A DNA stretch of 64,000 nt, from the NCBI GenBank assembly GCA_964570965.1, contig CAZNAX010000003.1:3874-67873 (forward strand). The letters are read 5' to 3'. Source of the DNA: an uncultured Desulfatibacillum sp. GTDB taxonomy: Bacteria; Desulfobacterota; Desulfobacteria; Desulfobacterales; SpSt-501. The notes beneath the pieces are model-generated. The model saw only the letters and a list, made by a program, of their open reading frames with translations, was not told the origin of the DNA and made no database searches. Each line of letters begins with the position of its first letter. Within the stretch, counting starts at the first letter, position 1. The position numbers were made by a program, and so were the translations under genes. Positions 1 to 64,000 of the stretch are shown in pieces.

Positions 1-639
1 GAACTCAAACCTAAAATCATCCTGGCCTCGCAGTCCCCGCGGCGGCGCTACCTGCTCGAGCGGGCCGGCCTGCGGTTTGTCGTCATTCCCAGCCGATTGG
101 ACGAAGCCGTGGTTACGACATCCATCCCGCATGACTATGTACGCGAACTCGCCATGGCCAAGGCCAGGGACATCGGCCGTACAAACCCCGAGAGCTGGGT
201 GATCGGGGCGGATACAGTGGTGGTGGCCGGAGGCCGAATCCTGGGCAAGCCGGTTTCGACCGCCCAGGCTCGGGACATGCTTCGCAGCCTAAGCGGCCGC
301 TGGCACCAGGTTCTCACCGGTTACTGCCTCTGTCGACTGGCCGACGAGCGCGTGTTTGCGGACACCGTGTCCACGGAGGTTCTCTTCAAAACCCTGACGG
401 AGGACGAAATCGATTGGTACATCCAGACCGGCGAGCCTTTCGACAAAGCCGGCGCCTACGCCATCCAGGGCATCGGCACGTTTCTGGTGAAACGCATCAA
501 CGGCTCCTACACCAATGTGGTCGGCCTGCCGGTGTGTGAAGTCGTCGAATTCCTGATCCGCGAGCAGGTGATCGGCTTCGACCAACCGCACCCCACAGCC
601 GGCCGCCCTCAAGGCCAGCGCGCAGCGGCCGATCCATGA
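1..639 (+). CDS. maf: Maf-like nucleoside triphosphate pyrophosphatase (5' end runs off the window)
   Basis: Frame 1 is open from nt 1 (ELKPKIILASQSPRRRYLLERAG...), so the Maf N-terminal 'LASxSPRRxxLL' motif lies upstream of the ORF-track Met at 97. C-terminal 'AGAYAIQG' and 'NVVGLP' motifs present. Stop overlaps the next start (ATGA at 636-639). Confidence 0.85.
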   Translation, partial: ELKPKIILASQSPRRRYLLERAGLRFVVIPSRLDEAVVTTSIPHDYVRELAMAKARDIGRTNPESWVIGADTVVVAGGRILGKPVSTAQARDMLRSLSGRWHQVLTGYCLCRLADERVFADTVSTEVLFKTLTEDEIDWYIQTGEPFDKAGAYAIQGIGTFLVKRINGSYTNVVGLPVCEVVEFLIREQVIGFDQPHPTAGRPQGQRAAADP

Positions 640-1328
640 ACACCATCGCAGCCCGACTGACCGCCATTTTGGGCCGAATCCGGACTGCGGCGGCCGCCGT
701 CGGCCGGTCCGCCGCCGAGATCCGCATCGTAGCGGCCAGCAAGACATTCCCGCCCTCAGCGATCCGGGAGGCGGTCGCAGCCGGTGTGTCGCACATCGGC
801 GAGAACTACATTCAGGAAGCGCGCGACAAATACGGGGTCCTTCAGGGAATCCCGGTGAAATGGCACTTCATCGGCCATCTCCAGACCAACAAGGCCAAAT
901 ATGCCGTCCGGATGTTCGATCTCATCCACACCGTGGACTCCTATCGCCTGGCGTTCGAAATCGACCGCTGCGCCCGGAAGATAGACAAGCTCCAGGCCGT
1001 CCTCATCCAGGTGAATCTCGCTGCGGAGGACTCCAAATCGGGGGCGGCGCCCGATGAGGCCCTGCCGCTCATCCGCCGTGCGGCCGCGCTCGAAAACATC
1101 GCGGTCAAGGGGCTCATGACCCTGCCGCCCTATTTCAACGCGCCGGAGAAGGTCCGACCGTTCTTCGCCGCCCTGCGCCGGCTGCGCGACCGCATCGACG
1201 CGGAGCGGATCGAAAACATCGCCATGCAGGAGTTGTCCATGGGCATGACCGGCGATTTCGAGGCCGCCGTCGCCGAGGGCGCCACCCTGCTGCGCATCGG
1301 TACGGCGATTTTCGGAGAGCGATCATGA
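636..1328 (+). CDS. yggS: YggS-family pyridoxal-phosphate homeostasis protein
   Basis: 230 aa. 'RIVAASKTFP' PLP-lysine motif, 'WHFIGHLQTNK' and 'LSMGMTGDFEAAV...GATLLRIGTAIFG' are typical of YggS/PROSC. ATGA overlaps at both ends. Confidence 0.85.
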   Translation: MNTIAARLTAILGRIRTAAAAVGRSAAEIRIVAASKTFPPSAIREAVAAGVSHIGENYIQEARDKYGVLQGIPVKWHFIGHLQTNKAKYAVRMFDLIHTVDSYRLAFEIDRCARKIDKLQAVLIQVNLAAEDSKSGAAPDEALPLIRRAAALENIAVKGLMTLPPYFNAPEKVRPFFAALRRLRDRIDAERIENIAMQELSMGMTGDFEAAVAEGATLLRIGTAIFGERS

Positions 1329-1855
1329 AGCTCCTGCTGCACATCTGCTGCGGCCCCTGTTCAATCGTGCCGGTGGCCGAACTGCGGGCGGCGGGCGCGG
1401 CGGTCACCGGCTTCTTCTACCGCCATAACATCCATCCCTACTCCGAATGCCGGCGCCGCCAGGATACCCTGCAGGACTACGCCCGTCAGATCGGTCTAGA
1501 AATGATCTGGCAGCCGGGCTACGACCTGGAGGGTTTCATCCGCAGCGTGGTCTATCACGAGGAGGAACGCTGCCTCATCTGCTACCGGCTGCGGCTGCAG
1601 GCCACCGCCGCACAGGCGCGACAGAGCGGCTTCGACGCCTACTCGACCACGCTGCTCTACAGCCGCTATCAGAAGCACGACGTGCTGCGGGAGATCGGCG
1701 AGTCCGTCGGGCGTGCGCTGGGCGTTCCCTTTTACTACCGCGACTTCCGGGTCGGCTGGAAACAAGGCGTCGAAGAATCCCGGCGCATCGGCCTCTACCG
1801 CCAGAAGTACTGCGGGTGCATTTACAGCGAAAAGGAGCGTTTTTTCCGCGAATAA
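1325..1855 (+). CDS. queH: epoxyqueuosine reductase QueH (DUF208)
   Basis: 176 aa. N-terminal 'HICCGPCS' and C-terminal 'KYCGCIYSE' cysteine motifs are characteristic of QueH. Confidence 0.85.
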   Translation: MKLLLHICCGPCSIVPVAELRAAGAAVTGFFYRHNIHPYSECRRRQDTLQDYARQIGLEMIWQPGYDLEGFIRSVVYHEEERCLICYRLRLQATAAQARQSGFDAYSTTLLYSRYQKHDVLREIGESVGRALGVPFYYRDFRVGWKQGVEESRRIGLYRQKYCGCIYSEKERFFRE

Positions 1856-1884
1856 CCGGCTTGCGGAATCTTTGATAGGACGCC

Positions 1885-3759
1885 ATGTACGGGAATTTTA
1901 TCTATTTCATCCTGGTCCTGCTCATCTACCTGACCTATCAGCCGTCCGAAGACCCCACCTTCAGTGGCCTGGAAAGCCTTTTTTTGTTCGGAGGCCTCTC
2001 GCTGGCTTTCGCGGCGCTCACGCGCTTCATGTTCCGCCGCATCGAACGCCGGGTGGGGCGGGCGGACTCTGCGCGTCTGGATCAGCTGTTCCATGCGACG
2101 CAACTGCGCAGCTCGATTCTGGCCGTGGTGATCTTCGCGCTGGACATCTACGCGCTGAACCTGCCCTCTTGGGTGAACACCCTGCCGTTGCTCGATCGAT
2201 GGCCGACCCTGCAGGCGTTCGCCTTCCTGCTGCTCTTCATGGGGTATCTCAGCGTGGTCTGGGGCTGCGCCTACGACGCCTACCGCCAACTTTACCACCC
2301 GCATTTCACGCGCTGGGACTACATCGGCTCCAACATCTCCTTTTCGGCCCCCATTCTGCTGCCCTGGCTGCTGCTTTCGGGGGTCGCCGATCTGATCCAA
2401 GCGCTGCCGCTTCCGGGTATCCAGGCGTTTCTGGACACCACCGAAGGCCAGACCGCCTATTTTTGCGCCTTTTTAGCCGTCGTGGCCGTGGCCGGCCCGC
2501 TCATGATCAAGACCTTCTGGCGCTGCCGGCCGATGGCCCCCGGCCGGCAGCGCGAACGGATCGAGCAGCTGTGCCAAAGGGCCGGTATGGCCTACCGTGA
2601 CATTTTATATTGGCCGCTGTTCGGTGGAAAAATGATCACCGCCGGCGTGATGGGCCTGGTCCGGCACTTTCGCTACATCCTGGTCACCCCCTCCCTGCTC
2701 AGCCTGCTCGCGCCGGCGGAGATCGACGCCGTAATCGGCCACGAGATCGGTCATATCAAGAGAAAACATCTGCTGTTCTACCTGATGTTCTTTACAGGCT
2801 ACCTCGTCCTTTCCTATGTCACCTTCGACGTCACCGTGTACGCGATGATTTTCGCCGAACCCGCCTGGAGGCTCGTGCATCGTTCGGGAGCCAACCCCGG
2901 GATGGTGACCTCCATCGTCTTCAGCGCGATGATCATCTGTGTGTTCCTGGTGTATTTCCGCTATGTGTTCGGGTTTTTTATGCGCAACTTCGAGCGCCAG
3001 GCGGACGGCTACGTCTTCACGCTGTTCGACAGCGCCGCCGCCCTGATTTCGACCTTTCACAAGATCTCCCTGACCAGCGGCCAGCCGGCCGACCGACCCA
3101 ACTGGCACCACTTCAGCATCCGCGAACGGGTCGACTTCCTCAGAAAGTGCGAACAGGACCGCAACTGGATCCGCCGCCACGATGCCCGCGTCCGTCGCGC
3201 GATCGGTCTTTATCTGGTCGCGCTGGCTTTGCTGGCGGGATTCGGCTATCAACTCAACATGGGGTCCATGGGCGCCAAACTGGGGGATCATCTTATTGCC
3301 GCCATCATTCAGCGCGAGATCGAACGTGCCCCGGAAAACCCCAGCCTGTATGGCCTGCTCGGCGACCTGCACTACCGGCGCCAGGACTTCGTTGAAGTCA
3401 AACAGGCCTATGAAAAATCTCTGACCCTGCGGCCGGATCAGCCCCAGGTGCTCAACAATCTGGCCTGGCTGCTGGCCACCTGCCCCGACGAGCGCCTGCG
3501 CGACCCGTCCCGCGCGCTGGAGCTGGCCCAGCGGGCGGCTCAGTTGGAAGAGTCCGCCTTCATCCTGGACACGTTGGCGGAGAGCTACTTCGTCAACGAA
3601 AACTACGCGCTGGCGGTACAGGCAGGCAGGCGGGCGCTGGCCCTGGCGAGCGGCGACCGCAGCCGCTATGAAGCGCAACTGCGCCGATTCATGCAGGCGT
3701 TGGACGAAGGGCCGCGCCGAGAAGGACGATCATCCGACGGACCCCTGCGGAGGAGGTAG
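1885..3759 (+). CDS. membrane M48-family zinc metalloprotease with C-terminal TPR repeats
   Basis: 624 aa. Several hydrophobic helices, HExxH in 'VIGHEIGHIKRKH', and a TPR-like C terminus (YGLLGDLHYRRQDFVEVKQAYEKSLTLRPDQPQVLNNLAWLLAT...). Confidence 0.8.
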   Translation: MYGNFIYFILVLLIYLTYQPSEDPTFSGLESLFLFGGLSLAFAALTRFMFRRIERRVGRADSARLDQLFHATQLRSSILAVVIFALDIYALNLPSWVNTLPLLDRWPTLQAFAFLLLFMGYLSVVWGCAYDAYRQLYHPHFTRWDYIGSNISFSAPILLPWLLLSGVADLIQALPLPGIQAFLDTTEGQTAYFCAFLAVVAVAGPLMIKTFWRCRPMAPGRQRERIEQLCQRAGMAYRDILYWPLFGGKMITAGVMGLVRHFRYILVTPSLLSLLAPAEIDAVIGHEIGHIKRKHLLFYLMFFTGYLVLSYVTFDVTVYAMIFAEPAWRLVHRSGANPGMVTSIVFSAMIICVFLVYFRYVFGFFMRNFERQADGYVFTLFDSAAALISTFHKISLTSGQPADRPNWHHFSIRERVDFLRKCEQDRNWIRRHDARVRRAIGLYLVALALLAGFGYQLNMGSMGAKLGDHLIAAIIQREIERAPENPSLYGLLGDLHYRRQDFVEVKQAYEKSLTLRPDQPQVLNNLAWLLATCPDERLRDPSRALELAQRAAQLEESAFILDTLAESYFVNENYALAVQAGRRALALASGDRSRYEAQLRRFMQALDEGPRREGRSSDGPLRRR

Positions 3760-3769
3760 GCAGCGAGGC

Positions 3770-4018
3770 TTACTTTCCCGGTGGGTTTTTCGACCTCAGC
3801 GCCCGCCCGTGGACATAGAGCTTGCGGGCGCCGCCGCCGATCAGGATCACGACCATGAAGTAAAAACAAAAGTAGATGAACGGCAGCGCGGCGTCGAGAG
3901 ACTGCATCTGCCTGATCTGGGGGATGAGCTGGGGGATGCGGAAAATCAGCCCGACGCCGGCCATCACCAAAAGCAGCCCCCAGACGATTTGGAGCATGGC
4001 TTTCGTGTTCTCATCCAT
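3770..4018 (-). CDS. small hypothetical membrane protein (two predicted TM helices)
   Basis: 82-aa ORF in an otherwise empty gap with two clean hydrophobic stretches (LQIVWGLLLVMAGVGLIF; FIYFCFYFMVVILIGGG). No homolog recognised. Confidence 0.4.
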   Translation of the reverse strand: MDENTKAMLQIVWGLLLVMAGVGLIFRIPQLIPQIRQMQSLDAALPFIYFCFYFMVVILIGGGARKLYVHGRALRSKNPPGK

Positions 4019-4116
4019 ATCGACAAGCCTTCAGAAAAAGGGATCAGGATCCGGGGTTCAGGTCCGGCAAGGCACGGGCAGCTTTTTTCCTGAACCCTGC
4101 ATCCCGAACCCTTCCC

Positions 4117-4908
4117 CTACCCCTGCAGTTTCCCGGTGAATACCGCCTGGCGCTTTTCCAGAAACGCCGCGGTCCCCTCTTTGGCATCAGCACTGGCCAA
4201 GGTCAGGGCAAACGCATCGGTTTCAATGCTGCAGCCGGTGGCCAGGTCCGTGTTCAAACCGTGGTTGATCGCCTGTTTGACCGCCCGCAGCGCAACCCGG
4301 CCCTTGGCGGCGATGTCGCGGGCGATCTTGAGCACCTCTTCCATCAGGGCGACGGAGGGAACGACTCGGTTGACCAGGCCGATTTGCGCCGCCTCGGGCG
4401 CGCCGATCATTTTGCCCGTGAGAATGAGCTCCTTGGCCTGATTGGCGCCGACTAGCCGCGGCAACCGCTGGGTCCCCCCGAATCCCGGGATGAGTCCGAG
4501 ATTGATCTCCGGCAGCCCGAACCTGGCATTCTCGGCGGCGTAGATGAAATCGCAGGCCAGCGCGATTTCGCTGCCGCCTCCGAGCGCGAAGCCGTTCACG
4601 GCGGCGATCACGGCGATCGGCAGTTCCTGCAGCTTGGCAATGACGGCATGCCCGGCGCGCGAAAAGATCTTGGCCTGCAACGCCGTAAAGGTTGCCAACT
4701 CCCTGATGTCCGCTCCGGCCACAAATGCTTTCTCCCCGGCGCCGGTCAGGATCAGCACCCGAACGCCTTCGTCCGCGGCGATGTCGTCCAGCGCCTGGGA
4801 CAGTTCCGCCAGCAGGGCCTGGTTCAAGGCATTCAGCGCCTTGGGCCGGTTGAAGGTGATCGTTGCAATCCCCTGATCCACCTGGAATAGAATGTTTGCG
4901 TAGGCCAT
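4117..4908 (-). CDS. enoyl-CoA hydratase/crotonase family protein
   Basis: Crotonase motifs 'ITFNRPKALNAL', 'VLILTGAGEKAFVAGADI', 'AAVNGFALGGGSEIALACD'. Start moved to ATG 4906-4908 (MAYANILF), preceded by AGGAG; the ORF-track start is 4929. Confidence 0.85.
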   Translation of the reverse strand: MAYANILFQVDQGIATITFNRPKALNALNQALLAELSQALDDIAADEGVRVLILTGAGEKAFVAGADIRELATFTALQAKIFSRAGHAVIAKLQELPIAVIAAVNGFALGGGSEIALACDFIYAAENARFGLPEINLGLIPGFGGTQRLPRLVGANQAKELILTGKMIGAPEAAQIGLVNRVVPSVALMEEVLKIARDIAAKGRVALRAVKQAINHGLNTDLATGCSIETDAFALTLASADAKEGTAAFLEKRQAVFTGKLQG

Positions 4909-4947
4909 GGTTCTCCTTCCCGGAAGCAATGGATGCGGATGACGGAT

Positions 4948-7095
4948 TTAGCCCGATGATCCCGGCACGGGCTCGTTGAAGGCCGTCGGGTTTATTTCTT
5001 TGATGTAACCGCGCAGTCCCTGAACAATCGATTCAGCCAAGTGCTCCTGATAGCTCGCGGTGGTGAGCTGACGGCATTCTTCGCGGTTGCTGATGAACGC
5101 GGTCTCAACCAGGATCGAGGGCATGCGCGCCCCCAGCAACACATAAAAGGGCGCTTGTTTCACCCCCTTGTCCTTGACGCGGTCGTAGCCCCGGCTATTC
5201 AGGTTTTTTACCAGCGAAGACTGCACGATCGCGGCCAGCCGGCTGGATTCGTTGATCTTGGCGTTCTTGAGCAGGTCGTTGAGGATGGAATGCAAGTCAC
5301 TGATGTTCTTCGTCGAAGTGGCATTCTCCATGGCCGCTACGCGAATGGACTCGTCGTCGGTGGCGAGGTTCAGGAAATAGGTCTCGGTCCCGTACGCACG
5401 CGGGTCGCGCGAAGCGTTGGTGTGGATGGACACGAAAAGGTCGGCGCCGCGGGTATTGGCAAAAGCCGTACGCTCCTCCAGCGTCAGGTAACGGTCGTCG
5501 GAGCGGGTGAGGATGGCCTCCAGGTTCGTCTCCTCGCGGATCTTGCGGGCCACACGCTTGGCAATGGCCAGCACCACGTCTTTTTCATGAATCCCCGGGA
5601 TGAATCCGGGGGCGCCGAAATCTTTGCCGCCGTGACCGGGATCGACGACGATGCGCCGAACGCCCAAGGCCAGCTGCCGGGCCAGGGCCCCGCGCGGGAC
5701 CTTCTGGCTGCGCTCGACCATTGCACCGGGCGGCGGGGGCGCCGATTGCTCGTCCGGGTCCGAGGCGACCGCCCCCGCGCCGTTGCGTCCCCAAACATCG
5801 ATGACGATGCGGAACGGGTCGCGCAGCGAAAAAACCTTGTATGTATCGAAGGACTTGATGTCCACCACCACCCGTACCGAGTCCAAAGTGTAGCGCGCGG
5901 CGCGTGCATCGCTGAGCAGATCGTCGTTGATCGGGATGGTCTTCTGTTTGCCGCCGCCCAAGGTGCTGTTGCTCAGGTCCACATATAGGCGAGGCGGCTT
6001 TTCGATGGTCGGGTCTTTTTTCAGCAGGCGGTGCGTGAAGTCGGTTTCGCGGTCGACGTAAACCACGACGCGGGTGTAGTTCGGGTTGGACCAGTGCCGC
6101 AGGTCCTGCACGACGGCAAGCCCCTCTTCGCCCTCAGCCGGCTTTACGGGTTCTACAACAGCCTCCGTCGGAGCCGGCGCGGCTGGTTCCGGCGGAAAGG
6201 AAGGCACCGGAGGAGGAACGGGTCGGCGCGCCATCGTTTCCGGCCGGCTCCGCGCCGGCCGCATGGCCTTCAGCTCTTGGGAAGCCTTGACCGCGAACGG
6301 ACTTTCTGGGAATTCCTTGGCGACTTTCTCAAAGTTCTCACGGGCGGCCCTCAGGTCTGAATTGAACTTCAGGCGCTTATGCAGATCCTGATAGAGGACA
6401 CCCTCCAGATAGAGCGCCTGAGCGGCCGCTGGACCGGTCGGGTCCTGCGAGTAGACGTTGCGAAAGCGGCCGATGCAAAGCATCCATTCACGCCGGGTGT
6501 TCTCGGTGGGCTGGCTGCCGCGAAGTTTTTGAAAACATGCATCCGCTTTAAGAAATTGACTACCAGCGGCGGGTGCGCCAGCCGCCGGGGGGGTGTTTTT
6601 CGCTTCAGCGGATTTTTTCTGTTGTTGTTTGCCGGAGGCGACCGGTGTTCCGCGTGAAATCTCCCGATCGGGCGGCGCTTCCTTGGACGGCCCCGGTGCT
6701 GCGTTCAGTTTCTGAAGCTCGGCGGCGGCCCGGTCGCGGTACCCGCTGTCCGGAAATTTTTTCTGGAGCTGCTCAAAAAGCTCCGTAGCGGCTTTTGTAT
6801 CGGCGTCGTTTCGGGAACTCCTGGACAGCTCCTTATAAAGCAAGCCGCAGTGGAATAAACTGGCGGGCGCCCACGGGCCCTTGGGGTCCTGACGGTAGAC
6901 GGCCTGGAACTTGTCGATGCACTGGCTCCAGTTCGATCGGAACTTGATTTTTTGGGGGCTCTTGCGCAGTTCGCGGGCGCAGGCTTCGGCCTCGAAAAAC
7001 GCGTCGCTGATTGCAACGCCGGCGGCGCGGCCGGCTCCGCAGAGTGCAATAAAAAGGCAGAGACAAACTGTAACGGAGAAAAGCGATCTAAGCAT
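4948..7095 (-). CDS. amiC: N-acetylmuramoyl-L-alanine amidase (AmiC-type) with signal peptide, duplicated helical module, Pro-rich linker and AMIN-like segment
   Basis: 715 aa. C-terminal Amidase_3 motifs ('VVDPGHGGKDFGA', 'ADLFVSIHTNA', 'PSILVETAFISN'). N-terminal hydrophobic signal. Confidence 0.85.
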   Translation of the reverse strand: MLRSLFSVTVCLCLFIALCGAGRAAGVAISDAFFEAEACARELRKSPQKIKFRSNWSQCIDKFQAVYRQDPKGPWAPASLFHCGLLYKELSRSSRNDADTKAATELFEQLQKKFPDSGYRDRAAAELQKLNAAPGPSKEAPPDREISRGTPVASGKQQQKKSAEAKNTPPAAGAPAAGSQFLKADACFQKLRGSQPTENTRREWMLCIGRFRNVYSQDPTGPAAAQALYLEGVLYQDLHKRLKFNSDLRAARENFEKVAKEFPESPFAVKASQELKAMRPARSRPETMARRPVPPPVPSFPPEPAAPAPTEAVVEPVKPAEGEEGLAVVQDLRHWSNPNYTRVVVYVDRETDFTHRLLKKDPTIEKPPRLYVDLSNSTLGGGKQKTIPINDDLLSDARAARYTLDSVRVVVDIKSFDTYKVFSLRDPFRIVIDVWGRNGAGAVASDPDEQSAPPPPGAMVERSQKVPRGALARQLALGVRRIVVDPGHGGKDFGAPGFIPGIHEKDVVLAIAKRVARKIREETNLEAILTRSDDRYLTLEERTAFANTRGADLFVSIHTNASRDPRAYGTETYFLNLATDDESIRVAAMENATSTKNISDLHSILNDLLKNAKINESSRLAAIVQSSLVKNLNSRGYDRVKDKGVKQAPFYVLLGARMPSILVETAFISNREECRQLTTASYQEHLAESIVQGLRGYIKEINPTAFNEPVPGSSG

Positions 7096-7172
7096 TATGA
7101 ACCGTATTGATGAACCGTCGAATTATTTTGACAGTTTAGCGCAAAAACTTATAGTTTTCCATAGGCATTCAC

Positions 7173-9824
7173 CTATTTTTTTTCAGTCGGCGGCTTGGCG
7201 CCGCCCTCCTGCAGAGCGATTTCCTGCAAGCGGTTGAGCTGGTTCAAGGCCTCGAGCGGCGACATCCGGGAGATATCCAGTTCACGCAGCTTTTCGAGCA
7301 CCTTGCTTTCCGCCGGCCGAAACAGGTCGAGTTGCGTCGGCGCCGATCGCGCAGACCGTGCAGAAAGATCCGGCCATGCGAATCCGTGTTCACCGTTTTC
7401 AATGCCCCAGAGGATTTTCTTGGCCCGGGCGACCACTTCGGCCGGGATGCCGGCCAGCCGTGCAACCTGGATCCCATAGCTGCGATTGGTACCGCCGGGG
7501 ATCAGCTTGCGCAGGAAGATAATCTCGTCGTTCCATTCCCTAACCGCAATGTTGAGATTGGTGACGCGCGGCATGTGGTCGGCCAACTCCGTGAGTTCAT
7601 GATAGTGGGTGGCGAAAAGAGTCTTGACGCCCTTGTGGCGCAAGTCATGCAAGTATTCGGCCACCGCCCAGGCGATACTCAGTCCGTCGAACGTGCTGGT
7701 CCCGCGGCCGATCTCATCCATGATGACCAAGCTGCGCTCGGTTGCGTTGTGCAGGATGTTGGCGGTCTCCTGCATCTCCACCATGAAGGTGCTCTGTCCC
7801 TGGGACAGATTGTCCAATGCGCCCACGCGCGTGAAGATCCGGTCGACGAGGCCGATGCCGGCCTGGCGCGCTGGAACGAAGCCGCCCATCTGCGCCATGA
7901 TGACCGACAGCGCCACCTGGCGCAGGACCGTTGATTTGCCGGCCATGTTGGGCCCCGTGATGATCAGGACTTGATGGGCATCATCGTCCATCTCGATGGT
8001 ATTGGGCACAAAGCGCTCGGCGGTGATCATTTTTTCGACCACCGGGTGCCGGCCGTCTTCGATTCGGATGGCGCCGTCCGCCAGGATCTGAGGCCGGCAG
8101 TAGCCGCTCTGAGCGGCCACCTCCGCCAAGTTCAGCAGGCAATCCAGCCGGGCCAGAAAACGGGCGACCGACTGAATCTTGGGATGGTGCCGCACGACCT
8201 CGTCCCGGATCTCCAGCAACAGCCGGTGTTCCAGAACGGACCGCTGTTCCTCAGCGCCCATGACCTTCGTTTCGAATTGTTTGAGCTCCTCGGTGATGAA
8301 ACGTTCGGCATTCACGAGCGTCTGTTTGCGGACATAGTGCGGTGGTACCGCATGGATCCGGGTCTTCGGCACTTCGATGTAGTAGCCGAACACCTTGTTG
8401 AAACTTACCTTGAGGGCCGTGATTCCGGTGCGCTCCTTCTCACGCAGCTCCAAATGAGCCAGATGGCCTTTGGCATCCGAGCTGATGCGAACCAGTTCAT
8501 CGAGTTCCGAGTTGAAACCGGTTTTGATCAGACCGCCTTCGTGGACAGCGAGCGGTGCGTCCTCACGAATGGCGCGTTGTATCAGCTCCGCCAGATCGGT
8601 CAGATCGTCGGCCGGTTCGGTCGGCCGATAGCATTCGGAGCTAAAAGCGGTGAGCGCCGCCCAGAGCGCCGGCAGCACCTGCAGCGAACTTTTTAATGCC
8701 ACCAGATCACGCGCGTGTGCCTGCCCCATCACCGCCTTGCTTCCGAGGCGTTCCAGGTCTTGGACGTCTTTCAGGCACTCCCTCATTTCGCGACGCAGCC
8801 CTTCGCGCTCCTTGCCCTCGGCGACCGCCGTCAGGCGCATTTCGATTTCGCGGGCCTCGCGCAGCGGGCGCCGCAGCCAGTCGGCCAGAAGCCGTGCCCC
8901 CATGGCCGTGCGGGTGTGATCGAGTACGCTCAGCAGGGTTCCACGGCGGGTGCCGGTGCGAATGTTCCGAATCAACTCCAGGTTTTGGCGGCTGACTTCG
9001 TCCACCATCAGGCAGCTTTCCAGCCAGTAGGCTTCCAGCTGGCTCAGATGCGCGGTTTTCTGTTTCTGAGTCTCGCCGACATAAAAAACCAGCGCCCCGG
9101 CGGCACTCACCCCGGCGGTGAAGGACTCGCAGCCGAATCCCTCCAGCGTCAGGGTGCCCAGCTGTTCGGTCAGCCGTTCGTAGCCGCGGCGATAGTCGAA
9201 CGCCTGGTCTTCGATATAGCTGAGGGCGGCATCGCCGAATATGGCCGGCAGTCGCTGAATCCAAGATTCCCCAGGGTTTCTACGGACACTCTCGGGCAGC
9301 AGGATCTCACGCGGACCCAATCGCCGCGCTTCGTCTACAACCTGGGCAGGTTCGGAGGATTCGGTCACTCGGAACGTCCCGGTGGATATGTCCAGGTGAG
9401 CCAGCCCGCTCACCCCTTTGGCCTGAAAAACCGACAGGATAAAATTATTCGTGCGCGCGTCCAGAAATTCCTCGTCGATGATCATGCCGGGGGTGATGAC
9501 GCGCACGACCTCGCGCCGGACCAAGCCCTTGGCGACAGCAGGATCCTCCACTTGGTCGCAGACCGCAACCTTGTAGCCGCGTTCAATGAGCCGGGCGATG
9601 TAGCCGGTCACGGCCCGGTGCGGAACTCCGCACATGGGGACCGGTGACGGATCGTTCTTGTTCCGGGAGGTCAGTGTGATTTCGAGGATGCCGGAGGCGA
9701 GCTCGGCATCCTCGAAAAACATCTCATAGAAATCCCCCATGCGGTATAAGAGAATGGCATCCGGGTAATCGCCCTTGATGGCCAGATACTGCTGGAGCAT
9801 GGGAGTTGATTTGGAAGGGTTCAT
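7173..9824 (-). CDS. mutS: DNA mismatch repair protein MutS
   Basis: 883 aa. 'TPMLQQYLAIK', 'LLYRMGDFYEMFFEDA', Walker A 'ITGPNMAGKST', 'TFMVEMQETA', 'DEIGRGTSTFDG'. Confidence 0.97.
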   Translation of the reverse strand: MNPSKSTPMLQQYLAIKGDYPDAILLYRMGDFYEMFFEDAELASGILEITLTSRNKNDPSPVPMCGVPHRAVTGYIARLIERGYKVAVCDQVEDPAVAKGLVRREVVRVITPGMIIDEEFLDARTNNFILSVFQAKGVSGLAHLDISTGTFRVTESSEPAQVVDEARRLGPREILLPESVRRNPGESWIQRLPAIFGDAALSYIEDQAFDYRRGYERLTEQLGTLTLEGFGCESFTAGVSAAGALVFYVGETQKQKTAHLSQLEAYWLESCLMVDEVSRQNLELIRNIRTGTRRGTLLSVLDHTRTAMGARLLADWLRRPLREAREIEMRLTAVAEGKEREGLRREMRECLKDVQDLERLGSKAVMGQAHARDLVALKSSLQVLPALWAALTAFSSECYRPTEPADDLTDLAELIQRAIREDAPLAVHEGGLIKTGFNSELDELVRISSDAKGHLAHLELREKERTGITALKVSFNKVFGYYIEVPKTRIHAVPPHYVRKQTLVNAERFITEELKQFETKVMGAEEQRSVLEHRLLLEIRDEVVRHHPKIQSVARFLARLDCLLNLAEVAAQSGYCRPQILADGAIRIEDGRHPVVEKMITAERFVPNTIEMDDDAHQVLIITGPNMAGKSTVLRQVALSVIMAQMGGFVPARQAGIGLVDRIFTRVGALDNLSQGQSTFMVEMQETANILHNATERSLVIMDEIGRGTSTFDGLSIAWAVAEYLHDLRHKGVKTLFATHYHELTELADHMPRVTNLNIAVREWNDEIIFLRKLIPGGTNRSYGIQVARLAGIPAEVVARAKKILWGIENGEHGFAWPDLSARSARSAPTQLDLFRPAESKVLEKLRELDISRMSPLEALNQLNRLQEIALQEGGAKPPTEKK

Positions 9825-9872
9825 TAAAAATGGGGGATAGTAGGAAGAGCAATAAATTAATCGGATGACACC

Positions 9873-10262
9873 TCAGCTTGGCGCAACCGGTGAGGTGACG
9901 GAAGTTTCTCCCGAACCCGACGGCGGGTCGGCCGGAGGCTCGCCTTTCAGCCGTGCCAGCTCCGCCCTCAAGGTTTCCATCTCCTTGCGTTGGGCAGCGG
10001 TCTCCGTCGTCAAGCGCGATATGGCCTTGCGACGACGCCAGCGGTCCAATGCGCTGAAAAGATAGGCCACGATCAGCCCGAAAACGAAAAACAGCAGGTG
10101 GAAGGCCACCAGCGGCAGGTTCGGCGACTGGTATTCCGGAAACACCCTGAGATGAACGCGAAGGACCTGCTGGGTCTCCAGAAAATATCCCTCGTTCTGA
10201 AAAACGACCAGAGCCATCCCACCCAGGATCAGTAGCCAGAAAAACAGCTTCGTTTTTTTCAT
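9873..10262 (-). CDS. LapA-domain-like small inner-membrane protein with C-terminal coiled coil
   Basis: Start set to ATG 10260-10262 (MKKTKLFFWLLILGG), preceded by GGAGG. Two TM helices followed by an 'RWRRRK' and heptad-rich tail, as in DUF1049/LapA proteins. Assignment by resemblance only. Confidence 0.55.
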   Translation of the reverse strand: MKKTKLFFWLLILGGMALVVFQNEGYFLETQQVLRVHLRVFPEYQSPNLPLVAFHLLFFVFGLIVAYLFSALDRWRRRKAISRLTTETAAQRKEMETLRAELARLKGEPPADPPSGSGETSVTSPVAPS

Positions 10263-10349
10263 CCCCAGACCTCCATCCACCCTCTGCAAGCAAGTCAATA
10301 CCAGGGGTGCGCAACCTGCCGATGTGCTTCGATCGCGCGGTTACAACGG

Positions 10350-10925
10350 TTAGATCCTTCGGAGCACGCGGGCCGGCCCTTTGCGGAGATTGGGCTGCTT
10401 GGCCGCCGCGGAGCCAGAGGTCGTCGCCGCGGCATTCGGCGTGCGGTTAAGATCGATCGTTTGAAAATGGGGCTTTAGCAACTCGAACGTCTCCTGAAGG
10501 TGCTGCGGGATCACCCGCACATCTGCAAATACGGCCAGCGCATTGGTGTCACCGGACCAGCGGGGTACGATATGAAAATGCAGATGCTCTTCGATTCCCG
10601 CTCCGGCGACCCTCCCGAGGTTCAGCCCGATGTTGAAGCCTTCTGGACGCATAACCTTCTTGATAATGGCGACGGACTGCTCGACAGTTGCCAAAAGGAT
10701 CCCCATCTCATTCTGATCGAGCTCGCCCAACGCCGATACGTGCCGCGCAGGAGCCACCAGCAAATGCCCATTGATGTATGGGTACTTATTCATGATCACC
10801 AGAGTGTCCTTGCCCTTGTACAGGGTAAGCTGGTCATTCACGGAAATGGCGTTGCAGAATACGCAGCCTTTTTCTTTGGCGCCGAGGATGTACTCGATCC
10901 TCCAGGGTGCCCACATGGTTTTCAT
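10350..10925 (-). CDS. HIT-family nucleotide hydrolase/transferase
   Basis: 191 aa. Histidine triad 'EEHLHFHIVPRW' and 'NKYPYINGHLLVAP'. Confidence 0.85.
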   Translation of the reverse strand: MKTMWAPWRIEYILGAKEKGCVFCNAISVNDQLTLYKGKDTLVIMNKYPYINGHLLVAPARHVSALGELDQNEMGILLATVEQSVAIIKKVMRPEGFNIGLNLGRVAGAGIEEHLHFHIVPRWSGDTNALAVFADVRVIPQHLQETFELLKPHFQTIDLNRTPNAAATTSGSAAAKQPNLRKGPARVLRRI

Positions 10926-11057
10926 GCTCAGTGCCTTCTCCCGAAAATCAATTCGTTACGGCCGCCGATCGCGGGCAGCTTTTGGGCTCGGAAGTTTTTA
11001 TCTTAATTATTAACAGGTTAGGATCATCACTTAATTTAATCGGTTTGCTCCGAAAAC

Positions 11058-11795
11058 TCAACCATTTTTTCGGTCGAGAATTACCACCTCAAGGGATCCC
11101 CAGGCCCCCATTTTTTCAGCCACCACGATGAGCACACCGAGGACGCCGGTGATTCGTTTGGCAAATTCGATTCCGGCGGGGATGTCTTGCTCGCAGTGAA
11201 TCCGGTTGCCGATAGCGGTGGCGGATGCGTCCGCCAGCGCGCCGGATCGCGACACCACGCACACGGCATCCGCCCGGCCGAAGCTGAGCGAGTGTCCCAC
11301 CGTACCCGAGGACGTGCACGCAGCGATGGGATCGTTCTGTCCACCGATGCGAATGCCGATCCGCAGGCTGAGCGGCGAAACGCCGGCGAAAACGGCTACC
11401 GTAACCGCCTCGCCGGTTTGCAGAAAAATGTCCCCCCCGTTTTCAATGATCACCTCCTGCGTATGGGCCAGAAGTCCGCGCCCCACATGCTCGGCCAAGG
11501 CTCCGGCCACAGCCGCCATGGGGCCAACCCCGGCGGCGTTGCCGGCCGCGATCATGTCGTGCACTATGTTCGGTGCCGGGCCGGTCAGCGGCCAGGGATT
11601 CAGCGTCGAGACGAACTCGGGATGCCGGCGAATGTAAGTCTCCAGGTATCCCCTCTGCTCCAGAATCCTGTCCCGAGTCACTGCGCTCAAATCACTCCCC
11701 GCCTGAACATGAAGGTCGGTTTCCTTCACGCTGACCTCAAAGGCCGTCAGCCGTCCGCTAGCGACTAGAGTGCGATAGGTTCTCGGTTCGACCAT
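11058..11795 (-). CDS. UPF0280-family (ApbE-like fold) protein
   Basis: 245 aa. 'VKETDLHVQA', 'GVGPMAAVAGALAE', 'IIENGGDIFL' match my recollection of UPF0280 proteins. Function unknown. Confidence 0.7.
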   Translation of the reverse strand: MVEPRTYRTLVASGRLTAFEVSVKETDLHVQAGSDLSAVTRDRILEQRGYLETYIRRHPEFVSTLNPWPLTGPAPNIVHDMIAAGNAAGVGPMAAVAGALAEHVGRGLLAHTQEVIIENGGDIFLQTGEAVTVAVFAGVSPLSLRIGIRIGGQNDPIAACTSSGTVGHSLSFGRADAVCVVSRSGALADASATAIGNRIHCEQDIPAGIEFAKRITGVLGVLIVVAEKMGAWGSLEVVILDRKNG

Positions 11796-11843
11796 AGGAT
11801 ACGAGTCGGCTCGAACAAAGATGCGGGAAGGCCTGGGTTTGAG

Positions 11844-13034
11844 TCAAGCCTCACCGTTTCCGCTGGGCAAGTATCCGGGCCGCAAGGCTTCGGGGCAGAG
11901 ATCCAAAAAATACCGATCCGTCATGCCGGCAATGAAATCCCTCACCACCTCGGCCGGTCGATGCCGCCCGAGGTAGTCGTCGGACATGCCGTTTAAAAAA
12001 CCTTGAAAAATGACCGAGTCCATGCGCCGCGTTTCCAACTCCTCTAAAAAACGATCAAAAAGCCGCTTGAAGAGCTCCCGGAGCAGGGCGGTGTGCGGCT
12101 TCATGCGGGGGTTCAGATAAATCCGCTCAAGATTGAACCCTTTCAGTTGCTTGAGCGCTTCGGATACCTCGGGGCTGAAAGCGACAAAATCTTTGCCATA
12201 GCTGGTTCGTATGATGTCGGTCGTCAGGCGGAAGACGATGGTCCCGTTGGTATTGCCGAGCACCGCCACGCTAGCGGAGGGCAATTCGGACCGCCCGATA
12301 AGACCCAGACGAATGGCGTCTTCGATATCTCGGCCGATATAGGCGACGGTGTCAACCATCCGCACCACGCAACCCTCCAGCGTCATGGGGACCAACTCCG
12401 TACTGGAGTGGCTGACTTTAGCCGCCATTTCCGCTTGCAGGTCAGCAAACGATTTATTCCGATGGGGCGCCAGCTCGGGAGTGTGAACCTCGCCGTCATG
12501 GCACAGGATCCCGTCCAGGGTCTGCAGACACAGGTTCCAGCCCTTGCCCTTGCGCTCGACGAGATCCAAAAAGTGAACGCTTTGAACATTGTGATGAAAT
12601 GAACCGATGCCGTGCTCCTGGCAAAGCTGGGAAAGGAAGCGCTCGCCGTCATGGCCGAACGGCGTGTGCCCGATATCATGACCCAATGCGATCGCCTCGA
12701 TGAGATCCTCATTCAGGCCCAGAAAACGACCGATCGACCGGCCGATCTTGGAAACCAGTTGAACGTGCAATACCCGGTGAGTGATGTGATCGTTGCGGAT
12801 CAAGTAAAAGACCTGCGTCTTGTCGATGTAACGCGTGTAGGCGTGCGAGTGAAGGATCCGGTCCACATCCACGGAAAACGCCTGCCGATACCCTTCGATC
12901 AGCAACTCTTCTGCACGACGCCGAACGGCACGCGCATTGGGGGTGGCATAAGGGGACAGGTTCTGCTCCTCTTTCCGGTCCAGGAGCTTACGGATCGACC
13001 TCAAATCCGGGGGTTCAGATTTCACGACGTTCAA
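11844..13034 (-). CDS. dGTPase-family HD-domain triphosphohydrolase-like protein
   Basis: 396 aa. 'DRILHSHAYTRYIDKTQVF', 'HRVLHVQLV', 'ALGHDIGHTPFGHDGE'. The only plausible start is TTG 13032-13034, with GGAGG 6 nt upstream, inside the 3' end of the ATP-grasp gene. Confidence 0.85.
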   Translation of the reverse strand: MNVVKSEPPDLRSIRKLLDRKEEQNLSPYATPNARAVRRRAEELLIEGYRQAFSVDVDRILHSHAYTRYIDKTQVFYLIRNDHITHRVLHVQLVSKIGRSIGRFLGLNEDLIEAIALGHDIGHTPFGHDGERFLSQLCQEHGIGSFHHNVQSVHFLDLVERKGKGWNLCLQTLDGILCHDGEVHTPELAPHRNKSFADLQAEMAAKVSHSSTELVPMTLEGCVVRMVDTVAYIGRDIEDAIRLGLIGRSELPSASVAVLGNTNGTIVFRLTTDIIRTSYGKDFVAFSPEVSEALKQLKGFNLERIYLNPRMKPHTALLRELFKRLFDRFLEELETRRMDSVIFQGFLNGMSDDYLGRHRPAEVVRDFIAGMTDRYFLDLCPEALRPGYLPSGNGEA

Positions 13035-13800
13035 TCATCGCCTCCATCAAACGGCAATAGTCAATCCCGGCTTTCCGGAAACCTTCTCGGCCGTATTTCA
13101 TATTCGCCTCCAATACATAAAATTCTCCGTTGTACCGGCAGACATCAAGGCCGACATCATCCCATCCACACGCCCGAGCCGTGTGGGCCGCCAGCTTAAG
13201 CGCTGTTGCAGGCACTGAATCCAAGCAGATCCTCGCCCCCAGAGATACATTGGATCGAAAATCGGTATCCGGCGCGATGCGCCCATACGCGTGGACGATG
13301 CGAGAGCCGATGACGACGATCCGCATATCGCGATCGATGGGAAGATAGTCCTGGATGTAGGCAACCGTATTGCATTCGCAATATTGCTCCAGGGCCTCCT
13401 GATCACGGATCAGGAAAACGCCCTTTCCCTGGGCTGATCCGCGGGCGATCTTGGCAATGAAAGGGAATTTGAAATGACCGGCGATCGTCTTTTTCTGACG
13501 TTTTCCGTAGAAAACGCGCGTGCGCGGATGGGGAATGCCGAGCAGATCAAACAGAGCCGTCTGTTTGATCTTGTCCTGGACGCACTTGTACGTATGGTAG
13601 CTGGGGAACGTACGCTTGCCGATTGAATCGAACAAATCCGCATAGAAAGTGGTCGGGTAGTAGATGATGTCTGCCTTTCGGATCTCATCCCGGTCCTCGG
13701 GCGGATATTCATTGAAGTTGGTGCGCACGCCGAGGGTAACGACATTGCGGCAATTTCGCAAGCGGGATTCCAGCGCCAAGACTTTGCGTTGAAATTGCAT
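13015..13800 (-). CDS. RimK-type ATP-grasp ligase
   Basis: 261 aa. 'FPFIAKIARGSAQGKGVFLI', 'YIQDYLPIDRDMRIVVIG', 'DVGLDVCRYNGEFYVLEANM' fit the ATP-grasp fold. Stop TGA at 13015-13017. Confidence 0.8.
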   Translation of the reverse strand: MQFQRKVLALESRLRNCRNVVTLGVRTNFNEYPPEDRDEIRKADIIYYPTTFYADLFDSIGKRTFPSYHTYKCVQDKIKQTALFDLLGIPHPRTRVFYGKRQKKTIAGHFKFPFIAKIARGSAQGKGVFLIRDQEALEQYCECNTVAYIQDYLPIDRDMRIVVIGSRIVHAYGRIAPDTDFRSNVSLGARICLDSVPATALKLAAHTARACGWDDVGLDVCRYNGEFYVLEANMKYGREGFRKAGIDYCRLMEAMIERREI

Positions 13801-13869
13801 AACGCCTTGATCACCTAAAAATGTTCAACAACTGGGTTTCATATCCGTTACGGCACATGCCGGTTCTCT

Positions 13870-14394
13870 TCACGCGGGGGGCGGCTCGTTGAAGAATTCC
13901 ATGATCGTTTTCAAGGCGCGTTCGGTATGGGTTCCCCTCCAGAACACTCGTCCGCACTTCGGGCAGGTGCTGAAATTCACCTGGTTGTTCCATACATAAT
14001 CCGGCACCGACCTTCGCACGGCATGCTTGGCAACGGCAATGATTCGTTCGTTGCAGATGATGCAGCGCGAAAAAGATTGGATGTCGTCCGGCCGGAGGCC
14101 CGCTTCGCGGATCAACTCGACAACTTGATCCGCAGGGTCGTTGGCTTGGATAAAGATCGTTTTTAGGCCCCTACGCTCCCCGGCCAAACGCTGCGTCCGG
14201 GTCAGAAAAATTCGATCCGGCCCGATGCGTTGCATAAAGGATCCGTTTGGGTATTGGCTTTCCGACAGGGTGTCAAACCCCATGAGCCGAAGCCATTTGA
14301 CCAGCCGGCCCAAGGTTTTTTCCGCGGCAAAGGTGGTTGGCATACGTTTCGCGACGGGCAGTGAATTCGCCATGCGGGTGGCTGAGGATACCAT
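13870..14394 (-). CDS. Mut7-C (PIN-like) RNase-domain protein with C-terminal zinc ribbon
   Basis: 'LGRLVKWLRLMGFDT' N-terminal motif and 'CIICN...CPKCGRVFWRGTH' ribbon. The true start may be ATG 14341-14343 or 14371-14373; no clear SD at any candidate. Confidence 0.75.
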   Translation of the reverse strand: MVSSATRMANSLPVAKRMPTTFAAEKTLGRLVKWLRLMGFDTLSESQYPNGSFMQRIGPDRIFLTRTQRLAGERRGLKTIFIQANDPADQVVELIREAGLRPDDIQSFSRCIICNERIIAVAKHAVRRSVPDYVWNNQVNFSTCPKCGRVFWRGTHTERALKTIMEFFNEPPPA

Positions 14395-14577
14395 ACACTG
14401 ATCGCATGGGAGGGGTCAATGATCCGGCCTGAGGATCAACGCCGTTTTCCGAAACCCCCGTGGGCCCGAGCGCGTCAGCCCAGCCAGTTTCCATGAAATA
14501 GCCCTCAAGGATCGGCCAGTAAGGCCGATTATATATTCGGAATCTCGACCCCGCTTACCATCTCCAAGGAACGCCCC

Positions 14578-17022
14578 ATGCGGAAATGGAAAATTCTTTT
14601 CGGCGCCCTGGCGCTCATCGGCGTTGCGGTGGCTCTTCTGGCCAAGGACCAGTTGAACCGCGACATCATCCAGTTAAAAAGCGGCCGTATCATCCCGGTC
14701 GACCGGGTTTGGGAGTCCGGGGCGGATCTGTTTTACGAAAACGATCAGGAGATCCACTTTATCAGCTTGGCGGATATTCAATCGATCGAAAAACAGAGCC
14801 TCTCGATCTGGTTGCGCACGACCGGCGCTCAGATTGCGAAAATTGCAGACGGCCCCCTGAACGCTATCCATCCGCTGGTCAAGCGCGGCCTGGGGTTGAT
14901 GCACTCGTCGAATCCCGTCCATTGGTTGCTGATCGGCACGCTGGCGCTGCCGATCGGGTTGGTGCCGACCGTGCGCTGGTTCCGCAAGCGGTCAACTAAA
15001 ACGCAACCGGTTCAGCTGGCCGCTCCGCCCGAAGGGCCATGCCAGGATATGCCCAATCGCGCCGACATGGTGCGCTTTTTTTTAGGTTTATATCGTCAGC
15101 AGCTTGGATTCGGTCCAGAGGTTCCGACGGACTTTGTCCAGCTGCCGTCCCCCCCCGCAGGAACCCATCAGATCTATGAACTGCGGGTTAAGAACGGCGG
15201 GGAATGGATCAAGCGCCGCATGACGCTCGGGCCCCTGGGCGAGGACAGCGGAAGCAGAAGCAAATGCTACTATGTCATCTTTGATCAGCATTTGGTAGTC
15301 AAGATACCTCCCAAGCCGATTGCTGATTTCGAAGACTATGTCGCTAGCATCAAGAAGGAGCGGCACATTGTCGAACAGCTCCGTCCGAAGGAGTGCATCG
15401 CACCCAGAGTGTCCGTCATTTTAAGCCAGATCCATCACCTGCCGCCTCAACTCGGCTTAGCGCCTGATCTGCTAGAAGAAAAATACATCGCGTGGCTGCG
15501 AAAAACACCTGCCTATCAGGACTATTTGAAGATCAATGGCACGTTTGTTTTTTTCATGGACTTGTCCCGTTATTACTTCCTGAGTCACATCATCGAAAGC
15601 CTCCACGATTTGGCGGATCCGATTCGTTCCGAAATCAATTCCACCGCCGATTTGATACGCTATCCGGCGAAATTCAAAGAGCGCTACGGTGAGCAGAACG
15701 AATCGGTCGGTTTTGAAATCCGGGATCTCTATCACCAATGCGAAGCCGAAGTGCGCCAGCTTCTGAAAAACGCTGGAAAGTCTGCGGCGGTAACGCCCTA
15801 CCGCACCCAGCTCTGGTTCCTGAACTTTCTTGAAAAGAAAGACATCGGGGCATCCGACTCGGCTGTTTCCGGCCCGATCGCAGATCAGGTCGCAGCCATC
15901 TTCGAGCGCTGGTTCGAGAAATACGTCGGTGCCGTGGATGCCTATCTCGCCGCCATTCGGGCTTTTACGGCGCGCCTCTGTCTGGAGCAGAATCGCCAAA
16001 TCATTTCCGGTATCGTTACCAATTTGTTGGAGCTGCTCGCCTGGCTCAACGAAAGGAAAGTGGCGATGCGGGATTTGAAGCCCGACAACCTACTAGTGGC
16101 AGGCGACCCACAGAACTACCCCGCGTTTCTGCGGTCGGCCTCGGACTATTCGCTGGGCTTCATCGATGTGGAAACGGCCGTCTATTTAGGCTCCGCTGAA
16201 GGAGCCACCACGAAACAGCCCCTGCTGGGAGGAACCCCTTATTACGCCACCCCCTCGCACCTGTTTCCCAACCATGCGCTTCAGGTCTGTCTAAATGACT
16301 CCGCCTGGGTCTTGCATTTTCAGGACTGGTATGCGGTTCTGGTGATGACTTTCAAAACCGTCACGGGAAACATTCTCTTTGACCGCACGGCCAAACTGTT
16401 TGGCGACATAAAGAACCGAGTTGCCGACGCCATGCGCCAACGGACCTCGTTGGAATCCATCATGGAGGAGGTCAGCCGCAGGTTCTGGCGCAGCGCAGCA
16501 GCGGAGTTTCGTGCCAAGATGAAAGCGCACGAAAGCGCGTTGCAATCGGTGGAAGTCGACCTACCCCCAACCGCGAAAGCGTTATTTATCCACGTCCTCC
16601 GGCGCGACCTCGCATCCATCGACGCATCGGTGCGTCAGCTCGTCGATGGCCAGAGGTATTTCTCATCCCCAGAAAGCCGCGAACAGCTGCAAAAGTCTTC
16701 CCGCCGGCGGGTCTGTCAGATTTTGAAGGCCCTCCAGACCAAAATGCAGCTCGATCCACCGGCGTCGGACGCGCTGCAGGCCTCCGAGCGTTTCCTGCAC
16801 CACCTGTCGATCTTAAAGGCGCTGATGGAGCGGAAAGTCCAGATGATCGGCGTCCTGGAAGGCGCGAATCTGCCCCGACTGAACGCCCACGAGCTGCTGC
16901 TGCTCATGTTCAACAGCGTCTTGAAAACCATGTGCCGTGAGGATTGGTATACCTTTACCGAAGATACACCCCGCCCGATGCTGCCGCCCGACGACGAATT
17001 GTCACTGGCCACTACGATTTAA
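14578..17022 (+). CDS. 2-TM membrane protein with divergent Hanks-type protein-kinase-like domain
   Basis: 814 aa. AAGGAA SD. TM1 'ILFGALALIGVAVALLA', about 90 aa extracytoplasmic, TM2 'WLLIGTLALPIGLVPTV'. Kinase landmarks: 'LVVKIP' (VAIK Lys), 'MRDLKPDNLL' (16066-16095), 'GFIDVETA' (DFG position), 'GGTPYYATPS' (APE position), 'DWYAVLVMTF'. Confidence 0.75.
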   Translation: MRKWKILFGALALIGVAVALLAKDQLNRDIIQLKSGRIIPVDRVWESGADLFYENDQEIHFISLADIQSIEKQSLSIWLRTTGAQIAKIADGPLNAIHPLVKRGLGLMHSSNPVHWLLIGTLALPIGLVPTVRWFRKRSTKTQPVQLAAPPEGPCQDMPNRADMVRFFLGLYRQQLGFGPEVPTDFVQLPSPPAGTHQIYELRVKNGGEWIKRRMTLGPLGEDSGSRSKCYYVIFDQHLVVKIPPKPIADFEDYVASIKKERHIVEQLRPKECIAPRVSVILSQIHHLPPQLGLAPDLLEEKYIAWLRKTPAYQDYLKINGTFVFFMDLSRYYFLSHIIESLHDLADPIRSEINSTADLIRYPAKFKERYGEQNESVGFEIRDLYHQCEAEVRQLLKNAGKSAAVTPYRTQLWFLNFLEKKDIGASDSAVSGPIADQVAAIFERWFEKYVGAVDAYLAAIRAFTARLCLEQNRQIISGIVTNLLELLAWLNERKVAMRDLKPDNLLVAGDPQNYPAFLRSASDYSLGFIDVETAVYLGSAEGATTKQPLLGGTPYYATPSHLFPNHALQVCLNDSAWVLHFQDWYAVLVMTFKTVTGNILFDRTAKLFGDIKNRVADAMRQRTSLESIMEEVSRRFWRSAAAEFRAKMKAHESALQSVEVDLPPTAKALFIHVLRRDLASIDASVRQLVDGQRYFSSPESREQLQKSSRRRVCQILKALQTKMQLDPPASDALQASERFLHHLSILKALMERKVQMIGVLEGANLPRLNAHELLLLMFNSVLKTMCREDWYTFTEDTPRPMLPPDDELSLATTI

Positions 17023-17062
17023 GCCCTCAACGAAATGCTCCGACGCCCGGCAGGCAGGGTTA

Positions 17063-17091
17063 TTGACGCCGACGGTTCAACCGTGTAGGTT
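17063..17091 (+). promoter_or_regulatory. candidate sigma70-type promoter with an embedded dyad, upstream of the AMMECR1 gene
   Basis: TTGACG (17063-17068), 17-nt spacer, TAGGTT (17086-17091). The spacer contains the perfect dyad ACGGTT-c-AACCGT (17072-17084). The ATG at 17102 is only about 10 nt downstream, so the transcript would be near-leaderless. Confidence 0.3.
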
Positions 17092-17101
17092 TTAAGTCGT
17101 G

Positions 17102-17701
17102 ATGGATGACCGATCTCAACCCCTGGATTCCGAGAATGGCCAACTGCTCTTAAAGCTGGCGCGAAGCACCCTGATGGAAAAATTGGGCCGCAGGCTTCCC
17201 CCGGCCGAAGCGGAACGCCTGCAGTCCGCACTGACGGACCCTCGGTTCCAGGCACGACGAGGCACGTTCGTAACCCTCACCTTGGCGGGTAAACTCAGAG
17301 GGTGCATCGGCAACCTCTTCCCGACCGATCCGCTGGCCGAAAGCATCCGGCGCAACGCTGTTCATGCCGCCTTTCAAGACCCGCGCTTCCCACCTCTCAC
17401 CGCGGAAGAACTCGGCCGTGTCAGCATCGAAGCCAGCATCCTTACCGATCCCCAGCCGCTGCCTTTCTCCAGCGCACAGGACCTTCTGCAAAAACTGCGT
17501 CCCCACCTCGACGGGGTGATCATCCGGCAGGGTCACGCCAGCGCCACGTTCCTGCCCCAGGTCTGGTGCCAACTGACGAACGCCGAAGACTTCCTGGACC
17601 ACCTCTGTCTCAAGGCGGGCCTGCCCCGGGACGCGTGGAAGCGATTCAGGCTAGAGGTGGCGACCTATCAGGTCCAGTGCTTTGAGGAACCCTCGCATTA
17701 G
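17102..17701 (+). CDS. AMMECR1-domain protein
   Basis: 'RRGTFVTLTLAGKLRGCIGN', 'AAFQDPRFPPL', 'HASATFLPQVW' AMMECR1 motifs. The ORF-track start at 17099 is GTG; the adjacent ATG at 17102 is preferred. Confidence 0.85.
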   Translation: MDDRSQPLDSENGQLLLKLARSTLMEKLGRRLPPAEAERLQSALTDPRFQARRGTFVTLTLAGKLRGCIGNLFPTDPLAESIRRNAVHAAFQDPRFPPLTAEELGRVSIEASILTDPQPLPFSSAQDLLQKLRPHLDGVIIRQGHASATFLPQVWCQLTNAEDFLDHLCLKAGLPRDAWKRFRLEVATYQVQCFEEPSH

Positions 17702-17834
17702 CCGGCTCGGTTGGATATCGGTATCGCGGAAGAAATCCCCTGCTGCGGTCCCCCGCAGGATGAGATCCGAGTGCCACGGAGCGGGTCACCATGAGACGCG
17801 GAATCGGCGCCGATGCTGCGAGCACTCCCGGCTG

Positions 17835-18572
17835 TCAGGCGCCCGTCGAAGGCAGGAATTGGATCGCGGTCCGTTTCAAACGGATGACATCCAGCCGATT
17901 CAATCGAACGCTGGCCTTGACCACCTCGCCGTTTACCCTGACCCTGGCCAGTCCGCCCACGTAACTGAGAAACCAATTGTCTGCCAATCGGTTGATCACC
18001 GCTGCCGTCGATCCAACCCCAACCCCCCGCACGATGATTTCAGCGTTCGACGATTTGCCGATCCGAACCGGTGTATTGCCCAATAGCAGTTCTCTTTTCT
18101 CTCCGGAGAGGATGACCAATACCCCCTTGAGATCGGTTCGAGTCTCGACGAGCGTCTCCTGGGGCGCTGCATCGCGCTGGGCTGGCGGTTGGTGTTGCTT
18201 CAGCAGCGCCCTGAACTTTTCGGTGTCGATCTGCATCGTCTTGATGATCGATGCGGAAAAGCGATCGGAACCGATGTTGCCTTTCGGATTGGAAAACACC
18301 AGGGTGTGTTTCCCGATACGGATTTCATCTCCATCGGCCAACCAATGCGCTTTGATCCTATGGTCGTTTACGAACGAGCCGTTTTCACTTTTTAAATCGA
18401 TCAGCAGGAATTCATCTCCGATGGATTCAATTTTCGCATGCTGGAACGATACCGCCAAATTGTCGATGACGATGTCGTTGACCGGGTGTCGGCCGATGAC
18501 GAACGCATCCCCCATTCCGATGGGGAAGCTGCGTAATTCTTTACCGCTGTACCGCAATGATAAGATAGCCAT
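17835..18572 (-). CDS. tandem FHA-domain protein
   Basis: 245 aa. FHA1 'FVIGRHPVNDIVIDNLAVSFQHAKIE...LIDLKSENGSFVNDHRI'. A second, more degenerate FHA-like half 'VRIGKSSNAEIIVRG...VNGEVV'. Confidence 0.8.
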   Translation of the reverse strand: MAILSLRYSGKELRSFPIGMGDAFVIGRHPVNDIVIDNLAVSFQHAKIESIGDEFLLIDLKSENGSFVNDHRIKAHWLADGDEIRIGKHTLVFSNPKGNIGSDRFSASIIKTMQIDTEKFRALLKQHQPPAQRDAAPQETLVETRTDLKGVLVILSGEKRELLLGNTPVRIGKSSNAEIIVRGVGVGSTAAVINRLADNWFLSYVGGLARVRVNGEVVKASVRLNRLDVIRLKRTAIQFLPSTGA

Positions 18573-18664
18573 TTTCAGCTCCTCTAAAAGTCCAAGGATG
18601 ACCGGCCCGCCGACCGCTGCGGCGGGGCACTTGCATCTGGCTTCTTCACGTAGGCTGCCCAGCC

Positions 18665-20848
18665 CTACATAAATTCCTGCAAATTTCGCAGCCGGAGGAT
18701 CATCTCAGCGTGTTCGCTGCTGGCGAAGTGAACAAATGCATCCGCGTTGGCCATGGCTTGCTTGTCATAATGAACCACCGATCCGGCAATTTTAGCCGGG
18801 AGCGCCGGGCCCGATGCAGCCACCGGCTTCGCGTTGACATGTTTTAACAAGCGCCGAGCGATGAGGTGCGCCTCTTTTACGGTCGTCATCGGCAGGATCG
18901 CGATGAAAAGATTGCCCCTCATTGTTCCGATCCAATCAGCGCCGCGCAACTGCCGCTGGATTTCCGACAAAAGCGCAGCCCTCGTCTCCATTGGCACATC
19001 GGGGCCGTCCGGAACCGCAGACGCGGGGCCCCCTTTCGAAAAAGAAAAGGTGATTCCGCTTAAATCAGTCCCATATCTCGCCGAACGCGAGATTTCCTTC
19101 TCCAACAGCGCATAAGTAATTTCTTGGTTGAAAGCAACCTCATGGATCCTGCCCCCGTCGTTTTGCCCGTTTTTCTGGGCCTGCTGGATCCGTTCGAAAA
19201 TTTGTTGAAAATCGTTTTCATCCAGTCGCCGCCCGAAGTTATCGGCGCGCAGCTTCTTTAATACCTGCTTCAGCTCTTGATCCTCGGACAGTCCCTCCTC
19301 AAGGCGTTGTAACAGCGTCAATTGCCGCGGATCCCTGGCATTAAGGGATGCACTGTACGACGCCAGCTCGGCACGTATCGCTTCGACGCTGGCGTCCAAG
19401 CGCGCCTTCAAGCGGTTTTCCACCTCATCGACGAGTTGAGGGGCGATTCCTTCGCCGCGAAGGCCCTCGGCCAGCTGGGTGTTGAAAAAATTCGCCAATT
19501 TCCGGAGCCGCTCGTCCCCGGCCCCCTCCATGTTGGATCCGACGTTTAGCATTTTCGGACCGAGCCGCTCGATGTAGCCGACCAAGATGTCGCACAAGGA
19601 TTGAGCGCTGCCGGCCTGCCGCTCGATCTCGGTTGCCAAATACAAAAACCGCGCCAAACCAGCGGGATCGGCCTTCCAGCGGTTCGTCAAATCGGCTTCG
19701 TCCACCCCGATCGCCTCGGCGCCTTGCTTCACCCATTCGGCGAGTTGAACATCCTGGCGGTCCTTGCCCAACCGCTTGACTAAATCCAAGAAATCCGACA
19801 GCGGCATCCCTTCTGCGACCAGGCCATCTCTTATTTTGGGCAGCAGCCGTCGCAGCTCCCTGTCGGAGGGGACGATTCGCTGCAGCACGAACGCCAAACG
19901 CTCAATGGAAGTCTTGCCTCTATCGTACTCCTTCCGGAGCAACTCCAGAATGACGGTATCCGATAGCTCTTCGGCCTGCTGGCTGACCTCCTCGGGTGAA
20001 TCCATCAGGATTCCCAGCGAGCTCTGGGTGTGAATCGCCTCCTGGAGTTCGTGCTTCATTTTCACCAAAGCGGAGGCCAACTCCGAAAGGCTGAGCGAGG
20101 AGCCTTCGGATAACATCTTTCGGACTTCATGCCCCAGCAACGCGAGGCGCTCGGCAATTGAACGGGAAGGCCCCTGAGCGAGGTCCGCCTCGCTGTTCCG
20201 GCCGGCCGCACCCCGCGCGACTAAATTTCTTGAAAAAGTCAACGGGTCGTTTATCAGTTCTTTCAGGGACAGACCTTGATCGACCTCCTCCAGGAGCAAT
20301 TTCCCCGCAATCATGCCTAACGCTTCCTGGTATTGGCGGGAGGCGTTCAATTCATCGCTGAGCGTCTCCGACTTTGCGACGGTCCCTTTTGGAACGATCC
20401 GATCATCCTCCGTCACCTTCTTATAGGAGACATGATTGATGCGAAGGTGCGTGATCTGCATCGAGCCGCAGGCGCTTTTCATCAGATCGGCTGTCGGGAA
20501 GTTGCGGGTATCCAGGAATATTTTCAAAAACCCCTCGACCTCACGCTTCTGGACATCCTGAAGCACGGCAATCGAAGTCACCTTCGCCTTGTTAAAATGA
20601 GATGACATCTTGAAGTAATTCAGGCTCGAATCCAGCGGTTCGTCCTCGAGGAAGAACTGCCCCCGGCTGTAAAGCAACACCAGCGGTGAAGCGGTTTTGA
20701 GCAATTCGCATATGGATCGATAGAACTCCTCCACCGCCTGGACCGAATAGGGATGAACGAGACCATACATGGATACGCGATTAAACATGAGCACGAAGGA
20801 CTTGCCGGCCTTGTGATGGCCTTTTTTGATGGAATGCAATTTGATCAT
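18665..20848 (-). CDS. 727-aa uncharacterised helical protein with C-terminal degenerate GGDEF-like domain
   Basis: Intact ORF whose ATG overlaps the kinase stop (ATGA at 20845-20848). The last ~170 aa align by eye to the GGDEF fold ('RGADWIGTMRGNLFIAILPMT...AHLIARRLLKHV...IAGSVVHY'), with GG(D/E)EF replaced by RGNLF. Confidence 0.7.
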   Translation of the reverse strand: MIKLHSIKKGHHKAGKSFVLMFNRVSMYGLVHPYSVQAVEEFYRSICELLKTASPLVLLYSRGQFFLEDEPLDSSLNYFKMSSHFNKAKVTSIAVLQDVQKREVEGFLKIFLDTRNFPTADLMKSACGSMQITHLRINHVSYKKVTEDDRIVPKGTVAKSETLSDELNASRQYQEALGMIAGKLLLEEVDQGLSLKELINDPLTFSRNLVARGAAGRNSEADLAQGPSRSIAERLALLGHEVRKMLSEGSSLSLSELASALVKMKHELQEAIHTQSSLGILMDSPEEVSQQAEELSDTVILELLRKEYDRGKTSIERLAFVLQRIVPSDRELRRLLPKIRDGLVAEGMPLSDFLDLVKRLGKDRQDVQLAEWVKQGAEAIGVDEADLTNRWKADPAGLARFLYLATEIERQAGSAQSLCDILVGYIERLGPKMLNVGSNMEGAGDERLRKLANFFNTQLAEGLRGEGIAPQLVDEVENRLKARLDASVEAIRAELASYSASLNARDPRQLTLLQRLEEGLSEDQELKQVLKKLRADNFGRRLDENDFQQIFERIQQAQKNGQNDGGRIHEVAFNQEITYALLEKEISRSARYGTDLSGITFSFSKGGPASAVPDGPDVPMETRAALLSEIQRQLRGADWIGTMRGNLFIAILPMTTVKEAHLIARRLLKHVNAKPVAASGPALPAKIAGSVVHYDKQAMANADAFVHFASSEHAEMILRLRNLQEFM

Positions 20849-21771
20849 TGTTCGTCGTATTCCATGTATTTCCGCCCATAGCCGCGCAGCGCATCCAGGA
20901 AATGGGCGCAGGAAGGAAATCGCTGCCGCGGATCGGACGCCGTAGCCGTAGCCACGATGGCGTCCATCTCCGGATGGAGACGCGGGTTGGCCTGGGACGG
21001 CGGTTTAATGAAAATTGGCTGCTCGTTGAACTTTCTCCTGAGCAGATCCTGGTAAGACGAGCAGGCAGCCAACGGCAGCTTATCAACCACGAGCCTGAAA
21101 AGCAGTACGCCGGCCGCGTAGACATCCGTACGGGCATCGGTTTCTGCCAGCCTGACTTGCTCCGGAGCCATGTAGAGTGGACTCCCGCGAAGCGCCGGGC
21201 CGACGTCGGTGGGGTGGCCGGCCATTTTGGATATCCCGAAATCGGTGATGATCGGAATGAGGCCGGCCGTGCACATCAAAATGTTCTCGGGCTTGATGTC
21301 CAGATGAATCACGCCCCGGCCATGCGCGTACCCCAAAGCCTCCAAGAGTTGTCTGAGAACTGAGAGAGTCGTTTTCAGGGGCAGCATCCGGCGGGAGGGG
21401 AGAACGTTGCGCGCGATCTTATCAAGAACCGCCGATAGGGAGGTTCCATCGATCAATTGCATGGTGAAATATCGGAAATGCTCATTCGTTCCGATATCGT
21501 ATATCGGCACGATATTCGGATGCGATAGACCGGCAACGGCCTCGGCTTCCTGTTCAAAAAGACGGATGGAATCATCCGTACACATGCACTTTGGCAGCAC
21601 TTTCACCGCAATTCGCCGATTTAAAGATTGCTGATACGCGATGAAGACGATCCCCATGCTGCCGCGCGCCAGCTCCTTCAGGATGGTCGCGTTACCGATG
21701 CTCATGCCGATGGCATGCGTAGCATCATATGGGTCGGTATAAGTGACATTCATCGCTTCGACTGCCATCAT
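20845..21771 (-). CDS. Hanks-type Ser/Thr protein kinase (kinase domain only)
   Basis: 308 aa. 'LARGSMGIVF', 'IAVKVL', 'HLDIKPENIL', 'TDFGISK', 'SPLYMAPEQ'. Confidence 0.9.
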   Translation of the reverse strand: MMAVEAMNVTYTDPYDATHAIGMSIGNATILKELARGSMGIVFIAYQQSLNRRIAVKVLPKCMCTDDSIRLFEQEAEAVAGLSHPNIVPIYDIGTNEHFRYFTMQLIDGTSLSAVLDKIARNVLPSRRMLPLKTTLSVLRQLLEALGYAHGRGVIHLDIKPENILMCTAGLIPIITDFGISKMAGHPTDVGPALRGSPLYMAPEQVRLAETDARTDVYAAGVLLFRLVVDKLPLAACSSYQDLLRRKFNEQPIFIKPPSQANPRLHPEMDAIVATATASDPRQRFPSCAHFLDALRGYGRKYMEYDEQ

Positions 21772-22017
21772 CGCCCTGGGCCGGGTCCAACTGAACCAAC
21801 CTGCGGGTGCCTGCTTCTATATTCGGCCACTTTCCTGAAATCTGAAGAAAACCAGCTTTACGCGGTTTGGATGAACAACCCCGCTGGAGGCTGCGATTGC
21901 ATTCACTTTGATTTGCCATCTCAGCCGCGGGGTTGAAACCTTTCCGGAATTGTGGTGTAATATCAATTAACACCCGTTTGCCTTCGAGCTGCAAATCTCC
22001 GCCGGAACAAGACGGTT

Positions 22018-22407
22018 ATGGAACACATCCTGATCATTGATGATGAAGCCCCCATCCGTTCCATGATCCGGCTCATGCTAGAGCGAGCCGGCTATACGGT
22101 AGCCGAAGCGTCGGACGGCGTTGAAGGAATCCGATGCTTTCGTGAAAGGCCGGCGGACCTGGTTATCACCGATCTGATTATGCCCAACAAAGATGGGATC
22201 GGCATGATCCTTGAGCTGAAAAAGGAATTCTCCGCGGCAAAAATAATTGCCATGTCCGGAGGTGGCCTGAATCGGCCGGAAGGTTATCTGCGCGGGGCTC
22301 AAAAGCTGGGAGCGGCCTACACGCTATCGAAGCCCATCAACCGCCAGGAGCTTCTAAGAGCCGTCAAAGACACCCTTAAGGGCCAAGCCGAAACCCCACC
22401 TCCCTGA
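22018..22407 (+). CDS. stand-alone CheY-like response-regulator receiver
   Basis: 129 aa. 'ILIIDDE', 'DLVITDLIMPNKDG', 'IIAMSGGG...KP'. Confidence 0.9.
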   Translation: MEHILIIDDEAPIRSMIRLMLERAGYTVAEASDGVEGIRCFRERPADLVITDLIMPNKDGIGMILELKKEFSAAKIIAMSGGGLNRPEGYLRGAQKLGAAYTLSKPINRQELLRAVKDTLKGQAETPPP

Positions 22408-22579
22408 TCCTGCCTATCCTTCCGACCCGCCCCACCGACCGCTGCTGTGACCCGATGTTAGGCTCTTTAGTTCGTTCTTAAAAGCTGTTATGCTGTATTT
22501 TTTAGGGTAGCGACTGGCTCTCAGGTTGTTTTGCAATATGATATTTGCATCGAGGAAAATAACCGTCGATAGGCTGCGA

Positions 22580-23371
22580 ATGCACCGCCTCACCTTATGG
22601 ATGGCCGCTCTGATTGGATTCTCGGGTCTGATTGGGCATGCATGGGTCGAGGCCTCGGACACGATCTATTTCAAGGACGGCATGCGGACCGTATGCGAGG
22701 GCAACGCCTGGGAAAAAGGCGACGAAATCCACTGTGAATATGACGGGGGGCTGCTGATTTATCCGAAGTCCGACGTGGCGCAGATCGAAAAAGGGCGATC
22801 GGTCGAGCCGGAACTGGATTCAAAAAACGCCCCGGAGATCGAGCCCCCAGCTGCCCAAGAAGCGCCCTCCATTCCGGCACCTTCACCAGAAACCGCCTCG
22901 TCCGCAACACCCGGAAACTCTCCAGGCATCGCGTTTTACGACCCGCGGCGTCCTCAAAAATACTGGAGCAGCGAAGGCCGCCATCATGATACCTTTCGGG
23001 ACGCCATCTCGGCTTTATCGGAGGAGTTCAACCGCCCCGCCGCATGGATCGAAGAAAACTTGGGGGACAGCAACGAGCTGAGTGAGGTACGGCAAACCCT
23101 TGCATTGCGCCTTATGCAATCCACCGCAGCCAACGCCACCCCAGCTCCCCCACTAGACGCCGCCATAGAGTTCTATAACCCGCGGCGCGCCGGGAAATAT
23201 ATGACGGGCCCCGAGGCCAGACACGACAGCTTTCAGGACGCATTAGACGCCTTGGCCCGCGAATTCGATAAACCAGCCGATTGGGTGGAACGAAACATGG
23301 GAGAGTCCAACGATGTCGATCAGATTCGCCAAAATCTAAAAAACGCCCAAGAAGCCGAAACCGATGGATGA
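22580..23371 (+). CDS. secreted hypothetical protein with N-terminal small beta-rich motif, Pro-rich linker and a tandem ~58-aa repeat
   Basis: Start set at ATG 22580, giving the signal peptide MHRLTLWMAALIGFSGLIGHAWVEA|SD (ORF-track start 22526). No family recognised. Confidence 0.65.
   Translation: MHRLTLWMAALIGFSGLIGHAWVEASDTIYFKDGMRTVCEGNAWEKGDEIHCEYDGGLLIYPKSDVAQIEKGRSVEPELDSKNAPEIEPPAAQEAPSIPAPSPETASSATPGNSPGIAFYDPRRPQKYWSSEGRHHDTFRDAISALSEEFNRPAAWIEENLGDSNELSEVRQTLALRLMQSTAANATPAPPLDAAIEFYNPRRAGKYMTGPEARHDSFQDALDALAREFDKPADWVERNMGESNDVDQIRQNLKNAQEAETDG
22928..23338 (+). repeat. in-frame tandem duplication of a ~58-aa unit (period 79 aa / 237 nt) inside the secreted protein
   Basis: IAFYDPRRPQKYWSSEGRHHDTFRDAISALSEEFNRPAAWIEENLGDSNELSEVRQTL versus IEFYNPRRAGKYMTGPEARHDSFQDALDALAREFDKPADWVERNMGESNDVDQIRQNL. 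28 of 58 positions are identical in my hand alignment. Confidence 0.8.
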
Positions 23372-23414
23372 AATTGACGATTGAAATGCGGGGGTTGCAT
23401 AAAGGGCCATCGTA

Positions 23415-23443
23415 TTGACATGCGGTATGCTTTTCGATAGGAT
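23415..23443 (+). promoter_or_regulatory. candidate sigma70-type promoter for the 23526 gene
   Basis: TTGACA (23415-23420), 17-nt spacer, TAGGAT (23438-23443), in a visibly A/T-rich intergenic stretch. Confidence 0.4.
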
Positions 23444-23525
23444 CAAAAAAGTTTATTTTGTAATATAAGACAGTTATATTCAGATTTATGGGGTCGGTAT
23501 CGTGGTGTGAAAGGATAACCGGGAA

Positions 23526-24083
23526 ATGCCCACACTGAACCGGGATATTGTCATCGTTTTCAGAATTATCGCCAGCTGCTTAACAGCCGGATTTCTTATC
23601 TTTTTCATTTCCGCCTTTTCCGGCGAAGACCTGCTTAAGAACCACAGCACCATCAAGGACTTGGACCGGATCCTGGGAGAGATTTCTGGCGAACTGAACG
23701 GCAAAATCGAGCACCGGATCCGGCAGCTGGGCGAGGCACCGAAAAAAAACCCCTATCGCAAATTCTATTGTGCGGAATTGGCGAAAGAGATCCACGAAGT
23801 ATCGTACTTGACGGAAAAACAGAAGATCATGTTCGATGCTTACAGCGTGCGCGATTTCGAGAATAAATCCAAACGACTGGTTTCATATTCCGAAACGGCC
23901 AACGTGGAAGGCCTGCTGGAGGAACTCGATATCGTCAAGCGCGAGCTCAAGAACTCGGTCAACCTCATCGACAAACTCAGGGAAAAACTGATCCGCCAAA
24001 GAACCGCCTACCTGGTTTTGTTTTTTATTCTCTGGATCGCCATCTACTTTTACTACGGTCGGGGGTTCATCCGAAACCGATGA
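23526..24083 (+). CDS. hypothetical 2-TM protein with central coiled coil
   Basis: 185 aa. N-terminal TM 'IVIVFRIIASCLTAGFLIFFISAF', C-terminal TM 'AYLVLFFILWIAIYFYY', charged heptad-like middle. A/T-richer than its surroundings. No homolog recognised. Confidence 0.55.
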   Translation: MPTLNRDIVIVFRIIASCLTAGFLIFFISAFSGEDLLKNHSTIKDLDRILGEISGELNGKIEHRIRQLGEAPKKNPYRKFYCAELAKEIHEVSYLTEKQKIMFDAYSVRDFENKSKRLVSYSETANVEGLLEELDIVKRELKNSVNLIDKLREKLIRQRTAYLVLFFILWIAIYFYYGRGFIRNR

Positions 24084-24159
24084 AGGCATGCCGCTCGCAA
24101 CCGCCGTCCACTCGGCAAGCAACTGGGTATTTGGTTAACCCCCTCGTTATGGGCATTGC

Positions 24160-25689
24160 ATGTATCTCTCATTTTACCAGCTAACGCATAAACCCTTTCA
24201 AATCACCACGGATCCAAAGTTTCTGTGGTTGGGTGAAAAGCACACGGAAGCGCTGGCAACACTCAAGTACGGCATTCAAGAGGACAAGGGCTTTCTCCTG
24301 CTCACGGGCGATGTCGGCACCGGCAAAACCGCCCTGATCAAGCTGTTGGTCAAAACCATCGACGTGACGGCGCTCGTGGCGACTATTCCGGACCCCGGCA
24401 TGGAAGCCATCGATTTCTTCAATTTTCTCGCCGCCGAGTTTCAGATGAACCGCCGCTTCGCCTCCAAAGGCGAGTTTCTGATCGAGTTCAAGCAATTTCT
24501 GCTCAAGGCGTACTCCTCCCGGCAGAAAGTGCTGCTGATCATCGACGAGGCGCAACGGCTCACCGTCGAGATGCTAGAGCAGGTCCGATTGTTATCGAAT
24601 ATCGAACTCGAAAACCGGAAGCTGATCAACATCTTTTTCGTCGGCCAGACCGAGTTTAACCGGATTCTGTTGGATGAGCGCAGCAAAGCGGTGCGCCAGC
24701 GGATCACGGTGAGCTACCATATCGAACCGCTGAAAGAAAGCGAAACCCCGCTGTACATGCGCCACCGTCTGAAGGTGGCCGGCGCGCGCAGAGAGCTTTT
24801 TACGCCGGAGGCGGTTCGGCAGATTCACGCCTTTTCGCGCGGCTATCCACGCCTGATCAATATTATCTGCGATCACGCCTTGCTGACGGGGTACGCGGCA
24901 GGGGCAACATCCATCGACCACAACCTAATCCGAGACTGCGAAAAGGAGCTGCGCTTGCCGGACCCGCCTTCGGCTCCCGGCACGGGCGGTTTCAGCAGCC
25001 CTCCGATCCCATCCGCGACCGACGCGGATGCGCAGGCCGTTTCAAACCGAGGGTTTAATTGGAAACTGCCTGCCGCCCTGGTTTTCCTGCTCCTTTTGGG
25101 TTTCACCAGCCTGATGATATACCAATACCGGTCCCAGGAATCCCAGCGATGGTCGCTCGAAGACATTGCGCCGCAGACCTACAAAGGCCGGGCGGGTTCA
25201 GCCACGGCGCTTGAACCTCCGGCGGCCGCCGGCGGGGATGAGTCCTCCGATCTTCAACCCGCCCCGAGGCCAATTCCGCCCGTCGCCGTGGCTGGGTCGG
25301 GAGCCACGCCAGAGGAGGTTTCCGCCGAAGCGCTCGCCGCCAATCCCTTTTCGCGGGGACGGGTGATCATTTTCTTCCCTTACAACTCGAACGAGCTCAC
25401 CTCTCAGGCTTTGGCCGCTCTGGATCAGATTGCGTTGTTCCTAAAATCGAACCGGGAGGCCAAAGCCAGCATCCGGGGTTACACGGATTCGGTGGGTTCG
25501 CTCACTTACAACCTTAGCGTTTCGCAATTTAGAGCCAACTCGATCAAGAGCTATCTCGCGGGGAAGGGCGTGAATGCCTCGCACTTGATCGCGGAAGGCC
25601 TGGGGCCCAAGAATCCCCTTGCCTCAAACGACACCCTCGAAGGCCGGCAACAAAATCGACGGGTTGAAATTGAACTGCGCCAAGAATGA
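24160..25689 (+). CDS. ExeA-like AAA+ ATPase, TM helix and C-terminal OmpA-like peptidoglycan-binding domain
   Basis: 509 aa. 'FLWLGEKHTEALATLKYG', Walker A 'GDVGTGKT', Walker B 'LLIIDEAQ', 'SRGYPRLINIICDHAL' (ExeA/GspA family). TM 'LPAALVFLLLLGFTSLMIY'. OmpA_C motifs 'IRGYTDSVGSLTYNLSVSQFRANSIKSYL' and 'NRRVEIEL'. Confidence 0.85.
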   Translation: MYLSFYQLTHKPFQITTDPKFLWLGEKHTEALATLKYGIQEDKGFLLLTGDVGTGKTALIKLLVKTIDVTALVATIPDPGMEAIDFFNFLAAEFQMNRRFASKGEFLIEFKQFLLKAYSSRQKVLLIIDEAQRLTVEMLEQVRLLSNIELENRKLINIFFVGQTEFNRILLDERSKAVRQRITVSYHIEPLKESETPLYMRHRLKVAGARRELFTPEAVRQIHAFSRGYPRLINIICDHALLTGYAAGATSIDHNLIRDCEKELRLPDPPSAPGTGGFSSPPIPSATDADAQAVSNRGFNWKLPAALVFLLLLGFTSLMIYQYRSQESQRWSLEDIAPQTYKGRAGSATALEPPAAAGGDESSDLQPAPRPIPPVAVAGSGATPEEVSAEALAANPFSRGRVIIFFPYNSNELTSQALAALDQIALFLKSNREAKASIRGYTDSVGSLTYNLSVSQFRANSIKSYLAGKGVNASHLIAEGLGPKNPLASNDTLEGRQQNRRVEIELRQE

Positions 25690-25716
25690 TTCCCGAAAAC
25701 TATTCCGCAGAGGGTT

Positions 25717-26157
25717 TCAAACTCCGAAATGAAACCTTATCCTGAGCAGATCGCGGGTGGCCGGACTGACCGTCAGCCGGGTCAATTCCGTGGGGGAAAC
25801 CCAGCGTGCGTCAATGGCATCGCCAGCTGGGTGTAACGATCCCTCCACGTATTCCGCCATCACGTCCACCACCACGTAGTGAAACCGGACGGCTCCGTCC
25901 GCATCTCTTTCGATTACATCAAATGTGAACGCCGGCTCGCGAGCCTGAATGCGCACGCCGGTTTCCTCAAAAACTTCGCGCTGGGCGGCCTGCTGGAGGG
26001 TTTCCCCGATTTCGACACTACCGCCGGGGATGGCCCAGTTGCCTTCGGCCGGCGGCTTACCCCGCAGGACCAGCAGGATGCGCTCATTCTTGAAAATGAT
26101 TGCGCCGACGGCCACCCGCGGACAGTCCGGATATGAATTCCGGTTCGCTACCCCCAT
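25717..26157 (-). CDS. NUDIX hydrolase
   Basis: Nudix box 'GGSVEIGETLQQAAQREVFEETGV'. Start moved to ATG 26155-26157; the 213-aa ORF-track version would overlap the divergent aminotransferase start. Confidence 0.8.
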   Translation of the reverse strand: MGVANRNSYPDCPRVAVGAIIFKNERILLVLRGKPPAEGNWAIPGGSVEIGETLQQAAQREVFEETGVRIQAREPAFTFDVIERDADGAVRFHYVVVDVMAEYVEGSLHPAGDAIDARWVSPTELTRLTVSPATRDLLRIRFHFGV

Positions 26158-26329
26158 GGCGTCCACCGGTTTCGGGCAATTGACGGCTGCGCCATTATCC
26201 GAATCCCAAAGACCGGTGGCCCGGCTGAAAGGGTCTCTGTATTGACACCGATCGCCTTTTCTCCTATCTACAGATGCCTTTAACCCCGGATCGCACCGCC
26301 GCTCCGGCCATCTTGATGCAGTCAGGGAT

Positions 26330-27484
26330 ATGGGAACGACCATGGTCATTGCCTCCAAACTGCCGGAAATCGGTTTGACGATTTTCTCCGAAATGACCCG
26401 CCTCGCTCTTCAACACGGCGCCATCAACCTTTCCCAGGGATTTCCGGACTTTGACACCCACACCGAATTAAAGGAGCTCGTCGCCAAATACATCCACGCG
26501 GGCCACAACCAGTATGCCCCCATGCCGGGCGTTGCCGCACTGCGGGAGGCCATCGCCACGAAGACTCGCTTGATGTATGGCGCCGTCTATGACCCCGACT
26601 CGGAAATCACGATTACGACCGGCGGCACCCAAGCCATCTATGCGGCGGTGACGGCGACGGTCCATCCGGGCGACGAGGTGATCCTCATCGAACCGGCCTA
26701 CGATTGCTATGCCCCGATCGTCCGGCTGAACGGCGGCGTACCGGTCTATTCCGCGTTGGATTTTCCATCCTACCGGATCGACTGGGAGGCCTTCAGGAGT
26801 CGAATCAACGCGAGAACCCGCTTGATCATCTTAAACTTCCCGCACAACCCCAGCGGCGCTGTTTTAAGCCCCCAGGACTTGGAAACCCTGGCCGCGATCC
26901 TGCGCCCCACCCCGGTGCTCATTCTCAGCGATGAAGTTTACGAACATATCGTGTTCGATGGTTTGAGCCACCAAAGCATGTCGCGCCATCCCGAACTGAG
27001 GCAACGCAGCTTCGTGGTCAACTCGTTCGCCAAAACCTATCACACCACTGGCTGGAAGGTCGGCTATTGCCTGGCTCCGCGTCCGCTTTCAGACGAGTTC
27101 CGCAAAATTCACCAATATATGGTTTTTGCAGTCAACACGCCGATTCAGCACGCGTATGCCGAGTTCTTGCAAGACAAACAGCGCTACCTGAGCCTTCCAG
27201 CGTTTTACCAGTCCAAACGGGACTGCTTCCTCGATTTGATCCGCAAATCGCGCTTCCGCCCGCTGCCCTGCTCCGGCACCTATTACCAGCTGCTGGACTA
27301 CCGTGCGATTTCAGAGGAGCCAGAACTGCAATTTGCCAGACGCTTGACCACGCAATACGGCGTGGCCGCCATCCCGCCATCGGTGTTCTATCACTGCGGC
27401 GAAGATCACAAGGTCTTGCGCTTCTGCTTTGCCAAAAGCGAAGTGACGCTCAACGCGGCGGCGGAACGCCTGAACGCCATATAA
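26330..27484 (+). CDS. class I/II pyridoxal-phosphate aminotransferase (YbdL/methionine-aminotransferase-like)
   Basis: 384 aa. 'INLSQGFPDF', 'QYAPMPG', 'NFPHNPSG', 'SDEVYEHIVFDG', 'NSFAKTYHTTGWKVGY'. The start could also be ATG 26342. Confidence 0.9.
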   Translation: MGTTMVIASKLPEIGLTIFSEMTRLALQHGAINLSQGFPDFDTHTELKELVAKYIHAGHNQYAPMPGVAALREAIATKTRLMYGAVYDPDSEITITTGGTQAIYAAVTATVHPGDEVILIEPAYDCYAPIVRLNGGVPVYSALDFPSYRIDWEAFRSRINARTRLIILNFPHNPSGAVLSPQDLETLAAILRPTPVLILSDEVYEHIVFDGLSHQSMSRHPELRQRSFVVNSFAKTYHTTGWKVGYCLAPRPLSDEFRKIHQYMVFAVNTPIQHAYAEFLQDKQRYLSLPAFYQSKRDCFLDLIRKSRFRPLPCSGTYYQLLDYRAISEEPELQFARRLTTQYGVAAIPPSVFYHCGEDHKVLRFCFAKSEVTLNAAAERLNAI

Positions 27485-27575
27485 TCATAAGGCCGGCCTC
27501 GCCGGCTGAACCTGCCGCCAAGAATACCGGCTCCCGCGGATGTTGCAGAAAACCGCCGTCGAATCCGTGCCGCAA

Positions 27576-29240
27576 TCACCGCCCTGCAGCCATCGGCCGC
27601 ACCCCCTGCGACCGCCGCGCGTGCAGCCAATATGGATCGATTAAATCCTCGAATATCGTCATGGCGGCTTCGGCGCCTTGCCCGGAGGCGGTTACGATCT
27701 GCTTGTAGCCGCCCTCAACATCTCCGGCCGAGTAGATGCCCGGCCGGCTGGTGCGATGGCGGCCGTCCTGTTTGATGTAGCCGTCCTCCGTGAGGTCCAG
27801 TCCCATTTTTTTTGCCAGTTCCACCGCCGGTTCGTACCCGATGGCGATGAAGACGCCGTCGGTGGGGAGAGCCGTCGAGCGTTGAGTGGCATGGTTGAAA
27901 AGCGCGATCTCCCGCACCCGCTCCTCGCCACGAATTTCCTGAATCTCGGTGTTCCAGAGCACGGGGATTTGATTTTCCGTCAGCTGCCGGGTAAGGAATT
28001 CCTGGGCGCGGAGGCTATCGCGGCGATGAATCAACGTGACCTTCACCCCCATGTGAAAAAGATGGAGGGCCTCGGTGACGGCGCTGTTGCCTCCACCCAC
28101 CATCACCACCTGCTTGCCCTTGAACAGGGGGCCGTCGCAGGTGCTGCAATAGCTGACCCCGCGACCGGCGAGTCGAGATTCGCCGGGCACATTGAGGTGG
28201 CGATGGTTGGCCCCGGTGGTCAGCAGAACGGTCTTGGTTAAAAACTTGCGACGACTGGTCTGCACGACAATCGGTGAAGCATACTGGACATCCACCACCC
28301 CTTCTCCTGGAAAAATCTGCACATACTGCAGCGCATGGCTCACCATGATGTCAACCAGGGTTTTGCCGCCCACGGACGTGAACCCGGGATAGTTTTCGAC
28401 CACCGGCGTGGTGGCTACCTGGCCGCCCAAGGCTTGACGTTCAACGATGGCGGTTTTCAAACCGCTGCGCACGGCATAAATCCCCGCAGTCAGACCGGCT
28501 GGCCCGCCCCCCACGATGAGCAGATCGGTCTCCACCTGTTCGGCATCGCTTTCCGGGATAAACAGGGTTTGGGGCTCCAGTTTTTGGAGCGACAGAGCGA
28601 ATACCTCTTCGGGTTGAGCGCCCTGACCGATCAGAATGTCGTTGGCGAAGGCCTGCGGAACGCTCAGCGCCGAATACTGCTTCGCCAACTCGGGCTCGCA
28701 TTGGATGTCGATGATCTCCAACGAGATCTGCTCCGGCAGTTCCATGGCGGCCTTTACGGCATTGACCGCCTGCTGCGGACAATACGGACACGTGGGACTG
28801 ACAAACACTTTGACATGCCGCGGCGTGTCGATTCGCTGGATCACCTTGCGCGACTGTTCGCTGAGGTTGCTCCGTCCCATGCCGACCAAGATCAGCGTCT
28901 CGAGAAAGGTTCGCGCCTCTTCACCCATGGGTGCGCCCAGCCAGCGGATAGCGTATTTTCCGGGAGCGATAATCAGCGTGGGAGAGCTCTCGACGTTGTG
29001 GCGGCGGGCCAGATCGTGAGCCAGATCGTATTCCTTCAACGTGATCCGGGGGCTCAACTCACGAAACGCGCGGATCACTTGGCGGGTCGTCTGGGCAAAA
29101 ACATCGTCACGGGCCTTGTCGACAAATAACAGCAGCGGAATGTCGTTAGGCAGCTGCTCGAATGTTTGGCGCAACTGCCTCAAATAGGCTTCGCTGGCCA
29201 GATCTTGCGCCGCTTCATCCCTGCCCTTCACACCTTGCAT
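27576..29240 (-). CDS. AhpF-like fusion: N-terminal thioredoxin/glutaredoxin-fold domains plus thioredoxin-disulfide reductase
   Basis: 554 aa. GGAGG SD. 'SPTCPYCPQ' redox motif, 'DLLIVGGGPAGLTAGIY' FAD site, 'YCSTCDGPLF' redox-active disulfide, 'VVMVGGGNSA' NAD(P)H site. Confidence 0.85.
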   Translation of the reverse strand: MQGVKGRDEAAQDLASEAYLRQLRQTFEQLPNDIPLLLFVDKARDDVFAQTTRQVIRAFRELSPRITLKEYDLAHDLARRHNVESSPTLIIAPGKYAIRWLGAPMGEEARTFLETLILVGMGRSNLSEQSRKVIQRIDTPRHVKVFVSPTCPYCPQQAVNAVKAAMELPEQISLEIIDIQCEPELAKQYSALSVPQAFANDILIGQGAQPEEVFALSLQKLEPQTLFIPESDAEQVETDLLIVGGGPAGLTAGIYAVRSGLKTAIVERQALGGQVATTPVVENYPGFTSVGGKTLVDIMVSHALQYVQIFPGEGVVDVQYASPIVVQTSRRKFLTKTVLLTTGANHRHLNVPGESRLAGRGVSYCSTCDGPLFKGKQVVMVGGGNSAVTEALHLFHMGVKVTLIHRRDSLRAQEFLTRQLTENQIPVLWNTEIQEIRGEERVREIALFNHATQRSTALPTDGVFIAIGYEPAVELAKKMGLDLTEDGYIKQDGRHRTSRPGIYSAGDVEGGYKQIVTASGQGAEAAMTIFEDLIDPYWLHARRSQGVRPMAAGR

Positions 29241-29434
29241 TTTCTAACCTCCCCAGGTCCGTGCACTCGGTGCCGGACCGCACTTAAAGATTAGGCGACT
29301 GCTGGCGGGACATAAAAGCATATCGACCTTGGACCGACAGCGGCCAAGCGCCCCAGTCATTCCGTTAACCGCCTTTGTTACCGAAGTAGCAAGGTAAAAC
29401 GCAGCGGACCGGTGTCAATCCGCCGGATCGACCC

Positions 29435-30160
29435 TCACCTGCTCTCGGATGGTGCCTCCGGGACTCCCAGCAGTGCCGCAGCCAAAGCCAGGTCCTCGGC
29501 CGTGGTGATCTTGATGTTGCGGGAGCTGCCAGGCCAAATGTGAACCACGGCTCCTATGCGCTCTACCAGGCTAGCGTCGTCAGTGGCCACCACCTGCTCA
29601 CGCCGCGCGCACTCGTGAGCTTTCCGAATCACGGCGGTCTGAAACGCCTGGGGGGTCTGCGCCGCCCATACGCGCTCCCGGGGTAGGGTGGCTTCGATGC
29701 AGCCGGAGTCCGAAATGCGTTTGAGGGTATCCCAGACGGGCAAAGCGGCGATGCACGCCCCGTGCTGCCTTGCAGCGTTGACGCACGCCGTGATGGTCTG
29801 CCCGGTCACGAATGGCCGGACGGCGTCATGAATCACCACCAGGGAGGCATCGAGAGGAATGGCGGCCAGGCCGTTGAAAACCGAATCCTGTCGCCGCCGG
29901 CCTCCGCCAACCACGGTAATGCGCTTGCATAATGCGGCGGGGTCTACCATGGCATCGCGCACAAAGGTGATATCCTCGGGCGGCACTACCAGGACGATTC
30001 GATCGATGATGTCACAACGGTCGAAGACGAGCAGGGTGCGCGTGAGAATCGGCACCCCCGCCAGCGCGATGTACTGTTTGGGAACGCGGCTGCGGAAACG
30101 GACCCCTTTTCCACCTGCGACGATAATAGCATACACCATGTCTGCGCCGAATGAATCCAT
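29435..30160 (-). CDS. ispD: 2-C-methyl-D-erythritol 4-phosphate cytidylyltransferase
   Basis: 'AIIVAGGKGVRF', 'PKQYIALAG', 'VVIHDAVRPF'. The start may be ATG 30139 (MVYAII) instead of 30160. Confidence 0.9.
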   Translation of the reverse strand: MDSFGADMVYAIIVAGGKGVRFRSRVPKQYIALAGVPILTRTLLVFDRCDIIDRIVLVVPPEDITFVRDAMVDPAALCKRITVVGGGRRRQDSVFNGLAAIPLDASLVVIHDAVRPFVTGQTITACVNAARQHGACIAALPVWDTLKRISDSGCIEATLPRERVWAAQTPQAFQTAVIRKAHECARREQVVATDDASLVERIGAVVHIWPGSSRNIKITTAEDLALAAALLGVPEAPSESR

Positions 30161-30220
30161 CCCTCAGCCCATGTGTCCTCACAGCGTGGCGACGGGCAGG
30201 CTGGCGGGCGGGGCCCTTTT

Positions 30221-31555
30221 TCACCTCAAATACTTGAGCTCTTTCGGCAAAGGGACTCCCTTGCCCATGGTATCTTCGCCATAATTGACAGCGGAAAGGA
30301 TCTCGATGTCCCTGAGCGTGCGGGCGTCTCCCTCGAACACGACTTCCTTGAGGTTTTCCTTTTGGATCTTACCACCGGCCCATTGGATGTCCAGGACGCT
30401 ACTGGCGTCAAACCGGTCCTCCCCTACAACGAGTTCCACCTGACCGCCGTAATGTTGTACGATTTTAGCCACCAGCAGGCTGGGTCGAGCGTGGAAGCCA
30501 AGCTTCTGAGGAACCCCCACCCGAACCATAGCACGCTCGATGTTTTCATTGAGAATCATCCGGGCATGCTCTTTGCCCAGCGCCAGAAAATGGCAAACAT
30601 AATACAGCCCGTAATTCATGGTGCAGTCGAGCAGCTGCTCCGGGGTCACCACCATCGCCAACTCGTCCTGCACGCGCTTATAGGTATTTTTGTACCCGGC
30701 TTCATGCAGGTGGCGTTCGTAGAAATGCAGGAGCCGGCCGACCATCTGGAGCAAATGGAACACCACGGAGAAGAACCCGCGCAATTGCTTGAGTTTCCGG
30801 TTTCCAAAGCGAAACCCCCCGTGAATCACGTAAGTGTCGAAGGAGGACTGCAGGTTGTGAACCAGCATCTCGTAACGCCGCACTTCGACTTCATTCACTT
30901 TGTCGGGAACAATCCCCAGAATCTCTGGGTACCGGTAGCGCTCATAGAATTTGATCTGGTCGAAATTTTTTACCAGGTTCAGAAATTCGCTGGCGATTTT
31001 GACAATGTGCTGTTTTTGCTGGTTGCGGTTCTCGTCATCAATGTCGTACTCCAGCGGATCGGTCGTCTGGATGCTGGGAAAATCGGCATCTTGAAAGCGA
31101 TTCTCCGGAAGAGGGATCCCCAACCGCTGCGCTTCGTTCAGCGCCGACGGCGCCATCTTCTGCAGGCACTGGTTAAGAAAACGTAGGCTTTCCTCTCCCT
31201 CGCGTTCGAAGTCCGCGCTGTCCGGAAGATCATAGTAGCGCAGTCGATTGGAGATATGCTTCTGAAAATTGGATGCCAAGCCGATATGACGCATGCCGGC
31301 CGTCAACTCACGAAATAGGTACCAGTTTTTATTATTTTTAGCACCGTGGTAATCGAGAAAGTCCTCCAGCAGGGTCGAGGACGAGGCCAGTGTGGAATAA
31401 AATTTCTGCGTAAAACGCAAGTTGTTCGAAGATCGACCGGCGATGTAAAATATGCATTTCAGAAAATCATGCGAAAAAATACCGATCTTTTCGGAAAATT
31501 TGGAGCTGGGCGCGGATAAAGAGGTTTCAGAGTGATGTTGCGAAATCTGATCCAT
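30221..31555 (-). CDS. 444-aa protein: uncharacterised ~340-aa N-terminal region fused to a C-terminal HPr (PTS phosphocarrier) domain
   Basis: C-terminal 'VGVPQKLGFHARPSLLVAKIVQHYGGQVELVVGEDRFDASSVLDIQWAGG...VFEGDARTLRDIEIL' matches the HPr fold; the active-site His codon is at 30491-30493. Start set to ATG 31553-31555 because the 527-aa ORF-track version runs into rnpB. Confidence 0.7.
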   Translation of the reverse strand: MDQISQHHSETSLSAPSSKFSEKIGIFSHDFLKCIFYIAGRSSNNLRFTQKFYSTLASSSTLLEDFLDYHGAKNNKNWYLFRELTAGMRHIGLASNFQKHISNRLRYYDLPDSADFEREGEESLRFLNQCLQKMAPSALNEAQRLGIPLPENRFQDADFPSIQTTDPLEYDIDDENRNQQKQHIVKIASEFLNLVKNFDQIKFYERYRYPEILGIVPDKVNEVEVRRYEMLVHNLQSSFDTYVIHGGFRFGNRKLKQLRGFFSVVFHLLQMVGRLLHFYERHLHEAGYKNTYKRVQDELAMVVTPEQLLDCTMNYGLYYVCHFLALGKEHARMILNENIERAMVRVGVPQKLGFHARPSLLVAKIVQHYGGQVELVVGEDRFDASSVLDIQWAGGKIQKENLKEVVFEGDARTLRDIEILSAVNYGEDTMGKGVPLPKELKYLR

Positions 31556-31637
31556 GCGATCCTGATGGGTGGAGTGCCCCCGACGATGAACGCCTCGCGT
31601 CGCCAGGTCGGTTTTCGATTCCGGGGATGGGATCAAC

Positions 31638-32029
<392 letters not shown>

Positions 32030-32046
<17 letters not shown>

Positions 32047-32767
32047 GATCTTCGTCCCAGTAAATGATCCTCTCACAGTTGGGGCAATTCTTCAAGCGAT
32101 CGACCCGCTGAAGGTCATTATACATCTGAGGTGGAATGTTCACATGGCAGCCGCCACAGACCGAGGCGGAAACCGAGCAGATGGCGACTCCGTTCGCCTT
32201 CTTGGCCTTGACGCGCCGGTAAAGGGCCAGGGCCTCCGCCGAAATCCGGCCCCCCAATGCATCCGCGTCCGCCCTTAACGCCTCTAACCGTTGCCGGGCC
32301 AACTCCGCGTCCTGCAGCACACTTTCTTTTTCAGCGCGAATCAAGCCCGCCTGGGCATTCAACCGATCTTGATGTTCTTTCACCGAAGCGCTCCCCGCCT
32401 CCACTTGCTCCATTCCCGCCAGAATCTCGTCTTCAATTTTGGATCCGATGGCGCTGAGATCATCGATCTCTTTCAGACCGGATTGGTATTCTTTGTTGGT
32501 CTTCACCGAGCGCAGTTTTTCTTGGCTTTTCGCGATCCGGCCCTGATTCACCAGCAAATCGGACTCAAGGGTCCGTATGCGTTTGCTAAGCTCCTGGATA
32601 TGAGCCTTCCCGGATTCAACGGCGGAAATGAATTGGTTGAGGTGATCGTCCAGTTCGGCCGTACGCCCCTCCACCTGATCCAGGTCCAGCTGGGTTCGAT
32701 GAATTTTCAGTTCAACATCTTGTAGTTTGACCAGCATAGCGATCTGATGCCGGATGTCATTGCGCAT
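32030..32767 (-). CDS. COG1579-type coiled-coil protein with C-terminal C4 zinc ribbon
   Basis: 245 aa. Long heptad region, then 'CSVSASVCGGCHVNIP...CPNCERIIYW'. Confidence 0.8.
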
Positions 32768-32842
32768 GAGCGCCGTCCTCCTTCGTTCCGGGGGATGCCG
32801 GGTTGAATGCCGCCATCACCCGGCAGCGCGGCGGCCGCAAGG

Positions 32843-33655
32843 TCACACCACCGAGAATGGGTCTTTTTCCAGCGAGCATGCCTGCACCTGAAACCGCCGG
32901 TGACGGCGGCTGAACGCCCGCCGCAAGCGCTGCACCATCGCGTCGACCATCAGATGCTCGGAATGGAAGTGCCCGACATCCACCACCCCGCGCCGGGCAT
33001 ATTCGATGTCACGGACTTCATGGTAACGTAGATCACCGCTGATGAAAGCGTGCGCGTCTGTTTTTAAAAAGTCGCCGACCAAACTACCGCCGCTTCCGGT
33101 CGCCACCGCCACGCGCTTGACGCGTAGATCTGGATCGCCTGCCATCCGAACCGTCGCAGCTCCCAGACGCTGTTTGACCTCCCGCGCCAGATCGACCAGA
33201 GGCATGGCTCGGGAGAGCGTTCCGACCCGGCCGATGCCGTGACGGCGGGAGTCGCTAGCGCCACCCGGTGGCATCAACGGCCCCAATCGCCGCAGCCCCA
33301 GACGGTGCGCCAGCAAATCGTTGAGCCCGCCCGCGACGGCATCCAAATTCGTGTGCAAGCAATAGATGGCCAAACCATGGCGCACGGCCAGCTCAATAAC
33401 GGCCCCGGAAGGCGTGTCGGTTGCGATTTGCTTGACCGGACGGAAAAAGAGGGGGTGATGCGTGATGAGCAGGTCGACCTGGAAACGGCACGCCGCAGCC
33501 ACCACATCCGGTCCGGAATCCAGCGCGACCCACACCGAGTCGATGCGTCTGCGCAGGTCTCCGATCTGCAAGCCGACGTTGTCCCACGCTTCGGCCAACG
33601 ATGGCGGCGCCATGCGCTCCAGCGCGTTAATGATGTCGGCAAGCAGCAGCTGCAT
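32843..33655 (-). CDS. Nif3-like dinuclear metal-centre protein (GTP cyclohydrolase 1 type 2 homolog)
   Basis: 270 aa. 'AEAWDNVGLQIGD', 'DLLITHHPLFF', 'AIYCLHTNLD', 'FISGDLRYHE', 'DVGHFHSE'. Confidence 0.9.
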   Translation of the reverse strand: MQLLLADIINALERMAPPSLAEAWDNVGLQIGDLRRRIDSVWVALDSGPDVVAAACRFQVDLLITHHPLFFRPVKQIATDTPSGAVIELAVRHGLAIYCLHTNLDAVAGGLNDLLAHRLGLRRLGPLMPPGGASDSRRHGIGRVGTLSRAMPLVDLAREVKQRLGAATVRMAGDPDLRVKRVAVATGSGGSLVGDFLKTDAHAFISGDLRYHEVRDIEYARRGVVDVGHFHSEHLMVDAMVQRLRRAFSRRHRRFQVQACSLEKDPFSVV

Positions 33656-33797
33656 GGTGCGAAAATGCGGATCCTCGCAGGTTCGGGAATATGCCGGCTC
33701 CTGGATGACCAGGATGAAAGAAGGCGCGGATTAGACCACCCACGCCTTGGGTCGAGGCATTGCCGCGCCAGCCGCCCGATAGATCTGAGCGGAGCGA

Positions 33798-33870
33798 TGG
33801 GCCCACCTGGGATCGAACCAGGGACCGACCGGTTATGAGCCGGTGGCTCTGCCAGCTGAGCTATGGGCCC
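33798..33870 (-). tRNA. tRNA with CAT anticodon (elongator Met or lysidine-modified Ile2; not initiator)
   Basis: GGGCCCATAGCTCAGCTGGCAGAGCCACCGGCTCATAACCGGTCGGTCCCTGGTTCGATCCCAGGTGGGCCCA folds as a 73-nt cloverleaf with CAT at positions 34-36. It lacks the C1:A72 mismatch and the 3-GC anticodon stem of initiators. CCA is not encoded. Confidence 0.93.
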
Positions 33871-33891
33871 CCAAGGCCTTGCGCCGCAACC

Positions 33892-33920
33892 TGTTTATCG
33901 ACTGGCCAAAGGTTTGTCAA
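33892..33920 (-). promoter_or_regulatory. candidate sigma70-type promoter for the tRNA-CAT gene
   Basis: On the minus strand: TTGACA (33915-33920), 17-nt spacer, TAAACA (33892-33897), about 20 nt upstream of the tRNA 5' end. The -10 element is weak. Confidence 0.35.
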
Positions 33921-33974
33921 GGTTGTCCGTCGATCGAGGACCTCCCCGCTGCGCTGCGGTCCGATCTCCCCGGC

Positions 33975-35858
33975 TTACGTTTCAATAAAATGCTTCAGTT
34001 TGCGGCTGCGGGTGGGATGACGGAGTTTGCGGAGCGCCTTGGCCTCGATTTGTCGGATGCGCTCGCGGGTCACCGCAAAGTCCTGACCGACCTCTTCCAA
34101 GGTATGATCGGCCTTCTCGCCGATGCCGAATCGCATCCGAAGCACCTTTTCCTCACGCGGCGTGAGTGTGGCCAGCACTTTTCGGGTTTGTTCCGCAAGA
34201 TTCATGCTCACGGCGGCTTCGGAGGGAAGCATGAATTTCTTGTCCTCGATGAAATCTCCCAGATGGCTATCCTCCTCCTCGCCGATGGGGGTTTCCAATG
34301 AAATCGGCTCGCGGGCGATTTTCAACACCTTCCGGACCTTTTCCAGCGGGATCTCCATTTTCTCGGCAATTTCCTCGGGAGTGGGTTCCCGCCCCTGCTC
34401 CTGCACCAGATAACGCGATGTGCGAATCAGTTTATTGATGGTTTCGATCATGTGCACCGGGATGCGAATGGTTCGCGCTTGATCGGCGATGGCTCGGGTA
34501 ATGGCCTGCCGGATCCACCAGGTGGCATACGTGCTGAATTTGTAGCCGCGGCGATACTCGAATTTATCCACGGCTTTCATCAAACCGATGTTGCCTTCCT
34601 GGATCAGGTCCAGAAACTGCAGCCCCCGGTTGGTGTATTTCTTGGCGATACTGACCACCAATCGAAGATTGGCCTTGGTAAGCTCGCTCTTGGCCAGCTT
34701 GGCTTTCAAGCGCCCCTCTTCGACGCTGGTCATAATGCGCTTCAACGCCCGGCTGTTGGCGCAAATTTCAACCTCCCGCGCACCATGCTTCTCGATCATC
34801 TGACGGATGTCGGCATAGGCGCCCGTAAGCTCTTCCTTCGTCGTATCGCTGCGACCGGACGCCCACCTCAAAAAGGCGGTCTTGGAGGTGAGATGATCCC
34901 GCAGCTCTTTGACGGGGGCGCTGAGTCTGTCCGCGTATTTGGCCACCCTCTTGGTCATGGATTCGGACCCCTCGATCTCCTGTTGGATCTTGCCCTCGAT
35001 CTCCTCGATCACACTGGCCTCCAACCGCCAGTCCTTAAGAAGATTGAATATGTCCGATATCAGCCGCTGCAAGTTACGTTTGGCCTTGCGTTGATCGTCG
35101 GCGTTACCGCTGGCGACATACGCCTTCTTGCGCTGCTCTAAGTTTTGCTGATGAAGGGTCTTGATCTGGCGGATGGTTTCGAGAAATTTTTCAGTTTGAA
35201 GCACCTCGTCGTTGTAGGTGTCGCCTTCGTCAATATCCCTCAACACATGCTTCGGCCGCAGGCTCCCGGTTTCGATTTTATCGCCCAGTTCAATAATGGC
35301 GTCCACCCCGATGATCGATTCCAGCAAGGAGCGCAGGACTTCCTGCTCGCCCGCTTCAATTTTCTTGGCAATTTCCACCTCGCCCTCGCGGCTGAGCAGG
35401 GTGACCATCCCCATCTCACGCAAGTACATCTTGACCGGGTCGGTCACGGATCCATAGTCGCCTCCATCCACCTCCTCGCTGACGATTTTACTTTCGGCAA
35501 CGCTTTTCAATTTCACGATTTTTTTGTTTTGCTTCTCGTCCACCACCTCGATGCCGTTGTCGTCAAACAACATCAGGGTCTCATCGATCTGTTCGGGGGA
35601 AAGCATGTCCTCTGGAAGCAATTCGTTTATTTCATCATAGGTGAGAAATCCCTGTTTCTTGCCTTTGGCGAGCAACTCTTGAATCGCCTTTTTGTTAACC
35701 TTGCTTTCCATCGGTTTTCCGCCGTCCGCGTTCATTTCTGGCCTGGCCGAACGCTTGGAGCCTTTAGGGTGCCTCGCTGCGACCGCTGGGGTGAGATCGC
35801 CGCGACGCTTGGCGGTTTTCTGAGCGGTGTCTTTTGGCTTTTTTGATTTTTTGGACAT
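33975..35858 (-). CDS. rpoD: RNA polymerase primary sigma factor RpoD
   Basis: '[33 protein letters not shown]', 'TIRIPVHM', '[30 protein letters not shown]'. Start placed at ATG 35856-35858 (MSKKSKK); the ORF-track start at 35897 is a GTG overlapping the dnaG stop. Confidence 0.95.
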
Positions 35859-35896
35859 GTCGTGGTGTCTCCCCGAATCCTCCGAAGTTGCCTGCA

Positions 35897-37741
35897 CTAT
35901 TTTTGGCGCAGCGCCGACATCTTCTGTTTTTCGCGCCGCACGGCCATTTTTTGTTTTTCGTTGAGAAGCCGCATCACTTCAGCCTCATTATGCTCGCGTT
36001 CGGCCGCTTCAATCGCCGCTTGCATTGAAGGCCCGCTCACCTGTTTCTGCCGTGTCTCCATGAACCGCCGCAAAAAGGCGCTACACCCTTTGTGCGTCCA
36101 ACTCTCATCGGTCATGGCCAACGCCACGAGGGTCTCTTTCAACGCGCCTTCTTCGATATTGGCCAGCAATTCCGGGAGTTGCTCCGGGGATTGGAAACGA
36201 TGCCGCAAGATGCTCTCCCCGGCTGATTTTAGCAGCGGAAGCGAAACGTATTCCAGGGCGTTGCTTTTGACTATCTCCGGGATCATTTCCGGAAATTGCA
36301 GCATCATGGCGATCACTTGTTGCTCGACCTGCTCATGGGTCCCCGCGCTCCGGCGTCCCGCAGCCGCAGGCGCTTGAACGCCAAGCCCCGGTGCTGCCAT
36401 CGGCTTAGCGCGGGTCTTGATTCGTTCAAGGATGGCCGTTTCATCCAGACCGATCCGCTCGGCCAGCTGTTTGACATACAGCGCCCGTGCGACGCTGTCG
36501 TTGATCGCCGATAGATACGGCTGCAGTTCCGAAACAATCCGGATCTTGCCCTCCGTGCTCAGCCCATGCTGCTGAACGGCCTGCTCCATCAAGAACGTGA
36601 TGACCCCGGGGGCATTCTGTGCGAGGCGTCGGAAGGCATCAACGCCATACGCCATCAAAAACGAATCGGGATCGTGTCCCTCCGGCAACACTAGAATATG
36701 GGTATCGGCCCGTTCCTCGCAATACACGTCTCCGCGCCGAAAATCCACGTGCTCTTTCCAGAAGAGATCGATGCAGCGCCGGGCCGAACGAATGCCGGCC
36801 TCGTCGGAGTCGTAAACAAGCACCATGCGCCCGGCATAGCGCGTCAACATCCGTATCTGTTCGGGGGTCAATGCGGTTCCCAGCGTGGCTACCGCATGGT
36901 TCACCCCGTTCTGATGCAGGGCGATCAAATCCAGATAGCCTTCGACTATGAATACGGACCCGGCCGTGCGGCAGGCATCCTTGGCCCGATCTAGACCATA
37001 AAGCACGCGACGCTTGGTGTAAACGAGTGTCTCGGGAGAGTTCAGATACTTCGGGGTGGAGTTATCCAACACTCGGCCCCCGAAGCCTACCACGCGAGCG
37101 CTTTCATCATGAATGGGGAAAATGATGCGATCTCGAAAGCGATCGTAGAAGCCGCTGCCTTCCCGGCGCGGGATCGCCAAACCCGCCTTTTCAAGCAGGC
37201 CCGGGGCGAATTTCTTGCGGCCGATGTGTCCCAGCAGAAAATCCCACCCCTTGGGTGCGTACCCCAGCCCAAACTGGTCAATGCTTTGGCGGGTCACCCC
37301 CCGTCGAGTGAGATAGTCCATAGCCGGCTTGCCGGCAGGCTGTTGCAGCAGCGCCTGCCGAAAAAAATCTGCGGCTAAACGGTTTAGTTCAAACAACGTA
37401 GCCTTTTCGCTCATCTGGCGCTGCGCCCGAGGCGACAGAGATCGCTCCGGAATCTCCACTCCACCGCGCGCGGCCAGACTGCGCAGGGCCTCGCCGAATC
37501 CGACACCGTCCCGCTTCATGACGAAGCTGAAGATGTCGCCCCCCGCGCCACACCCGAAGCAGTGATAAATCTGCTTATCGGGGCTCACCGTAAACGACGG
37601 CGTTTTTTCGGCGTGGAACGGACACAACCCGGAAAAATTTTTTCCGCTCTTCTTTAACACCACCGACTCGGCGATGACCTCTACGATGTCCAGCGCGTGC
37701 CGGATTTCGGTAATTTTATCTTCGGGAATATGGCCTGCCAA
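35897..37741 (-). CDS. dnaG: DNA primase DnaG
   Basis: 614 aa. Zinc finger '[32 protein letters not shown]', 'YLNSPET', Toprim '[10 protein letters not shown]' and 'LVYDSDEAG'. Confidence 0.95.
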
Positions 37742-37757
37742 GGCACGCCCTCCGCTC

Positions 37758-38510
37758 TCAGGCGCGAATCGGCGCGGCCGGCCGCGCTGACCGGGTCAGA
37801 GCCAAGGCCTCCTCAAAACTCAAGGCCCCGCTGTAAAGCGCTTTACCTGTGATAACTCCCGCCACCCCGACCGCTTCCAGTTCCAACAAACTGCGGATAT
37901 GCTCGAGCGTACCCACCCCGCCGGAGGCGATTACCGGAATATGAACGGAAGCAGCCAGCTTTCGGGTTTCCTCGATGCTCGGGCCGATCTGCATCCCATC
38001 CCGCTGAATGTCCGTAAAAATGAGCGTGCACACCCCCGCGCCCTCCAGTTGACGTGCCAAGTCTATCGCCGGCGTCTCTGTCGTTCGGGTCCAGCCTCGG
38101 ATCGCCACCCGCCCCTGACGGGCGTCAATGCCAACGGCAATTCGACCCGGATAGGCCCGGCAGGCTTCGCGGACGAAAGCGGGGTTTTCGATGGCGGCCG
38201 TACCGATGATCACGCGATGCGCACCCGCCTCCAAGCCCGCGGCCACCGCGCCGACATCGCGCATCCCTCCGCCCACCTGCACCGGGATTTCGACAGCTCG
38301 GATGATAGCGGCGATATGTCTTTGGTTGCAAGGCCTTCCCTGAACGGCGGCGTCCAAATCCACCACGTGCAGCATCCGCGCCCCGGCATCTGCCCAGCGC
38401 CGGGCGACTGCCTCCGGGTCGTTCGAGTATACGGTTTCGTCCTGCATTCGGCCCTGAAGCAACCGAACGCATTTGCCGTCCTTTAGATCGATGGCGGGAA
38501 TAACCAGCAT
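37758..38510 (-). CDS. hisA: phosphoribosylformimino-AICAR-phosphate isomerase HisA
   Basis: Start moved to ATG 38508-38510 (MLVIPAIDLKDGKCVRLLQG). 'HVVDLDAA', 'VQVGGGMR', 'IFTDIQRDG', 'VIASGGV'. Confidence 0.9.
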   Translation of the reverse strand: MLVIPAIDLKDGKCVRLLQGRMQDETVYSNDPEAVARRWADAGARMLHVVDLDAAVQGRPCNQRHIAAIIRAVEIPVQVGGGMRDVGAVAAGLEAGAHRVIIGTAAIENPAFVREACRAYPGRIAVGIDARQGRVAIRGWTRTTETPAIDLARQLEGAGVCTLIFTDIQRDGMQIGPSIEETRKLAASVHIPVIASGGVGTLEHIRSLLELEAVGVAGVITGKALYSGALSFEEALALTRSARPAAPIRA

Positions 38511-38556
38511 GGTGACGTCGCCAATTCTAAATGGAAAGGGTGGATGGAAAATCGGC

Positions 38557-39144
38557 CTAAAGCATGCCCTTGGAAGATCGCACACCGCCGATGCGTTCAT
38601 CCATGCTCACGGCTTGCCGGAGCGCACGCCCGAAGGATTTAAAGATGGCCTCCAGGATATGGTGTTCGTTTTCCCCGTAAGGCACGGTGATGTGGAGGTT
38701 CATTCCGACATGATTGGCCAACGCTCTGAAAAATTCCTTGGCCAGGCTGCGATTGAAAACCCGGCCCGTCGCCTCGCTGGACGGGACTTGAAATACCAGG
38801 TAGGGTCGCCGCGACAGATCGATGGTCACCATGGCCAACGCATCGTCCATCGGCGTGACGGCAAACCCGTATCGGCGTATCCCGTTGCGATCGCCCAGGG
38901 CTGTTTGAATCGCGTCGCCCAAAACGATGCCGACATCCTCGACCGTGTGGTGGGAATCGACCTCAAGATCGCCCTGGGCGTGGAGCGTCACATCGACGAA
39001 GCCGTGAATCCCGAACAACGTCAGCATGTGATCGAGAAAAGGGATGCCGGTGGTGACCTGGGGGGGGGCCACCCCGTCGAGGTCCAGGGTGACACGGACG
39101 GCGGTTTCCCGGGTCCTTCGTTCCAATTCGGCTTTGCGATTCAT
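38557..39144 (-). CDS. hisB: imidazoleglycerol-phosphate dehydratase HisB
   Basis: 195 aa. 'RRTRETAVRVTLDLDG', 'TGIPFLDHML', 'DSHHTVEDVGIVLG', 'GENEHHILEAIFKSFGRALR'. Confidence 0.93.
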   Translation of the reverse strand: MNRKAELERRTRETAVRVTLDLDGVAPPQVTTGIPFLDHMLTLFGIHGFVDVTLHAQGDLEVDSHHTVEDVGIVLGDAIQTALGDRNGIRRYGFAVTPMDDALAMVTIDLSRRPYLVFQVPSSEATGRVFNRSLAKEFFRALANHVGMNLHITVPYGENEHHILEAIFKSFGRALRQAVSMDERIGGVRSSKGML

Positions 39145-39368
39145 GATCGTTGGCTGCTTTCTGGTCTTCGATGCCGTTCAAATGTCTGCCGGCGGGGCGC
39201 CTGAACCTGCCAAAAAATTCGGGCGGCCCTGGCAAGACCACCCGATATGGGGTTTGAAGGCGGGGCGCCCACTGCGCGGCCGACAAAACCATTTTCTATT
39301 TTCAGGTCCGTGTGCTATACAGTCGATCCTTAGCAATTTCATTCCGAACGGGATGTTCCATTTAAAAG

Positions 39369-39441
39369 TGGAGATGAGGGGGATCGAACCCCTGACCTCG
39401 GCGTTGCGAACGCCGCGCTCTCCCGGCTGAGCTACATCCCC
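39369..39441 (-). tRNA. tRNA-Ala (CGC)
   Basis: GGGGATGTAGCTCAGCCGGGAGAGCGCGGCGTTCGCAACGCCGAGGTCAGGGGTTCGATCCCCCTCATCTCCA. 73 nt, anticodon CGC at positions 34-36, G3:U70 alanine identity pair present. Confidence 0.95.
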
Positions 39442-39578
39442 ACACAAATTTTCTGTCTAACAAATTATTTACACCTGGTCAACGGAAAATAACACATTTT
39501 TCGAAGCGGTTGGCCAAACCCGACTGCCGCCAGCATCGGACGCCGGGCGGGGTGAGGCGTTTCAAAAGGGAGTCTGTG

Positions 39579-41303
39579 ATGCAGGAATTAAAGTTGGCCG
39601 ATGCGTTTAAAACCTTCACCCGAGACCAGGACAAGGTGCTCCCTCCCGAAGAAACTCTCAGGCGGTTTCGCGCCAGGCTCCAAGCGGGGCAATTAGACCT
39701 TCTCGAGGCTACGATTCGAATTGATAACGGCCGCCTCGGCATTCCGGTCTATTTGAGCCGTTGTGGCCTGGATGCGCAACGTGTCATCGGTACGCGCAAA
39801 CAAATGGGAAAAGGGGCTACACCGCCGCAGGCCGAGGCCAGCGCCGTGATGGAACTGGCCGAGCGGTTCAGCCTGTTCAGTTTCATGCAAGATCCGACCA
39901 ATTTCACCTGTGGCCCGATGACCGCCCTCCGCGAACCGGCCATCCCTTTCGAGGCGATCGCCCGTTCGGTTCACGATGCCTCGGAAGACCTGCCGAAGAG
40001 TCGACAGATCTTCGAATCCCTTTCTTTCAAATGGACCCGGGCGTTCAATCTGACCCGGGGACAGGCCGTCCTGATTCCATTCGATTGGTTTTTCGGCATC
40101 AACGAGTTCAATGGATCCTCCGCGGGCAATTGCAAAGAGGAGGCCATTTTGCAGGGCATCTGCGAAATCGTTGAACGTCACGTGTCATCCATTATCAGCC
40201 ATGAGCAACGCCGCGTTCCTGCAATCCGCCCTGAATCCGCACAAGATCCCCTGGTGGTCGACATGCTGGATCGATATCGCCAGTGCGGCATCCGCCTGTA
40301 TATCTCGGATTTCACCCTCGACACCGGAATCCCCACCGTGGGCGTGCTGGCATACGATCCTCAAACCCATCCGGCAGTGAGTGAAATCGTCTGGACCGCC
40401 GGTACCACGCCCAGCCCGGAAAAAGCGTTGAGTCGGGCGCTTACCGAGGTGGCCCAATTGGCCGGCGATTTCAATACCGGTGCCAACTATGTCGCCAGCG
40501 GACTTCCCAAGTTTCGAAATATTGCGGATGCGCGTTACGTGACCCATCCCGGCTCCGAAATCGACTTGGCCAGCCTGCCGGACGTGTCGAACCCCAACAT
40601 TCGCATGGAAATCGAAAGCTGCGTCCAGGCATTGGCCCGACGCGGGCTCGAGGTGTTCTTGGTCGATACCCAGCACCCCGGAATTCAAGTCCCCGCGTAT
40701 TACACCATTGTACCGGGCGCGCATTTTCGGGAACGATCAAGAAGCACCAGCGTGCTGATGTTCGCGGCCAAGCATGCCGTCGAAACCCTGGCGACCCGCG
40801 AGGCGACCACCACGCTGGAACGCATCGATGCGGTCCTGCCCGGGAAATATTTCGTTCAATTTTATCTCGGCCTGACTCGGCTGAAGGCGGCTGAACCGGA
40901 ATCGGCGGTTGCTTATTTTCGACGCGCTTTGGAATTAAACCCCGAACCAGCGGAAACGCCGAGCATATATAGTTACATGGGAGTCGCTCTGAAAAATATC
41001 GGCCGATTTGACGAGGCACTCGGATTTCTGCACAAAGGGCTGGAACTCGACCCGGATCGTACGGATATCCACAACCTGATCGGGTTCTGCCACTTTAAAC
41101 GCGGGGAGCATGAGGCGGCGGTGGCAGCCTTTAAGCGGGTGATCGAGTTGGATCCAAGCTCCGCCATCGACCACGCCAACCTCGGTGTCAATTATCAAGC
41201 CCTGGGGCAAGCAGACAAGGCCAGAGACTGCTATCGGTTGGCCCTAAGCCTCGATCCTGGAATCGGTTTTGCCCGCGCGCGTCTGTCTCAACTGGACCGC
41301 TGA
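39579..41303 (+). CDS. YcaO-domain protein fused to C-terminal TPR repeats
   Basis: Start set to ATG 39579 (AAGGGAG SD). 'GTRKQMGKGATPPQAEASAVMELAERFS' matches the YcaO ATP-binding core. The C-terminal ~140 aa are TPRs ('AVAYFRRALELNP', 'IGFCHFKRGEHEAAVAAFKRVIELDP', 'ARDCYRLALSLDP'). Confidence 0.8.
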   Translation: MQELKLADAFKTFTRDQDKVLPPEETLRRFRARLQAGQLDLLEATIRIDNGRLGIPVYLSRCGLDAQRVIGTRKQMGKGATPPQAEASAVMELAERFSLFSFMQDPTNFTCGPMTALREPAIPFEAIARSVHDASEDLPKSRQIFESLSFKWTRAFNLTRGQAVLIPFDWFFGINEFNGSSAGNCKEEAILQGICEIVERHVSSIISHEQRRVPAIRPESAQDPLVVDMLDRYRQCGIRLYISDFTLDTGIPTVGVLAYDPQTHPAVSEIVWTAGTTPSPEKALSRALTEVAQLAGDFNTGANYVASGLPKFRNIADARYVTHPGSEIDLASLPDVSNPNIRMEIESCVQALARRGLEVFLVDTQHPGIQVPAYYTIVPGAHFRERSRSTSVLMFAAKHAVETLATREATTTLERIDAVLPGKYFVQFYLGLTRLKAAEPESAVAYFRRALELNPEPAETPSIYSYMGVALKNIGRFDEALGFLHKGLELDPDRTDIHNLIGFCHFKRGEHEAAVAAFKRVIELDPSSAIDHANLGVNYQALGQADKARDCYRLALSLDPGIGFARARLSQLDR

Positions 41304-41315
41304 AGCCCGGCCCGC

Positions 41316-43574
41316 TCAAGCGCCGGAGGGCGCCGCACCGGCAAGGCCCGCTTTCAGCCGTGCGAGCGCCTTGCCGATTTTCTGACAGCGCATATGCATG
41401 TCGGCCAGCAGGGCGGCAGCTCTTGCTTTATCGTCTTGTCGAGTGCCCAAACGCTCCGCCAACATGCCAAAATCGGCCGAATAGGCCTGAAGCTGCTGGG
41501 TCATTGCCTCCTCGAAGCGCTGGGCGACGGTCTCGGCCAGGCGAAACAGGTACCGGAACTTGATGTTCTCCTGATAATCCTTCAGGTGGAACTCCAGGGA
41601 CTGGCGGGTTTCGCGTTTAATCACCCGCATGGCTTCCTGTAGCGCCCGCGCATCGCCCTCGCCGTGCTTCACCGGCTTTTTCATAATTTTTTTAAAACCG
41701 CTTACCGTTCGGTAGAACCCCCGTCGCAGGACCGCTTCGGTTCGGATCCGAGCGGAATAACCGATGGTCGTGGACAAGGGGGGGATGCTGAGCCCAGCAT
41801 GGCGCAACAGATTTTCGATATTTGGCAGGCCGATGCTTTCCGGACCGGTGCCGTCGACCGCAATGCCCAGCTGGGCCATGAGGCTGCGAAACTCCGTGTA
41901 GGCGTCGCCGATCAGACTTTGATAGGGCGCTGCAACGGACTCCAGCGCGTCCCGGATTTTGATCTCCTCCGTGGCGATGAACCGGATGATCTCCGGGTTG
42001 ATGTGCTCGGTGATGAATGAATCCAGCGCCTGCTTGAACACCTGGAACACCTGGTACAAGGTCTGGAAAAATCCTGAACAGCGCAACCGCTCCGCATAAC
42101 TGTCCGGCGCCAGCCGATAGCCGGATATGAAGGCGTTGATGGAAGCCATGATCTCGCCGGAGCCCGGCGTAAGAAAGCGGTTGACGTCCCCGGCGACTGC
42201 CTGTTTGATCGTGGGTCCCACTCCGGACAGCGCACTCTGCAAGGCCGATAGAATTTGCCCGAATCGCTGCTGATGACGTCGAATGCGATCAACGATCTCG
42301 CGGGCATCGGCGGCATCGCGCGAGAGCAGATCGCGGTTGACCCCGATCCAGTGGGACATGCCGGCGGAGATGCTGCCGAGTCGTTCGATGGGATTCTGCA
42401 ACAGAAGCGTATACTGCTGGCGCTCCAGGATTCGATGCAAGGCGGTGGTGAACCGGCGGCTCTCTTGATCTGAAAAGCGCACGAGGTCGATTTCGGCTTT
42501 CCAATGCTCCAGCCGGCGCCGGTCACGCTCCGTCAAACTGCCGTCCAGGGCGCTGAAGAGGTTGAACAGAGCGGAAAAGGCGTAAACCTCCGGCTGCGGA
42601 CGAATGAGCGCCAGCTCCTCGGAAACCCGGACCACCAGGGTTTTCAGATCCTCGAGAGACGGGTGTTCGCTGAAATCGCAGTTCACGACGAAGAGAATGC
42701 TGTCGAGGATGCCCATCTTCTTGATCATGGCAAGAAACTTGATGTCGGCACGACGCAGACCGGTGCGGCTGCTGATGACGTATATCAGCAAGTGCGCCGA
42801 CCGCAGGTAGTCCTGGATCATGGCCAGATGCAGGGGGTTGGAGGAGTCACTGCCCTGGCAGTCCGCGACTTCGATGTTGCCCCCCACGGCACCGGAATGG
42901 ATATCGAGCTGGATGTCCCGTAGGTATACCGCCAGGGATTCGTTCCCGGTGAACTTCCAATGCTCCATGAACCGTTCGGCCTCGTAATGCTGAACGGCCT
43001 GACGGTCGGTCAGGAGGGAGCGAACGGCCTCGTACCCTCTCAGGTAGCAGGAAATCAGCACCATATTATGGTTGCGAGCGTCTTCGGAAATCCGCAGGTC
43101 AGCGTTTAATGCATTCAGTGCCTCGTGAAGCTCGGCACGCTCCTGTTCCCGGCGGATATCGAATCGATCCTCGGCCGATCGCCAGTGAAGCGACGGAAAC
43201 AGCACCAGGGCCTGCTCCATGTCGGCGTTGACTTCGCTCCAGGACTTGTAATACAGGGTCGCCTTCAAGCGTTCGCCCGCGCGCACCCGCGTCACGATCG
43301 AAGTGACCACGCCCGCGCCGCGCTTCAGAAAATCGCCCTTGAGCCAGGCGTTGAGGAAGGTGCTCTTGCCGGATTTGATGGGACCCACCACGCCGACGCG
43401 GATGGTGGGCTCGTTTAGCTGCCCGGGCAAGGTGGCGCAGGTTTTCTCCCAATCCCCAAAGCCGACATCCGCAAGCCCGGGAATCGATCGGGCCGCCTGG
43501 AAGAGTGCGCGCACATCCTGATTGATCTGCAATAAGTTGCTTTTCTGAAGACCGTAACCATCCATGGCCGTCAT
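41316..43574 (-). CDS. dynamin-family-like large P-loop GTPase
   Basis: About 750 aa. 'IRVGVVGPIKSGKSTFLNAWL' (G1), 'VADCQGSDS' (DxxG), long helical C-terminal region. The G4 motif is not canonical. The ORF-track M1 is GTG; ATG at 43572-43574 is used. Confidence 0.65.
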   Translation of the reverse strand: MTAMDGYGLQKSNLLQINQDVRALFQAARSIPGLADVGFGDWEKTCATLPGQLNEPTIRVGVVGPIKSGKSTFLNAWLKGDFLKRGAGVVTSIVTRVRAGERLKATLYYKSWSEVNADMEQALVLFPSLHWRSAEDRFDIRREQERAELHEALNALNADLRISEDARNHNMVLISCYLRGYEAVRSLLTDRQAVQHYEAERFMEHWKFTGNESLAVYLRDIQLDIHSGAVGGNIEVADCQGSDSSNPLHLAMIQDYLRSAHLLIYVISSRTGLRRADIKFLAMIKKMGILDSILFVVNCDFSEHPSLEDLKTLVVRVSEELALIRPQPEVYAFSALFNLFSALDGSLTERDRRRLEHWKAEIDLVRFSDQESRRFTTALHRILERQQYTLLLQNPIERLGSISAGMSHWIGVNRDLLSRDAADAREIVDRIRRHQQRFGQILSALQSALSGVGPTIKQAVAGDVNRFLTPGSGEIMASINAFISGYRLAPDSYAERLRCSGFFQTLYQVFQVFKQALDSFITEHINPEIIRFIATEEIKIRDALESVAAPYQSLIGDAYTEFRSLMAQLGIAVDGTGPESIGLPNIENLLRHAGLSIPPLSTTIGYSARIRTEAVLRRGFYRTVSGFKKIMKKPVKHGEGDARALQEAMRVIKRETRQSLEFHLKDYQENIKFRYLFRLAETVAQRFEEAMTQQLQAYSADFGMLAERLGTRQDDKARAAALLADMHMRCQKIGKALARLKAGLAGAAPSGA

Positions 43575-43759
43575 CACCGTCGTTTCCGGTCTGCCCCAGG
43601 AACCCGGCGGCTCCCGGCGGGCAGCGAGTTACGCTATCGCCTTGTAAGTAATTTCTAACTGTGGTATAGGTTCCGCCACGAGGTCAAGAGATGGCGGCAC
43701 CCCGGTCGACTGTCAGCGCATCGACGAGGAGCCATCGACCGCAAGGGGAATGTCGGTGT

Positions 43760-43906
43760 ATGTCCGAGAAACATCCTGAATGCCCTCTCTACAACCCGCT
43801 CAACTGCAAAGAATACTACAATCCCAAACTGTGTGCGTTTGTCCGAAGGGACAAGGCCTGTCTCAAGAAGAAGAAGCCGAAAACCAAGGAAGTCAGCAAG
43901 GACTGA
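43760..43906 (+). CDS. possible small Cys-rich, Lys-tailed protein (48 aa)
   Basis: MSEKHPECPLYNPLNCKEYYNPKLCAFVRRDKACLKKKKPKTKEVSKD. Four Cys at regular spacing, an internal YNPxxC repeat, an AAGGGGA purine tract upstream, and a TTGTAA-17-TATAGG promoter-like element about 75 nt upstream. No homolog recognised. Confidence 0.35.
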   Translation: MSEKHPECPLYNPLNCKEYYNPKLCAFVRRDKACLKKKKPKTKEVSKD

Positions 43907-43914
43907 CTCGCGTC

Positions 43915-44484
43915 TCACGCGTGACCGGCGGTGCCCGATAGCATGGCCGGGTTGACCCCAATTCTGCGCAGCGTCTCCTCCCAGCGCACCGCCACTGGGA
44001 GAAGGAAAATGGAGTCCTCGAACACCGGATGGGTCAACCAGGCATTCTCTTTTATTTCGGCTTCCAACTGACCCGGGCCCCATCCGGCACAGCCCAAGCT
44101 GATCAGGAACGCCTCTGGCCCGCGCTGGGCGGCAATGGCTTCGAGAATATCCCGAGTGTTGGTTAGCGCCAGAGACGGCGTCACCATCAATGAAGCTTCC
44201 CATTCAAACGGCCGGCCGTGGAGAATGAACAGCTCGCCGCTGTGCACGGGACCTCCGGCGTGAATCGCGACCGCCTCGGGGTGCATCCCGCCCTTGATTG
44301 ACAATTCGTCGAAGATATCCTGGATGTGAAGGTCGTCATGGACGCGGTTGACCACGATTCCCATAGCCCCCTGCTCGTTGTGTTCGCAGATGCAGGTGAC
44401 CGTCTGTGAAAAATTGGGGTCGGCCAGCCCGGGCATCGCCACGAGGAAATGTCCCTTCAGGGAACCGGCGTAAATACTCGACAT
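43915..44484 (-). CDS. YqgE/AlgH-family (UPF0301) protein
   Basis: 'GHFLVAMPGLADPNFSQTVTCICEHNEQGAMGIVVNR' and 'GGPVHSGELFILH'. Start moved to ATG 44482-44484 (GGAG SD), which avoids overlap with the cyclase gene. Confidence 0.85.
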   Translation of the reverse strand: MSSIYAGSLKGHFLVAMPGLADPNFSQTVTCICEHNEQGAMGIVVNRVHDDLHIQDIFDELSIKGGMHPEAVAIHAGGPVHSGELFILHGRPFEWEASLMVTPSLALTNTRDILEAIAAQRGPEAFLISLGCAGWGPGQLEAEIKENAWLTHPVFEDSIFLLPVAVRWEETLRRIGVNPAMLSGTAGHA

Positions 44485-44539
44485 TTCGTCTCCAAGCGAA
44501 TCGGGGAAAAAGTCGTCGAAAGAAGGAAGCCTAAAGGGA

Positions 44540-47122
44540 TCAGGCAGGTTTGTCAAGTTCGAGCAGTTCGTAGACTTTCAGACCGGCGAGTTCGGTCGGA
44601 AAATCCACCGGAAGGGAAACGGCGTGCACGACGGGGCGCGAGCGCACCGACCGCAGGGTGGCATCGCTGACCAGAATCCCGTTGGGAAAGACCTTGGCGA
44701 GGCCTTGCAGCCGGAACACGGTATTGACCGCATCGCCGATCACGGTATAATCCATCTTCTTCTCGAAGCCGATGTTTCCGGCCACCACTTCGCCGGTATG
44801 AACGCTGATCCCCATTTCGATGGTATGACCCAGGTCTCGGCTCAGCAACAGGTTTAAACCCGCCAGCGAATGCTTCATGTCGAGCGCTGCCTGCAGGGCA
44901 TTGTCCGGATCGGCGACGCTGGAGACCGGCGCTCCGAAAACCGCCAGGAATCCATCGCCGATATATTTGTCGACGATGCCATGATGCCTAAACACCAGGT
45001 CGCCCATTGCCTCGAAGAAACGGTTTAAAAGCGCCACCGTCTTGGGAGGACCGATTTGTTGAGCGATCCGTGAAAACCCACGGATGTCGATGTTCAGCAG
45101 AGTGATGGTTTTCACCTCTTCGATCACCGGTTTTCCGTCTTCCAGCCCATGGATGATCTTATCGACGACCTCTTTCGGCACGAAGGTTTGAAACAGCCGG
45201 CGTACATCGCGCTCATGCTCGGCGGCCGCCACCGTTTTCTTGTACAAGCGCGCATTCTCCAACGCAATGCTCACCGAAGCGGCAATGGCTTGCAGCAGGT
45301 CCCGGTCGTTGGCGTCAAAGTGCCCACACACCTTGTTCAGCACCTCAATGACACCGATCACTCGGCCCTGGGAGATCATCGGAACGCACAGCGCCGAACG
45401 CGTGCGGAACCCGGATACCTCATCAATCACTGGAAAAAACTGCATGGATTTTTCGGTGTCGTTGGCGATAACGGCTTCGCCGCGTGCCGCCGCATGCCCG
45501 GCGATCCCCTGCCCCAGCTTGAGTCGGAAGGTTTGAAGCGCCGGCAGGCTTCCGTTGAAAGCCACGGCCACCTCCAATTCCTGCCCTTCCAAGAACAACA
45601 GAGATCCCGCTTCGACATTGACCACCTCTCGAATCATGTCCATGGTGTACTGGAGCACTTTGTTCATATCGAAAGTGGACGATGCCAGGGCGCCGCCGAC
45701 TTGGCGAATCGTTTCCATCTCCTGAGTGCGCTTGAGCACGGCGCCCAGGAGTCGATTGCGGTCCACGGCCAACGCCAACCCGCCGGCGACCCAGCTGACC
45801 AGATTCTGAGCCTCCTGGAAGACTTCGCCACTGCGGCCGACCATCACCAGGGCGCCCATCATCCGACCGCCCGTTCTCAACGGAACCAAAAAACAGCTGC
45901 CGCTGCTGCGGGGATGAAACAGCGCCTGGTCCAACGGTGTCAGCTCCTCGGGCGGAGCCTCCAGAATCATGCAGGATTCCTGCTGCAGGGCCTTTTCGAT
46001 TAGCGAGCCTTCGTAGATATGCTCGGAGTGTTTTAGAACCGTACTGGCAGAGAAGCTGACCCACTCCTTGACGTGAACGGTCTTGGCCTTGGTCTCATCC
46101 TTCACGAAAATGCCGGCTGCCTCAAAGGGCACCACTCCGTGAAGCTCGTGCAGCACCGTGTGCATCAAATCACTGTCCCGCAGGCTGGAATTCAACAGCT
46201 TGACCACCCGGTCGACGGCCCGCAGGCCCGCGGCGGCGCGATCGTTCTCGCGCAACAGCCGCAGGTTTTCAAATGTGAAGGCGGCGTTGCTCAGCAGGGG
46301 GGTCAACAGTTCGCTATCTTCCAGGGTATACCTTCGCTGCGCATCGCTGCTTGAAATCGTGAGCACGCCGATAATGGTTTTGCTGGTCTTGATCGGCATG
46401 CACACGAAGGACTTCGAACCGTAGTGGGGAAGGTTGGACCGGCCGAAACGCTTGTCTATTTCGATATTTTCCACCACCAGGGGGGACTTGTTGATGACCG
46501 CATACTTGGCGATGCTGGAGTCGAAATCGATGCGGTCGCCGGATTTGACATGCTCTCCGAGCCCGATGGTGGCCTTGACGCGAAACGCCTTCGGCTCGGA
46601 TGAATCGAAGGTCAGCACCGATCCGATATCCGAGTTGGTCAGCAGCAGCGCTCGCTCGAGCATGACATAGAGGATCTCCTCTGCGTCAAAGGTGACATAG
46701 CAGAGCTCGGACAAATCCTTGAGGACAGAGATGCCGGCGGACTTTTTTTCAAGCTGCTGGACGGTCTGGCCGAAGTGATTGCGAATGGACTGGAACGATT
46801 GCGCGATGACGAGCAGTTCATCGGCGGGCGGCGCCATCCGGTCCGCACCAGAACCCGCTGCCGATGATGATCGAATCGAGTCCGATAGGACCGCGATGCG
46901 CTGAAAGAGATTCTTGAGGATGGAGTACCCAACATAGGCACATATCAGGAATCCCAAAAAAAAATAGGGGACGTATTCATCTCCCAGGATGCCGTAACGC
47001 TGGCTGAAATAGATGAAGCCCCCGACGGGCAAAAAAAAGAAAAGCCCGAAAGCCAGCTGCAATTTGCGCTGCAGCCGGGTCTGGGGGCGGCGCTTGGGGA
47101 AGGGCCAGGAGCTCCAGTTCAT
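44540..47122 (-). CDS. membrane-anchored multi-GAF class III adenylate/guanylate cyclase
   Basis: 860 aa. Two N-terminal TM helices and three GAF-like segments. C-terminal 'LLNIDIRGFSRIAQ', 'VDKYIGDGFLAVFGAP', 'GISVHTGEVVAGNIG', 'DYTVIGDAVNTVFRLQ'. Confidence 0.88.
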   Translation of the reverse strand: MNWSSWPFPKRRPQTRLQRKLQLAFGLFFFLPVGGFIYFSQRYGILGDEYVPYFFLGFLICAYVGYSILKNLFQRIAVLSDSIRSSSAAGSGADRMAPPADELLVIAQSFQSIRNHFGQTVQQLEKKSAGISVLKDLSELCYVTFDAEEILYVMLERALLLTNSDIGSVLTFDSSEPKAFRVKATIGLGEHVKSGDRIDFDSSIAKYAVINKSPLVVENIEIDKRFGRSNLPHYGSKSFVCMPIKTSKTIIGVLTISSSDAQRRYTLEDSELLTPLLSNAAFTFENLRLLRENDRAAAGLRAVDRVVKLLNSSLRDSDLMHTVLHELHGVVPFEAAGIFVKDETKAKTVHVKEWVSFSASTVLKHSEHIYEGSLIEKALQQESCMILEAPPEELTPLDQALFHPRSSGSCFLVPLRTGGRMMGALVMVGRSGEVFQEAQNLVSWVAGGLALAVDRNRLLGAVLKRTQEMETIRQVGGALASSTFDMNKVLQYTMDMIREVVNVEAGSLLFLEGQELEVAVAFNGSLPALQTFRLKLGQGIAGHAAARGEAVIANDTEKSMQFFPVIDEVSGFRTRSALCVPMISQGRVIGVIEVLNKVCGHFDANDRDLLQAIAASVSIALENARLYKKTVAAAEHERDVRRLFQTFVPKEVVDKIIHGLEDGKPVIEEVKTITLLNIDIRGFSRIAQQIGPPKTVALLNRFFEAMGDLVFRHHGIVDKYIGDGFLAVFGAPVSSVADPDNALQAALDMKHSLAGLNLLLSRDLGHTIEMGISVHTGEVVAGNIGFEKKMDYTVIGDAVNTVFRLQGLAKVFPNGILVSDATLRSVRSRPVVHAVSLPVDFPTELAGLKVYELLELDKPA

Positions 47123-47349
47123 TCCGCGGACACCGTCTGATGCATCAATGGGTTGGCCGAATCAGCCTGAAACGACTATCGGCTCGAACGACCCCTTGCT
47201 TGAGCAAATTTCGAACCCTGCGATCCCACCCCCGCCCATGCAGGCCTAAACCACCTTCGGCTTGACTTTCCCCGCCGCCACGGATAAAGGAGCAACTCCG
47301 TTGAGATCCCAGGGAATCGGTCATCGCGATGGCCCTTTCAAGGAGCTTC

Positions 47350-49614
47350 ATGCCCATCGATTCGATCCACCTCATCGCTCAACAACTGTCCATCCGACCC
47401 TCCCAGGTGGAGGCCGTTGCCGCTTTGTTGGCCGAAGGCGCCACCATGCCTTTCATTGCGCGTTACCGCAAGGAGGCGACGGGCAGTCTGGATGAAATCG
47501 CCGTTGGCGCCATTCGTGATCGCCTGGACCAGTTGCAGGAGCTCAAGGAGCGACGCGCGTCGATTCTGAAGTCGCTGGCTCAGCACGGCCACCTGACCGA
47601 TGAGCTGAATGCCAAGGTCTTGAGCGCTGAATCCATGGCCGCTCTCGAGGATCTCTATTTGCCGTTCCGACCGAAACGCCGCACTCGCGCCGCAGCGGCC
47701 AGAGAAAAGGGCCTCGATCCGCTGGCCCGGCTGCTCTTTGAACAAAAAGGGGTTGCCCCGGAAACGGCCGCCGCCGGTTTCCTAGACCCGGAAAAAGGGG
47801 TGCAGACAATTGAAGACGCTCTGGCCGGCGCCCGGGACATCATCGCCGAGATGATCAACGAAGACGTGTCGGCCCGCGCCCGTTTGCGCGCTTATTTCTG
47901 GAAGAACGCCCACGTCACCAGCAAAGTCTCACCAGGCAAGGAGGCGACCGGGGCGAAGTTTAGGGATTATTTCGACTGGCAGGAACCAGCGCTTTCCGCA
48001 CCATCCCATCGGGTGCTCGCCATGCGTCGAGGCGAGCGCGAGGAAGTGTTGAATCTTTCGTGGCAGCCGCCGGAAGCCGAAGCGCTCGATCTTCTCGATG
48101 CGATGTTCGTCACCGGAACGGCTGCGGATGCCGAGCAGGTCCGCACGGCGGTGCACGATGCCTATCGCCGCCTGCTCAGCCGTTCGCTGGAAACCGAGCT
48201 GCGCCTGACGGTCAAGGTGCAAGCCGACACGGAAGCCATCCGGGTCTTCGCCGAAAACCTCCGGGAGCTGCTGCTGGCCCCGCCGCTCGGGCCGCGGCGC
48301 GTGCTGGCGGTCGACCCCGGCTTCCGGACCGGATGCAAACTGGCGTGCCTGGACGAGCAGGGCCGTCTGCTGCACCACGCGACCATTTTTCCTCACGGTT
48401 CCGAACGCCAGCGAAGCGAGGCCGCCCATGAAATATTGAAGCTGGTTGAGAAATACCGCATCGAGGTGATCGCTGTCGGCAACGGCACGGCCGGGCGCGA
48501 AACCGAACAATTTTTGAGAGCCCTCCGGCTGCCCGCCGCTCTCGCAATTGTTCCGGTGGATGAGAGCGGTGCGTCCGTCTATTCAGCCTCGGAGGCGGCC
48601 CGCCAGGAATATCCGGATCTGGACCTGACCGTCCGCGGGACCGTTTCCATCGGGCGGCGCCTTATGGACCCCTTGGCAGAGCTGGTTAAAATCGACCCCA
48701 AGTCCATCGGTGTCGGCCAGTATCAGCATGACGTCGACTCCGCAGCCCTCCGACAGGCCCTCGATGACGTGGTGGCCAGCTGTGTCAACCGCGTCGGGGT
48801 GGATTTGAATCAGGCCAGCCTGGAGCTATTGACTTACATATCCGGCCTGGGGCCGCAGCTGGCCCAAAATATCGTGACCCACCGCAATGCCCACGGCGCT
48901 TTTCGATCCCGCACGGAGCTGCTGGAAATCCCGCGACTCGGCCCGAAGGCGTTCGAGCAATGCGCAGGCTTCTTGCGGATTCGAAACGGCGATAATCCGC
49001 TCGACGCCAGCGCCGTCCACCCCGAGAGCTACCCGGTGGTTCAGGCGATGGCTTCCGATCTGGGATGCAACGTGTCCATCCTGTTGGAGGATCCCGGCAT
49101 GCGAGCGAAGATCGACCTGCCGTGCTATGTCAGTTCGACTCGAGGCCTGCCTACCCTGCAGGATATTCTGGCTGAGTTGGAAAAACCCGGGCGTGACCCG
49201 CGCCGCGAGTTTGAGCTGTTCACGTTCGCCCGCAATGTCGCCGACCTGACGGATTTGTCCCCGGGAATGCGCCTGCCCGGCGTGGTAACCAACGTGACGG
49301 CCTTTGGCGCCTTTGTGGATGTCGGCGTACACCACGACGGCCTTGTTCATATCAGCGAGCTGTCGGATCGTTTCGTGAAAAACCCACTGGAGGTGGTCAA
49401 AGTGCATCAAAAGGTCGAAGTGACGGTGCTTTCGGTGGACACCGAGCGTCGCCGGTTCGCCCTTTCGATGAAAACCGGCCCCGAGCATCGGCAACGATCC
49501 CGTCCGCCCGCGGCTGCATCCCCTATTTCTAAAGCGAATCCGTCCGCCCGGCGGATGTCGCCGCGACCGTTTCACAATCCGTTTGAGCAGCTTCTGAAAA
49601 AGCCGGGGGAATGA
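47350..49614 (+). CDS. tex: Tex-like transcription accessory protein with S1 domain
   Basis: 'LSIRPSQVEAVAALLAEGATMPFIARYRKEATG', 'GFRTGCK' (YqgF-like), 'VGNGTAGRET', HhH region, C-terminal S1 'GVVTNVTAFGAFVDVGVHHDGLVHISEL'. The ATG at 47329 is an alternative start. Confidence 0.93.
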   Translation: MPIDSIHLIAQQLSIRPSQVEAVAALLAEGATMPFIARYRKEATGSLDEIAVGAIRDRLDQLQELKERRASILKSLAQHGHLTDELNAKVLSAESMAALEDLYLPFRPKRRTRAAAAREKGLDPLARLLFEQKGVAPETAAAGFLDPEKGVQTIEDALAGARDIIAEMINEDVSARARLRAYFWKNAHVTSKVSPGKEATGAKFRDYFDWQEPALSAPSHRVLAMRRGEREEVLNLSWQPPEAEALDLLDAMFVTGTAADAEQVRTAVHDAYRRLLSRSLETELRLTVKVQADTEAIRVFAENLRELLLAPPLGPRRVLAVDPGFRTGCKLACLDEQGRLLHHATIFPHGSERQRSEAAHEILKLVEKYRIEVIAVGNGTAGRETEQFLRALRLPAALAIVPVDESGASVYSASEAARQEYPDLDLTVRGTVSIGRRLMDPLAELVKIDPKSIGVGQYQHDVDSAALRQALDDVVASCVNRVGVDLNQASLELLTYISGLGPQLAQNIVTHRNAHGAFRSRTELLEIPRLGPKAFEQCAGFLRIRNGDNPLDASAVHPESYPVVQAMASDLGCNVSILLEDPGMRAKIDLPCYVSSTRGLPTLQDILAELEKPGRDPRREFELFTFARNVADLTDLSPGMRLPGVVTNVTAFGAFVDVGVHHDGLVHISELSDRFVKNPLEVVKVHQKVEVTVLSVDTERRRFALSMKTGPEHRQRSRPPAAASPISKANPSARRMSPRPFHNPFEQLLKKPGE

Positions 49615-49631
49615 GAGCGCCGATCCTGGCC

Positions 49632-49669
49632 AAGCGGCTCCGAGTCGGTTAAGAACAAGCCGCTTTTTA
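49632..49669 (+). terminator. possible rho-independent terminator after tex
   Basis: 7-bp perfect stem AAGCGGC (49632-49638) / GCCGCTT (49659-49665), followed by a run of 5 T. The 20-nt loop is larger than ideal. Confidence 0.35.
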
Positions 49670-49742
49670 GAAACCCTCTCCTTAGGCCCTACCGGAAAGC
49701 CGAAGGTATGCCGGCGGTTAAGGGCGGTCGGCCGGAGGTAGC

Positions 49743-50180
49743 ATGCGTGCAGTGGTTCAACGAGTCAGCGAAGCGTCGGTTCGGGTTCAGCATGAAGTGA
49801 TCAGTCGCATCGGCAACGGGTTGCTGGTTTTGCTGGGGGTGTCCAGGGCCGATAGCTCAAAGGAAGCGGATCATCTGGCCGGGAAAATCGCTCAGTTGCG
49901 GATTTTCGAGGATGCCGACGGAAAGCTGAACCGGTCGCTGTTGGAGATCGGTGGAGAAATGCTGATCGTATCCCAGTTCACCCTGCTGGGCGACTGCCGC
50001 AAGGGCCGCCGACCGTCCTTCATGGATGCCGCCGAACCTGCGCAGGCGAATGAGCTCTACGAGCGTTTTGTCCGGCATACGAGATCGATGGGCATCTCCG
50101 CCCAGACCGGTCGGTTCCAGGCACTCATGGCCGTTTCCCTCGTCAACGATGGTCCGGTCACGCTGATCGTCGAGAGCTGA
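49743..50180 (+). CDS. dtd: D-aminoacyl-tRNA deacylase
   Basis: 145 aa. 'MRAVVQRV', 'GLLVLLGV', 'SQFTLLGD', 'GRRPSF', 'NDGPVTL'. Confidence 0.93.
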
Positions 50181-50234
50181 TCCGCCCGGCCGGTCGTCCT
50201 GCACGGCGCTCCTCCGCGTGAAAGGGGCTCGGTT

Positions 50235-51005
50235 CTATCCGGAAATGATATGGGCGTAGGCGCTGTGGTTGTGGATGGACTCGAAGTTCTCGGCGCTCAC
50301 CGAAAACCAGGTGATGTTGGGGTCCGCCACCAGCCGCTTGGCCACATCCCGAACCATATCCTCCACGAACTTGGGGTTCTGAAAGGCACGCTCGGTGACG
50401 CATTTTTCATCGACCCGCTTGAGGACCGAATAAACATCGCTCGACGCCGTAGATTCCACCAGCTCGATCATGTCCTCCAACCAGATGAACTTTCTAAAAC
50501 GCAGCCGCAACCGAACCTTGCCGCGCTGGTTGTGGGCGCCGAAATCGCTGATCTCCTTCGAACAGGGGCATACCGAGGTGATGGGCACCACGACCTCGGA
50601 CATCAGATCCACTTTGCCGGAGGCGTCGCTCGACCCCACGATCCGGCAGGCGTAGTCCATCAGTCCGGTGGCCATGCTGATCGGAGCCTTCTTTTCGATG
50701 AAATAGGGGAACGCCATTTCGAGGTGGGCGGAGGCGGCATTTAAAAATTTTTTCATATGGTCCAAAATGACCGAAAATCGTTGGAGTGAAACCTCCGGCT
50801 TCAAGCTGTGCAGCATCTCTACGAACCGGCTCATGTGCGTGCCCTTGTACTCGTGGGGCAGGTCGACGAACATATTGATCGTAGCCACGGTATGTTGGAA
50901 CCCGTCGCGTCGGTCACGCACGCGGATGGGGTAACGCAGGTTCTTGATGCCCACCTGGTTGATCGGAATGTTGCGGAAATCCCGCTCGTTTTGGACGTCC
51001 CGCAT
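50235..51005 (-). CDS. folE2: GTP cyclohydrolase FolE2/MptA (type IB)
   Basis: 'RDVQNERDFRNIPINQVGIKNLRYPI' and 'KGTHMSRFVEML'. The ORF-track start at 51011 is a GTG overlapping the upstream TGA; ATG 51003-51005 lies 2 nt after that stop. Confidence 0.9.
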   Translation of the reverse strand: MRDVQNERDFRNIPINQVGIKNLRYPIRVRDRRDGFQHTVATINMFVDLPHEYKGTHMSRFVEMLHSLKPEVSLQRFSVILDHMKKFLNAASAHLEMAFPYFIEKKAPISMATGLMDYACRIVGSSDASGKVDLMSEVVVPITSVCPCSKEISDFGAHNQRGKVRLRLRFRKFIWLEDMIELVESTASSDVYSVLKRVDEKCVTERAFQNPKFVEDMVRDVAKRLVADPNITWFSVSAENFESIHNHSAYAHIISG

Positions 51006-51007
51006 GC

Positions 51008-51739
51008 TCACTTCAACAAATACTCCGGCTTCACGTGGCGCATGGCTCTGAAAATATTCCCCTTGATCTTGGGGTTGCTCCGGTAAAGCTGTTGGAGAAG
51101 CTCTTTGATGTCGGCCCTCCGAGACCGATTGGCCGACGGGCAGGGATTGGCGCTGACCGGCAGCCGCCCTTCGCGCGCGAAGCGCCGAATGAGAGATTCG
51201 TCCGCGTAGGCCAAAGGGCGAACCAATCGGAATCGGCCGTCGAAAAGCTCCTGGGCCGGACGCATGGTGCTGATTTCACCCGAATAGCAGATGTTCAGGA
51301 AAAGGGTTTCGATCACATCGTCTCGGTTGTGGCCCAGCGCCAAGGTGCAGCAATCCGCTTCCGCTGCGATTTCGAAAAGTCTTTTGCGGCGCAAGCGGGC
51401 GCAGAGGAAGCAGGGGTTTTCCCGATTCAGCGGGCCGTGGCTGATGACACCGAAATCAGTCACTTCGGTCCGTAGCGCAACTCCCAGTCGTTCACAAAAC
51501 GGGCGCATCGCCTCGGCGGCCCCTCCGCCGAAGCCCGGATCGATATACACCGCTTCCAGGTGGTAGGCGATGCGGATGCGCGCTTGCCGCTCGGATAGCA
51601 TCCACAGCAGGGTCAGGCTGTCGGATCCTCCGGATAGTCCCACCAGGATCCGATCCCCATCCCGGATCATGTCGTAATCATGGATGGCCCTGCCTACAGC
51701 ACGGTTCAGCGCCTTGTATGCGGAGCCTGAGCCGCGCAA
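51008..51739 (-). CDS. TtcA-family PP-loop tRNA thiolation ATPase
   Basis: 243 aa. PP-loop 'LVGLSGGSDSLTLL', 'CFLCARLRRKRL', 'LALGHNRDDVIETLFLN', 'LVRPLAY'. Confidence 0.8.
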   Translation of the reverse strand: MRGSGSAYKALNRAVGRAIHDYDMIRDGDRILVGLSGGSDSLTLLWMLSERQARIRIAYHLEAVYIDPGFGGGAAEAMRPFCERLGVALRTEVTDFGVISHGPLNRENPCFLCARLRRKRLFEIAAEADCCTLALGHNRDDVIETLFLNICYSGEISTMRPAQELFDGRFRLVRPLAYADESLIRRFAREGRLPVSANPCPSANRSRRADIKELLQQLYRSNPKIKGNIFRAMRHVKPEYLLK

Positions 51740-51746
51740 CCGGAAG

Positions 51747-51953
51747 CTATTCCTCGTCCTGCTTGGGCTCCCGTAAAACGATTCGCCCGGCAGCGATCTC
51801 TCTCAGAGAAATGACCACGTCCTCATTTTTGGGAGAGCTGACAAGATAATCGGAGCCCTCTCGAATCTGCCGCACGCGCCTGGCCACCATGTTGACCAAC
51901 TGAAAGCGGTTGGGCACTTTCTTCAGACAATCTTCAACCGTGATCCGTGCCAC
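51747..51953 (-). CDS. rpoZ: RNA polymerase omega subunit
   Basis: (M)ARITVEDCLKKVPNRFQLVNMVARRVRQI. GTG start at 51951-51953 with GGAGG 7 nt upstream; the ORF-track start at 51989 adds 12 non-conserved residues. Confidence 0.85.
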   Translation of the reverse strand: MARITVEDCLKKVPNRFQLVNMVARRVRQIREGSDYLVSSPKNEDVVISLREIAAGRIVLREPKQDEE

Positions 51954-51982
51954 GTTGCATCCTCCATGAAAAAAATTAGGAC

Positions 51983-52453
51983 CTAACAAATTTCAACCAG
52001 CTCGTAGGCGCGTTTGCCGCCCGGCACATCGATCACCAGTTCATCGCCGGGCTTCCTTCCCAGAATGGCCTTTCCCAGAGGCGAGGCGATGGAGATGCGC
52101 CCGTTTCCCACATCCGACTCGTCGGGGCCCACCAGTTGGTATTCCACGCCCTGCCCGGTCTCCAGGTTCTCCAGCCGAACGCGGCTGCCGAACACCGCCC
52201 GATCCTTGGGCAGATTGTTGGGATGAATGATCTCCAGGGATGCCAGCTTGTATTGCAACTCAATGATGCGGCCCTCGATAAACCCCTGGCGATCTTTGGC
52301 GGCGGCGTATTCCGCGTTCTCGCTCAGATCCCCGTGGGCCCGCGCTTCCTCAATCGCTCGAATATTTTCGGGCCGATCCACGCGCTTTAGATTTTCGAGT
52401 TCTCGCCGGATGGCCTCATAGCCTTCCGGAGTGACGGGGATTCGTTCCAACAT
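51983..52453 (-). CDS. greA: transcription elongation factor GreA
   Basis: Start moved to ATG 52451-52453 (AGGAG SD): MLERIPVTPEGYEAIRRELENLK..., 'AHGDLSENAEYAAAK', 'SPLGKAILGRKPGD'. The ORF-track 5' extension overlaps asd. Confidence 0.92.
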   Translation of the reverse strand: MLERIPVTPEGYEAIRRELENLKRVDRPENIRAIEEARAHGDLSENAEYAAAKDRQGFIEGRIIELQYKLASLEIIHPNNLPKDRAVFGSRVRLENLETGQGVEYQLVGPDESDVGNGRISIASPLGKAILGRKPGDELVIDVPGGKRAYELVEIC

Positions 52454-52503
52454 TCGACTCCTGGTGTAATTGTCTGTTTCAAGCAGGGGGGTGCACCCCC
52501 GGC

Positions 52504-53526
52504 CTACAAATACGTCTGCGCCAGAATCTGACCGATCTGAACGGCGTTGGTGGCGGCTCCCTTGCGAATGTTGTCCGCAACGATCCACAAGTTGATGCCG
52601 TTCGGCACGGATTCGTCCCTGCGGATCCGCCCCACCAGCGTCAGGTCCTGTCCGGCAGCGTCCGTCGCTAACGGATAGCGGTTCTGCGAGGGGTCATCGA
52701 CCACCTGGACCCCGGGCGCGGAAGCCAAGATCCGGCGAACCTCCTCCGGCGGGCAGGGCCGCTCGGTTTCCACATTGACCGATTCGCTGTGGCTGAAAAA
52801 CACCGGTACCCGCACCGTGGTCGCCGTAACGGCCAGCGTCGGAGCTTCCATAATCTTGCGGGTTTCATTCACCATTTTTATTTCTTCCTTGGTATAGCCG
52901 TTGTCAAGAAACTTGTCGATGTGCGGCAGGCAGTTAAACGCAATGCGATGCGGATAGACCGACCGTTCGACGGCCAGAAAGTTGATCATGGCGCGGGTCT
53001 GGTTGAACAGTTCGTCGATGGCTTTCTTACCGGTGCCCGAAACCGATTGATAGGTGGACACCACAATGCGTCGAATGCCGAATTTTTGGTGGATCGGGTT
53101 CAAGGCGACCACCATCTGAATCGTCGAGCAATTCGGATTGGCGATGATCCCCTTCTGCGTATACTGGGCCACGGCATGCGGATTGACTTCCGGCACCACG
53201 AGCGGAACCTGAGGGTCCATGCGCCAGGCGCTCGAGTTGTCGATCACCACACAACCGTCTTGAGCAGCCATCGGAGCGAATTTTTCACTGGTTCCGCCGC
53301 CGGCCGAAAACAACGCAATGTCGATGCCCTTGAACGAGCGTTCGGTGAGTTCCTGCACGTCGATGGAGTCGCCCCGGAACCGCAACTGCCGGCCGACGGA
53401 GCGCGACGATGCCAGCAGCGTCAAGCGTTTGACTGGAAAGTCCATCTCTTCGAGACAGGCGATCATCTGGTTGCCGACTGCTCCGGTCGCCCCCACGACG
53501 GCCACATGAAACTGTCTGGCTTTCAT
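52504..53526 (-). CDS. asd: aspartate-semialdehyde dehydrogenase
   Basis: 340 aa. 'VAVVGATGAVG', 'IIANPNCSTI', 'STYQSVSGTG', 'VRVPV', 'GAATNAVQI'. Confidence 0.95.
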   Translation of the reverse strand: MKARQFHVAVVGATGAVGNQMIACLEEMDFPVKRLTLLASSRSVGRQLRFRGDSIDVQELTERSFKGIDIALFSAGGGTSEKFAPMAAQDGCVVIDNSSAWRMDPQVPLVVPEVNPHAVAQYTQKGIIANPNCSTIQMVVALNPIHQKFGIRRIVVSTYQSVSGTGKKAIDELFNQTRAMINFLAVERSVYPHRIAFNCLPHIDKFLDNGYTKEEIKMVNETRKIMEAPTLAVTATTVRVPVFFSHSESVNVETERPCPPEEVRRILASAPGVQVVDDPSQNRYPLATDAAGQDLTLVGRIRRDESVPNGINLWIVADNIRKGAATNAVQIGQILAQTYL

Positions 53527-53656
53527 TTAGTTACCCCTCCTCACCTTCGAAGCCCGCGCCCCCGGACGCCCTGCCTGCAAATCAGCCGCTTTCACAACCT
53601 GCGGGCGTCACGCTGGCCCGATGCGCTATCGGCGGCCGTCTGAGACATAAGATGCC

Positions 53657-54346
53657 TCATGTCGGGATGGCGACTTCGGGAAAACTGCCGAGGATTGAAG
53701 TTCCGGCCTGGACCCTGTCGCCCACCGACACCGCCAAGGTGACATCCGGCGGCAGGTAAACATCCAACCGAGAGCCGAAACAAATCATGCCAAACCGCTG
53801 ACCTCGGCGCACGGTGTCGCCACATTGTACCAGACAGATGATGCGCCGCGCGATCAGCCCAGCAACCTGAACCACACACAGCCGTCTCCCAAAGCTGGTT
53901 TCCAGGAAAACCGCATTGTGCTCGTTGCGCATGGAAGCCTCTGCCCGGTTCGCTGCCACGAACTTACCCGGTTGATAGCGGATGTTGACGACCCGGCCCT
54001 CAGCCGGAATGCGATTGACATGCACATTGAAGACCGACATGAAGATGCTGATTTTTCGCACCTCTTCGTTGAAAAACGGATGGCTTCCAACCCGCTCCAC
54101 GGAAATCACCCGCCCGTCCGCCGGCGAAACCACCAGACCGGGCCGGCTTGGGATCAGTCGGTCCGGGTCCCTGAAAAATCCGGCGATGCACAACGTACCG
54201 AGCAGCGCAGCCAGTGCCAGCGGTGTCAAGGCCAACTGGGCCAACACGAGGGTGACAAACGCCGCTCCGAACAAAAGCGGATACCCGGCCTTGGCTATCG
54301 GTAAGGCCCATCGGTTGGGAGGGTCCGCCCGGGTAAATTCATCCAT
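53657..54346 (-). CDS. psd: phosphatidylserine decarboxylase proenzyme (short, archaeal-like type)
   Basis: 'SPADGRVI', 'IFMSVFNVHVNR', 'GQRFGMICFGSRLDVYLP' (GS cleavage motif). The ORF-track start at 54361 is TTG; ATG at 54344-54346 is preferred. Confidence 0.85.
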   Translation of the reverse strand: MDEFTRADPPNRWALPIAKAGYPLLFGAAFVTLVLAQLALTPLALAALLGTLCIAGFFRDPDRLIPSRPGLVVSPADGRVISVERVGSHPFFNEEVRKISIFMSVFNVHVNRIPAEGRVVNIRYQPGKFVAANRAEASMRNEHNAVFLETSFGRRLCVVQVAGLIARRIICLVQCGDTVRRGQRFGMICFGSRLDVYLPPDVTLAVSVGDRVQAGTSILGSFPEVAIPT

Positions 54347-54393
54347 GTCAGTAGATTTCAAGGGTCGATTTCTCTAAATTGGCCAAAATTTTT

Positions 54394-54422
54394 CTTATAG
54401 TTAAGATTTCCAATTTTGTCAA
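54394..54422 (-). promoter_or_regulatory. candidate sigma70-type promoter for psd
   Basis: On the minus strand: TTGACA (54417-54422), 17-nt spacer, TATAAG (54394-54399), in a strikingly A/T-rich 80-bp gap. Confidence 0.45.
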
Positions 54423-54440
54423 TTTAAACTTATGTAAATA

Positions 54441-55166
54441 TTAGGGTTTCGTTCGGCCGCCAGCGGGCGACGACCCAGGCAGCCGCCGTTCGGCCTCCGG
54501 TTGGCGCAGGTAGCGCGGGTCGAGCAGGCCCGGAGCGGAGTCTCGTTGGCCTTCCAGCCTCGGCTGCGCGAGGCGCGCCAGGACCCCGGCCCGCGGAAAA
54601 TGCTGCTCCGGCGGGGCAAAGCTGGCCAGGTCACCCAGAATTTCTCGGATGCGCACCTGATACCGTTGCGCTCCATCCCCGACAAAAAGATGCGGCGAGT
54701 CGACCGCATGAAGCAACGCCTCTATGGGCAGCACCCGCTCCGGTGCCAAACGCTCCAAGCAACCGGCGGATTCACGGTAATGCCCGGCATAGACCTCGCC
54801 CTTGCGAGCGTCCATCAGCGCCAAGATTCCTCGGGGCCCGGGCAGGCACGCGGCAGCCAACACCTCCAGGCTCGAAACCCCCACACAGGGCTTTCCGCCG
54901 GCCAACGCCAGTCCCTGGACCGTGCTGATCCCGATGCGCAAACCGGTAAACGATCCGGGTCCGATGGACACCGCCAAACCGTTGAGTGCCGCCAAGGAGA
55001 GATTCGCCATGCTCAGCGTCTCCCGGATCATCCTCATCAGGTGCACGGAATGCGTGCGCTCCGATACGACCGCCATTTCGGCCGCCAGCAGGTCCCCCAC
55101 CCGCACGGCCACGCTGCAACTGCGGCTGGCCGTGTCCACGGCCAGAACCCTCCATTCCGGTCGCAT
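54441..55166 (-). CDS. tsaB: tRNA t6A biosynthesis protein TsaB
   Basis: 241 aa. 'VLAVDTASRSCSVAV', 'AVSIGPGSFTGLRIGIS'. Confidence 0.85.
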   Translation of the reverse strand: MRPEWRVLAVDTASRSCSVAVRVGDLLAAEMAVVSERTHSVHLMRMIRETLSMANLSLAALNGLAVSIGPGSFTGLRIGISTVQGLALAGGKPCVGVSSLEVLAAACLPGPRGILALMDARKGEVYAGHYRESAGCLERLAPERVLPIEALLHAVDSPHLFVGDGAQRYQVRIREILGDLASFAPPEQHFPRAGVLARLAQPRLEGQRDSAPGLLDPRYLRQPEAERRLPGSSPAGGRTKP

Positions 55167-55202
55167 GTCAGGTCCATTCCACTGTTCGCGGCTCCGAGCC
55201 GG

Positions 55203-57620
55203 TCAGCGCCGTACGGGCTTGCTCCGGGTTCGAAACTGCTCTTTTTTCGGAGGCTCCAAGGCGTTTTCCAGGACTTCATCCATGGTTTTCACAGGTATGA
55301 ATTTCAGCCGGCGCTTGAGATGTTGGGGGATTTCCACGAGATCCTTCACATTCTTTTTGGGAATGATCACGGCCTTGATGCCGGCTCGCACGGCGCCGAG
55401 GGCTTTTTCCTTGAGACCGCCGATGGGCAGCACCCGTCCCCGCAGGGTGACTTCACCGGTCATCGCGACATCATTTCGCACCGCATGGCCGCTCAAAATA
55501 GACACCAACGCCGTCGCCATCGCAATCCCCGCCGACGGACCGTCTTTCGGAATGGCTCCCGCCGGCACATGAATGTGAACATCCTGCGTGTCGAGACCGC
55601 TTTGTTTGATGCGCGTCTGTTTGACATAACCTCGCGCATACGTCACGGCGGCCCGGGCGGATTCCTGCATCACCTCCCCCAGTTGACCGGTTATGATCAG
55701 ATCGCCTTTGCCCTTCATCAGCGAAGCCTCGACGTAAAGCACTTCGCCGCCGGCCTGGGTCCAAGCCAGACCCGTAGCCAGTCCCATCTGACTGACCTCC
55801 TGGTCCATTTCCGGAATGAATTTGGCAGGACCCAGGTATTTCGCCAGGCTCTGCTGAGTGATGCCGGCCGGCTGGTGCTGGCCTTCGGCGATCCGGCGGG
55901 CGACCTTGCGGCAGATATTGCCAATTTCGCGATCCAGGTTCCGGACACCCGCTTCGGAGGTGTATTCAGCGATGATCTGCCGCAAGGCTTTTTCGCTGAT
56001 GGCGACCTGCCTAGCCTTCAGCCCGCTCTCGCGGATTTGCCGCGGAATCAGATGCCGGCGAGCGATTTCAACCTTTTCCTCTTCGGTGTAACCCGACAAG
56101 GATATAATTTCCATGCGATCAAGCAGGGCCGATGGAATGGTGTCGGTCAGGTTGGCCGTCAGGATGAACATGACCCGCGACAAATCGAACGGCAGGTTCA
56201 GATAGTGGTCGCTGAACGCGAGGTTCTGCTCCGGATCCAAAGCCTCCAGGAGCGCAGAGGACGGGTCGCCCCGGAAATCCGCTCCCAACTTGTCGATCTC
56301 ATCCATCATGAAAACCGGATTGCTGGTGCCGCACTGTTTGAGCCCCTGCAAGATCCGGCCCGGCAAGGCACCGATGTAGGTGCGGCGGTGACCCCGAATT
56401 TCAGCCTCATCCCGGATCCCCCCCAGGGAAATACGCACGAACTTGCGCCGGACCGCACGGGCAATCGCTTGTCCCAAGGAGGTCTTCCCGACGCCCGGCG
56501 GGCCCACGAAGCATAAAATCGGTCCTTTCATGCGCGGGTTCAGTTTGCGTACACTGAGGTATTCGAGAATGCGGTCTTTCACTGCGGCCAGACCATAGTG
56601 TTCGCGATCGAGAATCTGCCGTGCCTTGCGGATATCGATGACGTCCGCGGACCATTTGCTCCAGGGCATCTCCACCAGCCAATCGAGGTAGGACCGGATG
56701 ACGTTGGATTCCGCCGAATCCGGATGCATCTGATCCAGCCGCTTGAGCTGCTTCAACGCCTCATCATGGGCCTCCCTGGACATTCGGGCTTTCTTGATCT
56801 TGCGTTGGTACTCATCGATTTCGATGGAACGCTCGTCGTGTTCGCCCAGTTCGCGGTAGATGGCCCGCACTTGCTCCCGCAGGTAGTAGTCGCGCTGGCT
56901 TTTCGAAATCTCGTCCTTCACCTCGGATTGGATCTTGGCCTGCATGGCCGACAGTTCCAACTCGCGGGACAGCAGGTCGTTGATCCGTTTCAACCGCGCC
57001 ACCGGCTCCAAGATCTCCAGCAGAGATTGGGCGTCTTCGATCTTAAGCCGGAGATTCGACGCCACGAGATCCGCGAGTTTTCCGGGGTCGTCGACGTTTT
57101 GGAGGATCGAGATGATGTCCGGATTGATCTCTCCCCGCAGCGCCAGGATCTTCTCCGACTGTTCGCGCACGTTGCGCATGAGAGCTTCCACTTCCAACGT
57201 CACCTTCTCCACGGGTTCCTCGGGCAGCAGGTCGATCTGGACCCGATACGGGGAGCGTTTGCGCACAAACTTCGCGATGTTTCCCTTGGCCAGGCCTTGA
57301 ACAAGCACCTTCACTCGACCGTCCGGCAGCTTGAGCATGCGCAGCACCCGCCCGACGGTGCCGGTGCGGTAGATGTCATCCTGAGATGGGTTTTCAACGG
57401 TCGGATCCTTCTGGGTCGCCAGAAACACAAATCCGTTTCCGTTTACCGCGCCCTCCACGGCACGCACGGATTTCTCACGCCCCACGAACAGAGGCAGCAG
57501 CATATCTGAAAAAATCACCACATCCCGGACGGGAAGCAGCGGAAGGTTCGTGGGAATTTCAGTGGTCTTGTCGTCCTCTTCGATAATACTGATCAAGTCG
57601 TCGCGGTCTGCCTCTGCCAT
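55203..57620 (-). CDS. lon: ATP-dependent Lon protease
   Basis: 'LPLLPVRDVVIF', Walker A 'GPPGVGKTS', 'VFMMDEIDK', protease 'PKDGPSAGIAMATAL'. Start moved to ATG 57618-57620 (AGGAG SD) from the ORF-track 57692. Confidence 0.95.
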   Translation of the reverse strand: MAEADRDDLISIIEEDDKTTEIPTNLPLLPVRDVVIFSDMLLPLFVGREKSVRAVEGAVNGNGFVFLATQKDPTVENPSQDDIYRTGTVGRVLRMLKLPDGRVKVLVQGLAKGNIAKFVRKRSPYRVQIDLLPEEPVEKVTLEVEALMRNVREQSEKILALRGEINPDIISILQNVDDPGKLADLVASNLRLKIEDAQSLLEILEPVARLKRINDLLSRELELSAMQAKIQSEVKDEISKSQRDYYLREQVRAIYRELGEHDERSIEIDEYQRKIKKARMSREAHDEALKQLKRLDQMHPDSAESNVIRSYLDWLVEMPWSKWSADVIDIRKARQILDREHYGLAAVKDRILEYLSVRKLNPRMKGPILCFVGPPGVGKTSLGQAIARAVRRKFVRISLGGIRDEAEIRGHRRTYIGALPGRILQGLKQCGTSNPVFMMDEIDKLGADFRGDPSSALLEALDPEQNLAFSDHYLNLPFDLSRVMFILTANLTDTIPSALLDRMEIISLSGYTEEEKVEIARRHLIPRQIRESGLKARQVAISEKALRQIIAEYTSEAGVRNLDREIGNICRKVARRIAEGQHQPAGITQQSLAKYLGPAKFIPEMDQEVSQMGLATGLAWTQAGGEVLYVEASLMKGKGDLIITGQLGEVMQESARAAVTYARGYVKQTRIKQSGLDTQDVHIHVPAGAIPKDGPSAGIAMATALVSILSGHAVRNDVAMTGEVTLRGRVLPIGGLKEKALGAVRAGIKAVIIPKKNVKDLVEIPQHLKRRLKFIPVKTMDEVLENALEPPKKEQFRTRSKPVRR

Positions 57621-57825
57621 GCTTGCTCCTGCAACACATTCTGGGGTAACGCCGTTCGGGAAGCCTTTTCGCGGGAAATTTTTGGTAGGCAAATGTCCGA
57701 AATCAGCTTATAATGCAAAAATTGGGTGCGTTTCCGTGCGGCGCCGAATGGCCTTCACGCCGGTATGGTCCTTAGTTTGCCGCGCGGAGTCGTTTACGAT
57801 CTAAATCATAACACTTAATTCCAAA

Positions 57826-57855
57826 TTGACAATTAAACCCGCGCCGTCCGATAGT
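57826..57855 (+). promoter_or_regulatory. weak candidate promoter upstream of pilD
   Basis: TTGACA (57826-57831), 18-nt spacer, GATAGT (57850-57855), about 60 nt before the ATG at 57916. Confidence 0.25.
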
Positions 57856-57915
57856 GGATGATGCGTTCTAGGCGAAAAAACGTCACGGGTCAAGCCCTAC
57901 GATGCAGGAGCGGTT

Positions 57916-58674
57916 ATGGAGTGGGTAGGCTTCCTTTTCGGGATGATCGTCGGCAGCTTTCTTAATGTTTGCATTTACCGGCTGCCGGTATCGCGGTCGA
58001 TCGTTCGTCCCCGTTCCCAGTGTCCCCAATGCGGCCATCCGATTCGTGCCGTCGACAACATCCCCCTGTTGAGCTATCTATTCCTGCGAGGCCGTTGCCG
58101 CCATTGCGGAAAACGGATCCCGCTGCGCTATCCGGTGGTGGAACTCCTGAGTGGGGTGTTCGCGGCCATGGCGGTAGCCCGATTCGGCCCCGGATGGCAA
58201 GCCCTGCTGATGTATGCGCTGATCGCGGCACTGCTCGTCATCACCTTCATCGACTTGGACCACCGGATCATCCCCGACGCGATCACTCTGCCGGGTATTC
58301 CGATCGGCCTGGCCGCCAGCTTCGGCCCCGGATGGATCAGCCCGTTGGAATCCTTGATCGGCATCCTGGCGGGAGGCGGGAGCCTGTTTCTGGTGGCCTG
58401 GGGATACCAGCTGATCACGCGGCGGGAGGGCATGGGCGGCGGCGACATCAAATTGCTCGCCATGATCGGCGCTTTCATGGGCTGGAAAGGCGTACTTTTC
58501 ACGATCTTCGTCGCCTCCCTCACCGGTACTCTGGCTGGGATGGCCTTGATTATTCGACGCCGGGGCGACATGAAACTGGCGGTCCCCTTCGGCCCCTTCC
58601 TGGCGGTGGGCGCAATCGCCTATCTGTTTATCGGAACCGAACTCTGGTCGTGGTATATCGCCGCGGTTCGATAA
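57916..58674 (+). CDS. pilD: prepilin peptidase (A24 family, PilD/GspO type)
   Basis: 252 aa. AGGAG SD. N-terminal Cys pairs 'CPQCGH...CRHCGK', and 'TFIDLDHRIIPD' and 'MGGGDIKLLAMIGAF' aspartyl-protease motifs. Confidence 0.88.
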   Translation: MEWVGFLFGMIVGSFLNVCIYRLPVSRSIVRPRSQCPQCGHPIRAVDNIPLLSYLFLRGRCRHCGKRIPLRYPVVELLSGVFAAMAVARFGPGWQALLMYALIAALLVITFIDLDHRIIPDAITLPGIPIGLAASFGPGWISPLESLIGILAGGGSLFLVAWGYQLITRREGMGGGDIKLLAMIGAFMGWKGVLFTIFVASLTGTLAGMALIIRRRGDMKLAVPFGPFLAVGAIAYLFIGTELWSWYIAAVR

Positions 58675-58696
58675 AATCCGGCTGCGGACTAGCGTC

Positions 58697-59431
58697 ATGC
58701 GGATCGCCGTACTTTCAGATATTCATGGAAATATGGATGCCTTCCAGAAGGTGCTGGAAGACCTGGACCGGGCGAATGCCGATGCAGTTTTTTGTTTGGG
58801 CGATAGCATCGGCTATGGTTCCGAACCCGAGCAGGTCATCCAGGCCTTGCACCGCCGGGGCATCCCCTCGGTACTCGGCAACCACGAATTGGCGGCCCGG
58901 GACCCGGCCTTTCTGGGTTGGTTCAACCCGGCCGCCCGTCAATCTCTGCTCCAGACCTTCACCCTGCTCAGCGACGAGTCCCTGGCGTTGATCAAGGGAT
59001 TCCCACGCCATCTCAGCGCTCACGGCTGCCGCTTCGTGCATGGGTTCCCGCCCGATTCGCCGACTCTGTATCTTTTTCAGGTGGAGGACCGGCGCAAGCA
59101 GGCGGTTTTAAAAGCTCTTTCCGAACAGATCGTTTTCATCGGCCACACCCATATGCTGGACCTTTTAGCCTATGACGGCGACAGCATCACCCGAATCGAT
59201 TTTCGGGTCGGACCGAATCCGCTTCCGCCGGAGCGGAAGTATCTCATCAACATCGGTGCCGTCGGCCAGCCGCGAGACGGGGATCCGCGCGCGAAATACG
59301 TCATCTGGGACAGTGCGGCCCGTCTGCTCGACATCCGCTGCGTGGCCTACGACGCACAGGCGGCAGCCTCCAAAATCAGGGCAGCCGGATTGCCGGAGTC
59401 GCACGCGCGACGACTGTTGGCGCTGCGCTGA
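58697..59431 (+). CDS. calcineurin-like metallophosphoesterase
   Basis: 244 aa. 'MRIAVLSDIHGN', 'CLGDSIGYG', 'LGNHE', 'GHTH', 'INIGAVGQPRDGD'. Confidence 0.8.
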   Translation: MRIAVLSDIHGNMDAFQKVLEDLDRANADAVFCLGDSIGYGSEPEQVIQALHRRGIPSVLGNHELAARDPAFLGWFNPAARQSLLQTFTLLSDESLALIKGFPRHLSAHGCRFVHGFPPDSPTLYLFQVEDRRKQAVLKALSEQIVFIGHTHMLDLLAYDGDSITRIDFRVGPNPLPPERKYLINIGAVGQPRDGDPRAKYVIWDSAARLLDIRCVAYDAQAAASKIRAAGLPESHARRLLALR

Positions 59432-59519
59432 TGGAGCCGATCCCGTCCGACTTCAGTTTTTGCGGGGGTCTCTTCAGGCGATCAGGCTTTGACGGCGAAA
59501 CGCAGAGACGTTATTTTCG

Positions 59520-60872
59520 ATGAAATGCATCGGCAGATACATCATCCGTGGCTTGCTGGGCCGCGGCGGCATGAGCAAGGTCTACAAAGTCGAAATCCCC
59601 CGAATCGCAAAAATCGTCGCTCTCAAGCGACTCGAACCCCATCCGCTGCTCACTCGCCTGATGGGCGCGGATAGGATCCGCGATGGATTCCTCTCCGAAG
59701 CCGTAAAGCTGGCCCGCCTGAACCACCCCAACATCGTTGCCATTCGCGACTTCGATGAGGCGGATGACGGCAGTCTTTTCTACACCATGGATTATTTCTT
59801 CTCCAGCCTCGGGCAATGGATCGGCGAAACGCGGCGCGTCGAATCCCCCACGCGCACCATTCGTCTGGACCGCGCCATCGATATCGTGCGCCAGACCCTC
59901 ACGGGCCTGGCCTGCCTCCACCATCACGGCATCATCCATCGGGACATCAAGCCTTTTAACCTGCTTTTCGACGACCAGAACGTGCTTAAAATCTGCGATT
60001 TCGGGCTCTCCGGGCTGCGAGGAGAATCTCTAGGCTCTCCGCCGCAGTTGAAGATGGGCTCTCCCTGGTATGCCGCTCCGGAACAGGAGACCGACGCCGA
60101 CGCGGCCGATGCCCGCGCCGATCTCTACGCAGTTGCGGTCACGTTTTACCGCATGGTCACCGGGGTGCTTCCGGCCGCCTCCCCCCAACCGCCCTCCGAG
60201 CTGAATTCCGACCTGGATGACTCCTGGAATCACTTCATTCTTAGGGGCCTGGCCCGAGATCCGAACCAACGTTTTGGGAATGCACGCGAAATGTTGGACG
60301 ATCTCCGCGGACGGGAGGCCGAGTGGCAGGCACGCCAAGACCGGATCTGCCGAATGCCGGGGGCGGCCGTCGTCTCAGCGGCCGGCCCAAACCCACACCT
60401 CCATGCCCTGCGATCGTTTCCGATCAAGATCGATCCCCGCCGGGCGAAATCCGAATTCGGGGCCGACGATCTGTGGCGCCCTGCGGCATACGGTGTTGAG
60501 CGCTTCTGCGCATTCCCGGACGGAACGGTACGGAATACTTCCTCCGGCTTGATCTGGCAGCAGTCGGGAACCCCCTACCCCGTCTCCTGGAGTGAGGCGC
60601 ACGGGTATGTAAACGGGTTGAACCGCGCCCGGTTCGCGTCCCGCGACGGATGGAGGCTTCCCACCATCCCCGAGCTCATGTCGTTGCTGAGGCCGACTCC
60701 GCACGGTCGCGACTTCTGTGTGGAGCCCATGTTCGACGCTCGCCAGAAGACGTTGTGGAGCTCCGATTGCCGATCCTTCACGGCGGCATGGTTTGCAGAC
60801 AGCGAGATGGGCTTTGTGGGTTGGCGGGACCTCGATGGGGGATGTTACGCTCGCGCGCTGTGCAGCGCATAG
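59520..60872 (+). CDS. Hanks-type Ser/Thr protein kinase with C-terminal DUF1566 (Lcl C-terminal-like) domain
   Basis: 450 aa. 'GRGGMSKVYK', 'VALKRL', 'HRDIKPFNLL', 'CDFGLS', 'SPWYAAPEQ'. C terminus 'SGLIWQQ...VSWSEAHGYVNGLN...DGWRLPTIPELMSLL'. Confidence 0.85.
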   Translation: MKCIGRYIIRGLLGRGGMSKVYKVEIPRIAKIVALKRLEPHPLLTRLMGADRIRDGFLSEAVKLARLNHPNIVAIRDFDEADDGSLFYTMDYFFSSLGQWIGETRRVESPTRTIRLDRAIDIVRQTLTGLACLHHHGIIHRDIKPFNLLFDDQNVLKICDFGLSGLRGESLGSPPQLKMGSPWYAAPEQETDADAADARADLYAVAVTFYRMVTGVLPAASPQPPSELNSDLDDSWNHFILRGLARDPNQRFGNAREMLDDLRGREAEWQARQDRICRMPGAAVVSAAGPNPHLHALRSFPIKIDPRRAKSEFGADDLWRPAAYGVERFCAFPDGTVRNTSSGLIWQQSGTPYPVSWSEAHGYVNGLNRARFASRDGWRLPTIPELMSLLRPTPHGRDFCVEPMFDARQKTLWSSDCRSFTAAWFADSEMGFVGWRDLDGGCYARALCSA

Positions 60873-61005
60873 TTTCCCGCCCTGCCCGAACGGTTTAAAA
60901 ATCCCTATCGTCCGGAGCGGTTTTTCTTGGAGATGACGCTCAGGGCTTCCGGCTGGCGCATCGGATCGATCCCGCCCGGAGGATCACGCAGACCGCTGCC
61001 GCTCC

Positions 61006-61551
61006 TCAGGCCCTCGCACCGGCCGCCAAATCCATCCCCAACTGCAGGGCTTTCTGGTTCATTTCCAAAAAATCCGAGGGGACCCGGGTCTCCAGCACAT
61101 CGATGATGGACTTGGGCTTGACGACATCGGTCAGGGCGATCATTGCGCCGAGCATGCAAATGTTGAAGACGATGGGTTTGCCAACCTGTTCCATCACCGT
61201 GCGGTAGATGGGCAGCTCGCGCTGGAGGGCATCCACTTTGCGCTGGATCTTCACGTAGCGGCTGTCGGTGATCAAAAGCCCGCCCGGTCGGATAATGGCG
61301 GAGAACCGATTATAGGCCTCCTGGGTGAGGCATACCAGAACATTGGGTTGAAGCACTTTCGGGTAGTAGATGGGAGTGTCCGCAATGATCACGTCCGAGC
61401 GGGTAGCGCCGCCTCGGGCTTCGGCCCCGTATGACTGCGATTGGACCGCATTCAACCCCTCGCGCAGGACAGCCGCCTCCGCCAGAATGATGGCCGCCGT
61501 GATGACCCCCTGACCTCCCGAACCTGAAAACACCAGTCTGCACCGTTCCAT
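61006..61551 (-). CDS. 2-oxoacid:ferredoxin oxidoreductase, gamma subunit
   Basis: 181 aa. 'FSGSGGQGVITAAIILAEAA' and 'QSYGAEARGG'. Confidence 0.88.
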   Translation of the reverse strand: MERCRLVFSGSGGQGVITAAIILAEAAVLREGLNAVQSQSYGAEARGGATRSDVIIADTPIYYPKVLQPNVLVCLTQEAYNRFSAIIRPGGLLITDSRYVKIQRKVDALQRELPIYRTVMEQVGKPIVFNICMLGAMIALTDVVKPKSIIDVLETRVPSDFLEMNQKALQLGMDLAAGARA

Positions 61552-62357
61552 CAGCTGCGCCCTTTCATCGCCCGCTCGATGATTTTCTGATATTCCTCAC
61601 AATACTCCGGCCCCTCCTGCTGAACGAAGATACCGCGTTCGATGAGCTCCGGGTGTTCCTGCTTGGCCTTCGACCCGATCGGGGTGGTGTGGTCCCTGAA
61701 CCATTTGATCATATCCGGGGCATCGCCGATCTTGTTCTTGCGTCCGAAATAAGTCGGACACTGGGTGAGCACTTCGACCACCGAAAAGCCCTTGTGCTGG
61801 ATGGCCTTTTCGATGACCTCCGTCATCTGCTGAGCGTGATAACTGGTGGCGCGTGCCACGAACGTGGCCCCCGCTGCCTTGGAGAGTTCCACCACGTCGA
61901 AGCTTTTGTCGATCGTCCGATAAGGGGCCGTGGAGGCACTGATGTTCGCGCCGGACAGCGGTGAAAACTGACCGCCGGTCATCCCGTAAATGCGATTGTT
62001 CATGACGATCGCCGTCATGTCCACATTGCGTCGCGCCGCATGAATAAAGTGGTTGCCCCCGATCGCCAAAGCATCCCCGTCACCCATCGGCACGATGATC
62101 TTGAGCTCCGGGCGGGCGAGCTTGACGCCGGTGGCAAATGCCAGGGCCCGGCCATGAATCGTGTGCATGGTGTGAAAGTCCACATAGCCGGTGATGCGCG
62201 ATGAGCACCCGATCCCCGACACCATCACGATTTCGTTCTTGGACAGGCCCAAGTTCTCAATCGCCCGGATGAGGCCGCCGAGAACTTCGCCGTGCCCGCA
62301 CCCCGGGCACCAAAGGTGTGGAAAGAACCTTTCCCTCAAATAGTCCTTGACTGCCAT
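61551..62357 (-). CDS. 2-oxoacid:ferredoxin oxidoreductase, beta (TPP-binding) subunit
   Basis: 268 aa. 'WCPGCGHG', 'SGIGCS', 'GDGDALAIGGNHFIHAARRN', 'NNRIYGMTGGQ'. Confidence 0.9.
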   Translation of the reverse strand: MAVKDYLRERFFPHLWCPGCGHGEVLGGLIRAIENLGLSKNEIVMVSGIGCSSRITGYVDFHTMHTIHGRALAFATGVKLARPELKIIVPMGDGDALAIGGNHFIHAARRNVDMTAIVMNNRIYGMTGGQFSPLSGANISASTAPYRTIDKSFDVVELSKAAGATFVARATSYHAQQMTEVIEKAIQHKGFSVVEVLTQCPTYFGRKNKIGDAPDMIKWFRDHTTPIGSKAKQEHPELIERGIFVQQEGPEYCEEYQKIIERAMKGRS

Positions 62358-62360
62358 CGA

Positions 62361-63509
62361 TCAGACCCCTTTGCCTTGAATAATTCGCAGGATATTGATG
62401 ATGTCCGCGGGGGTGATGAAAACGCTGTCGATGCGGTTGGCCAGAAAAACCCGGTTGGGATGTTCCACCGCCAATTTGACCGACTGCATCACCTGCCCCA
62501 TGTTCATTTCTACGACCACCACCGCCTTGGCATCGGCGCAGCGGTTGCGCACGATGTCCCGCGGAAACGGCCAAAGCGTCTGCAATTCCAAAAGCCCCAA
62601 GCGTTCTCCCCGCTGGCGCCGCTCCTCGACGACGTGCAGCGCCGACCGCGCGGAGGAGCCATAGGAAATCAGAATGATCTCCGCATCCTCCAAGTAAAAC
62701 TCCTTGAAACGAGCCAACTCGTTGGTACGGTTTTCCAGCTTGTCCACCAGATGCCGCAACAGGGCATGCACCACGCGCGGCTCGGTGGATGGAAATCCCC
62801 ACATGTCATGCACCAGGCCGGTTACATTGTACCGGTGCACACCGCCGAAATCCGACATGGGCAACCGCCCGTCTTCCCGCGGCAGATAGGGATGGTAGTC
62901 GACGCCTTCCTTCACCGATGTCCTCAGCCGTTCCACCAGCTGAACCTCACCGCGCTCCGGCATGACCAGCCGCTCGCGCATGTGGGCCACCACTTCGTCA
63001 AACAGCAGGACAACCGGTGTGCGGTAGGTTTCAGACAGGTTGAAGGCCTCTACCGTGATGGCGAACACATCCTGGTGGTTGGAGGCCGTCAACGCAATAA
63101 TGGCGTGGTCCCCGTGGGTGCCCCAACGCGCTTGATTCACATCTCCCTGGCTGACATGAGTGGGAATTCCGGTGGACGGACCGCCGCGCTGCACATCCAC
63201 AATCACGCAGGGGATCTCTGCCATGATCGCATACCCTAACGCCTCCTGCATCAGCGAAAAACCGGGACCGCTCGTAGCGGTCATGACCTTGCGGCCGGTG
63301 ATCGAAGCGCCGATGATGGCACAGATCGAAGCGATCTCGTCCTCCATCTGCAGGAATTTGCCTCCGATCTGCGGCAGACGGTAGGCGAGGTGTTCGGCGA
63401 TCTCCGTGGAGGGGGTGATCGGATAACCGGCGTAAAAGTCAAGCCCGGCATAAAGGGCTGCCTCCACGCAAGCTTCGTTGCCCTGCACAAATTTGACGGT
63501 TTTTCCCAT
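62361..63509 (-). CDS. 2-oxoacid:ferredoxin oxidoreductase, alpha subunit
   Basis: 382 aa. 'VQGNEACVEAALYAGLDFYAGYPITPSTEI' and 'TSGPGFSLMQEALGYA'. Confidence 0.9.
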   Translation of the reverse strand: MGKTVKFVQGNEACVEAALYAGLDFYAGYPITPSTEIAEHLAYRLPQIGGKFLQMEDEIASICAIIGASITGRKVMTATSGPGFSLMQEALGYAIMAEIPCVIVDVQRGGPSTGIPTHVSQGDVNQARWGTHGDHAIIALTASNHQDVFAITVEAFNLSETYRTPVVLLFDEVVAHMRERLVMPERGEVQLVERLRTSVKEGVDYHPYLPREDGRLPMSDFGGVHRYNVTGLVHDMWGFPSTEPRVVHALLRHLVDKLENRTNELARFKEFYLEDAEIILISYGSSARSALHVVEERRQRGERLGLLELQTLWPFPRDIVRNRCADAKAVVVVEMNMGQVMQSVKLAVEHPNRVFLANRIDSVFITPADIINILRIIQGKGV

Positions 63510-63515
63510 GAGGTC

Positions 63516-63722
63516 CTACTCCTGTGTTTCCACTTCGATTGCGAAATCCGGGCAGCGCAGCTCGCACAGCCGGCAGCAGATGCAATCCTGAGGCCGCACA
63601 ACAACCACCTTGTCCTGATCATCCAATTCGAGTACGTTCTTGGGGCACAGTTCCACACAGATTCCGCAGCCCTTGCACCAGTCTCGGTTGATGTGATGCT
63701 GCTTCAGCTTGGGCTTAGCCAT
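63516..63722 (-). CDS. 2-oxoacid:ferredoxin oxidoreductase, delta subunit (2x[4Fe-4S] ferredoxin)
   Basis: Start at ATG 63720-63722 (AAGGA SD). 'CKGCGICVELCP' and 'CICCRLCELRCP'. The gene order delta-alpha-beta-gamma resembles KorDABG-type operons. Confidence 0.85.
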   Translation of the reverse strand: MAKPKLKQHHINRDWCKGCGICVELCPKNVLELDDQDKVVVVRPQDCICCRLCELRCPDFAIEVETQE

Positions 63723-63872
63723 TGATTCGTCCTTATGATAGCGTATTGTAGGCGCTGGTTTGCAGGAACACCACCCCGGCGCGCAACCCCGGATGCACAT
63801 CCAAGCAGTCGCATGCGATGTGACCGAAGAATCCTATCCCCCGGCGCAATGGAAGTCAAGAAAAACAGGCCG

Positions 63873-63902
63873 TTGACAAAACCCGGAGGCTCGCTCTATC
63901 TT
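63873..63902 (+). promoter_or_regulatory. candidate sigma70-type promoter for the gene starting at the window edge
   Basis: TTGACA (63873-63878), 18-nt spacer, TATCTT (63897-63902). Confidence 0.3.
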
Positions 63903-63959
63903 AATGGAATCGGAAACCGAACGCCATTGGCTGTACAACCGATCGAGTGACACATACAC

Positions 63960-64000
63960 ATGATGAAGCAAAGAATAGCGGCCCTCGTCGCCGGTGTAAT
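63960..64000 (+). CDS. possible 5' end of a CDS running off the window (MMKQRIAALVAGV...)
   Basis: ATGATG at 63960-63965, followed by an open hydrophobic signal-like start. Too short to identify. Confidence 0.25.
   Translation, partial: MMKQRIAALVAGV

Follow-up and report, generated by a model that had tools for sequence, protein, structure and literature searches.

A probably active, strongly remodelled membrane-anchored kinase of the eukaryotic type in Desulfobacterales, usually encoded just upstream of AMMECR1/Memo/radical-SAM genes

Protein kinases of the eukaryotic type (ePK) are marked off from small-molecule kinases of the APH/ChoK type by the Lys of RDLKPxN, the Gly-Thr of the P+1 loop and the Asp of helix alpha-F. 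In canonical kinases the Glu of the APE motif pairs with an Arg of alpha-I in a salt bridge, and in pseudokinases at least one of the catalytic residues is typically lost. A kinase core with large inserts can stay active, as in SRPK1/2 and PINK1. The AMMECR1 and Memo families, which will concern us as neighbors of the kinase described here, are conserved from archaea to humans and are linked to human disease, and we know of no reaction for either. A 2019 study by Burroughs and co-workers reportedly connected the contexts of Memo-AMMECR1 with the modification of nucleotide bases and isoprenoids. In animals, MEMO1 binds an ErbB2 phosphopeptide (Qiu 2008, as cited in PMC7694686).

Within the 64-kb stretch of DNA that was analyzed as a whole (the window), an 814-aa ORF runs from ATG to stop on the forward strand at 14578..17022, with a Shine-Dalgarno-like AAGGA 8 nt 5' of its start (ORF listing and translation). 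One protein is 100% identical to its product and full-length homologues extend down to 39% identity; there are at least 409 homologues, mostly of 810-826 aa. A search of 1.84 billion proteins placed the family in 495 clusters at 50% identity, and every member that could be placed taxonomically belongs to the Desulfobacterales. Judged from these homologues, the gene is real and its conservation is above chance. PGAP annotates the family members as hypothetical proteins, no single Pfam or NCBIfam model spans the whole family, and no paralogue was found elsewhere in the 64-kb window. The gene, the parts of its product and the downstream neighbor are as follows (all on the + strand).

14578..17022, +, gene for the kinase-like membrane protein, 814 aa, including the stop codon (ORF listing, translation, homologues)
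14587..14649, +, first transmembrane segment (TM1) or signal anchor, aa 4-24, after MRKWK (Kyte-Doolittle at most 2.24 in a 19-residue window; AF2 helix 2-26)
14662..14793, +, small six-stranded beta domain, aa 29-72 (AF2 secondary structure, alignment invariants)
14917..14982, +, second transmembrane segment (TM2), aa 114-135, followed by RWFRKRSTK (hydropathy 1.4-1.7)
15043..15612, +, N-lobe-like region, aa 156-345 (AF2 models, invariant residues, PKA/PknB spacings)
15604..15993, +, helical insert between hinge/alpha-D and alpha-E, aa ~343-472 (AF2 helices 346-471, pLDDT ~85-95)
15994..16527, +, kinase C-lobe, aa 473-650 (Pfam Pkinase, hhalign, RIPK1 alignment, Foldseek, conservation)
16531..16932, +, C-terminal helical domain, aa 652-785 (AF2 helices 664-785, pLDDT ~85-95)
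16993..17019, +, conserved tail DELSLATTI, aa 806-814 (family alignment)
17099..17701, +, gene for AmmeMemoRadiSam system protein A (AMMECR1) (Pfam AMMECR1 E 9.5e-49; TIGR04335 196.5 bits, cutoff 99)

Profile comparisons and the predicted structure show the C-lobe to be a homologue of Hanks/ePK kinases. It contains alpha-E, the catalytic loop M497-RDLKPDN-504, IDVETA (529-534) at the DFG position, GGTPYYATPSH (551-561) at the P+1/APE position and QDW (582-584). The first-pass annotation, made from the sequence, had read a kinase core from such motifs, and all of those that it quoted were found in place (VVKIP 240-244, KKERH 259-263, MRDLKPDN 497-504, IDVETA 529-534, GGTPYYATPS 551-560 and QDWYA 582-586). 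The Pfam Pkinase model (PF00069) matches aa 475-613 with E 6.3e-5, covering profile positions 99-212 only; at 22.9 bits the match lies under the gathering score of 31.7 bits, so the PF00069 threshold is not reached. All of the diverse family members searched (18/18) match Pkinase at E <= 0.01, with a best value of 1.2e-6. When the family profile was compared by hhalign with PknB, PKA, CDK2 and the window kinase, the probability was 96.1% (E 3.5e-9) with confident columns 478-600, and against the canonical kinase encoded in the window itself it was 84%. Searched against PDB sequences, the family profile found one kinase only (E 0.0056), and the best phmmer matches in the PDB are RIPK1 and CaMK. 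The AF2 model of the 814-aa protein has a pLDDT of 80.9 and a pTM of 0.75. Protein kinases make up 49 of the 50 Foldseek matches listed against the PDB, mostly at probability 0.9-1.0, and among these listed matches similarity is weak (best E 2.4e-3, TM <= 0.40). The sub-threshold Pkinase match, the 96% hhalign probability and the Foldseek matches together support the kinase reading. Neither of the two outcomes named beforehand as counting against it was encountered: kinase profiles are matched, and the predicted structure points to kinases, with a putative bilobal fold.

Conservation was scored in 146 family representatives whose pairwise identities do not exceed 50%. K242, D499, E532 and D583 are kept in all 146, K501 and D530 in 145, and N504 and T553 in 144. 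The catalytic loop M497-R-D499-L-K501-P-D-N504 has the Asp, Lys and Asn of HRDLKxxN, with M, I, L or V in the position of the His across the family. At the DFG position the Asp (D530) is kept, the Phe position holds V, L or F and the Gly is replaced by an invariant Glu, so the full motif is not present. The APE position is occupied by T558-P559-S560, where residue 560 is S, A or T and Glu is absent from the five commonest residues; the salt bridge to the alpha-I Arg is presumably absent, because the Glu is missing. D583, within QDW, is aligned by hhalign with the Asp of PknB DVYS and PKA DWW and is followed by helices at 575-650, so that the family carries the alpha-F Asp/GHI feature that separates ePKs from ELKs and small-molecule kinases. 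The spacings D499-5-N504, D530-23-T553 and T553-7-S560 are as in PKA and/or PknB. The family alignment thus shows strict conservation of the residues that do ePK chemistry: K242, E261 (Glu in 123 and Asp in 18 of the 146), D499, K501, N504, D530, T553 and D583. It likewise shows the changes peculiar to the family, in which the HRD His gives way to a hydrophobic residue, DFG reads ID[VLF]E and APE reads TPS; the MRD, IDV and TPS noticed in this protein by the first-pass annotation are indeed present at these positions. That annotation had allowed that the protein may be active, and we come to a similar view: since the catalytic residues, including the catalytic Asp/Lys/Asn and the metal-binding Asp, are kept in 144-146/146 representatives, the protein is probably an active enzyme rather than a pseudokinase.

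The putative N-lobe is assigned from its predicted topology, its invariant residues and landmark spacings identical to those of PKA. In the AF2 model, aa 156-345 comprise an N-terminal helix, five strands, a Gly/Ser-rich loop (218-228) and a helical insert of ~37 aa; K242 ends a strand, E261 lies on the helix 251-268 and FFMD (325-328) forms the strand of the hinge. K242, E261 (with the Glu/Asp counts given above), M327 and D328 are invariant in the family alignment. A Gly-rich loop had not been evident in the first pass; however, GPLGEDSGSRS (218-228), with invariant or near-invariant residues, precedes K242. It is modeled in the turn between two strands ahead of the K242 strand, and G221, G225, S226 and S228 are conserved in the 146 representatives. 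The spacing G225-K242 is 17, that of PKA G55-K72, and the K242-E261 spacing of 19 is also that of PKA. K242 and E261 are thus the putative VAIK Lys and alpha-C Glu, but on its own the N-lobe has no significant match: columns 156-345 gave a probability of 0.1% in hhalign against a PknB/PKA/CDK2/PK308 alignment, the same residues modeled on their own by AF2 (pLDDT 86.4) gave a best Foldseek E of 0.26 with lipocalins mixed among the kinases, and Pfam at E <= 10 returned no match for the N-lobes of three members.

K242 and D499 are 257 residues apart, a distance that had gone unremarked. Relative to PKA and PknB, inserts lengthen the N-lobe by +37, the stretch from hinge to alpha-E by +126, the N504-D530 interval by +13 and the segment ahead of alpha-F by +11. 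Pfam searches with three members returned only scattered, chance-level matches for the helical insert of ~126 residues and for the periplasmic loop, and no credible match for the C-terminal helical domain. Confident hhalign alignment stops near residue 600. The ~200 aa at the C terminus, previously described as helical and unassignable, are helical in the AF2 model, and yet not wholly without assignment: residues ~600-650 (~50 aa) are predicted to be helical and, from where they lie, would correspond to alpha-G to alpha-I of the C-lobe. The tail DELSLATTI is disordered in the model (pLDDT < 50). Members of the close family nearly always keep its L810 and T813, and ~100/146 representatives have a Thr at -1 plus a hydrophobic last residue.

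By hydropathy, aa 4-24 and aa 114-135 are hydrophobic segments, each flanked by basic residues on the cytoplasmic side. They are separated by 89 aa, in agreement with the ~90-aa loop between two TM helices in the first-pass annotation. AF2 confidence is low over aa 91-155, which includes TM2, and this segment is clearly hydrophobic in other family members too. We propose a bitopic (two-TM) inner-membrane protein whose cytoplasmic part would be the kinase. The beta domain sits inside the extracytoplasmic loop (aa 25-113) and has conserved G36, W45 and Y53. It is missing from about half of the family representatives, many of which begin at profile position ~150-165, and is taken to be dispensable for that reason; in the membrane-anchored forms it may modulate activity. 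Altogether the ORF, the positions of the motifs, the two TM segments and the helical C terminus were described correctly in the first pass, while its account of the Gly-rich loop, the inserts and the extent of the C-terminal region needed correcting or completing.

The AMMECR1 gene, whose product carries an RGCIG motif, begins 76 nt after the kinase stop, and the spacer contains a weak hairpin followed by a T-run. Within 2 kb downstream of the kinase gene, 38/42 species-level loci of the subfamily have a same-strand A gene or a fusion of Memo and AMMECR1 (B-A), the identity of the neighbors being confirmed with TIGR04335/6/7, and the AmmeMemoRadiSam partner is on the same strand in 42/42 neighbor-cluster members. 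Sixteen related loci have the B-A fusion after the kinase gene; a radical SAM enzyme is encoded there too, as is a polytopic membrane protein that bears an aminopropyltransferase-like domain. L009, L036 and L040 are among the related loci where the full set (B-A fusion plus TIGR04337, 326 bits) comes after the kinase gene. Adjacency of the kinase gene to AMMECR1 persists in L001/L081 and L004/L023 despite different upstream synteny and is lost in L007, L013 and L047. The link is limited to one subfamily, with 0/18 loci in the subfamily of <39% identity. Across the loci with AMMECR1, the upstream order Mut7-C, RimK, HD, HIT, MutS is conserved to a degree similar to that of AMMECR1 itself. In the 64-kb window neither a Memo (protein B) gene nor a radical SAM gene was found, so that protein A is the only component of the system present, in a housekeeping chromosomal context (MutS, RpoD, Tex, amidase). 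The convergent FHA/727-aa/Pkinase operon at 17835-21771 was rejected as a partner and treated as local synteny, because its conservation is limited to the five closest relatives. In the literature searched, the papers that mention AmmeMemoRadiSam address neither its function nor a kinase.

We think it fairly probable that the cytoplasmic part is a catalytically competent Ser/Thr-type kinase, derived from the Hanks/ePK kinases and heavily remodelled, which in this subfamily works with the AmmeMemoRadiSam proteins encoded downstream. ATP would sit between the divergent N-lobe (loop 218-228 and the K242-E261 pair) and the C-lobe, and the GGTPYYATPSH segment would hold a protein substrate whose Ser/Thr receives the gamma-phosphate. 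The kinase of this subfamily might then regulate the AmmeMemoRadiSam proteins, or supply or recognize a phosphorylated substrate. A bolder version, which we hold to be quite unlikely, makes the kinase a dedicated fourth AmmeMemoRadiSam component in Desulfobacterales that phospho-marks its own tail or loop, AMMECR1/Memo or a pathway substrate, with Memo/AMMECR1 binding or acting on the mark. Two other assignments were rejected. Matches to anti-phage defense kinases (PADLOC PD-T4-6, MkoA) are restricted to the C-lobe (E 6e-4 to 1e-2, <=17 bits) and the context is housekeeping; a lanthipeptide synthetase (NF038150) scores 18 bits against a cutoff of 650.

The strongest competitor accepts the kinase and denies the partnership: the protein would be an ordinary stand-alone receptor-type Ser/Thr kinase and the adjacency to AMMECR1 inherited gene order without function. 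We regard this as a real possibility that falls short of probable. The near-equal conservation of Mut7-C, RimK, HD, HIT and MutS, the housekeeping character of the region, the lack of AMMECR1 in three loci and in the entire subfamily of <39% identity, and the hairpin and T-run in the spacer all speak for it. Yet the adjacency outlasts both the broken upstream synteny of L001/L081 and L004/L023 and a change of partner, from stand-alone A to the B-A fusion with membrane protein and radical SAM enzyme, and strand is kept in every one of the 42 neighbor-cluster members. Loss of catalysis, leaving only a membrane-bound docking platform, would agree with the alteration of HRD, DFG and APE (MRD, IDV, TPS), the Pfam score under threshold and an N-lobe that is not recognizable. 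It seems very improbable nonetheless: the alterations spare the catalytic positions, K242, D499, K501, N504 and D530 are nearly universal among the representatives, and the HRD His is a Tyr in active AGC kinases too (YRD in PKA). Finally, the AmmeMemoRadiSam substrate may be a small molecule or membrane lipid, which this protein, as an enzyme of kinase fold, would phosphorylate or nucleotidylate in a pocket formed by the N-lobe and helical insert. This proposal draws on the membrane anchor, on an N-lobe, 126-aa insert and C-terminal domain that match nothing known, on the tight adjacency to AmmeMemoRadiSam genes, including the 16 loci with the aminopropyltransferase-like membrane protein and radical SAM enzyme, and on the reported tie to base and isoprenoid modification. 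We consider it unlikely, however, given that the family keeps the protein-kinase Lys of RDLKPDN, that it also keeps GGTPxYATPSH and the alpha-F Asp, typical features of ePKs that bind peptides and not found in the APH/ChoK type, that its sequence and fold matches are protein kinases, and that one whole subfamily is without AmmeMemoRadiSam context.

What we describe is thus a strongly remodelled, membrane-anchored kinase of the eukaryotic type that is confined to Desulfobacterales, is usually encoded just upstream of AMMECR1/Memo/radical-SAM genes and, from its conserved residues, is probably active. The family would show which ePK features can be dispensed with, the HRD His, the DFG Phe/Gly and the APE Glu being replaced and the phosphotransfer residues all kept. 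An N-lobe that has drifted past sequence recognition, together with >180 inserted residues, makes it a natural experiment for kinase biology. The kinase gene directly upstream in 38 of the 42 loci is a testable lead on AMMECR1/Memo and suggests phosphorylation control or a phosphorylated substrate. If the kinase were a fourth component, bacteria would have a counterpart to the phosphopeptide-based pairing of receptor kinases with MEMO1, assumed so far to have arisen in animals, and the biochemistry of AMMECR1/Memo would gain an experimental handle; if the adjacency is inherited synteny only, this is one more lineage-specific bacterial Ser/Thr kinase.

Among known kinases, the protein shares with the Hanks-type PknB, PknA and StkP (PF00069) a homologous C-lobe, with xRDLKPxN, the metal Asp, the P+1 GT and the alpha-F Asp, and with PknB-type kinases a receptor-like layout of extracytoplasmic domain, TM segment and cytoplasmic kinase. 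The spacings from the G-loop to the Lys and from the Lys to the Glu are those of PKA and/or PknB. Unlike PknB-type kinases, it has a Gly loop of the form GxxGxxxGSxS where theirs is GxGxxG, a Pfam score below gathering, M/I/L/V where HRD has His, ID[VLF]E in place of DFG, TPS in place of APE, and four inserts. Its kinase is C-terminal to two TM segments, whereas theirs is N-terminal to one, and it has an extra C-terminal helical domain of ~135 aa and no PASTA or known sensor domain.

The insert-bearing ePKs SRPK1/2 and PINK1 are among the best Foldseek matches, with ~400-600 aligned columns at probability 0.9-1.0, but at 10-12% identity, TM <= 0.36 and rmsd 11-19 A. They are eukaryotic, soluble or mitochondrial, and their inserts probably lie at other positions than those of the Desulfobacterales family. 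RIPK1/CaMK align locally from alpha-E to the P+1 loop (aa 477-565) at E only 0.004 and without N-lobe similarity; such an alignment would give no reason to infer a shared function. The kinase part of LanL (class IV lanthionine synthetase, NF038150) matches aa 472-632 weakly (E 5e-4), and unlike LanL the protein lacks lyase and cyclase domains, nor is its gene in a lanthipeptide context. As in the animal MEMO1-ErbB2 pair, on the account cited above, a protein of the Memo family goes together with a receptor-type kinase, here by gene adjacency in 16 related loci. The likeness is one of association only: the window has AMMECR1 without Memo, and the kinase is of the Ser/Thr type, not Tyr.

At least 409 homologues of the 814-aa kinase were found by a word-indexed search, and the best 120 of these are nearly all 810–826 aa long, with full-length coverage down to 39% identity. 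The gene is a real member of a conserved family, whose proteins are annotated as hypothetical by NCBI and, for many, as 'serine/threonine protein kinase' by JGI. A 76-member profile searched against 1.84 billion cluster representatives retrieved only 495 proteins at E ≤ 1e-3, of which 314 reached E ≤ 1e-30; the family is discrete, its profile staying clear of the canonical kinase mass at this database size. Of the 150 best representatives, approximately half are 630–700 aa long, lack both TM segments and the loop between them, and start at profile position ~150–165; the conserved module therefore spans aa ~156–795. Scanning one genome per GTDB species yielded 192 relatives, and the 80 loci kept, which include Desulfatibacillum, Desulfosarcina, Desulfocicer and the Olavius symbiont Delta 1, are all from Desulfobacterales or Thermodesulfobacteriota with two labelled exceptions. 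These two, L012 (JBLMXM010000293.1, binned as Hyphomicrobiales) and L029 (JAIVWA010000286.1, binned as Gammaproteobacteria), are short contigs on which the kinase gene has the Desulfobacterales set of neighbours (Mut7-C, RimK, HD), so their labels probably reflect mis-binning rather than horizontal transfer. Soluble, TM-less members with names are from Desulfobacterales too.

The reading frame at 14578..17022 (+) was borne out, with 814 codons, an ATG start, a Shine-Dalgarno-like AAGGA 8 nt 5' of it and no longer ORF at that spot. The kinase-like strings listed in the first-pass annotation lie at the residues claimed for them: VVKIP at 240–244, KKERH at 259–263, MRDLKPDN at 497–504, IDVETA at 529–534, GGTPYYATPS at 551–560 and QDWYA at 582–586. 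Its two-TM layout with a ~90-aa loop also held, since hydrophobic segments at aa 4–24 and 114–135 enclose 89 residues; the basic flanks (MRKWK ahead of the first, RWFRKRSTK behind the second) fit a predicted N-in, loop-out, C-in topology. We drew the anatomy below from hydropathy, an AF2 model and a comparison of spacings with PKA and PknB.

Anatomy of the 814-aa kinase, from N- to C-terminus
aa 4–24: TM1
aa 29–72: six-stranded beta domain (G36, W45 and Y53 conserved)
helix, then TM2 (aa 114–135)
aa 161–175: conserved amphipathic helix
N-lobe-like sheet with Gly/Ser-rich loop (G218-PL-G221-EDS-G225-S-R-S228), preceding K242 and E261
between E261 and hinge strand: helical insert, +37 residues
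aa 325–328: hinge strand FFMD
aa ~343–472: helical insert, +126 residues, between hinge and alpha-E
alpha-E, then catalytic loop MRDLKPDN
between catalytic loop and IDVETA: +13 insert AGDPQNYPAFL
IDVETA, then activation segment, then GGTPYYATPSH
+11 insert, then alpha-F with QDW
up to aa ~650: rest of the C-lobe helices
aa 652–785: additional helical domain
disordered C-terminal tail, ending in conserved DELSLATTI

The first-pass observation was thus essentially right overall, but it overlooked the large inserts, including the +126 insert at aa ~343–472, and its statement that no Gly-rich loop was evident does not stand, as a Gly/Ser-rich loop exists at 218–228 ahead of K242. The tail DELSLATTI (window 16993–17019, aa 806–814) is predicted to be disordered yet is conserved; Thr at −1 with a hydrophobic final residue occurs in ~100/146 family representatives. 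As a motif it may serve in docking, degradation or phosphorylation.

Kinase homology is clearest in the C-lobe. Pfam Pkinase matches aa 475–613 (profile positions 99–212, E 6.3e-5) at 22.9 bits, short of the 31.7-bit gathering score, and matched all of the 18 diverse family members tested. Among PDB sequences the top matches of the protein are RIPK1 and CaMK kinases (E ~0.004), and the family profile matched one kinase (E 0.0056). Aligned by hhalign to a small kinase alignment (PknB, PKA, CDK2 and the canonical 308-aa kinase of the window), the profile reached 96.1% probability (E 3.5e-9; confident columns 478–600). The AF2 model, built on a 76-sequence alignment, has pLDDT 80.9 and pTM 0.75, with low confidence only at aa 91–155 and in the final 22 residues. 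Protein kinases make up 49/50 of the Foldseek PDB matches listed, mostly at probability 0.9–1.0, and the insert-bearing kinases SRPK1/2 and PINK1 align over 400–600 columns; the best E is 2.4e-3 and the target-normalised TM ≤ 0.40.

The N-lobe is the weak point of the kinase interpretation. Columns 156–345 alone gave 0.1% probability in hhalign against the kinase alignment, a Pfam search with the N-lobe gave zero matches, and a separate AF2 model of aa 156–345 (pLDDT 86.4) gave a best Foldseek E of 0.26, in a list mixing lipocalins and Bet-v-1-like folds with BRAF and APH-type N-lobes. The assignment is made because of the position ahead of the verified C-lobe, the predicted topology (strands 209–220, 229–234 and 238–243, with K242 at the end of the last, then a helix at 251–268 bearing E261) and landmark spacings equal to those of PKA and/or PknB (G225-17-K242, K242-19-E261, D499-5-N504, D530-23-T553, T553-7-S560).

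Conservation was assessed in 146 representatives, ≤50% identical pairwise, with soluble forms and the distant subfamily included.

Conservation of landmark residues among 146 representatives
K242, beta3 Lys: 146/146
E261, alpha-C Glu: 123 E, 18 D
R498, HRD Arg: 145/146
D499, catalytic base: 146/146
K501, catalytic-loop Lys: 145/146
N504, metal ligand: 144/146
D530, metal ligand: 145/146
E532, family-specific Glu behind the DFG Asp: 146/146
T553, P+1 Thr: 144/146
D583, alpha-F Asp: 146/146

By these counts, the phosphotransfer residues are all under strict purifying selection. A pseudokinase might be suspected from the altered HRD, DFG and APE motifs; the HRD-His position is hydrophobic throughout (M/I/L/V), the DFG-Phe position is V/L/F and the APE-Glu position S/A/T. 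Given the conservation counts, these substitutions are fixed family traits at non-catalytic positions, and a dead enzyme is unlikely. A kinase with a non-protein substrate has a somewhat better but still small chance. Three features set Ser/Thr protein kinases apart from small-molecule kinases, and each has its counterpart here: the RDLKPxN Lys (K501), the P+1-loop GT (ending at T553) and the alpha-F Asp (D583). Most likely, on the pattern of residues kept, the protein is an active Ser/Thr protein kinase. Within the reach of computation, the evidence supports the earlier proposal, an ePK-type kinase that is divergent yet probably active, and the N-lobe is where it is weakest.

The window, which holds MutS, an AmiC-type amidase, RpoD, Tex, a GAF-cyclase and a dynamin-like protein, is an ordinary part of the chromosome.

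Features around the kinase gene and other kinases in the window
9724–14394 (−): divergent upstream block of Mut7-C RNase, RimK-like ATP-grasp, HD/HD_assoc phosphohydrolase, PRK04334-family protein, HIT and a matchless 196-aa protein; then MutS
17072–17094 (+): 5-bp hairpin ACGGTTCAACCGT, then GTAGGTTTTA, in the 76-nt kinase-AMMECR1 spacer
17099–17701 (+): AMMECR1 gene, 200 aa, 76 nt 3' of the kinase gene
17835–21771 (−): convergent operon of an FHA-domain protein (245 aa), a 727-aa protein and the 308-aa canonical Pkinase
59520–60872 (+): second canonical Ser/Thr kinase paralogue, 450-aa ORF

Most related Desulfobacterales loci share the gene order of the upstream block, and its Mut7-C/RimK/HD trio resembles one unit. 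Terminator-like sites in the region number 7 against a shuffle expectation of 5.0 ± 2.4, not above chance. Conservation of the convergent operon is limited to the five closest relatives (L006, L007, L008, L013, L058); its 727-aa protein had no match in Pfam, NCBIfam or PADLOC, and its Pkinase, which has HLD in place of HRD, is 32% identical over 281 residues to the 450-aa paralogue.

The same-strand AMMECR1 gene encodes AmmeMemoRadiSam system protein A, scoring 196.5 bits with TIGR04335 (cutoff 99), with the RGCIG cysteine motif intact. Among species-level loci with ≥1.9 kb of downstream sequence, the subfamily of ≥39% identity has a same-strand AMMECR1 coding region ≤2 kb downstream in 38/42, as a stand-alone A gene in 22 and in 16 as part of a Memo-AMMECR1 (B-A) fusion, whose C-terminal half it forms. 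The fusion has a signal-peptide-like N-terminus. Behind it there usually come, in this order, a polytopic membrane protein of ~700 aa carrying an aminopropyltransferase-like (also described as spermidine-synthase-like) domain and the radical SAM enzyme (TIGR04337, 326 bits, cutoff 220). The latter's N-terminus, MKKLSRRQFIYCGAAF, is twin-arginine-like; export of a radical SAM enzyme would be odd. Positions recorded for this three-gene arrangement are L009 8544–10061, L036 8974–11085 and L040 12133–13323. Adjacency is kept despite replaced upstream synteny (L001/L081, L004/L023) and is gone in L007, L013 and L047. In the subfamily below 39% identity it occurs in 0/18 loci, the neighbours being instead a YfiH/PgeF-like gene and ATP synthase genes; among the distant loci L059–L080 (33–38% identity) a YfiH/PgeF-like gene of ~260 aa directly adjoins in 11, with ATP synthase a, c and I-like genes 2–3 kb off. 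Because of these lost or absent adjacencies, and because the 64-kb window holds no Memo or radical SAM gene, the link is suggestive and subfamily-specific. The adjacency could be inherited gene order, and a functional link is a tentative reading, on the doubtful side. Of all the findings, the association with the AmmeMemoRadiSam system most merits follow-up.

Neither the family nor its accessory regions are described by a model in Pfam, NCBIfam or PADLOC; the family is lineage-restricted and without a model of its own. Bacterial Hanks-type receptor Ser/Thr kinases (PknB-like) are the closest kind, functionally and evolutionarily, and the protein probably works as they do. Relative to PF00069, the 814-aa kinase falls short of the gathering score and lacks the APE Glu and a canonical GxGxxG, and the N-lobe assignment is tentative. 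None of the papers covered by the literature search tied AmmeMemoRadiSam to a kinase. According to Balaji and Aravind 2007 (PMC2034487), AMMECR1 is an uncharacterised enzyme that has a catalytic Cys and shows persistent linkage to a radical SAM enzyme and to a dioxygenase-like protein. MEMO1 binds an ErbB2 phosphopeptide, a trait assumed to be derived because bacteria have no receptor tyrosine kinases (PMC7694686). In the related loci with B-A fusions, a bacterial receptor-like kinase gene adjoins Memo-AMMECR1 genes, a pairing that, by analogy, may offer an intriguing parallel to MEMO1-ErbB2.

Follow-up and report, generated by a model that had tools for sequence, protein, structure and literature searches.

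What does a phosphocarrier domain do when it forms the C terminus of a 444-aa protein whose larger part resembles no described family, at a locus that carries no other PTS gene? The question is raised by a gene on the minus strand of the window (the whole stretch of DNA that was analysed, 64,000 nucleotides long), in which a sequence-only reading had proposed an HPr domain fused to a long N-terminal region of unrecognised kind. Our survey of homologues shows this architecture to be a genuine and widely conserved bacterial protein, and the fusion probably connects phosphate signalling with a target yet to be discovered.

Gene architecture and family

The ORF at 30221..31555 (minus strand) runs from ATG to TGA, and its translation gives a product of 444 aa. 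A longer reading of 527 aa, from a GTG start at 31804, was discarded, given that it overlaps into rnpB and that the N-termini of homologues lend it no support. The protein is soluble, with a maximum 19-aa hydropathy of 1.31, a value that also rules out a membrane protein, an idea prompted by spurious Foldseek hits to GPCRs and ABC transporters. A metagenome protein (P0001) is 100% identical to it. The features of the gene are as follows.

30221..31555, minus strand: whole gene, 444 codons plus TGA, encoding the helical N-domain, the HPr domain and a conserved tail
31560..31563, minus strand: AGGA ribosome-binding site, 4 nt 5′ of the ATG, read directly from the sequence
31124..31507, minus strand: first predicted helical bundle, aa 17-144, with model helices 17-39, 50-69, 76-108 and 114-144
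31028..31123, minus strand: inter-bundle linker, aa 145-176, of lower confidence (pLDDT ~75), holding L168
30542..31027, minus strand: second predicted helical bundle, aa 177-338, with helices 177-200, 209-215, 222-244, 253-283, 291-302 and 305-338
31322..31369, minus strand: motif LEDFLDYHGAKNNKNW, aa 63-78, bearing E64, D68, N75 and W78
30830..30859, minus strand: motif HNLQSSFDTY, aa 233-242, bearing H233, Q236, S237 and D240
30746..30784, minus strand: motif LRGFFSVVFHLLQ, aa 258-270, bearing R259 and H267
30710..30727, minus strand: motif HFYERH, aa 277-282, bearing H277, E280, R281 and H282
30293..30535, minus strand: HPr-type phosphocarrier domain, aa 341-421, by model topology, Foldseek and the family profile
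30485..30493, minus strand: active site His355-Ala-Arg357 in GFHARPS, the equivalents of His15 and Arg17 by HPr alignment
30398..30400, minus strand: Ser386, equivalent of the regulatory HPr Ser46 by alignment to HPr
30224..30292, minus strand: family-specific C-terminal tail AVNYGEDTMGKGVPLPKELKYLR, aa 422-444, beyond the HPr fold

Homologues number 2,484 at E ≤ 1e-3, all of them full length, with 483 family representatives at the 50% identity level. They form a large, multi-phylum family found in at least 584 reference species, with carriers that include Desulfobacterales, other Thermodesulfobacteriota, Planctomycetota, Gammaproteobacteria and Spirochaetia. The family has two length classes, the second of which carries an insertion of ~80-130 aa inside the HPr fold. 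Conservation was counted over 470 members, comprising the window clade (121), a divergent short class (157) and the long class (192). The sole label for the family in public databases is “HPr family phosphocarrier protein”, a name that covers only a quarter of the protein and hides the family, and our literature searches found no description of an architecture that combines HPr with a helical domain. Among the relatives, P0269 has a C-terminal calcineurin-like phosphoesterase domain and P0153 is a TIR fusion. The latter raised the possibility of a role in anti-phage defence, which we rejected: PADLOC recognises the TIR part only, and nothing in the family.

Because more than 2,400 full-length homologues share the uninterrupted architecture, the fusion is not the product of a frameshift or of an assembly that joined two ORFs, and the proposal of a single gene with an HPr C terminus holds. 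An artefact of this kind, or an HPr-like part that is a decayed and non-functional remnant, might explain why the HPr of the window protein scores under curated thresholds and why the two parts differ in composition. Such readings run against the recurrence of this architecture across thousands of independently made assemblies (complete genomes of cultured Desulfosarcina widdelii among them), the retention of the active-site His and Arg in 469 of the 470 members, and high model confidence for both domains. Conservation already refutes them, and we accord them practically no weight.

As for the composition itself, the N-terminal 340 aa had been described as rich in Asn, Phe, Tyr and Lys. Compared with eight neighbouring genes, Asn (6.2 versus 2.4%), Phe (7.1 versus 2.8%) and Tyr (5.3 versus 2.0%) are indeed enriched, as is His (4.4 versus 2.2%), whereas Lys is not (5.3 versus 5.4%). 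The coding part for this region is A/T-richer than the neighbouring genes, in line with the earlier description (GC 0.50 versus 0.59), mostly owing to amino-acid composition, since GC3 is only mildly lower (0.66 versus 0.72). Horizontal acquisition, a candidate suggested by the low GC, was rejected on the same grounds: GC3 lies near the local norm and the bias stems from the amino acids encoded.

The HPr domain and its helical partner

Residues 341-421 are a true HPr-type phosphocarrier domain, as judged from profile comparisons and the structural model. The secondary structure of the AlphaFold model follows the topology beta-alpha-beta-beta-alpha-beta-alpha (strand 341-347, helix 357-369, strands 374-377 and 380-383, helix 387-399, strand 404-410 and helix 411-421), and Foldseek matches the model to HPr, Crh and NPr structures with probabilities of 0.96-1.0, target TM-scores of 0.58-0.73 and rmsd of 2.4-3.9 Å; for the best of these matches, the probability is ~1.0 and the target TM-score 0.65-0.73. 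The window protein alone scores 19.8 bits against PF00381 (curated cut-off 23) and 23.6 bits against TIGR01003 (curated cut-off 47.9), in each case over the first half of the model only. The PF00381 assignment expected by the sequence-only reading thus fails for this single protein but succeeds at the family level, where 32 of 36 diverse members match (best E = 1.2e-10, several above the cut-off). A profile of 36 diverse members also matches the PDB HPr entries 3le5 and 3le1 over residues 2-88 (E = 6.7e-8 and 1.1e-7, respectively).

The active-site histidine proposed within GFHARP corresponds to His355 (CAC codon, 30491-30493), inside GFHARPS; from its alignment with HPr, this residue is presumed to be the one that is phosphorylated. 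Of the 470 members, 469 have H355, 469 have R357 and 468 have P358; by this measure, the phospho-site of the HPr domain is under strong selection. The DASSVLDI stretch noted at the Ser46 region is likewise present, with S386 aligned to HPr Ser46. This serine is kept throughout the window clade (121/121) and in most of the divergent short class (139/157), but in only 104 of the 192 long-class members; because nearly half of the long class has lost it, serine regulation is not family-wide. Beyond the fold, the 23-residue tail has no counterpart in free-standing HPr (the alignment of the profile to PDB entries stops near profile position 420), and every one of the three classes retains its residues Y425, E427, D428 and P437.

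The helical partner was modelled with AlphaFold2 over aa 1-340 from 115 diverse sequences (pLDDT 89.9, pTM 0.88). In this model, the N-domain spans ~320 aa (17-338), has ten helices and looks like a pair of four-helix bundles. An internal duplication giving rise to the two bundles was considered and dropped, as a repeat test between the two halves with hhalign found no sequence-profile similarity (probability 1.1%). In the linker, L168 does not vary across the 115 aligned sequences. The N-domain carries a polar site that is almost without variation, with E64, D68, H100, E222, R226, H233, S237, D240, R259, H267, H277, R281 and H282, with E222 and R226 just upstream of HNLQSSFDTY on the same helix face. 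Among the 470 members, the counts are 453 for E64, 467 for D68, 438 for N75 and 432 for W78 in the first bundle, and 464 for E222, 451 for R226, 463 for H233, 447 for S237, 468 for D240, 462 for R259, 454 for H267, 467 each for H277 and R281, and 464 for H282 in the second. Conservation reaches at least 98.5% for each of D68, E222, H233, D240, H277, R281 and H282, in three classes whose mutual identity is only 25-35%; the site is thus kept from phylum to phylum, and these conserved residues look like an active site.

That the N-terminal region matches no described family was upheld: the N-domain found no match in Pfam, NCBIfam, PADLOC or PDB sequences, and its model found no accepted structural match among PDB structures (Foldseek) or in BFVD. 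The closest candidate is the CHAD fold, whose long domains are defined by ~300 aa, two four-helix bundles and conserved histidines (PMC6537752). The helical domain, with about this length, apparently two such bundles and conserved histidines of its own, might be a very divergent CHAD/phosin-type polyphosphate binder that would place HPr on polyphosphate granules; Competibacteraceae are among the carriers, and PptA (6rn5) reaches a Foldseek probability of 0.91 where every other N-domain match stays at or below 0.30. However, the PptA match has an E-value of 0.14 and a TM-score of only 0.31-0.35, none of 36 members matches PF05235 at E ≤ 1, and the 115-sequence profile, compared by hhalign with E. 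coli YgiF, a genuine CHAD reference (own PF05235 match 2.9e-22), reaches a probability of 0.2%. The halves lack repeat similarity, as noted above, and the N-domain has a median pI of 6.1-6.5 and a net charge of -4 to -5 in all three classes, with four acidic residues among its conserved positions, as opposed to the strongly basic surface of CHAD. A search for Ppk1, Ppx and YgiF homologues found none in the window and none in ~170 related loci. Together, the Pfam, hhalign, charge and repeat results and the missing Ppk1/Ppx neighbours rule out CHAD membership, and we regard a polyphosphate binder of this type as highly improbable.

Neighbouring genes and PTS partners

The immediate surroundings of the gene comprise three features.

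31645..32036, minus strand: rnpB (RNase P RNA, class A), 89 nt upstream; Rfam RF00010, 279.8 bits
29435..30160, minus strand: ispD (MEP cytidylyltransferase), 60 nt downstream; PF01128, E = 3.6e-65
29402..29425, minus strand: terminator-like hairpin and T-run just 3′ of ispD, from a consensus scan in which such sites do not exceed the number expected by chance

The RF00010 and PF01128 matches bear out the neighbours that had been named, rnpB upstream and ispD downstream across a 60-nt gap. On the same strand, rnpB lies upstream of the gene in 73 of 75 clade loci and ispD directly downstream in 69 of 73, with a median gap of -2 nt. The consensus scan found no terminator-like site between the gene and ispD, and the hairpin beyond ispD is a weak candidate for the end of the transcription unit. 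From this gene order, ispD is a probable operon partner of the HPr-fusion gene in the Desulfobacterales clade, and the two genes often appear to be translationally coupled.

The rnpB-gene-ispD arrangement is tight in Desulfobacterales; other clades have different neighbours, and no universal partner gene emerged from neighbourhoods that vary between clades. An independent ispD-ispF-gene arrangement occurs in the long-class locus L169, phosphofructokinase-like genes adjoin the gene in 11 long-class loci, and two NDK genes lie directly downstream of the family member in L172. Genes for glycogen phosphorylase, glycogen synthase, GH57 or isoamylase adjoin long-class members in four loci (L085-L088). 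These neighbourhoods hint at housekeeping or central metabolism. A regulator of glycogen metabolism, suggested by GlgP, GlgA, GH57 or isoamylase in four of the first six long-class contexts, was ruled out by neighbour clustering over 169 loci and BLAST, which placed such genes in L085-L088 only, plus a GT4 gene in L126. No glycogen gene was found in the window or in the Desulfobacterales loci. The association counts as no more than a minor hint.

The earlier claim that the window holds no EI, EIIA, EIIB/C or HprK gene was confirmed. Pfam scans found no PTS gene among the 30 window ORFs; E. coli PtsH, PtsI, Crr, PtsN, NPr and RapZ, run as tblastn queries against all six frames of the 64-kb window, gave no match; and for HprK, addressed through Pfam, no suitably sized window ORF gave a match. 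Genes of the rpoN cluster were also absent from the window. In the wider family, an EIIA-Ntr-like gene lies 3.8 kb from the family member in L173, the only such case among ~170 related loci. Since nearby PTS genes are typically missing across the family, their absence from the window says little. A phosphodonor for the HPr domain is plausible: within the same order, cultured Desulfotignum phosphitoxidans has ptsI, ptsH and ptsN at other places in its genome (PMC4046663), and regulatory PTS chains without transporters are found in Proteobacteria, Planctomycetes and Leptospira (PMC2405797).

Possible roles and comparison with known systems

To our knowledge, in every characterised HPr fusion (FPr, multiphosphoryl transfer proteins and DhaM) the partner gives or takes the phosphoryl group of HPr, and it is on this basis that a mechanism can be proposed here. 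By analogy, our preferred but tentative reading is that the HPr domain receives a phosphoryl group from enzyme I and then exchanges this phosphate with, or signals it to, the helical domain, the fusion acting as a new PTS output module. A putative EI or EI-Ntr, encoded elsewhere in the genome, would phosphorylate His355 from PEP, and the phosphoryl group or the phosphorylation state would then pass in cis to the fused helical domain, either by His-to-His transfer onto one invariant N-domain histidine or by the HPr face docking, in a phosphorylation-dependent manner, at the conserved N-domain site, thereby switching the activity or binding function of the helical domain. Since homologues of known function are lacking for the N-domain, the data single out none of its histidines as the acceptor. 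In the window clade, Ser386 might provide a second, HprK/P-type input. The phosphorelay-controlled regulator or enzyme put forward by the sequence-only reading is compatible with, and somewhat strengthened by, the retention of H355 and R357 in 469 of 470 members and by the His/Asp/Glu/Arg cluster of the N-domain, although it is only partly supported. A more specific proposition, that the helical domain is a new phosphohistidine partner of HPr, serving as a phospho-acceptor effector or as an enzyme-I-independent two-bundle phosphodonor, we consider unlikely.

The conserved site could instead belong to a PEP-dependent enzyme rather than a regulator, with HPr delivering phosphate to a small molecule or cofactor at the N-domain. 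On the model of DhaM-DhaL-DhaK, the His/Asp/Glu/Arg site would hold the bound molecule, probably with a metal, and the substrate might be MEP- or isoprenoid-related in Desulfobacterales and belong to sugar-phosphate or storage metabolism in other clades. Five His, four acidic residues and three Arg, all near-invariant, would suit a catalytic or metal site better than a protein interface; the coupling to ispD in 69 of 73 clade loci, the ispD-ispF arrangement in L169, the 11 phosphofructokinase-like neighbourhoods, the NDK pair and the phosphoesterase domain of P0269 point the same way. Nevertheless, none of the kinase, phosphatase or metal-enzyme folds known from the PDB is similar, the ispD link is confined to one order and one other locus, and the data suggest no substrate. 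Because ispD and ispF are common among housekeeping genes, the ispD adjacency may be a historical accident. An enzyme of this kind strikes us as a doubtful candidate.

HPr could also serve solely as a phosphorylation-state-dependent docking module, tethering or releasing either an external partner or the helical domain itself but transferring no phosphoryl group to the N-domain. HPr is known to bind partners allosterically: free HPr in E. coli docks onto glycogen phosphorylase or Rsd, and solved HPr complexes with both (9s8b and 9s8k; 4xwj) are among the fold matches; glycogen genes adjoin long-class members in L085-L088, and Ser46 is kept in the window clade. Yet glycogen genes are restricted to these four loci, with the GT4 gene of L126, out of 86 long-class loci, and docking leaves the catalytic-looking N-domain site unexplained, so that we find this reading quite unlikely.

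In many bacteria without PTS sugar transporters, the PTS chain is a pure sensor of carbon and energy state, and we know of regulatory PTS targets in only a few model proteobacteria. The family described here welds near-perfectly kept residues of HPr chemistry to a conserved domain without known relatives, and its carriers, several hundred species at least, include environmentally dominant sulfate reducers. If the helical domain is a new phosphohistidine partner of HPr, the proposition considered unlikely above, then sulfate reducers, planctomycetes, spirochaetes and some gammaproteobacteria would possess an output or input branch of the regulatory PTS that has gone unrecognised; in Desulfobacterales, the ispD operon would be the route by which this branch couples the PEP/pyruvate state of the cell to the making of isoprenoid precursors by the MEP pathway. 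Knowledge of what the helical domain does would add a new output, or a new phosphodonor, to the PTS and would give a function to a domain with neither a Pfam entry nor a structural neighbour, possibly with insight into how central-carbon status is tied to isoprenoid synthesis or storage metabolism.

Among known systems, free-standing HPr (PtsH) and NPr (PtsO) share with the window protein the fold, the G-x-H-x-R-P active site and, in the window clade, the serine at the Ser46 position. They are ~85-90 aa long, whereas the HPr domain here is the last quarter of 444 aa, followed by the 23-aa tail, and is divergent enough in sequence to fall under the curated PF00381 and TIGR01003 cut-offs; HPr genes usually accompany ptsI, EII genes or the rpoN-ptsN cluster, a linkage that the window gene lacks. 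Covalent fusion of HPr is shared with FPr/FruB, MTPs (HPr-EI-EIIA) and DhaM (EIIA-Man-HPr-EI), and known fusions pair HPr with EI or EIIA domains (PMC2405797). Here, by contrast, the partner is an all-helical domain of an uncharacterised family, N-terminal to HPr, and no signal of EI, EIIA-Fru, EIIA-Glc or EIIA-Man was obtained with Pfam and NCBIfam scans, which took in 36 relatives, or with tblastn.

The likeness of the N-domain to CHAD/phosins (PF05235; PptA 6rn5, the YgiF C-terminal domain and CtCHAD) is architectural at most. PRD regulators (LicT/BglG, MtlR and LevR) contain helical domains in which HPr~P phosphorylates conserved histidines; each PRD is a five-helix unit of ~100 aa, and PRDs are not known to be fused to HPr. 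They offer a functional analogy only, in that phosphoryl transfer from HPr could likewise govern a helical domain whose histidines are conserved: PF00874 found no match, no PRD structure was among the top Foldseek matches of either model, and the HPr-fusion family, unlike PRD regulators, has no DNA- or RNA-binding domain. Finally, Crh and other HPr-like proteins, which work solely through Ser46 or by binding, show an HPr-like fold in use outside sugar transport. Ser46 is kept in the window clade, but Crh lacks His15. The HPr-fusion family nearly always keeps His15 and Arg17 while many of its members have lost Ser46, a pattern that points to His rather than Ser chemistry.

The HPr-fusion gene and its family

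30221-31555, minus strand: HPr-fusion ORF, 444 uninterrupted codons, TGA stop
4 nt upstream of its ATG: AGGA ribosome-binding site

A mechanical ORF list sets the start of this gene farther out, at a GTG (31804), a placement rejected for its overlap with the RNase P RNA gene and for want of support from homologue N-termini. The sequence-only reading had allowed that a frameshift or assembly artefact might have joined two genes, an objection that fails on the homologues: a large protein collection holds 2,484 at E<=1e-3, and those among the matches listed are all full length, at 419-485 aa, so that the fusion is a single gene. Searched exhaustively with a profile, 1.84 billion cluster representatives yielded 483 (193 of them below 1e-30). 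When each species was represented by a single genome, a relative turned up in at least 584 species, and the best 80 matches were all in Desulfobacterales, including the cultured Desulfosarcina widdelii PP31 and Desulfosudis oleivorans. The short form found in the window (430-445 aa) is that of Desulfobacterales, and more divergent versions of the same length occur in other Thermodesulfobacteriota and in unclassified bacteria. A long class (505-550 aa), from metagenome-assembled genomes labelled Planctomycetota/Phycisphaerales, Gammaproteobacteria (including Competibacteraceae) and Spirochaetia, carries an apparently helical insertion of ~80-130 residues within the HPr domain, between helix 2 and the last strand (P0126, P0134, P0159 and ~190 other proteins; loci L084-L169). 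An HPr domain with so large an internal insertion appears to be undescribed. Rare relatives add further domains, namely an N-terminal TIR domain matching Thoeris ThsB-like and other defence TIR models (P0153, 759 aa) and a C-terminal calcineurin-like phosphoesterase (Metallophos_2) domain (P0269, 689 aa).

Judged on its own sequence, the C terminus of the window protein is probably HPr, as proposed, yet it stays below the cut-offs of PF00381 (19.8 bits against 23) and TIGR01003 (23.6 against 47.9), matching the first half of each model only. At the level of the family the assignment is clear: 32 of 36 relatives (28-58% identity) match PF00381 (best E = 1.2e-10), and a profile built from these 36 aligns along the full length of solved HPr chains (3le5 residues 2-88, E = 6.7e-8). 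The AlphaFold model has the beta-alpha-beta-beta-alpha-beta-alpha order of HPr, and Foldseek pairs it with HPr, Crh and NPr structures at probability 0.96-1.0 and target TM-scores of 0.58-0.73. The HPr part is a divergent member of a well-known family. It is followed by a 23-residue tail, AVNYGEDTMGKGVPLPKELKYLR, which lies beyond the HPr fold; every class conserves this tail, and free HPr has nothing equivalent.

The active-site histidine, His355, is encoded at 30491-30493 inside GFHARPS, where it had first been read, and the DASSVLDI stretch likewise lies at the Ser46 region, its S386 aligning with HPr Ser46. In a 470-member alignment, 469 proteins keep the His15 equivalent, 469 the Arg17 equivalent and 468 the Pro next to it; the phospho-accepting His/Arg pair is under near-absolute selection. 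The Ser46 equivalent is present in 121/121 members of the window's clade, 139/157 of the divergent short class and 104/192 of the long class, about half of which has lost it with His15 and Arg17 kept throughout. Beside this conservation, that the fusion is an artefact or a dead remnant is scarcely credible.

The N-terminal helical domain

The first 340 residues had been described as rich in Asn, Phe, Tyr and Lys and as A/T-rich. Against eight neighbouring genes, Asn, Phe and Tyr, together with His, are indeed two- to three-fold enriched, but Lys is not; GC is lower, as claimed (0.50 against 0.59). With GC3 at 0.66 against 0.72 in the neighbouring genes, the A/T-richness comes mainly from amino-acid composition and does not point to foreign DNA. 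Given a maximum 19-residue hydropathy of 1.31 and a GRAVY of -0.42, the protein is soluble. A model of residues 1-340, from a 115-sequence alignment spanning all classes, has ten helices (pLDDT 89.9, pTM 0.88):

Residues 17-144: four long helices
Residues 145-176: linker, less confident
Residues 177-338: four long and two short helices

Conservation falls mostly on polar residues. Invariant in the 115-sequence alignment are D68, L168, E222, H233, D240, H277 and R281; among 470 members, conservation reaches at least 98.5% at each of D68, E222, H233, D240, H277, R281 and H282 and lies at 95-98% for E64, H100, R226, S237, R259 and H267. In helices 222-244 and 253-283 the conserved residues recur every three to four positions, on one face per helix. 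The architecture is one of two conserved domains, with an active-site-like polar cluster in the helical one. The cluster suggests a site for catalysis, or one that binds metal or phosphate, and not just a structural core.

That this region resembles nothing recognised held up in every search. The window protein and its relatives match no Pfam or NCBIfam family here and no PADLOC model; no PDB sequence is found, not even by the family profile with the threshold relaxed to E<=10; and a Foldseek check against PDB and BFVD gives no structure with an E-value under 0.04. By Foldseek probability one PDB structure stands out, PptA of Streptomyces chartreusis (6rn5), a CHAD-domain "phosin", at 0.91 (others <=0.30), with an E-value of 0.14 and a TM-score of ~0.3. 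CHAD domains, ~300 or ~200 aa long, consist of two four-helix bundles about a pseudo-twofold axis and have a conserved, strongly basic surface to which polyphosphate binds (PMC6537752). A two-bundle architecture common to both is possible, whereas membership of CHAD is rejected: no HPr-fusion member scanned matches PF05235; aligned by hhalign with E. coli YgiF, which itself matches PF05235 at 2.9e-22, the family profile reaches a probability of 0.2%; a profile comparison between the two halves of the domain finds no resemblance (probability 1.1%); every class has a slightly acidic domain (median pI of 6.1-6.5, net charge between -4 and -5), unlike the basic CHAD surface; and neither the window nor ~170 related loci contain a ppk, ppx or YgiF-like gene. 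A divergent polyphosphate-binding, CHAD-like module is accordingly very improbable.

Genomic neighbourhoods

The minus-strand gene order in the window is:

35897-37741, minus: dnaG
33975-35897, minus: rpoD
33798-33870, minus: tRNA
32843-33655, minus: NIF3/DUF34 family
32030-32767, minus: CT398-like coiled-coil and C4 zinc ribbon
31645-32036, minus: rnpB (RNase P RNA; Rfam RF00010, 279.8 bits), 89 nt upstream of the HPr-fusion gene
29435-30160, minus: ispD, 60 nt downstream of the HPr-fusion gene
27576-29240, minus: 554-aa fusion of thioredoxin/glutaredoxin-like N-terminal domains and a thioredoxin-reductase-type flavoprotein

Both neighbours were correctly named from the sequence, and both are conserved among Desulfobacterales loci extending far enough, with, on the same strand, rnpB directly upstream in 73/75 and ispD directly downstream in 69/73. 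The median gap to ispD in Desulfobacterales is -2 nt, the stop and start codons overlapping, and in the window no terminator-like site separates the two genes, the first one following ispD. The link to ispD in the window's clade is therefore operon-like, and the genes are likely co-transcribed and, in most relatives, translationally coupled. rnpB may share their transcript, or its 3' processing may set the 5' end of the mRNA.

The macromolecular-synthesis-type cluster (32030-37741, minus), which ends at rnpB, is conserved in ~50 of 83 related loci, and the thioredoxin-reductase-type fusion keeps its place directly after ispD in related genomes (L001, L002). The upstream region varies within Desulfobacterales: in 25 loci the gene is preceded at a few hundred nt by a 394-aa SufB/SufD-like ORF in the same orientation (for example, L047 8352-9596), and the window has none there. 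Elsewhere in the window lie:

17835-18572, minus: FHA-domain protein
20845-21771, minus: Ser/Thr protein kinase
39510-41303: YcaO cyclodehydratase fused to TPR repeats
41316-43577: dynamin-family GTPase
44540-47122: triple-GAF adenylate/guanylate cyclase

A 727-aa ORF without a Pfam match (18665-20848, minus) separates the FHA and kinase genes, and the three (17835-21771) may form an FHA/kinase signalling module with an uncharacterised middle component. An 814-aa ORF (14578-17022, plus) also lacks a Pfam match. Synteny with L002 covers the YcaO-TPR and dynamin genes.

Across the loci compared, the family has no universal neighbour; what recurs is a housekeeping and central-carbon setting. Outside Desulfobacterales, 12-15 Phycisphaerales-type loci have the order LysR, HAD, an unknown gene, the family member, a second unknown gene, flavodoxin and FabA; a phosphofructokinase-like gene adjoins the family member in 11; glycogen phosphorylase, glycogen synthase, GH57 or isoamylase adjoin four (L085-L088, gammaproteobacterial or unassigned); two nucleoside-diphosphate-kinase genes directly follow a short-class member in a locus that also has malic enzyme (L172 8001-10587); and others have LPS or translation genes beside them. 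In L169 (1480-4389) a long-class member immediately follows ispD-ispF, all three genes sharing a strand, so that the MEP-pathway link recurs independently, though in a single locus.

Proposed phosphoryl transfer and known systems

The window had been read as free of PTS genes, and six-frame tblastn with EI, HPr, EIIA-Glc, EIIA-Ntr, NPr and RapZ over its 64 kb and Pfam scans of 30 of its ORFs bear this out. The absence is a property of the whole family: among ~170 related loci, an EIIA-Ntr-like gene appears in L173 alone, at 3.8 kb from the family member. Regulatory PTS chains without transporters are typical of Proteobacteria, Planctomycetes, Chlamydiae and Leptospira (PMC2405797), and ptsI, ptsH and ptsN are reported from the Desulfobacterales isolate Desulfotignum phosphitoxidans (PMC4046663), a background favourable to an enzyme I donor.

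We tentatively favour a scheme in which enzyme I would phosphorylate His355 from PEP and the helical domain would act as cis partner. Either an invariant histidine of that domain would take up the phosphate, or docking of the HPr face, phosphorylated or unphosphorylated, would switch the domain; in the window's clade, Ser386 might bring in HprK/P-type control as well. To our knowledge, the partner domain in every characterised HPr fusion donates or accepts the phosphoryl group of HPr, which makes the helical domain most likely a cis partner. A pure docking role without cis transfer we consider rather improbable. The site-like polar cluster would also suit a PEP-driven enzyme phosphorylating a small molecule, by DhaM/DhaL logic, which we rate as unlikely beside the favoured scheme.

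The family is widespread, strongly conserved and open to direct test. Its public names ("HPr family phosphocarrier protein", "HPr-like phosphotransfer protein", "hypothetical protein") cover, where they name a domain, only the last quarter of these proteins. The architecture and its N-terminal domain are undescribed in the searchable literature, where no account of HPr joined to such a helical domain was found, and the domain is without a family model or structural neighbour; the HPr fusions listed in a survey of PTS fusions are those with EI or EIIA only (PMC2405797).
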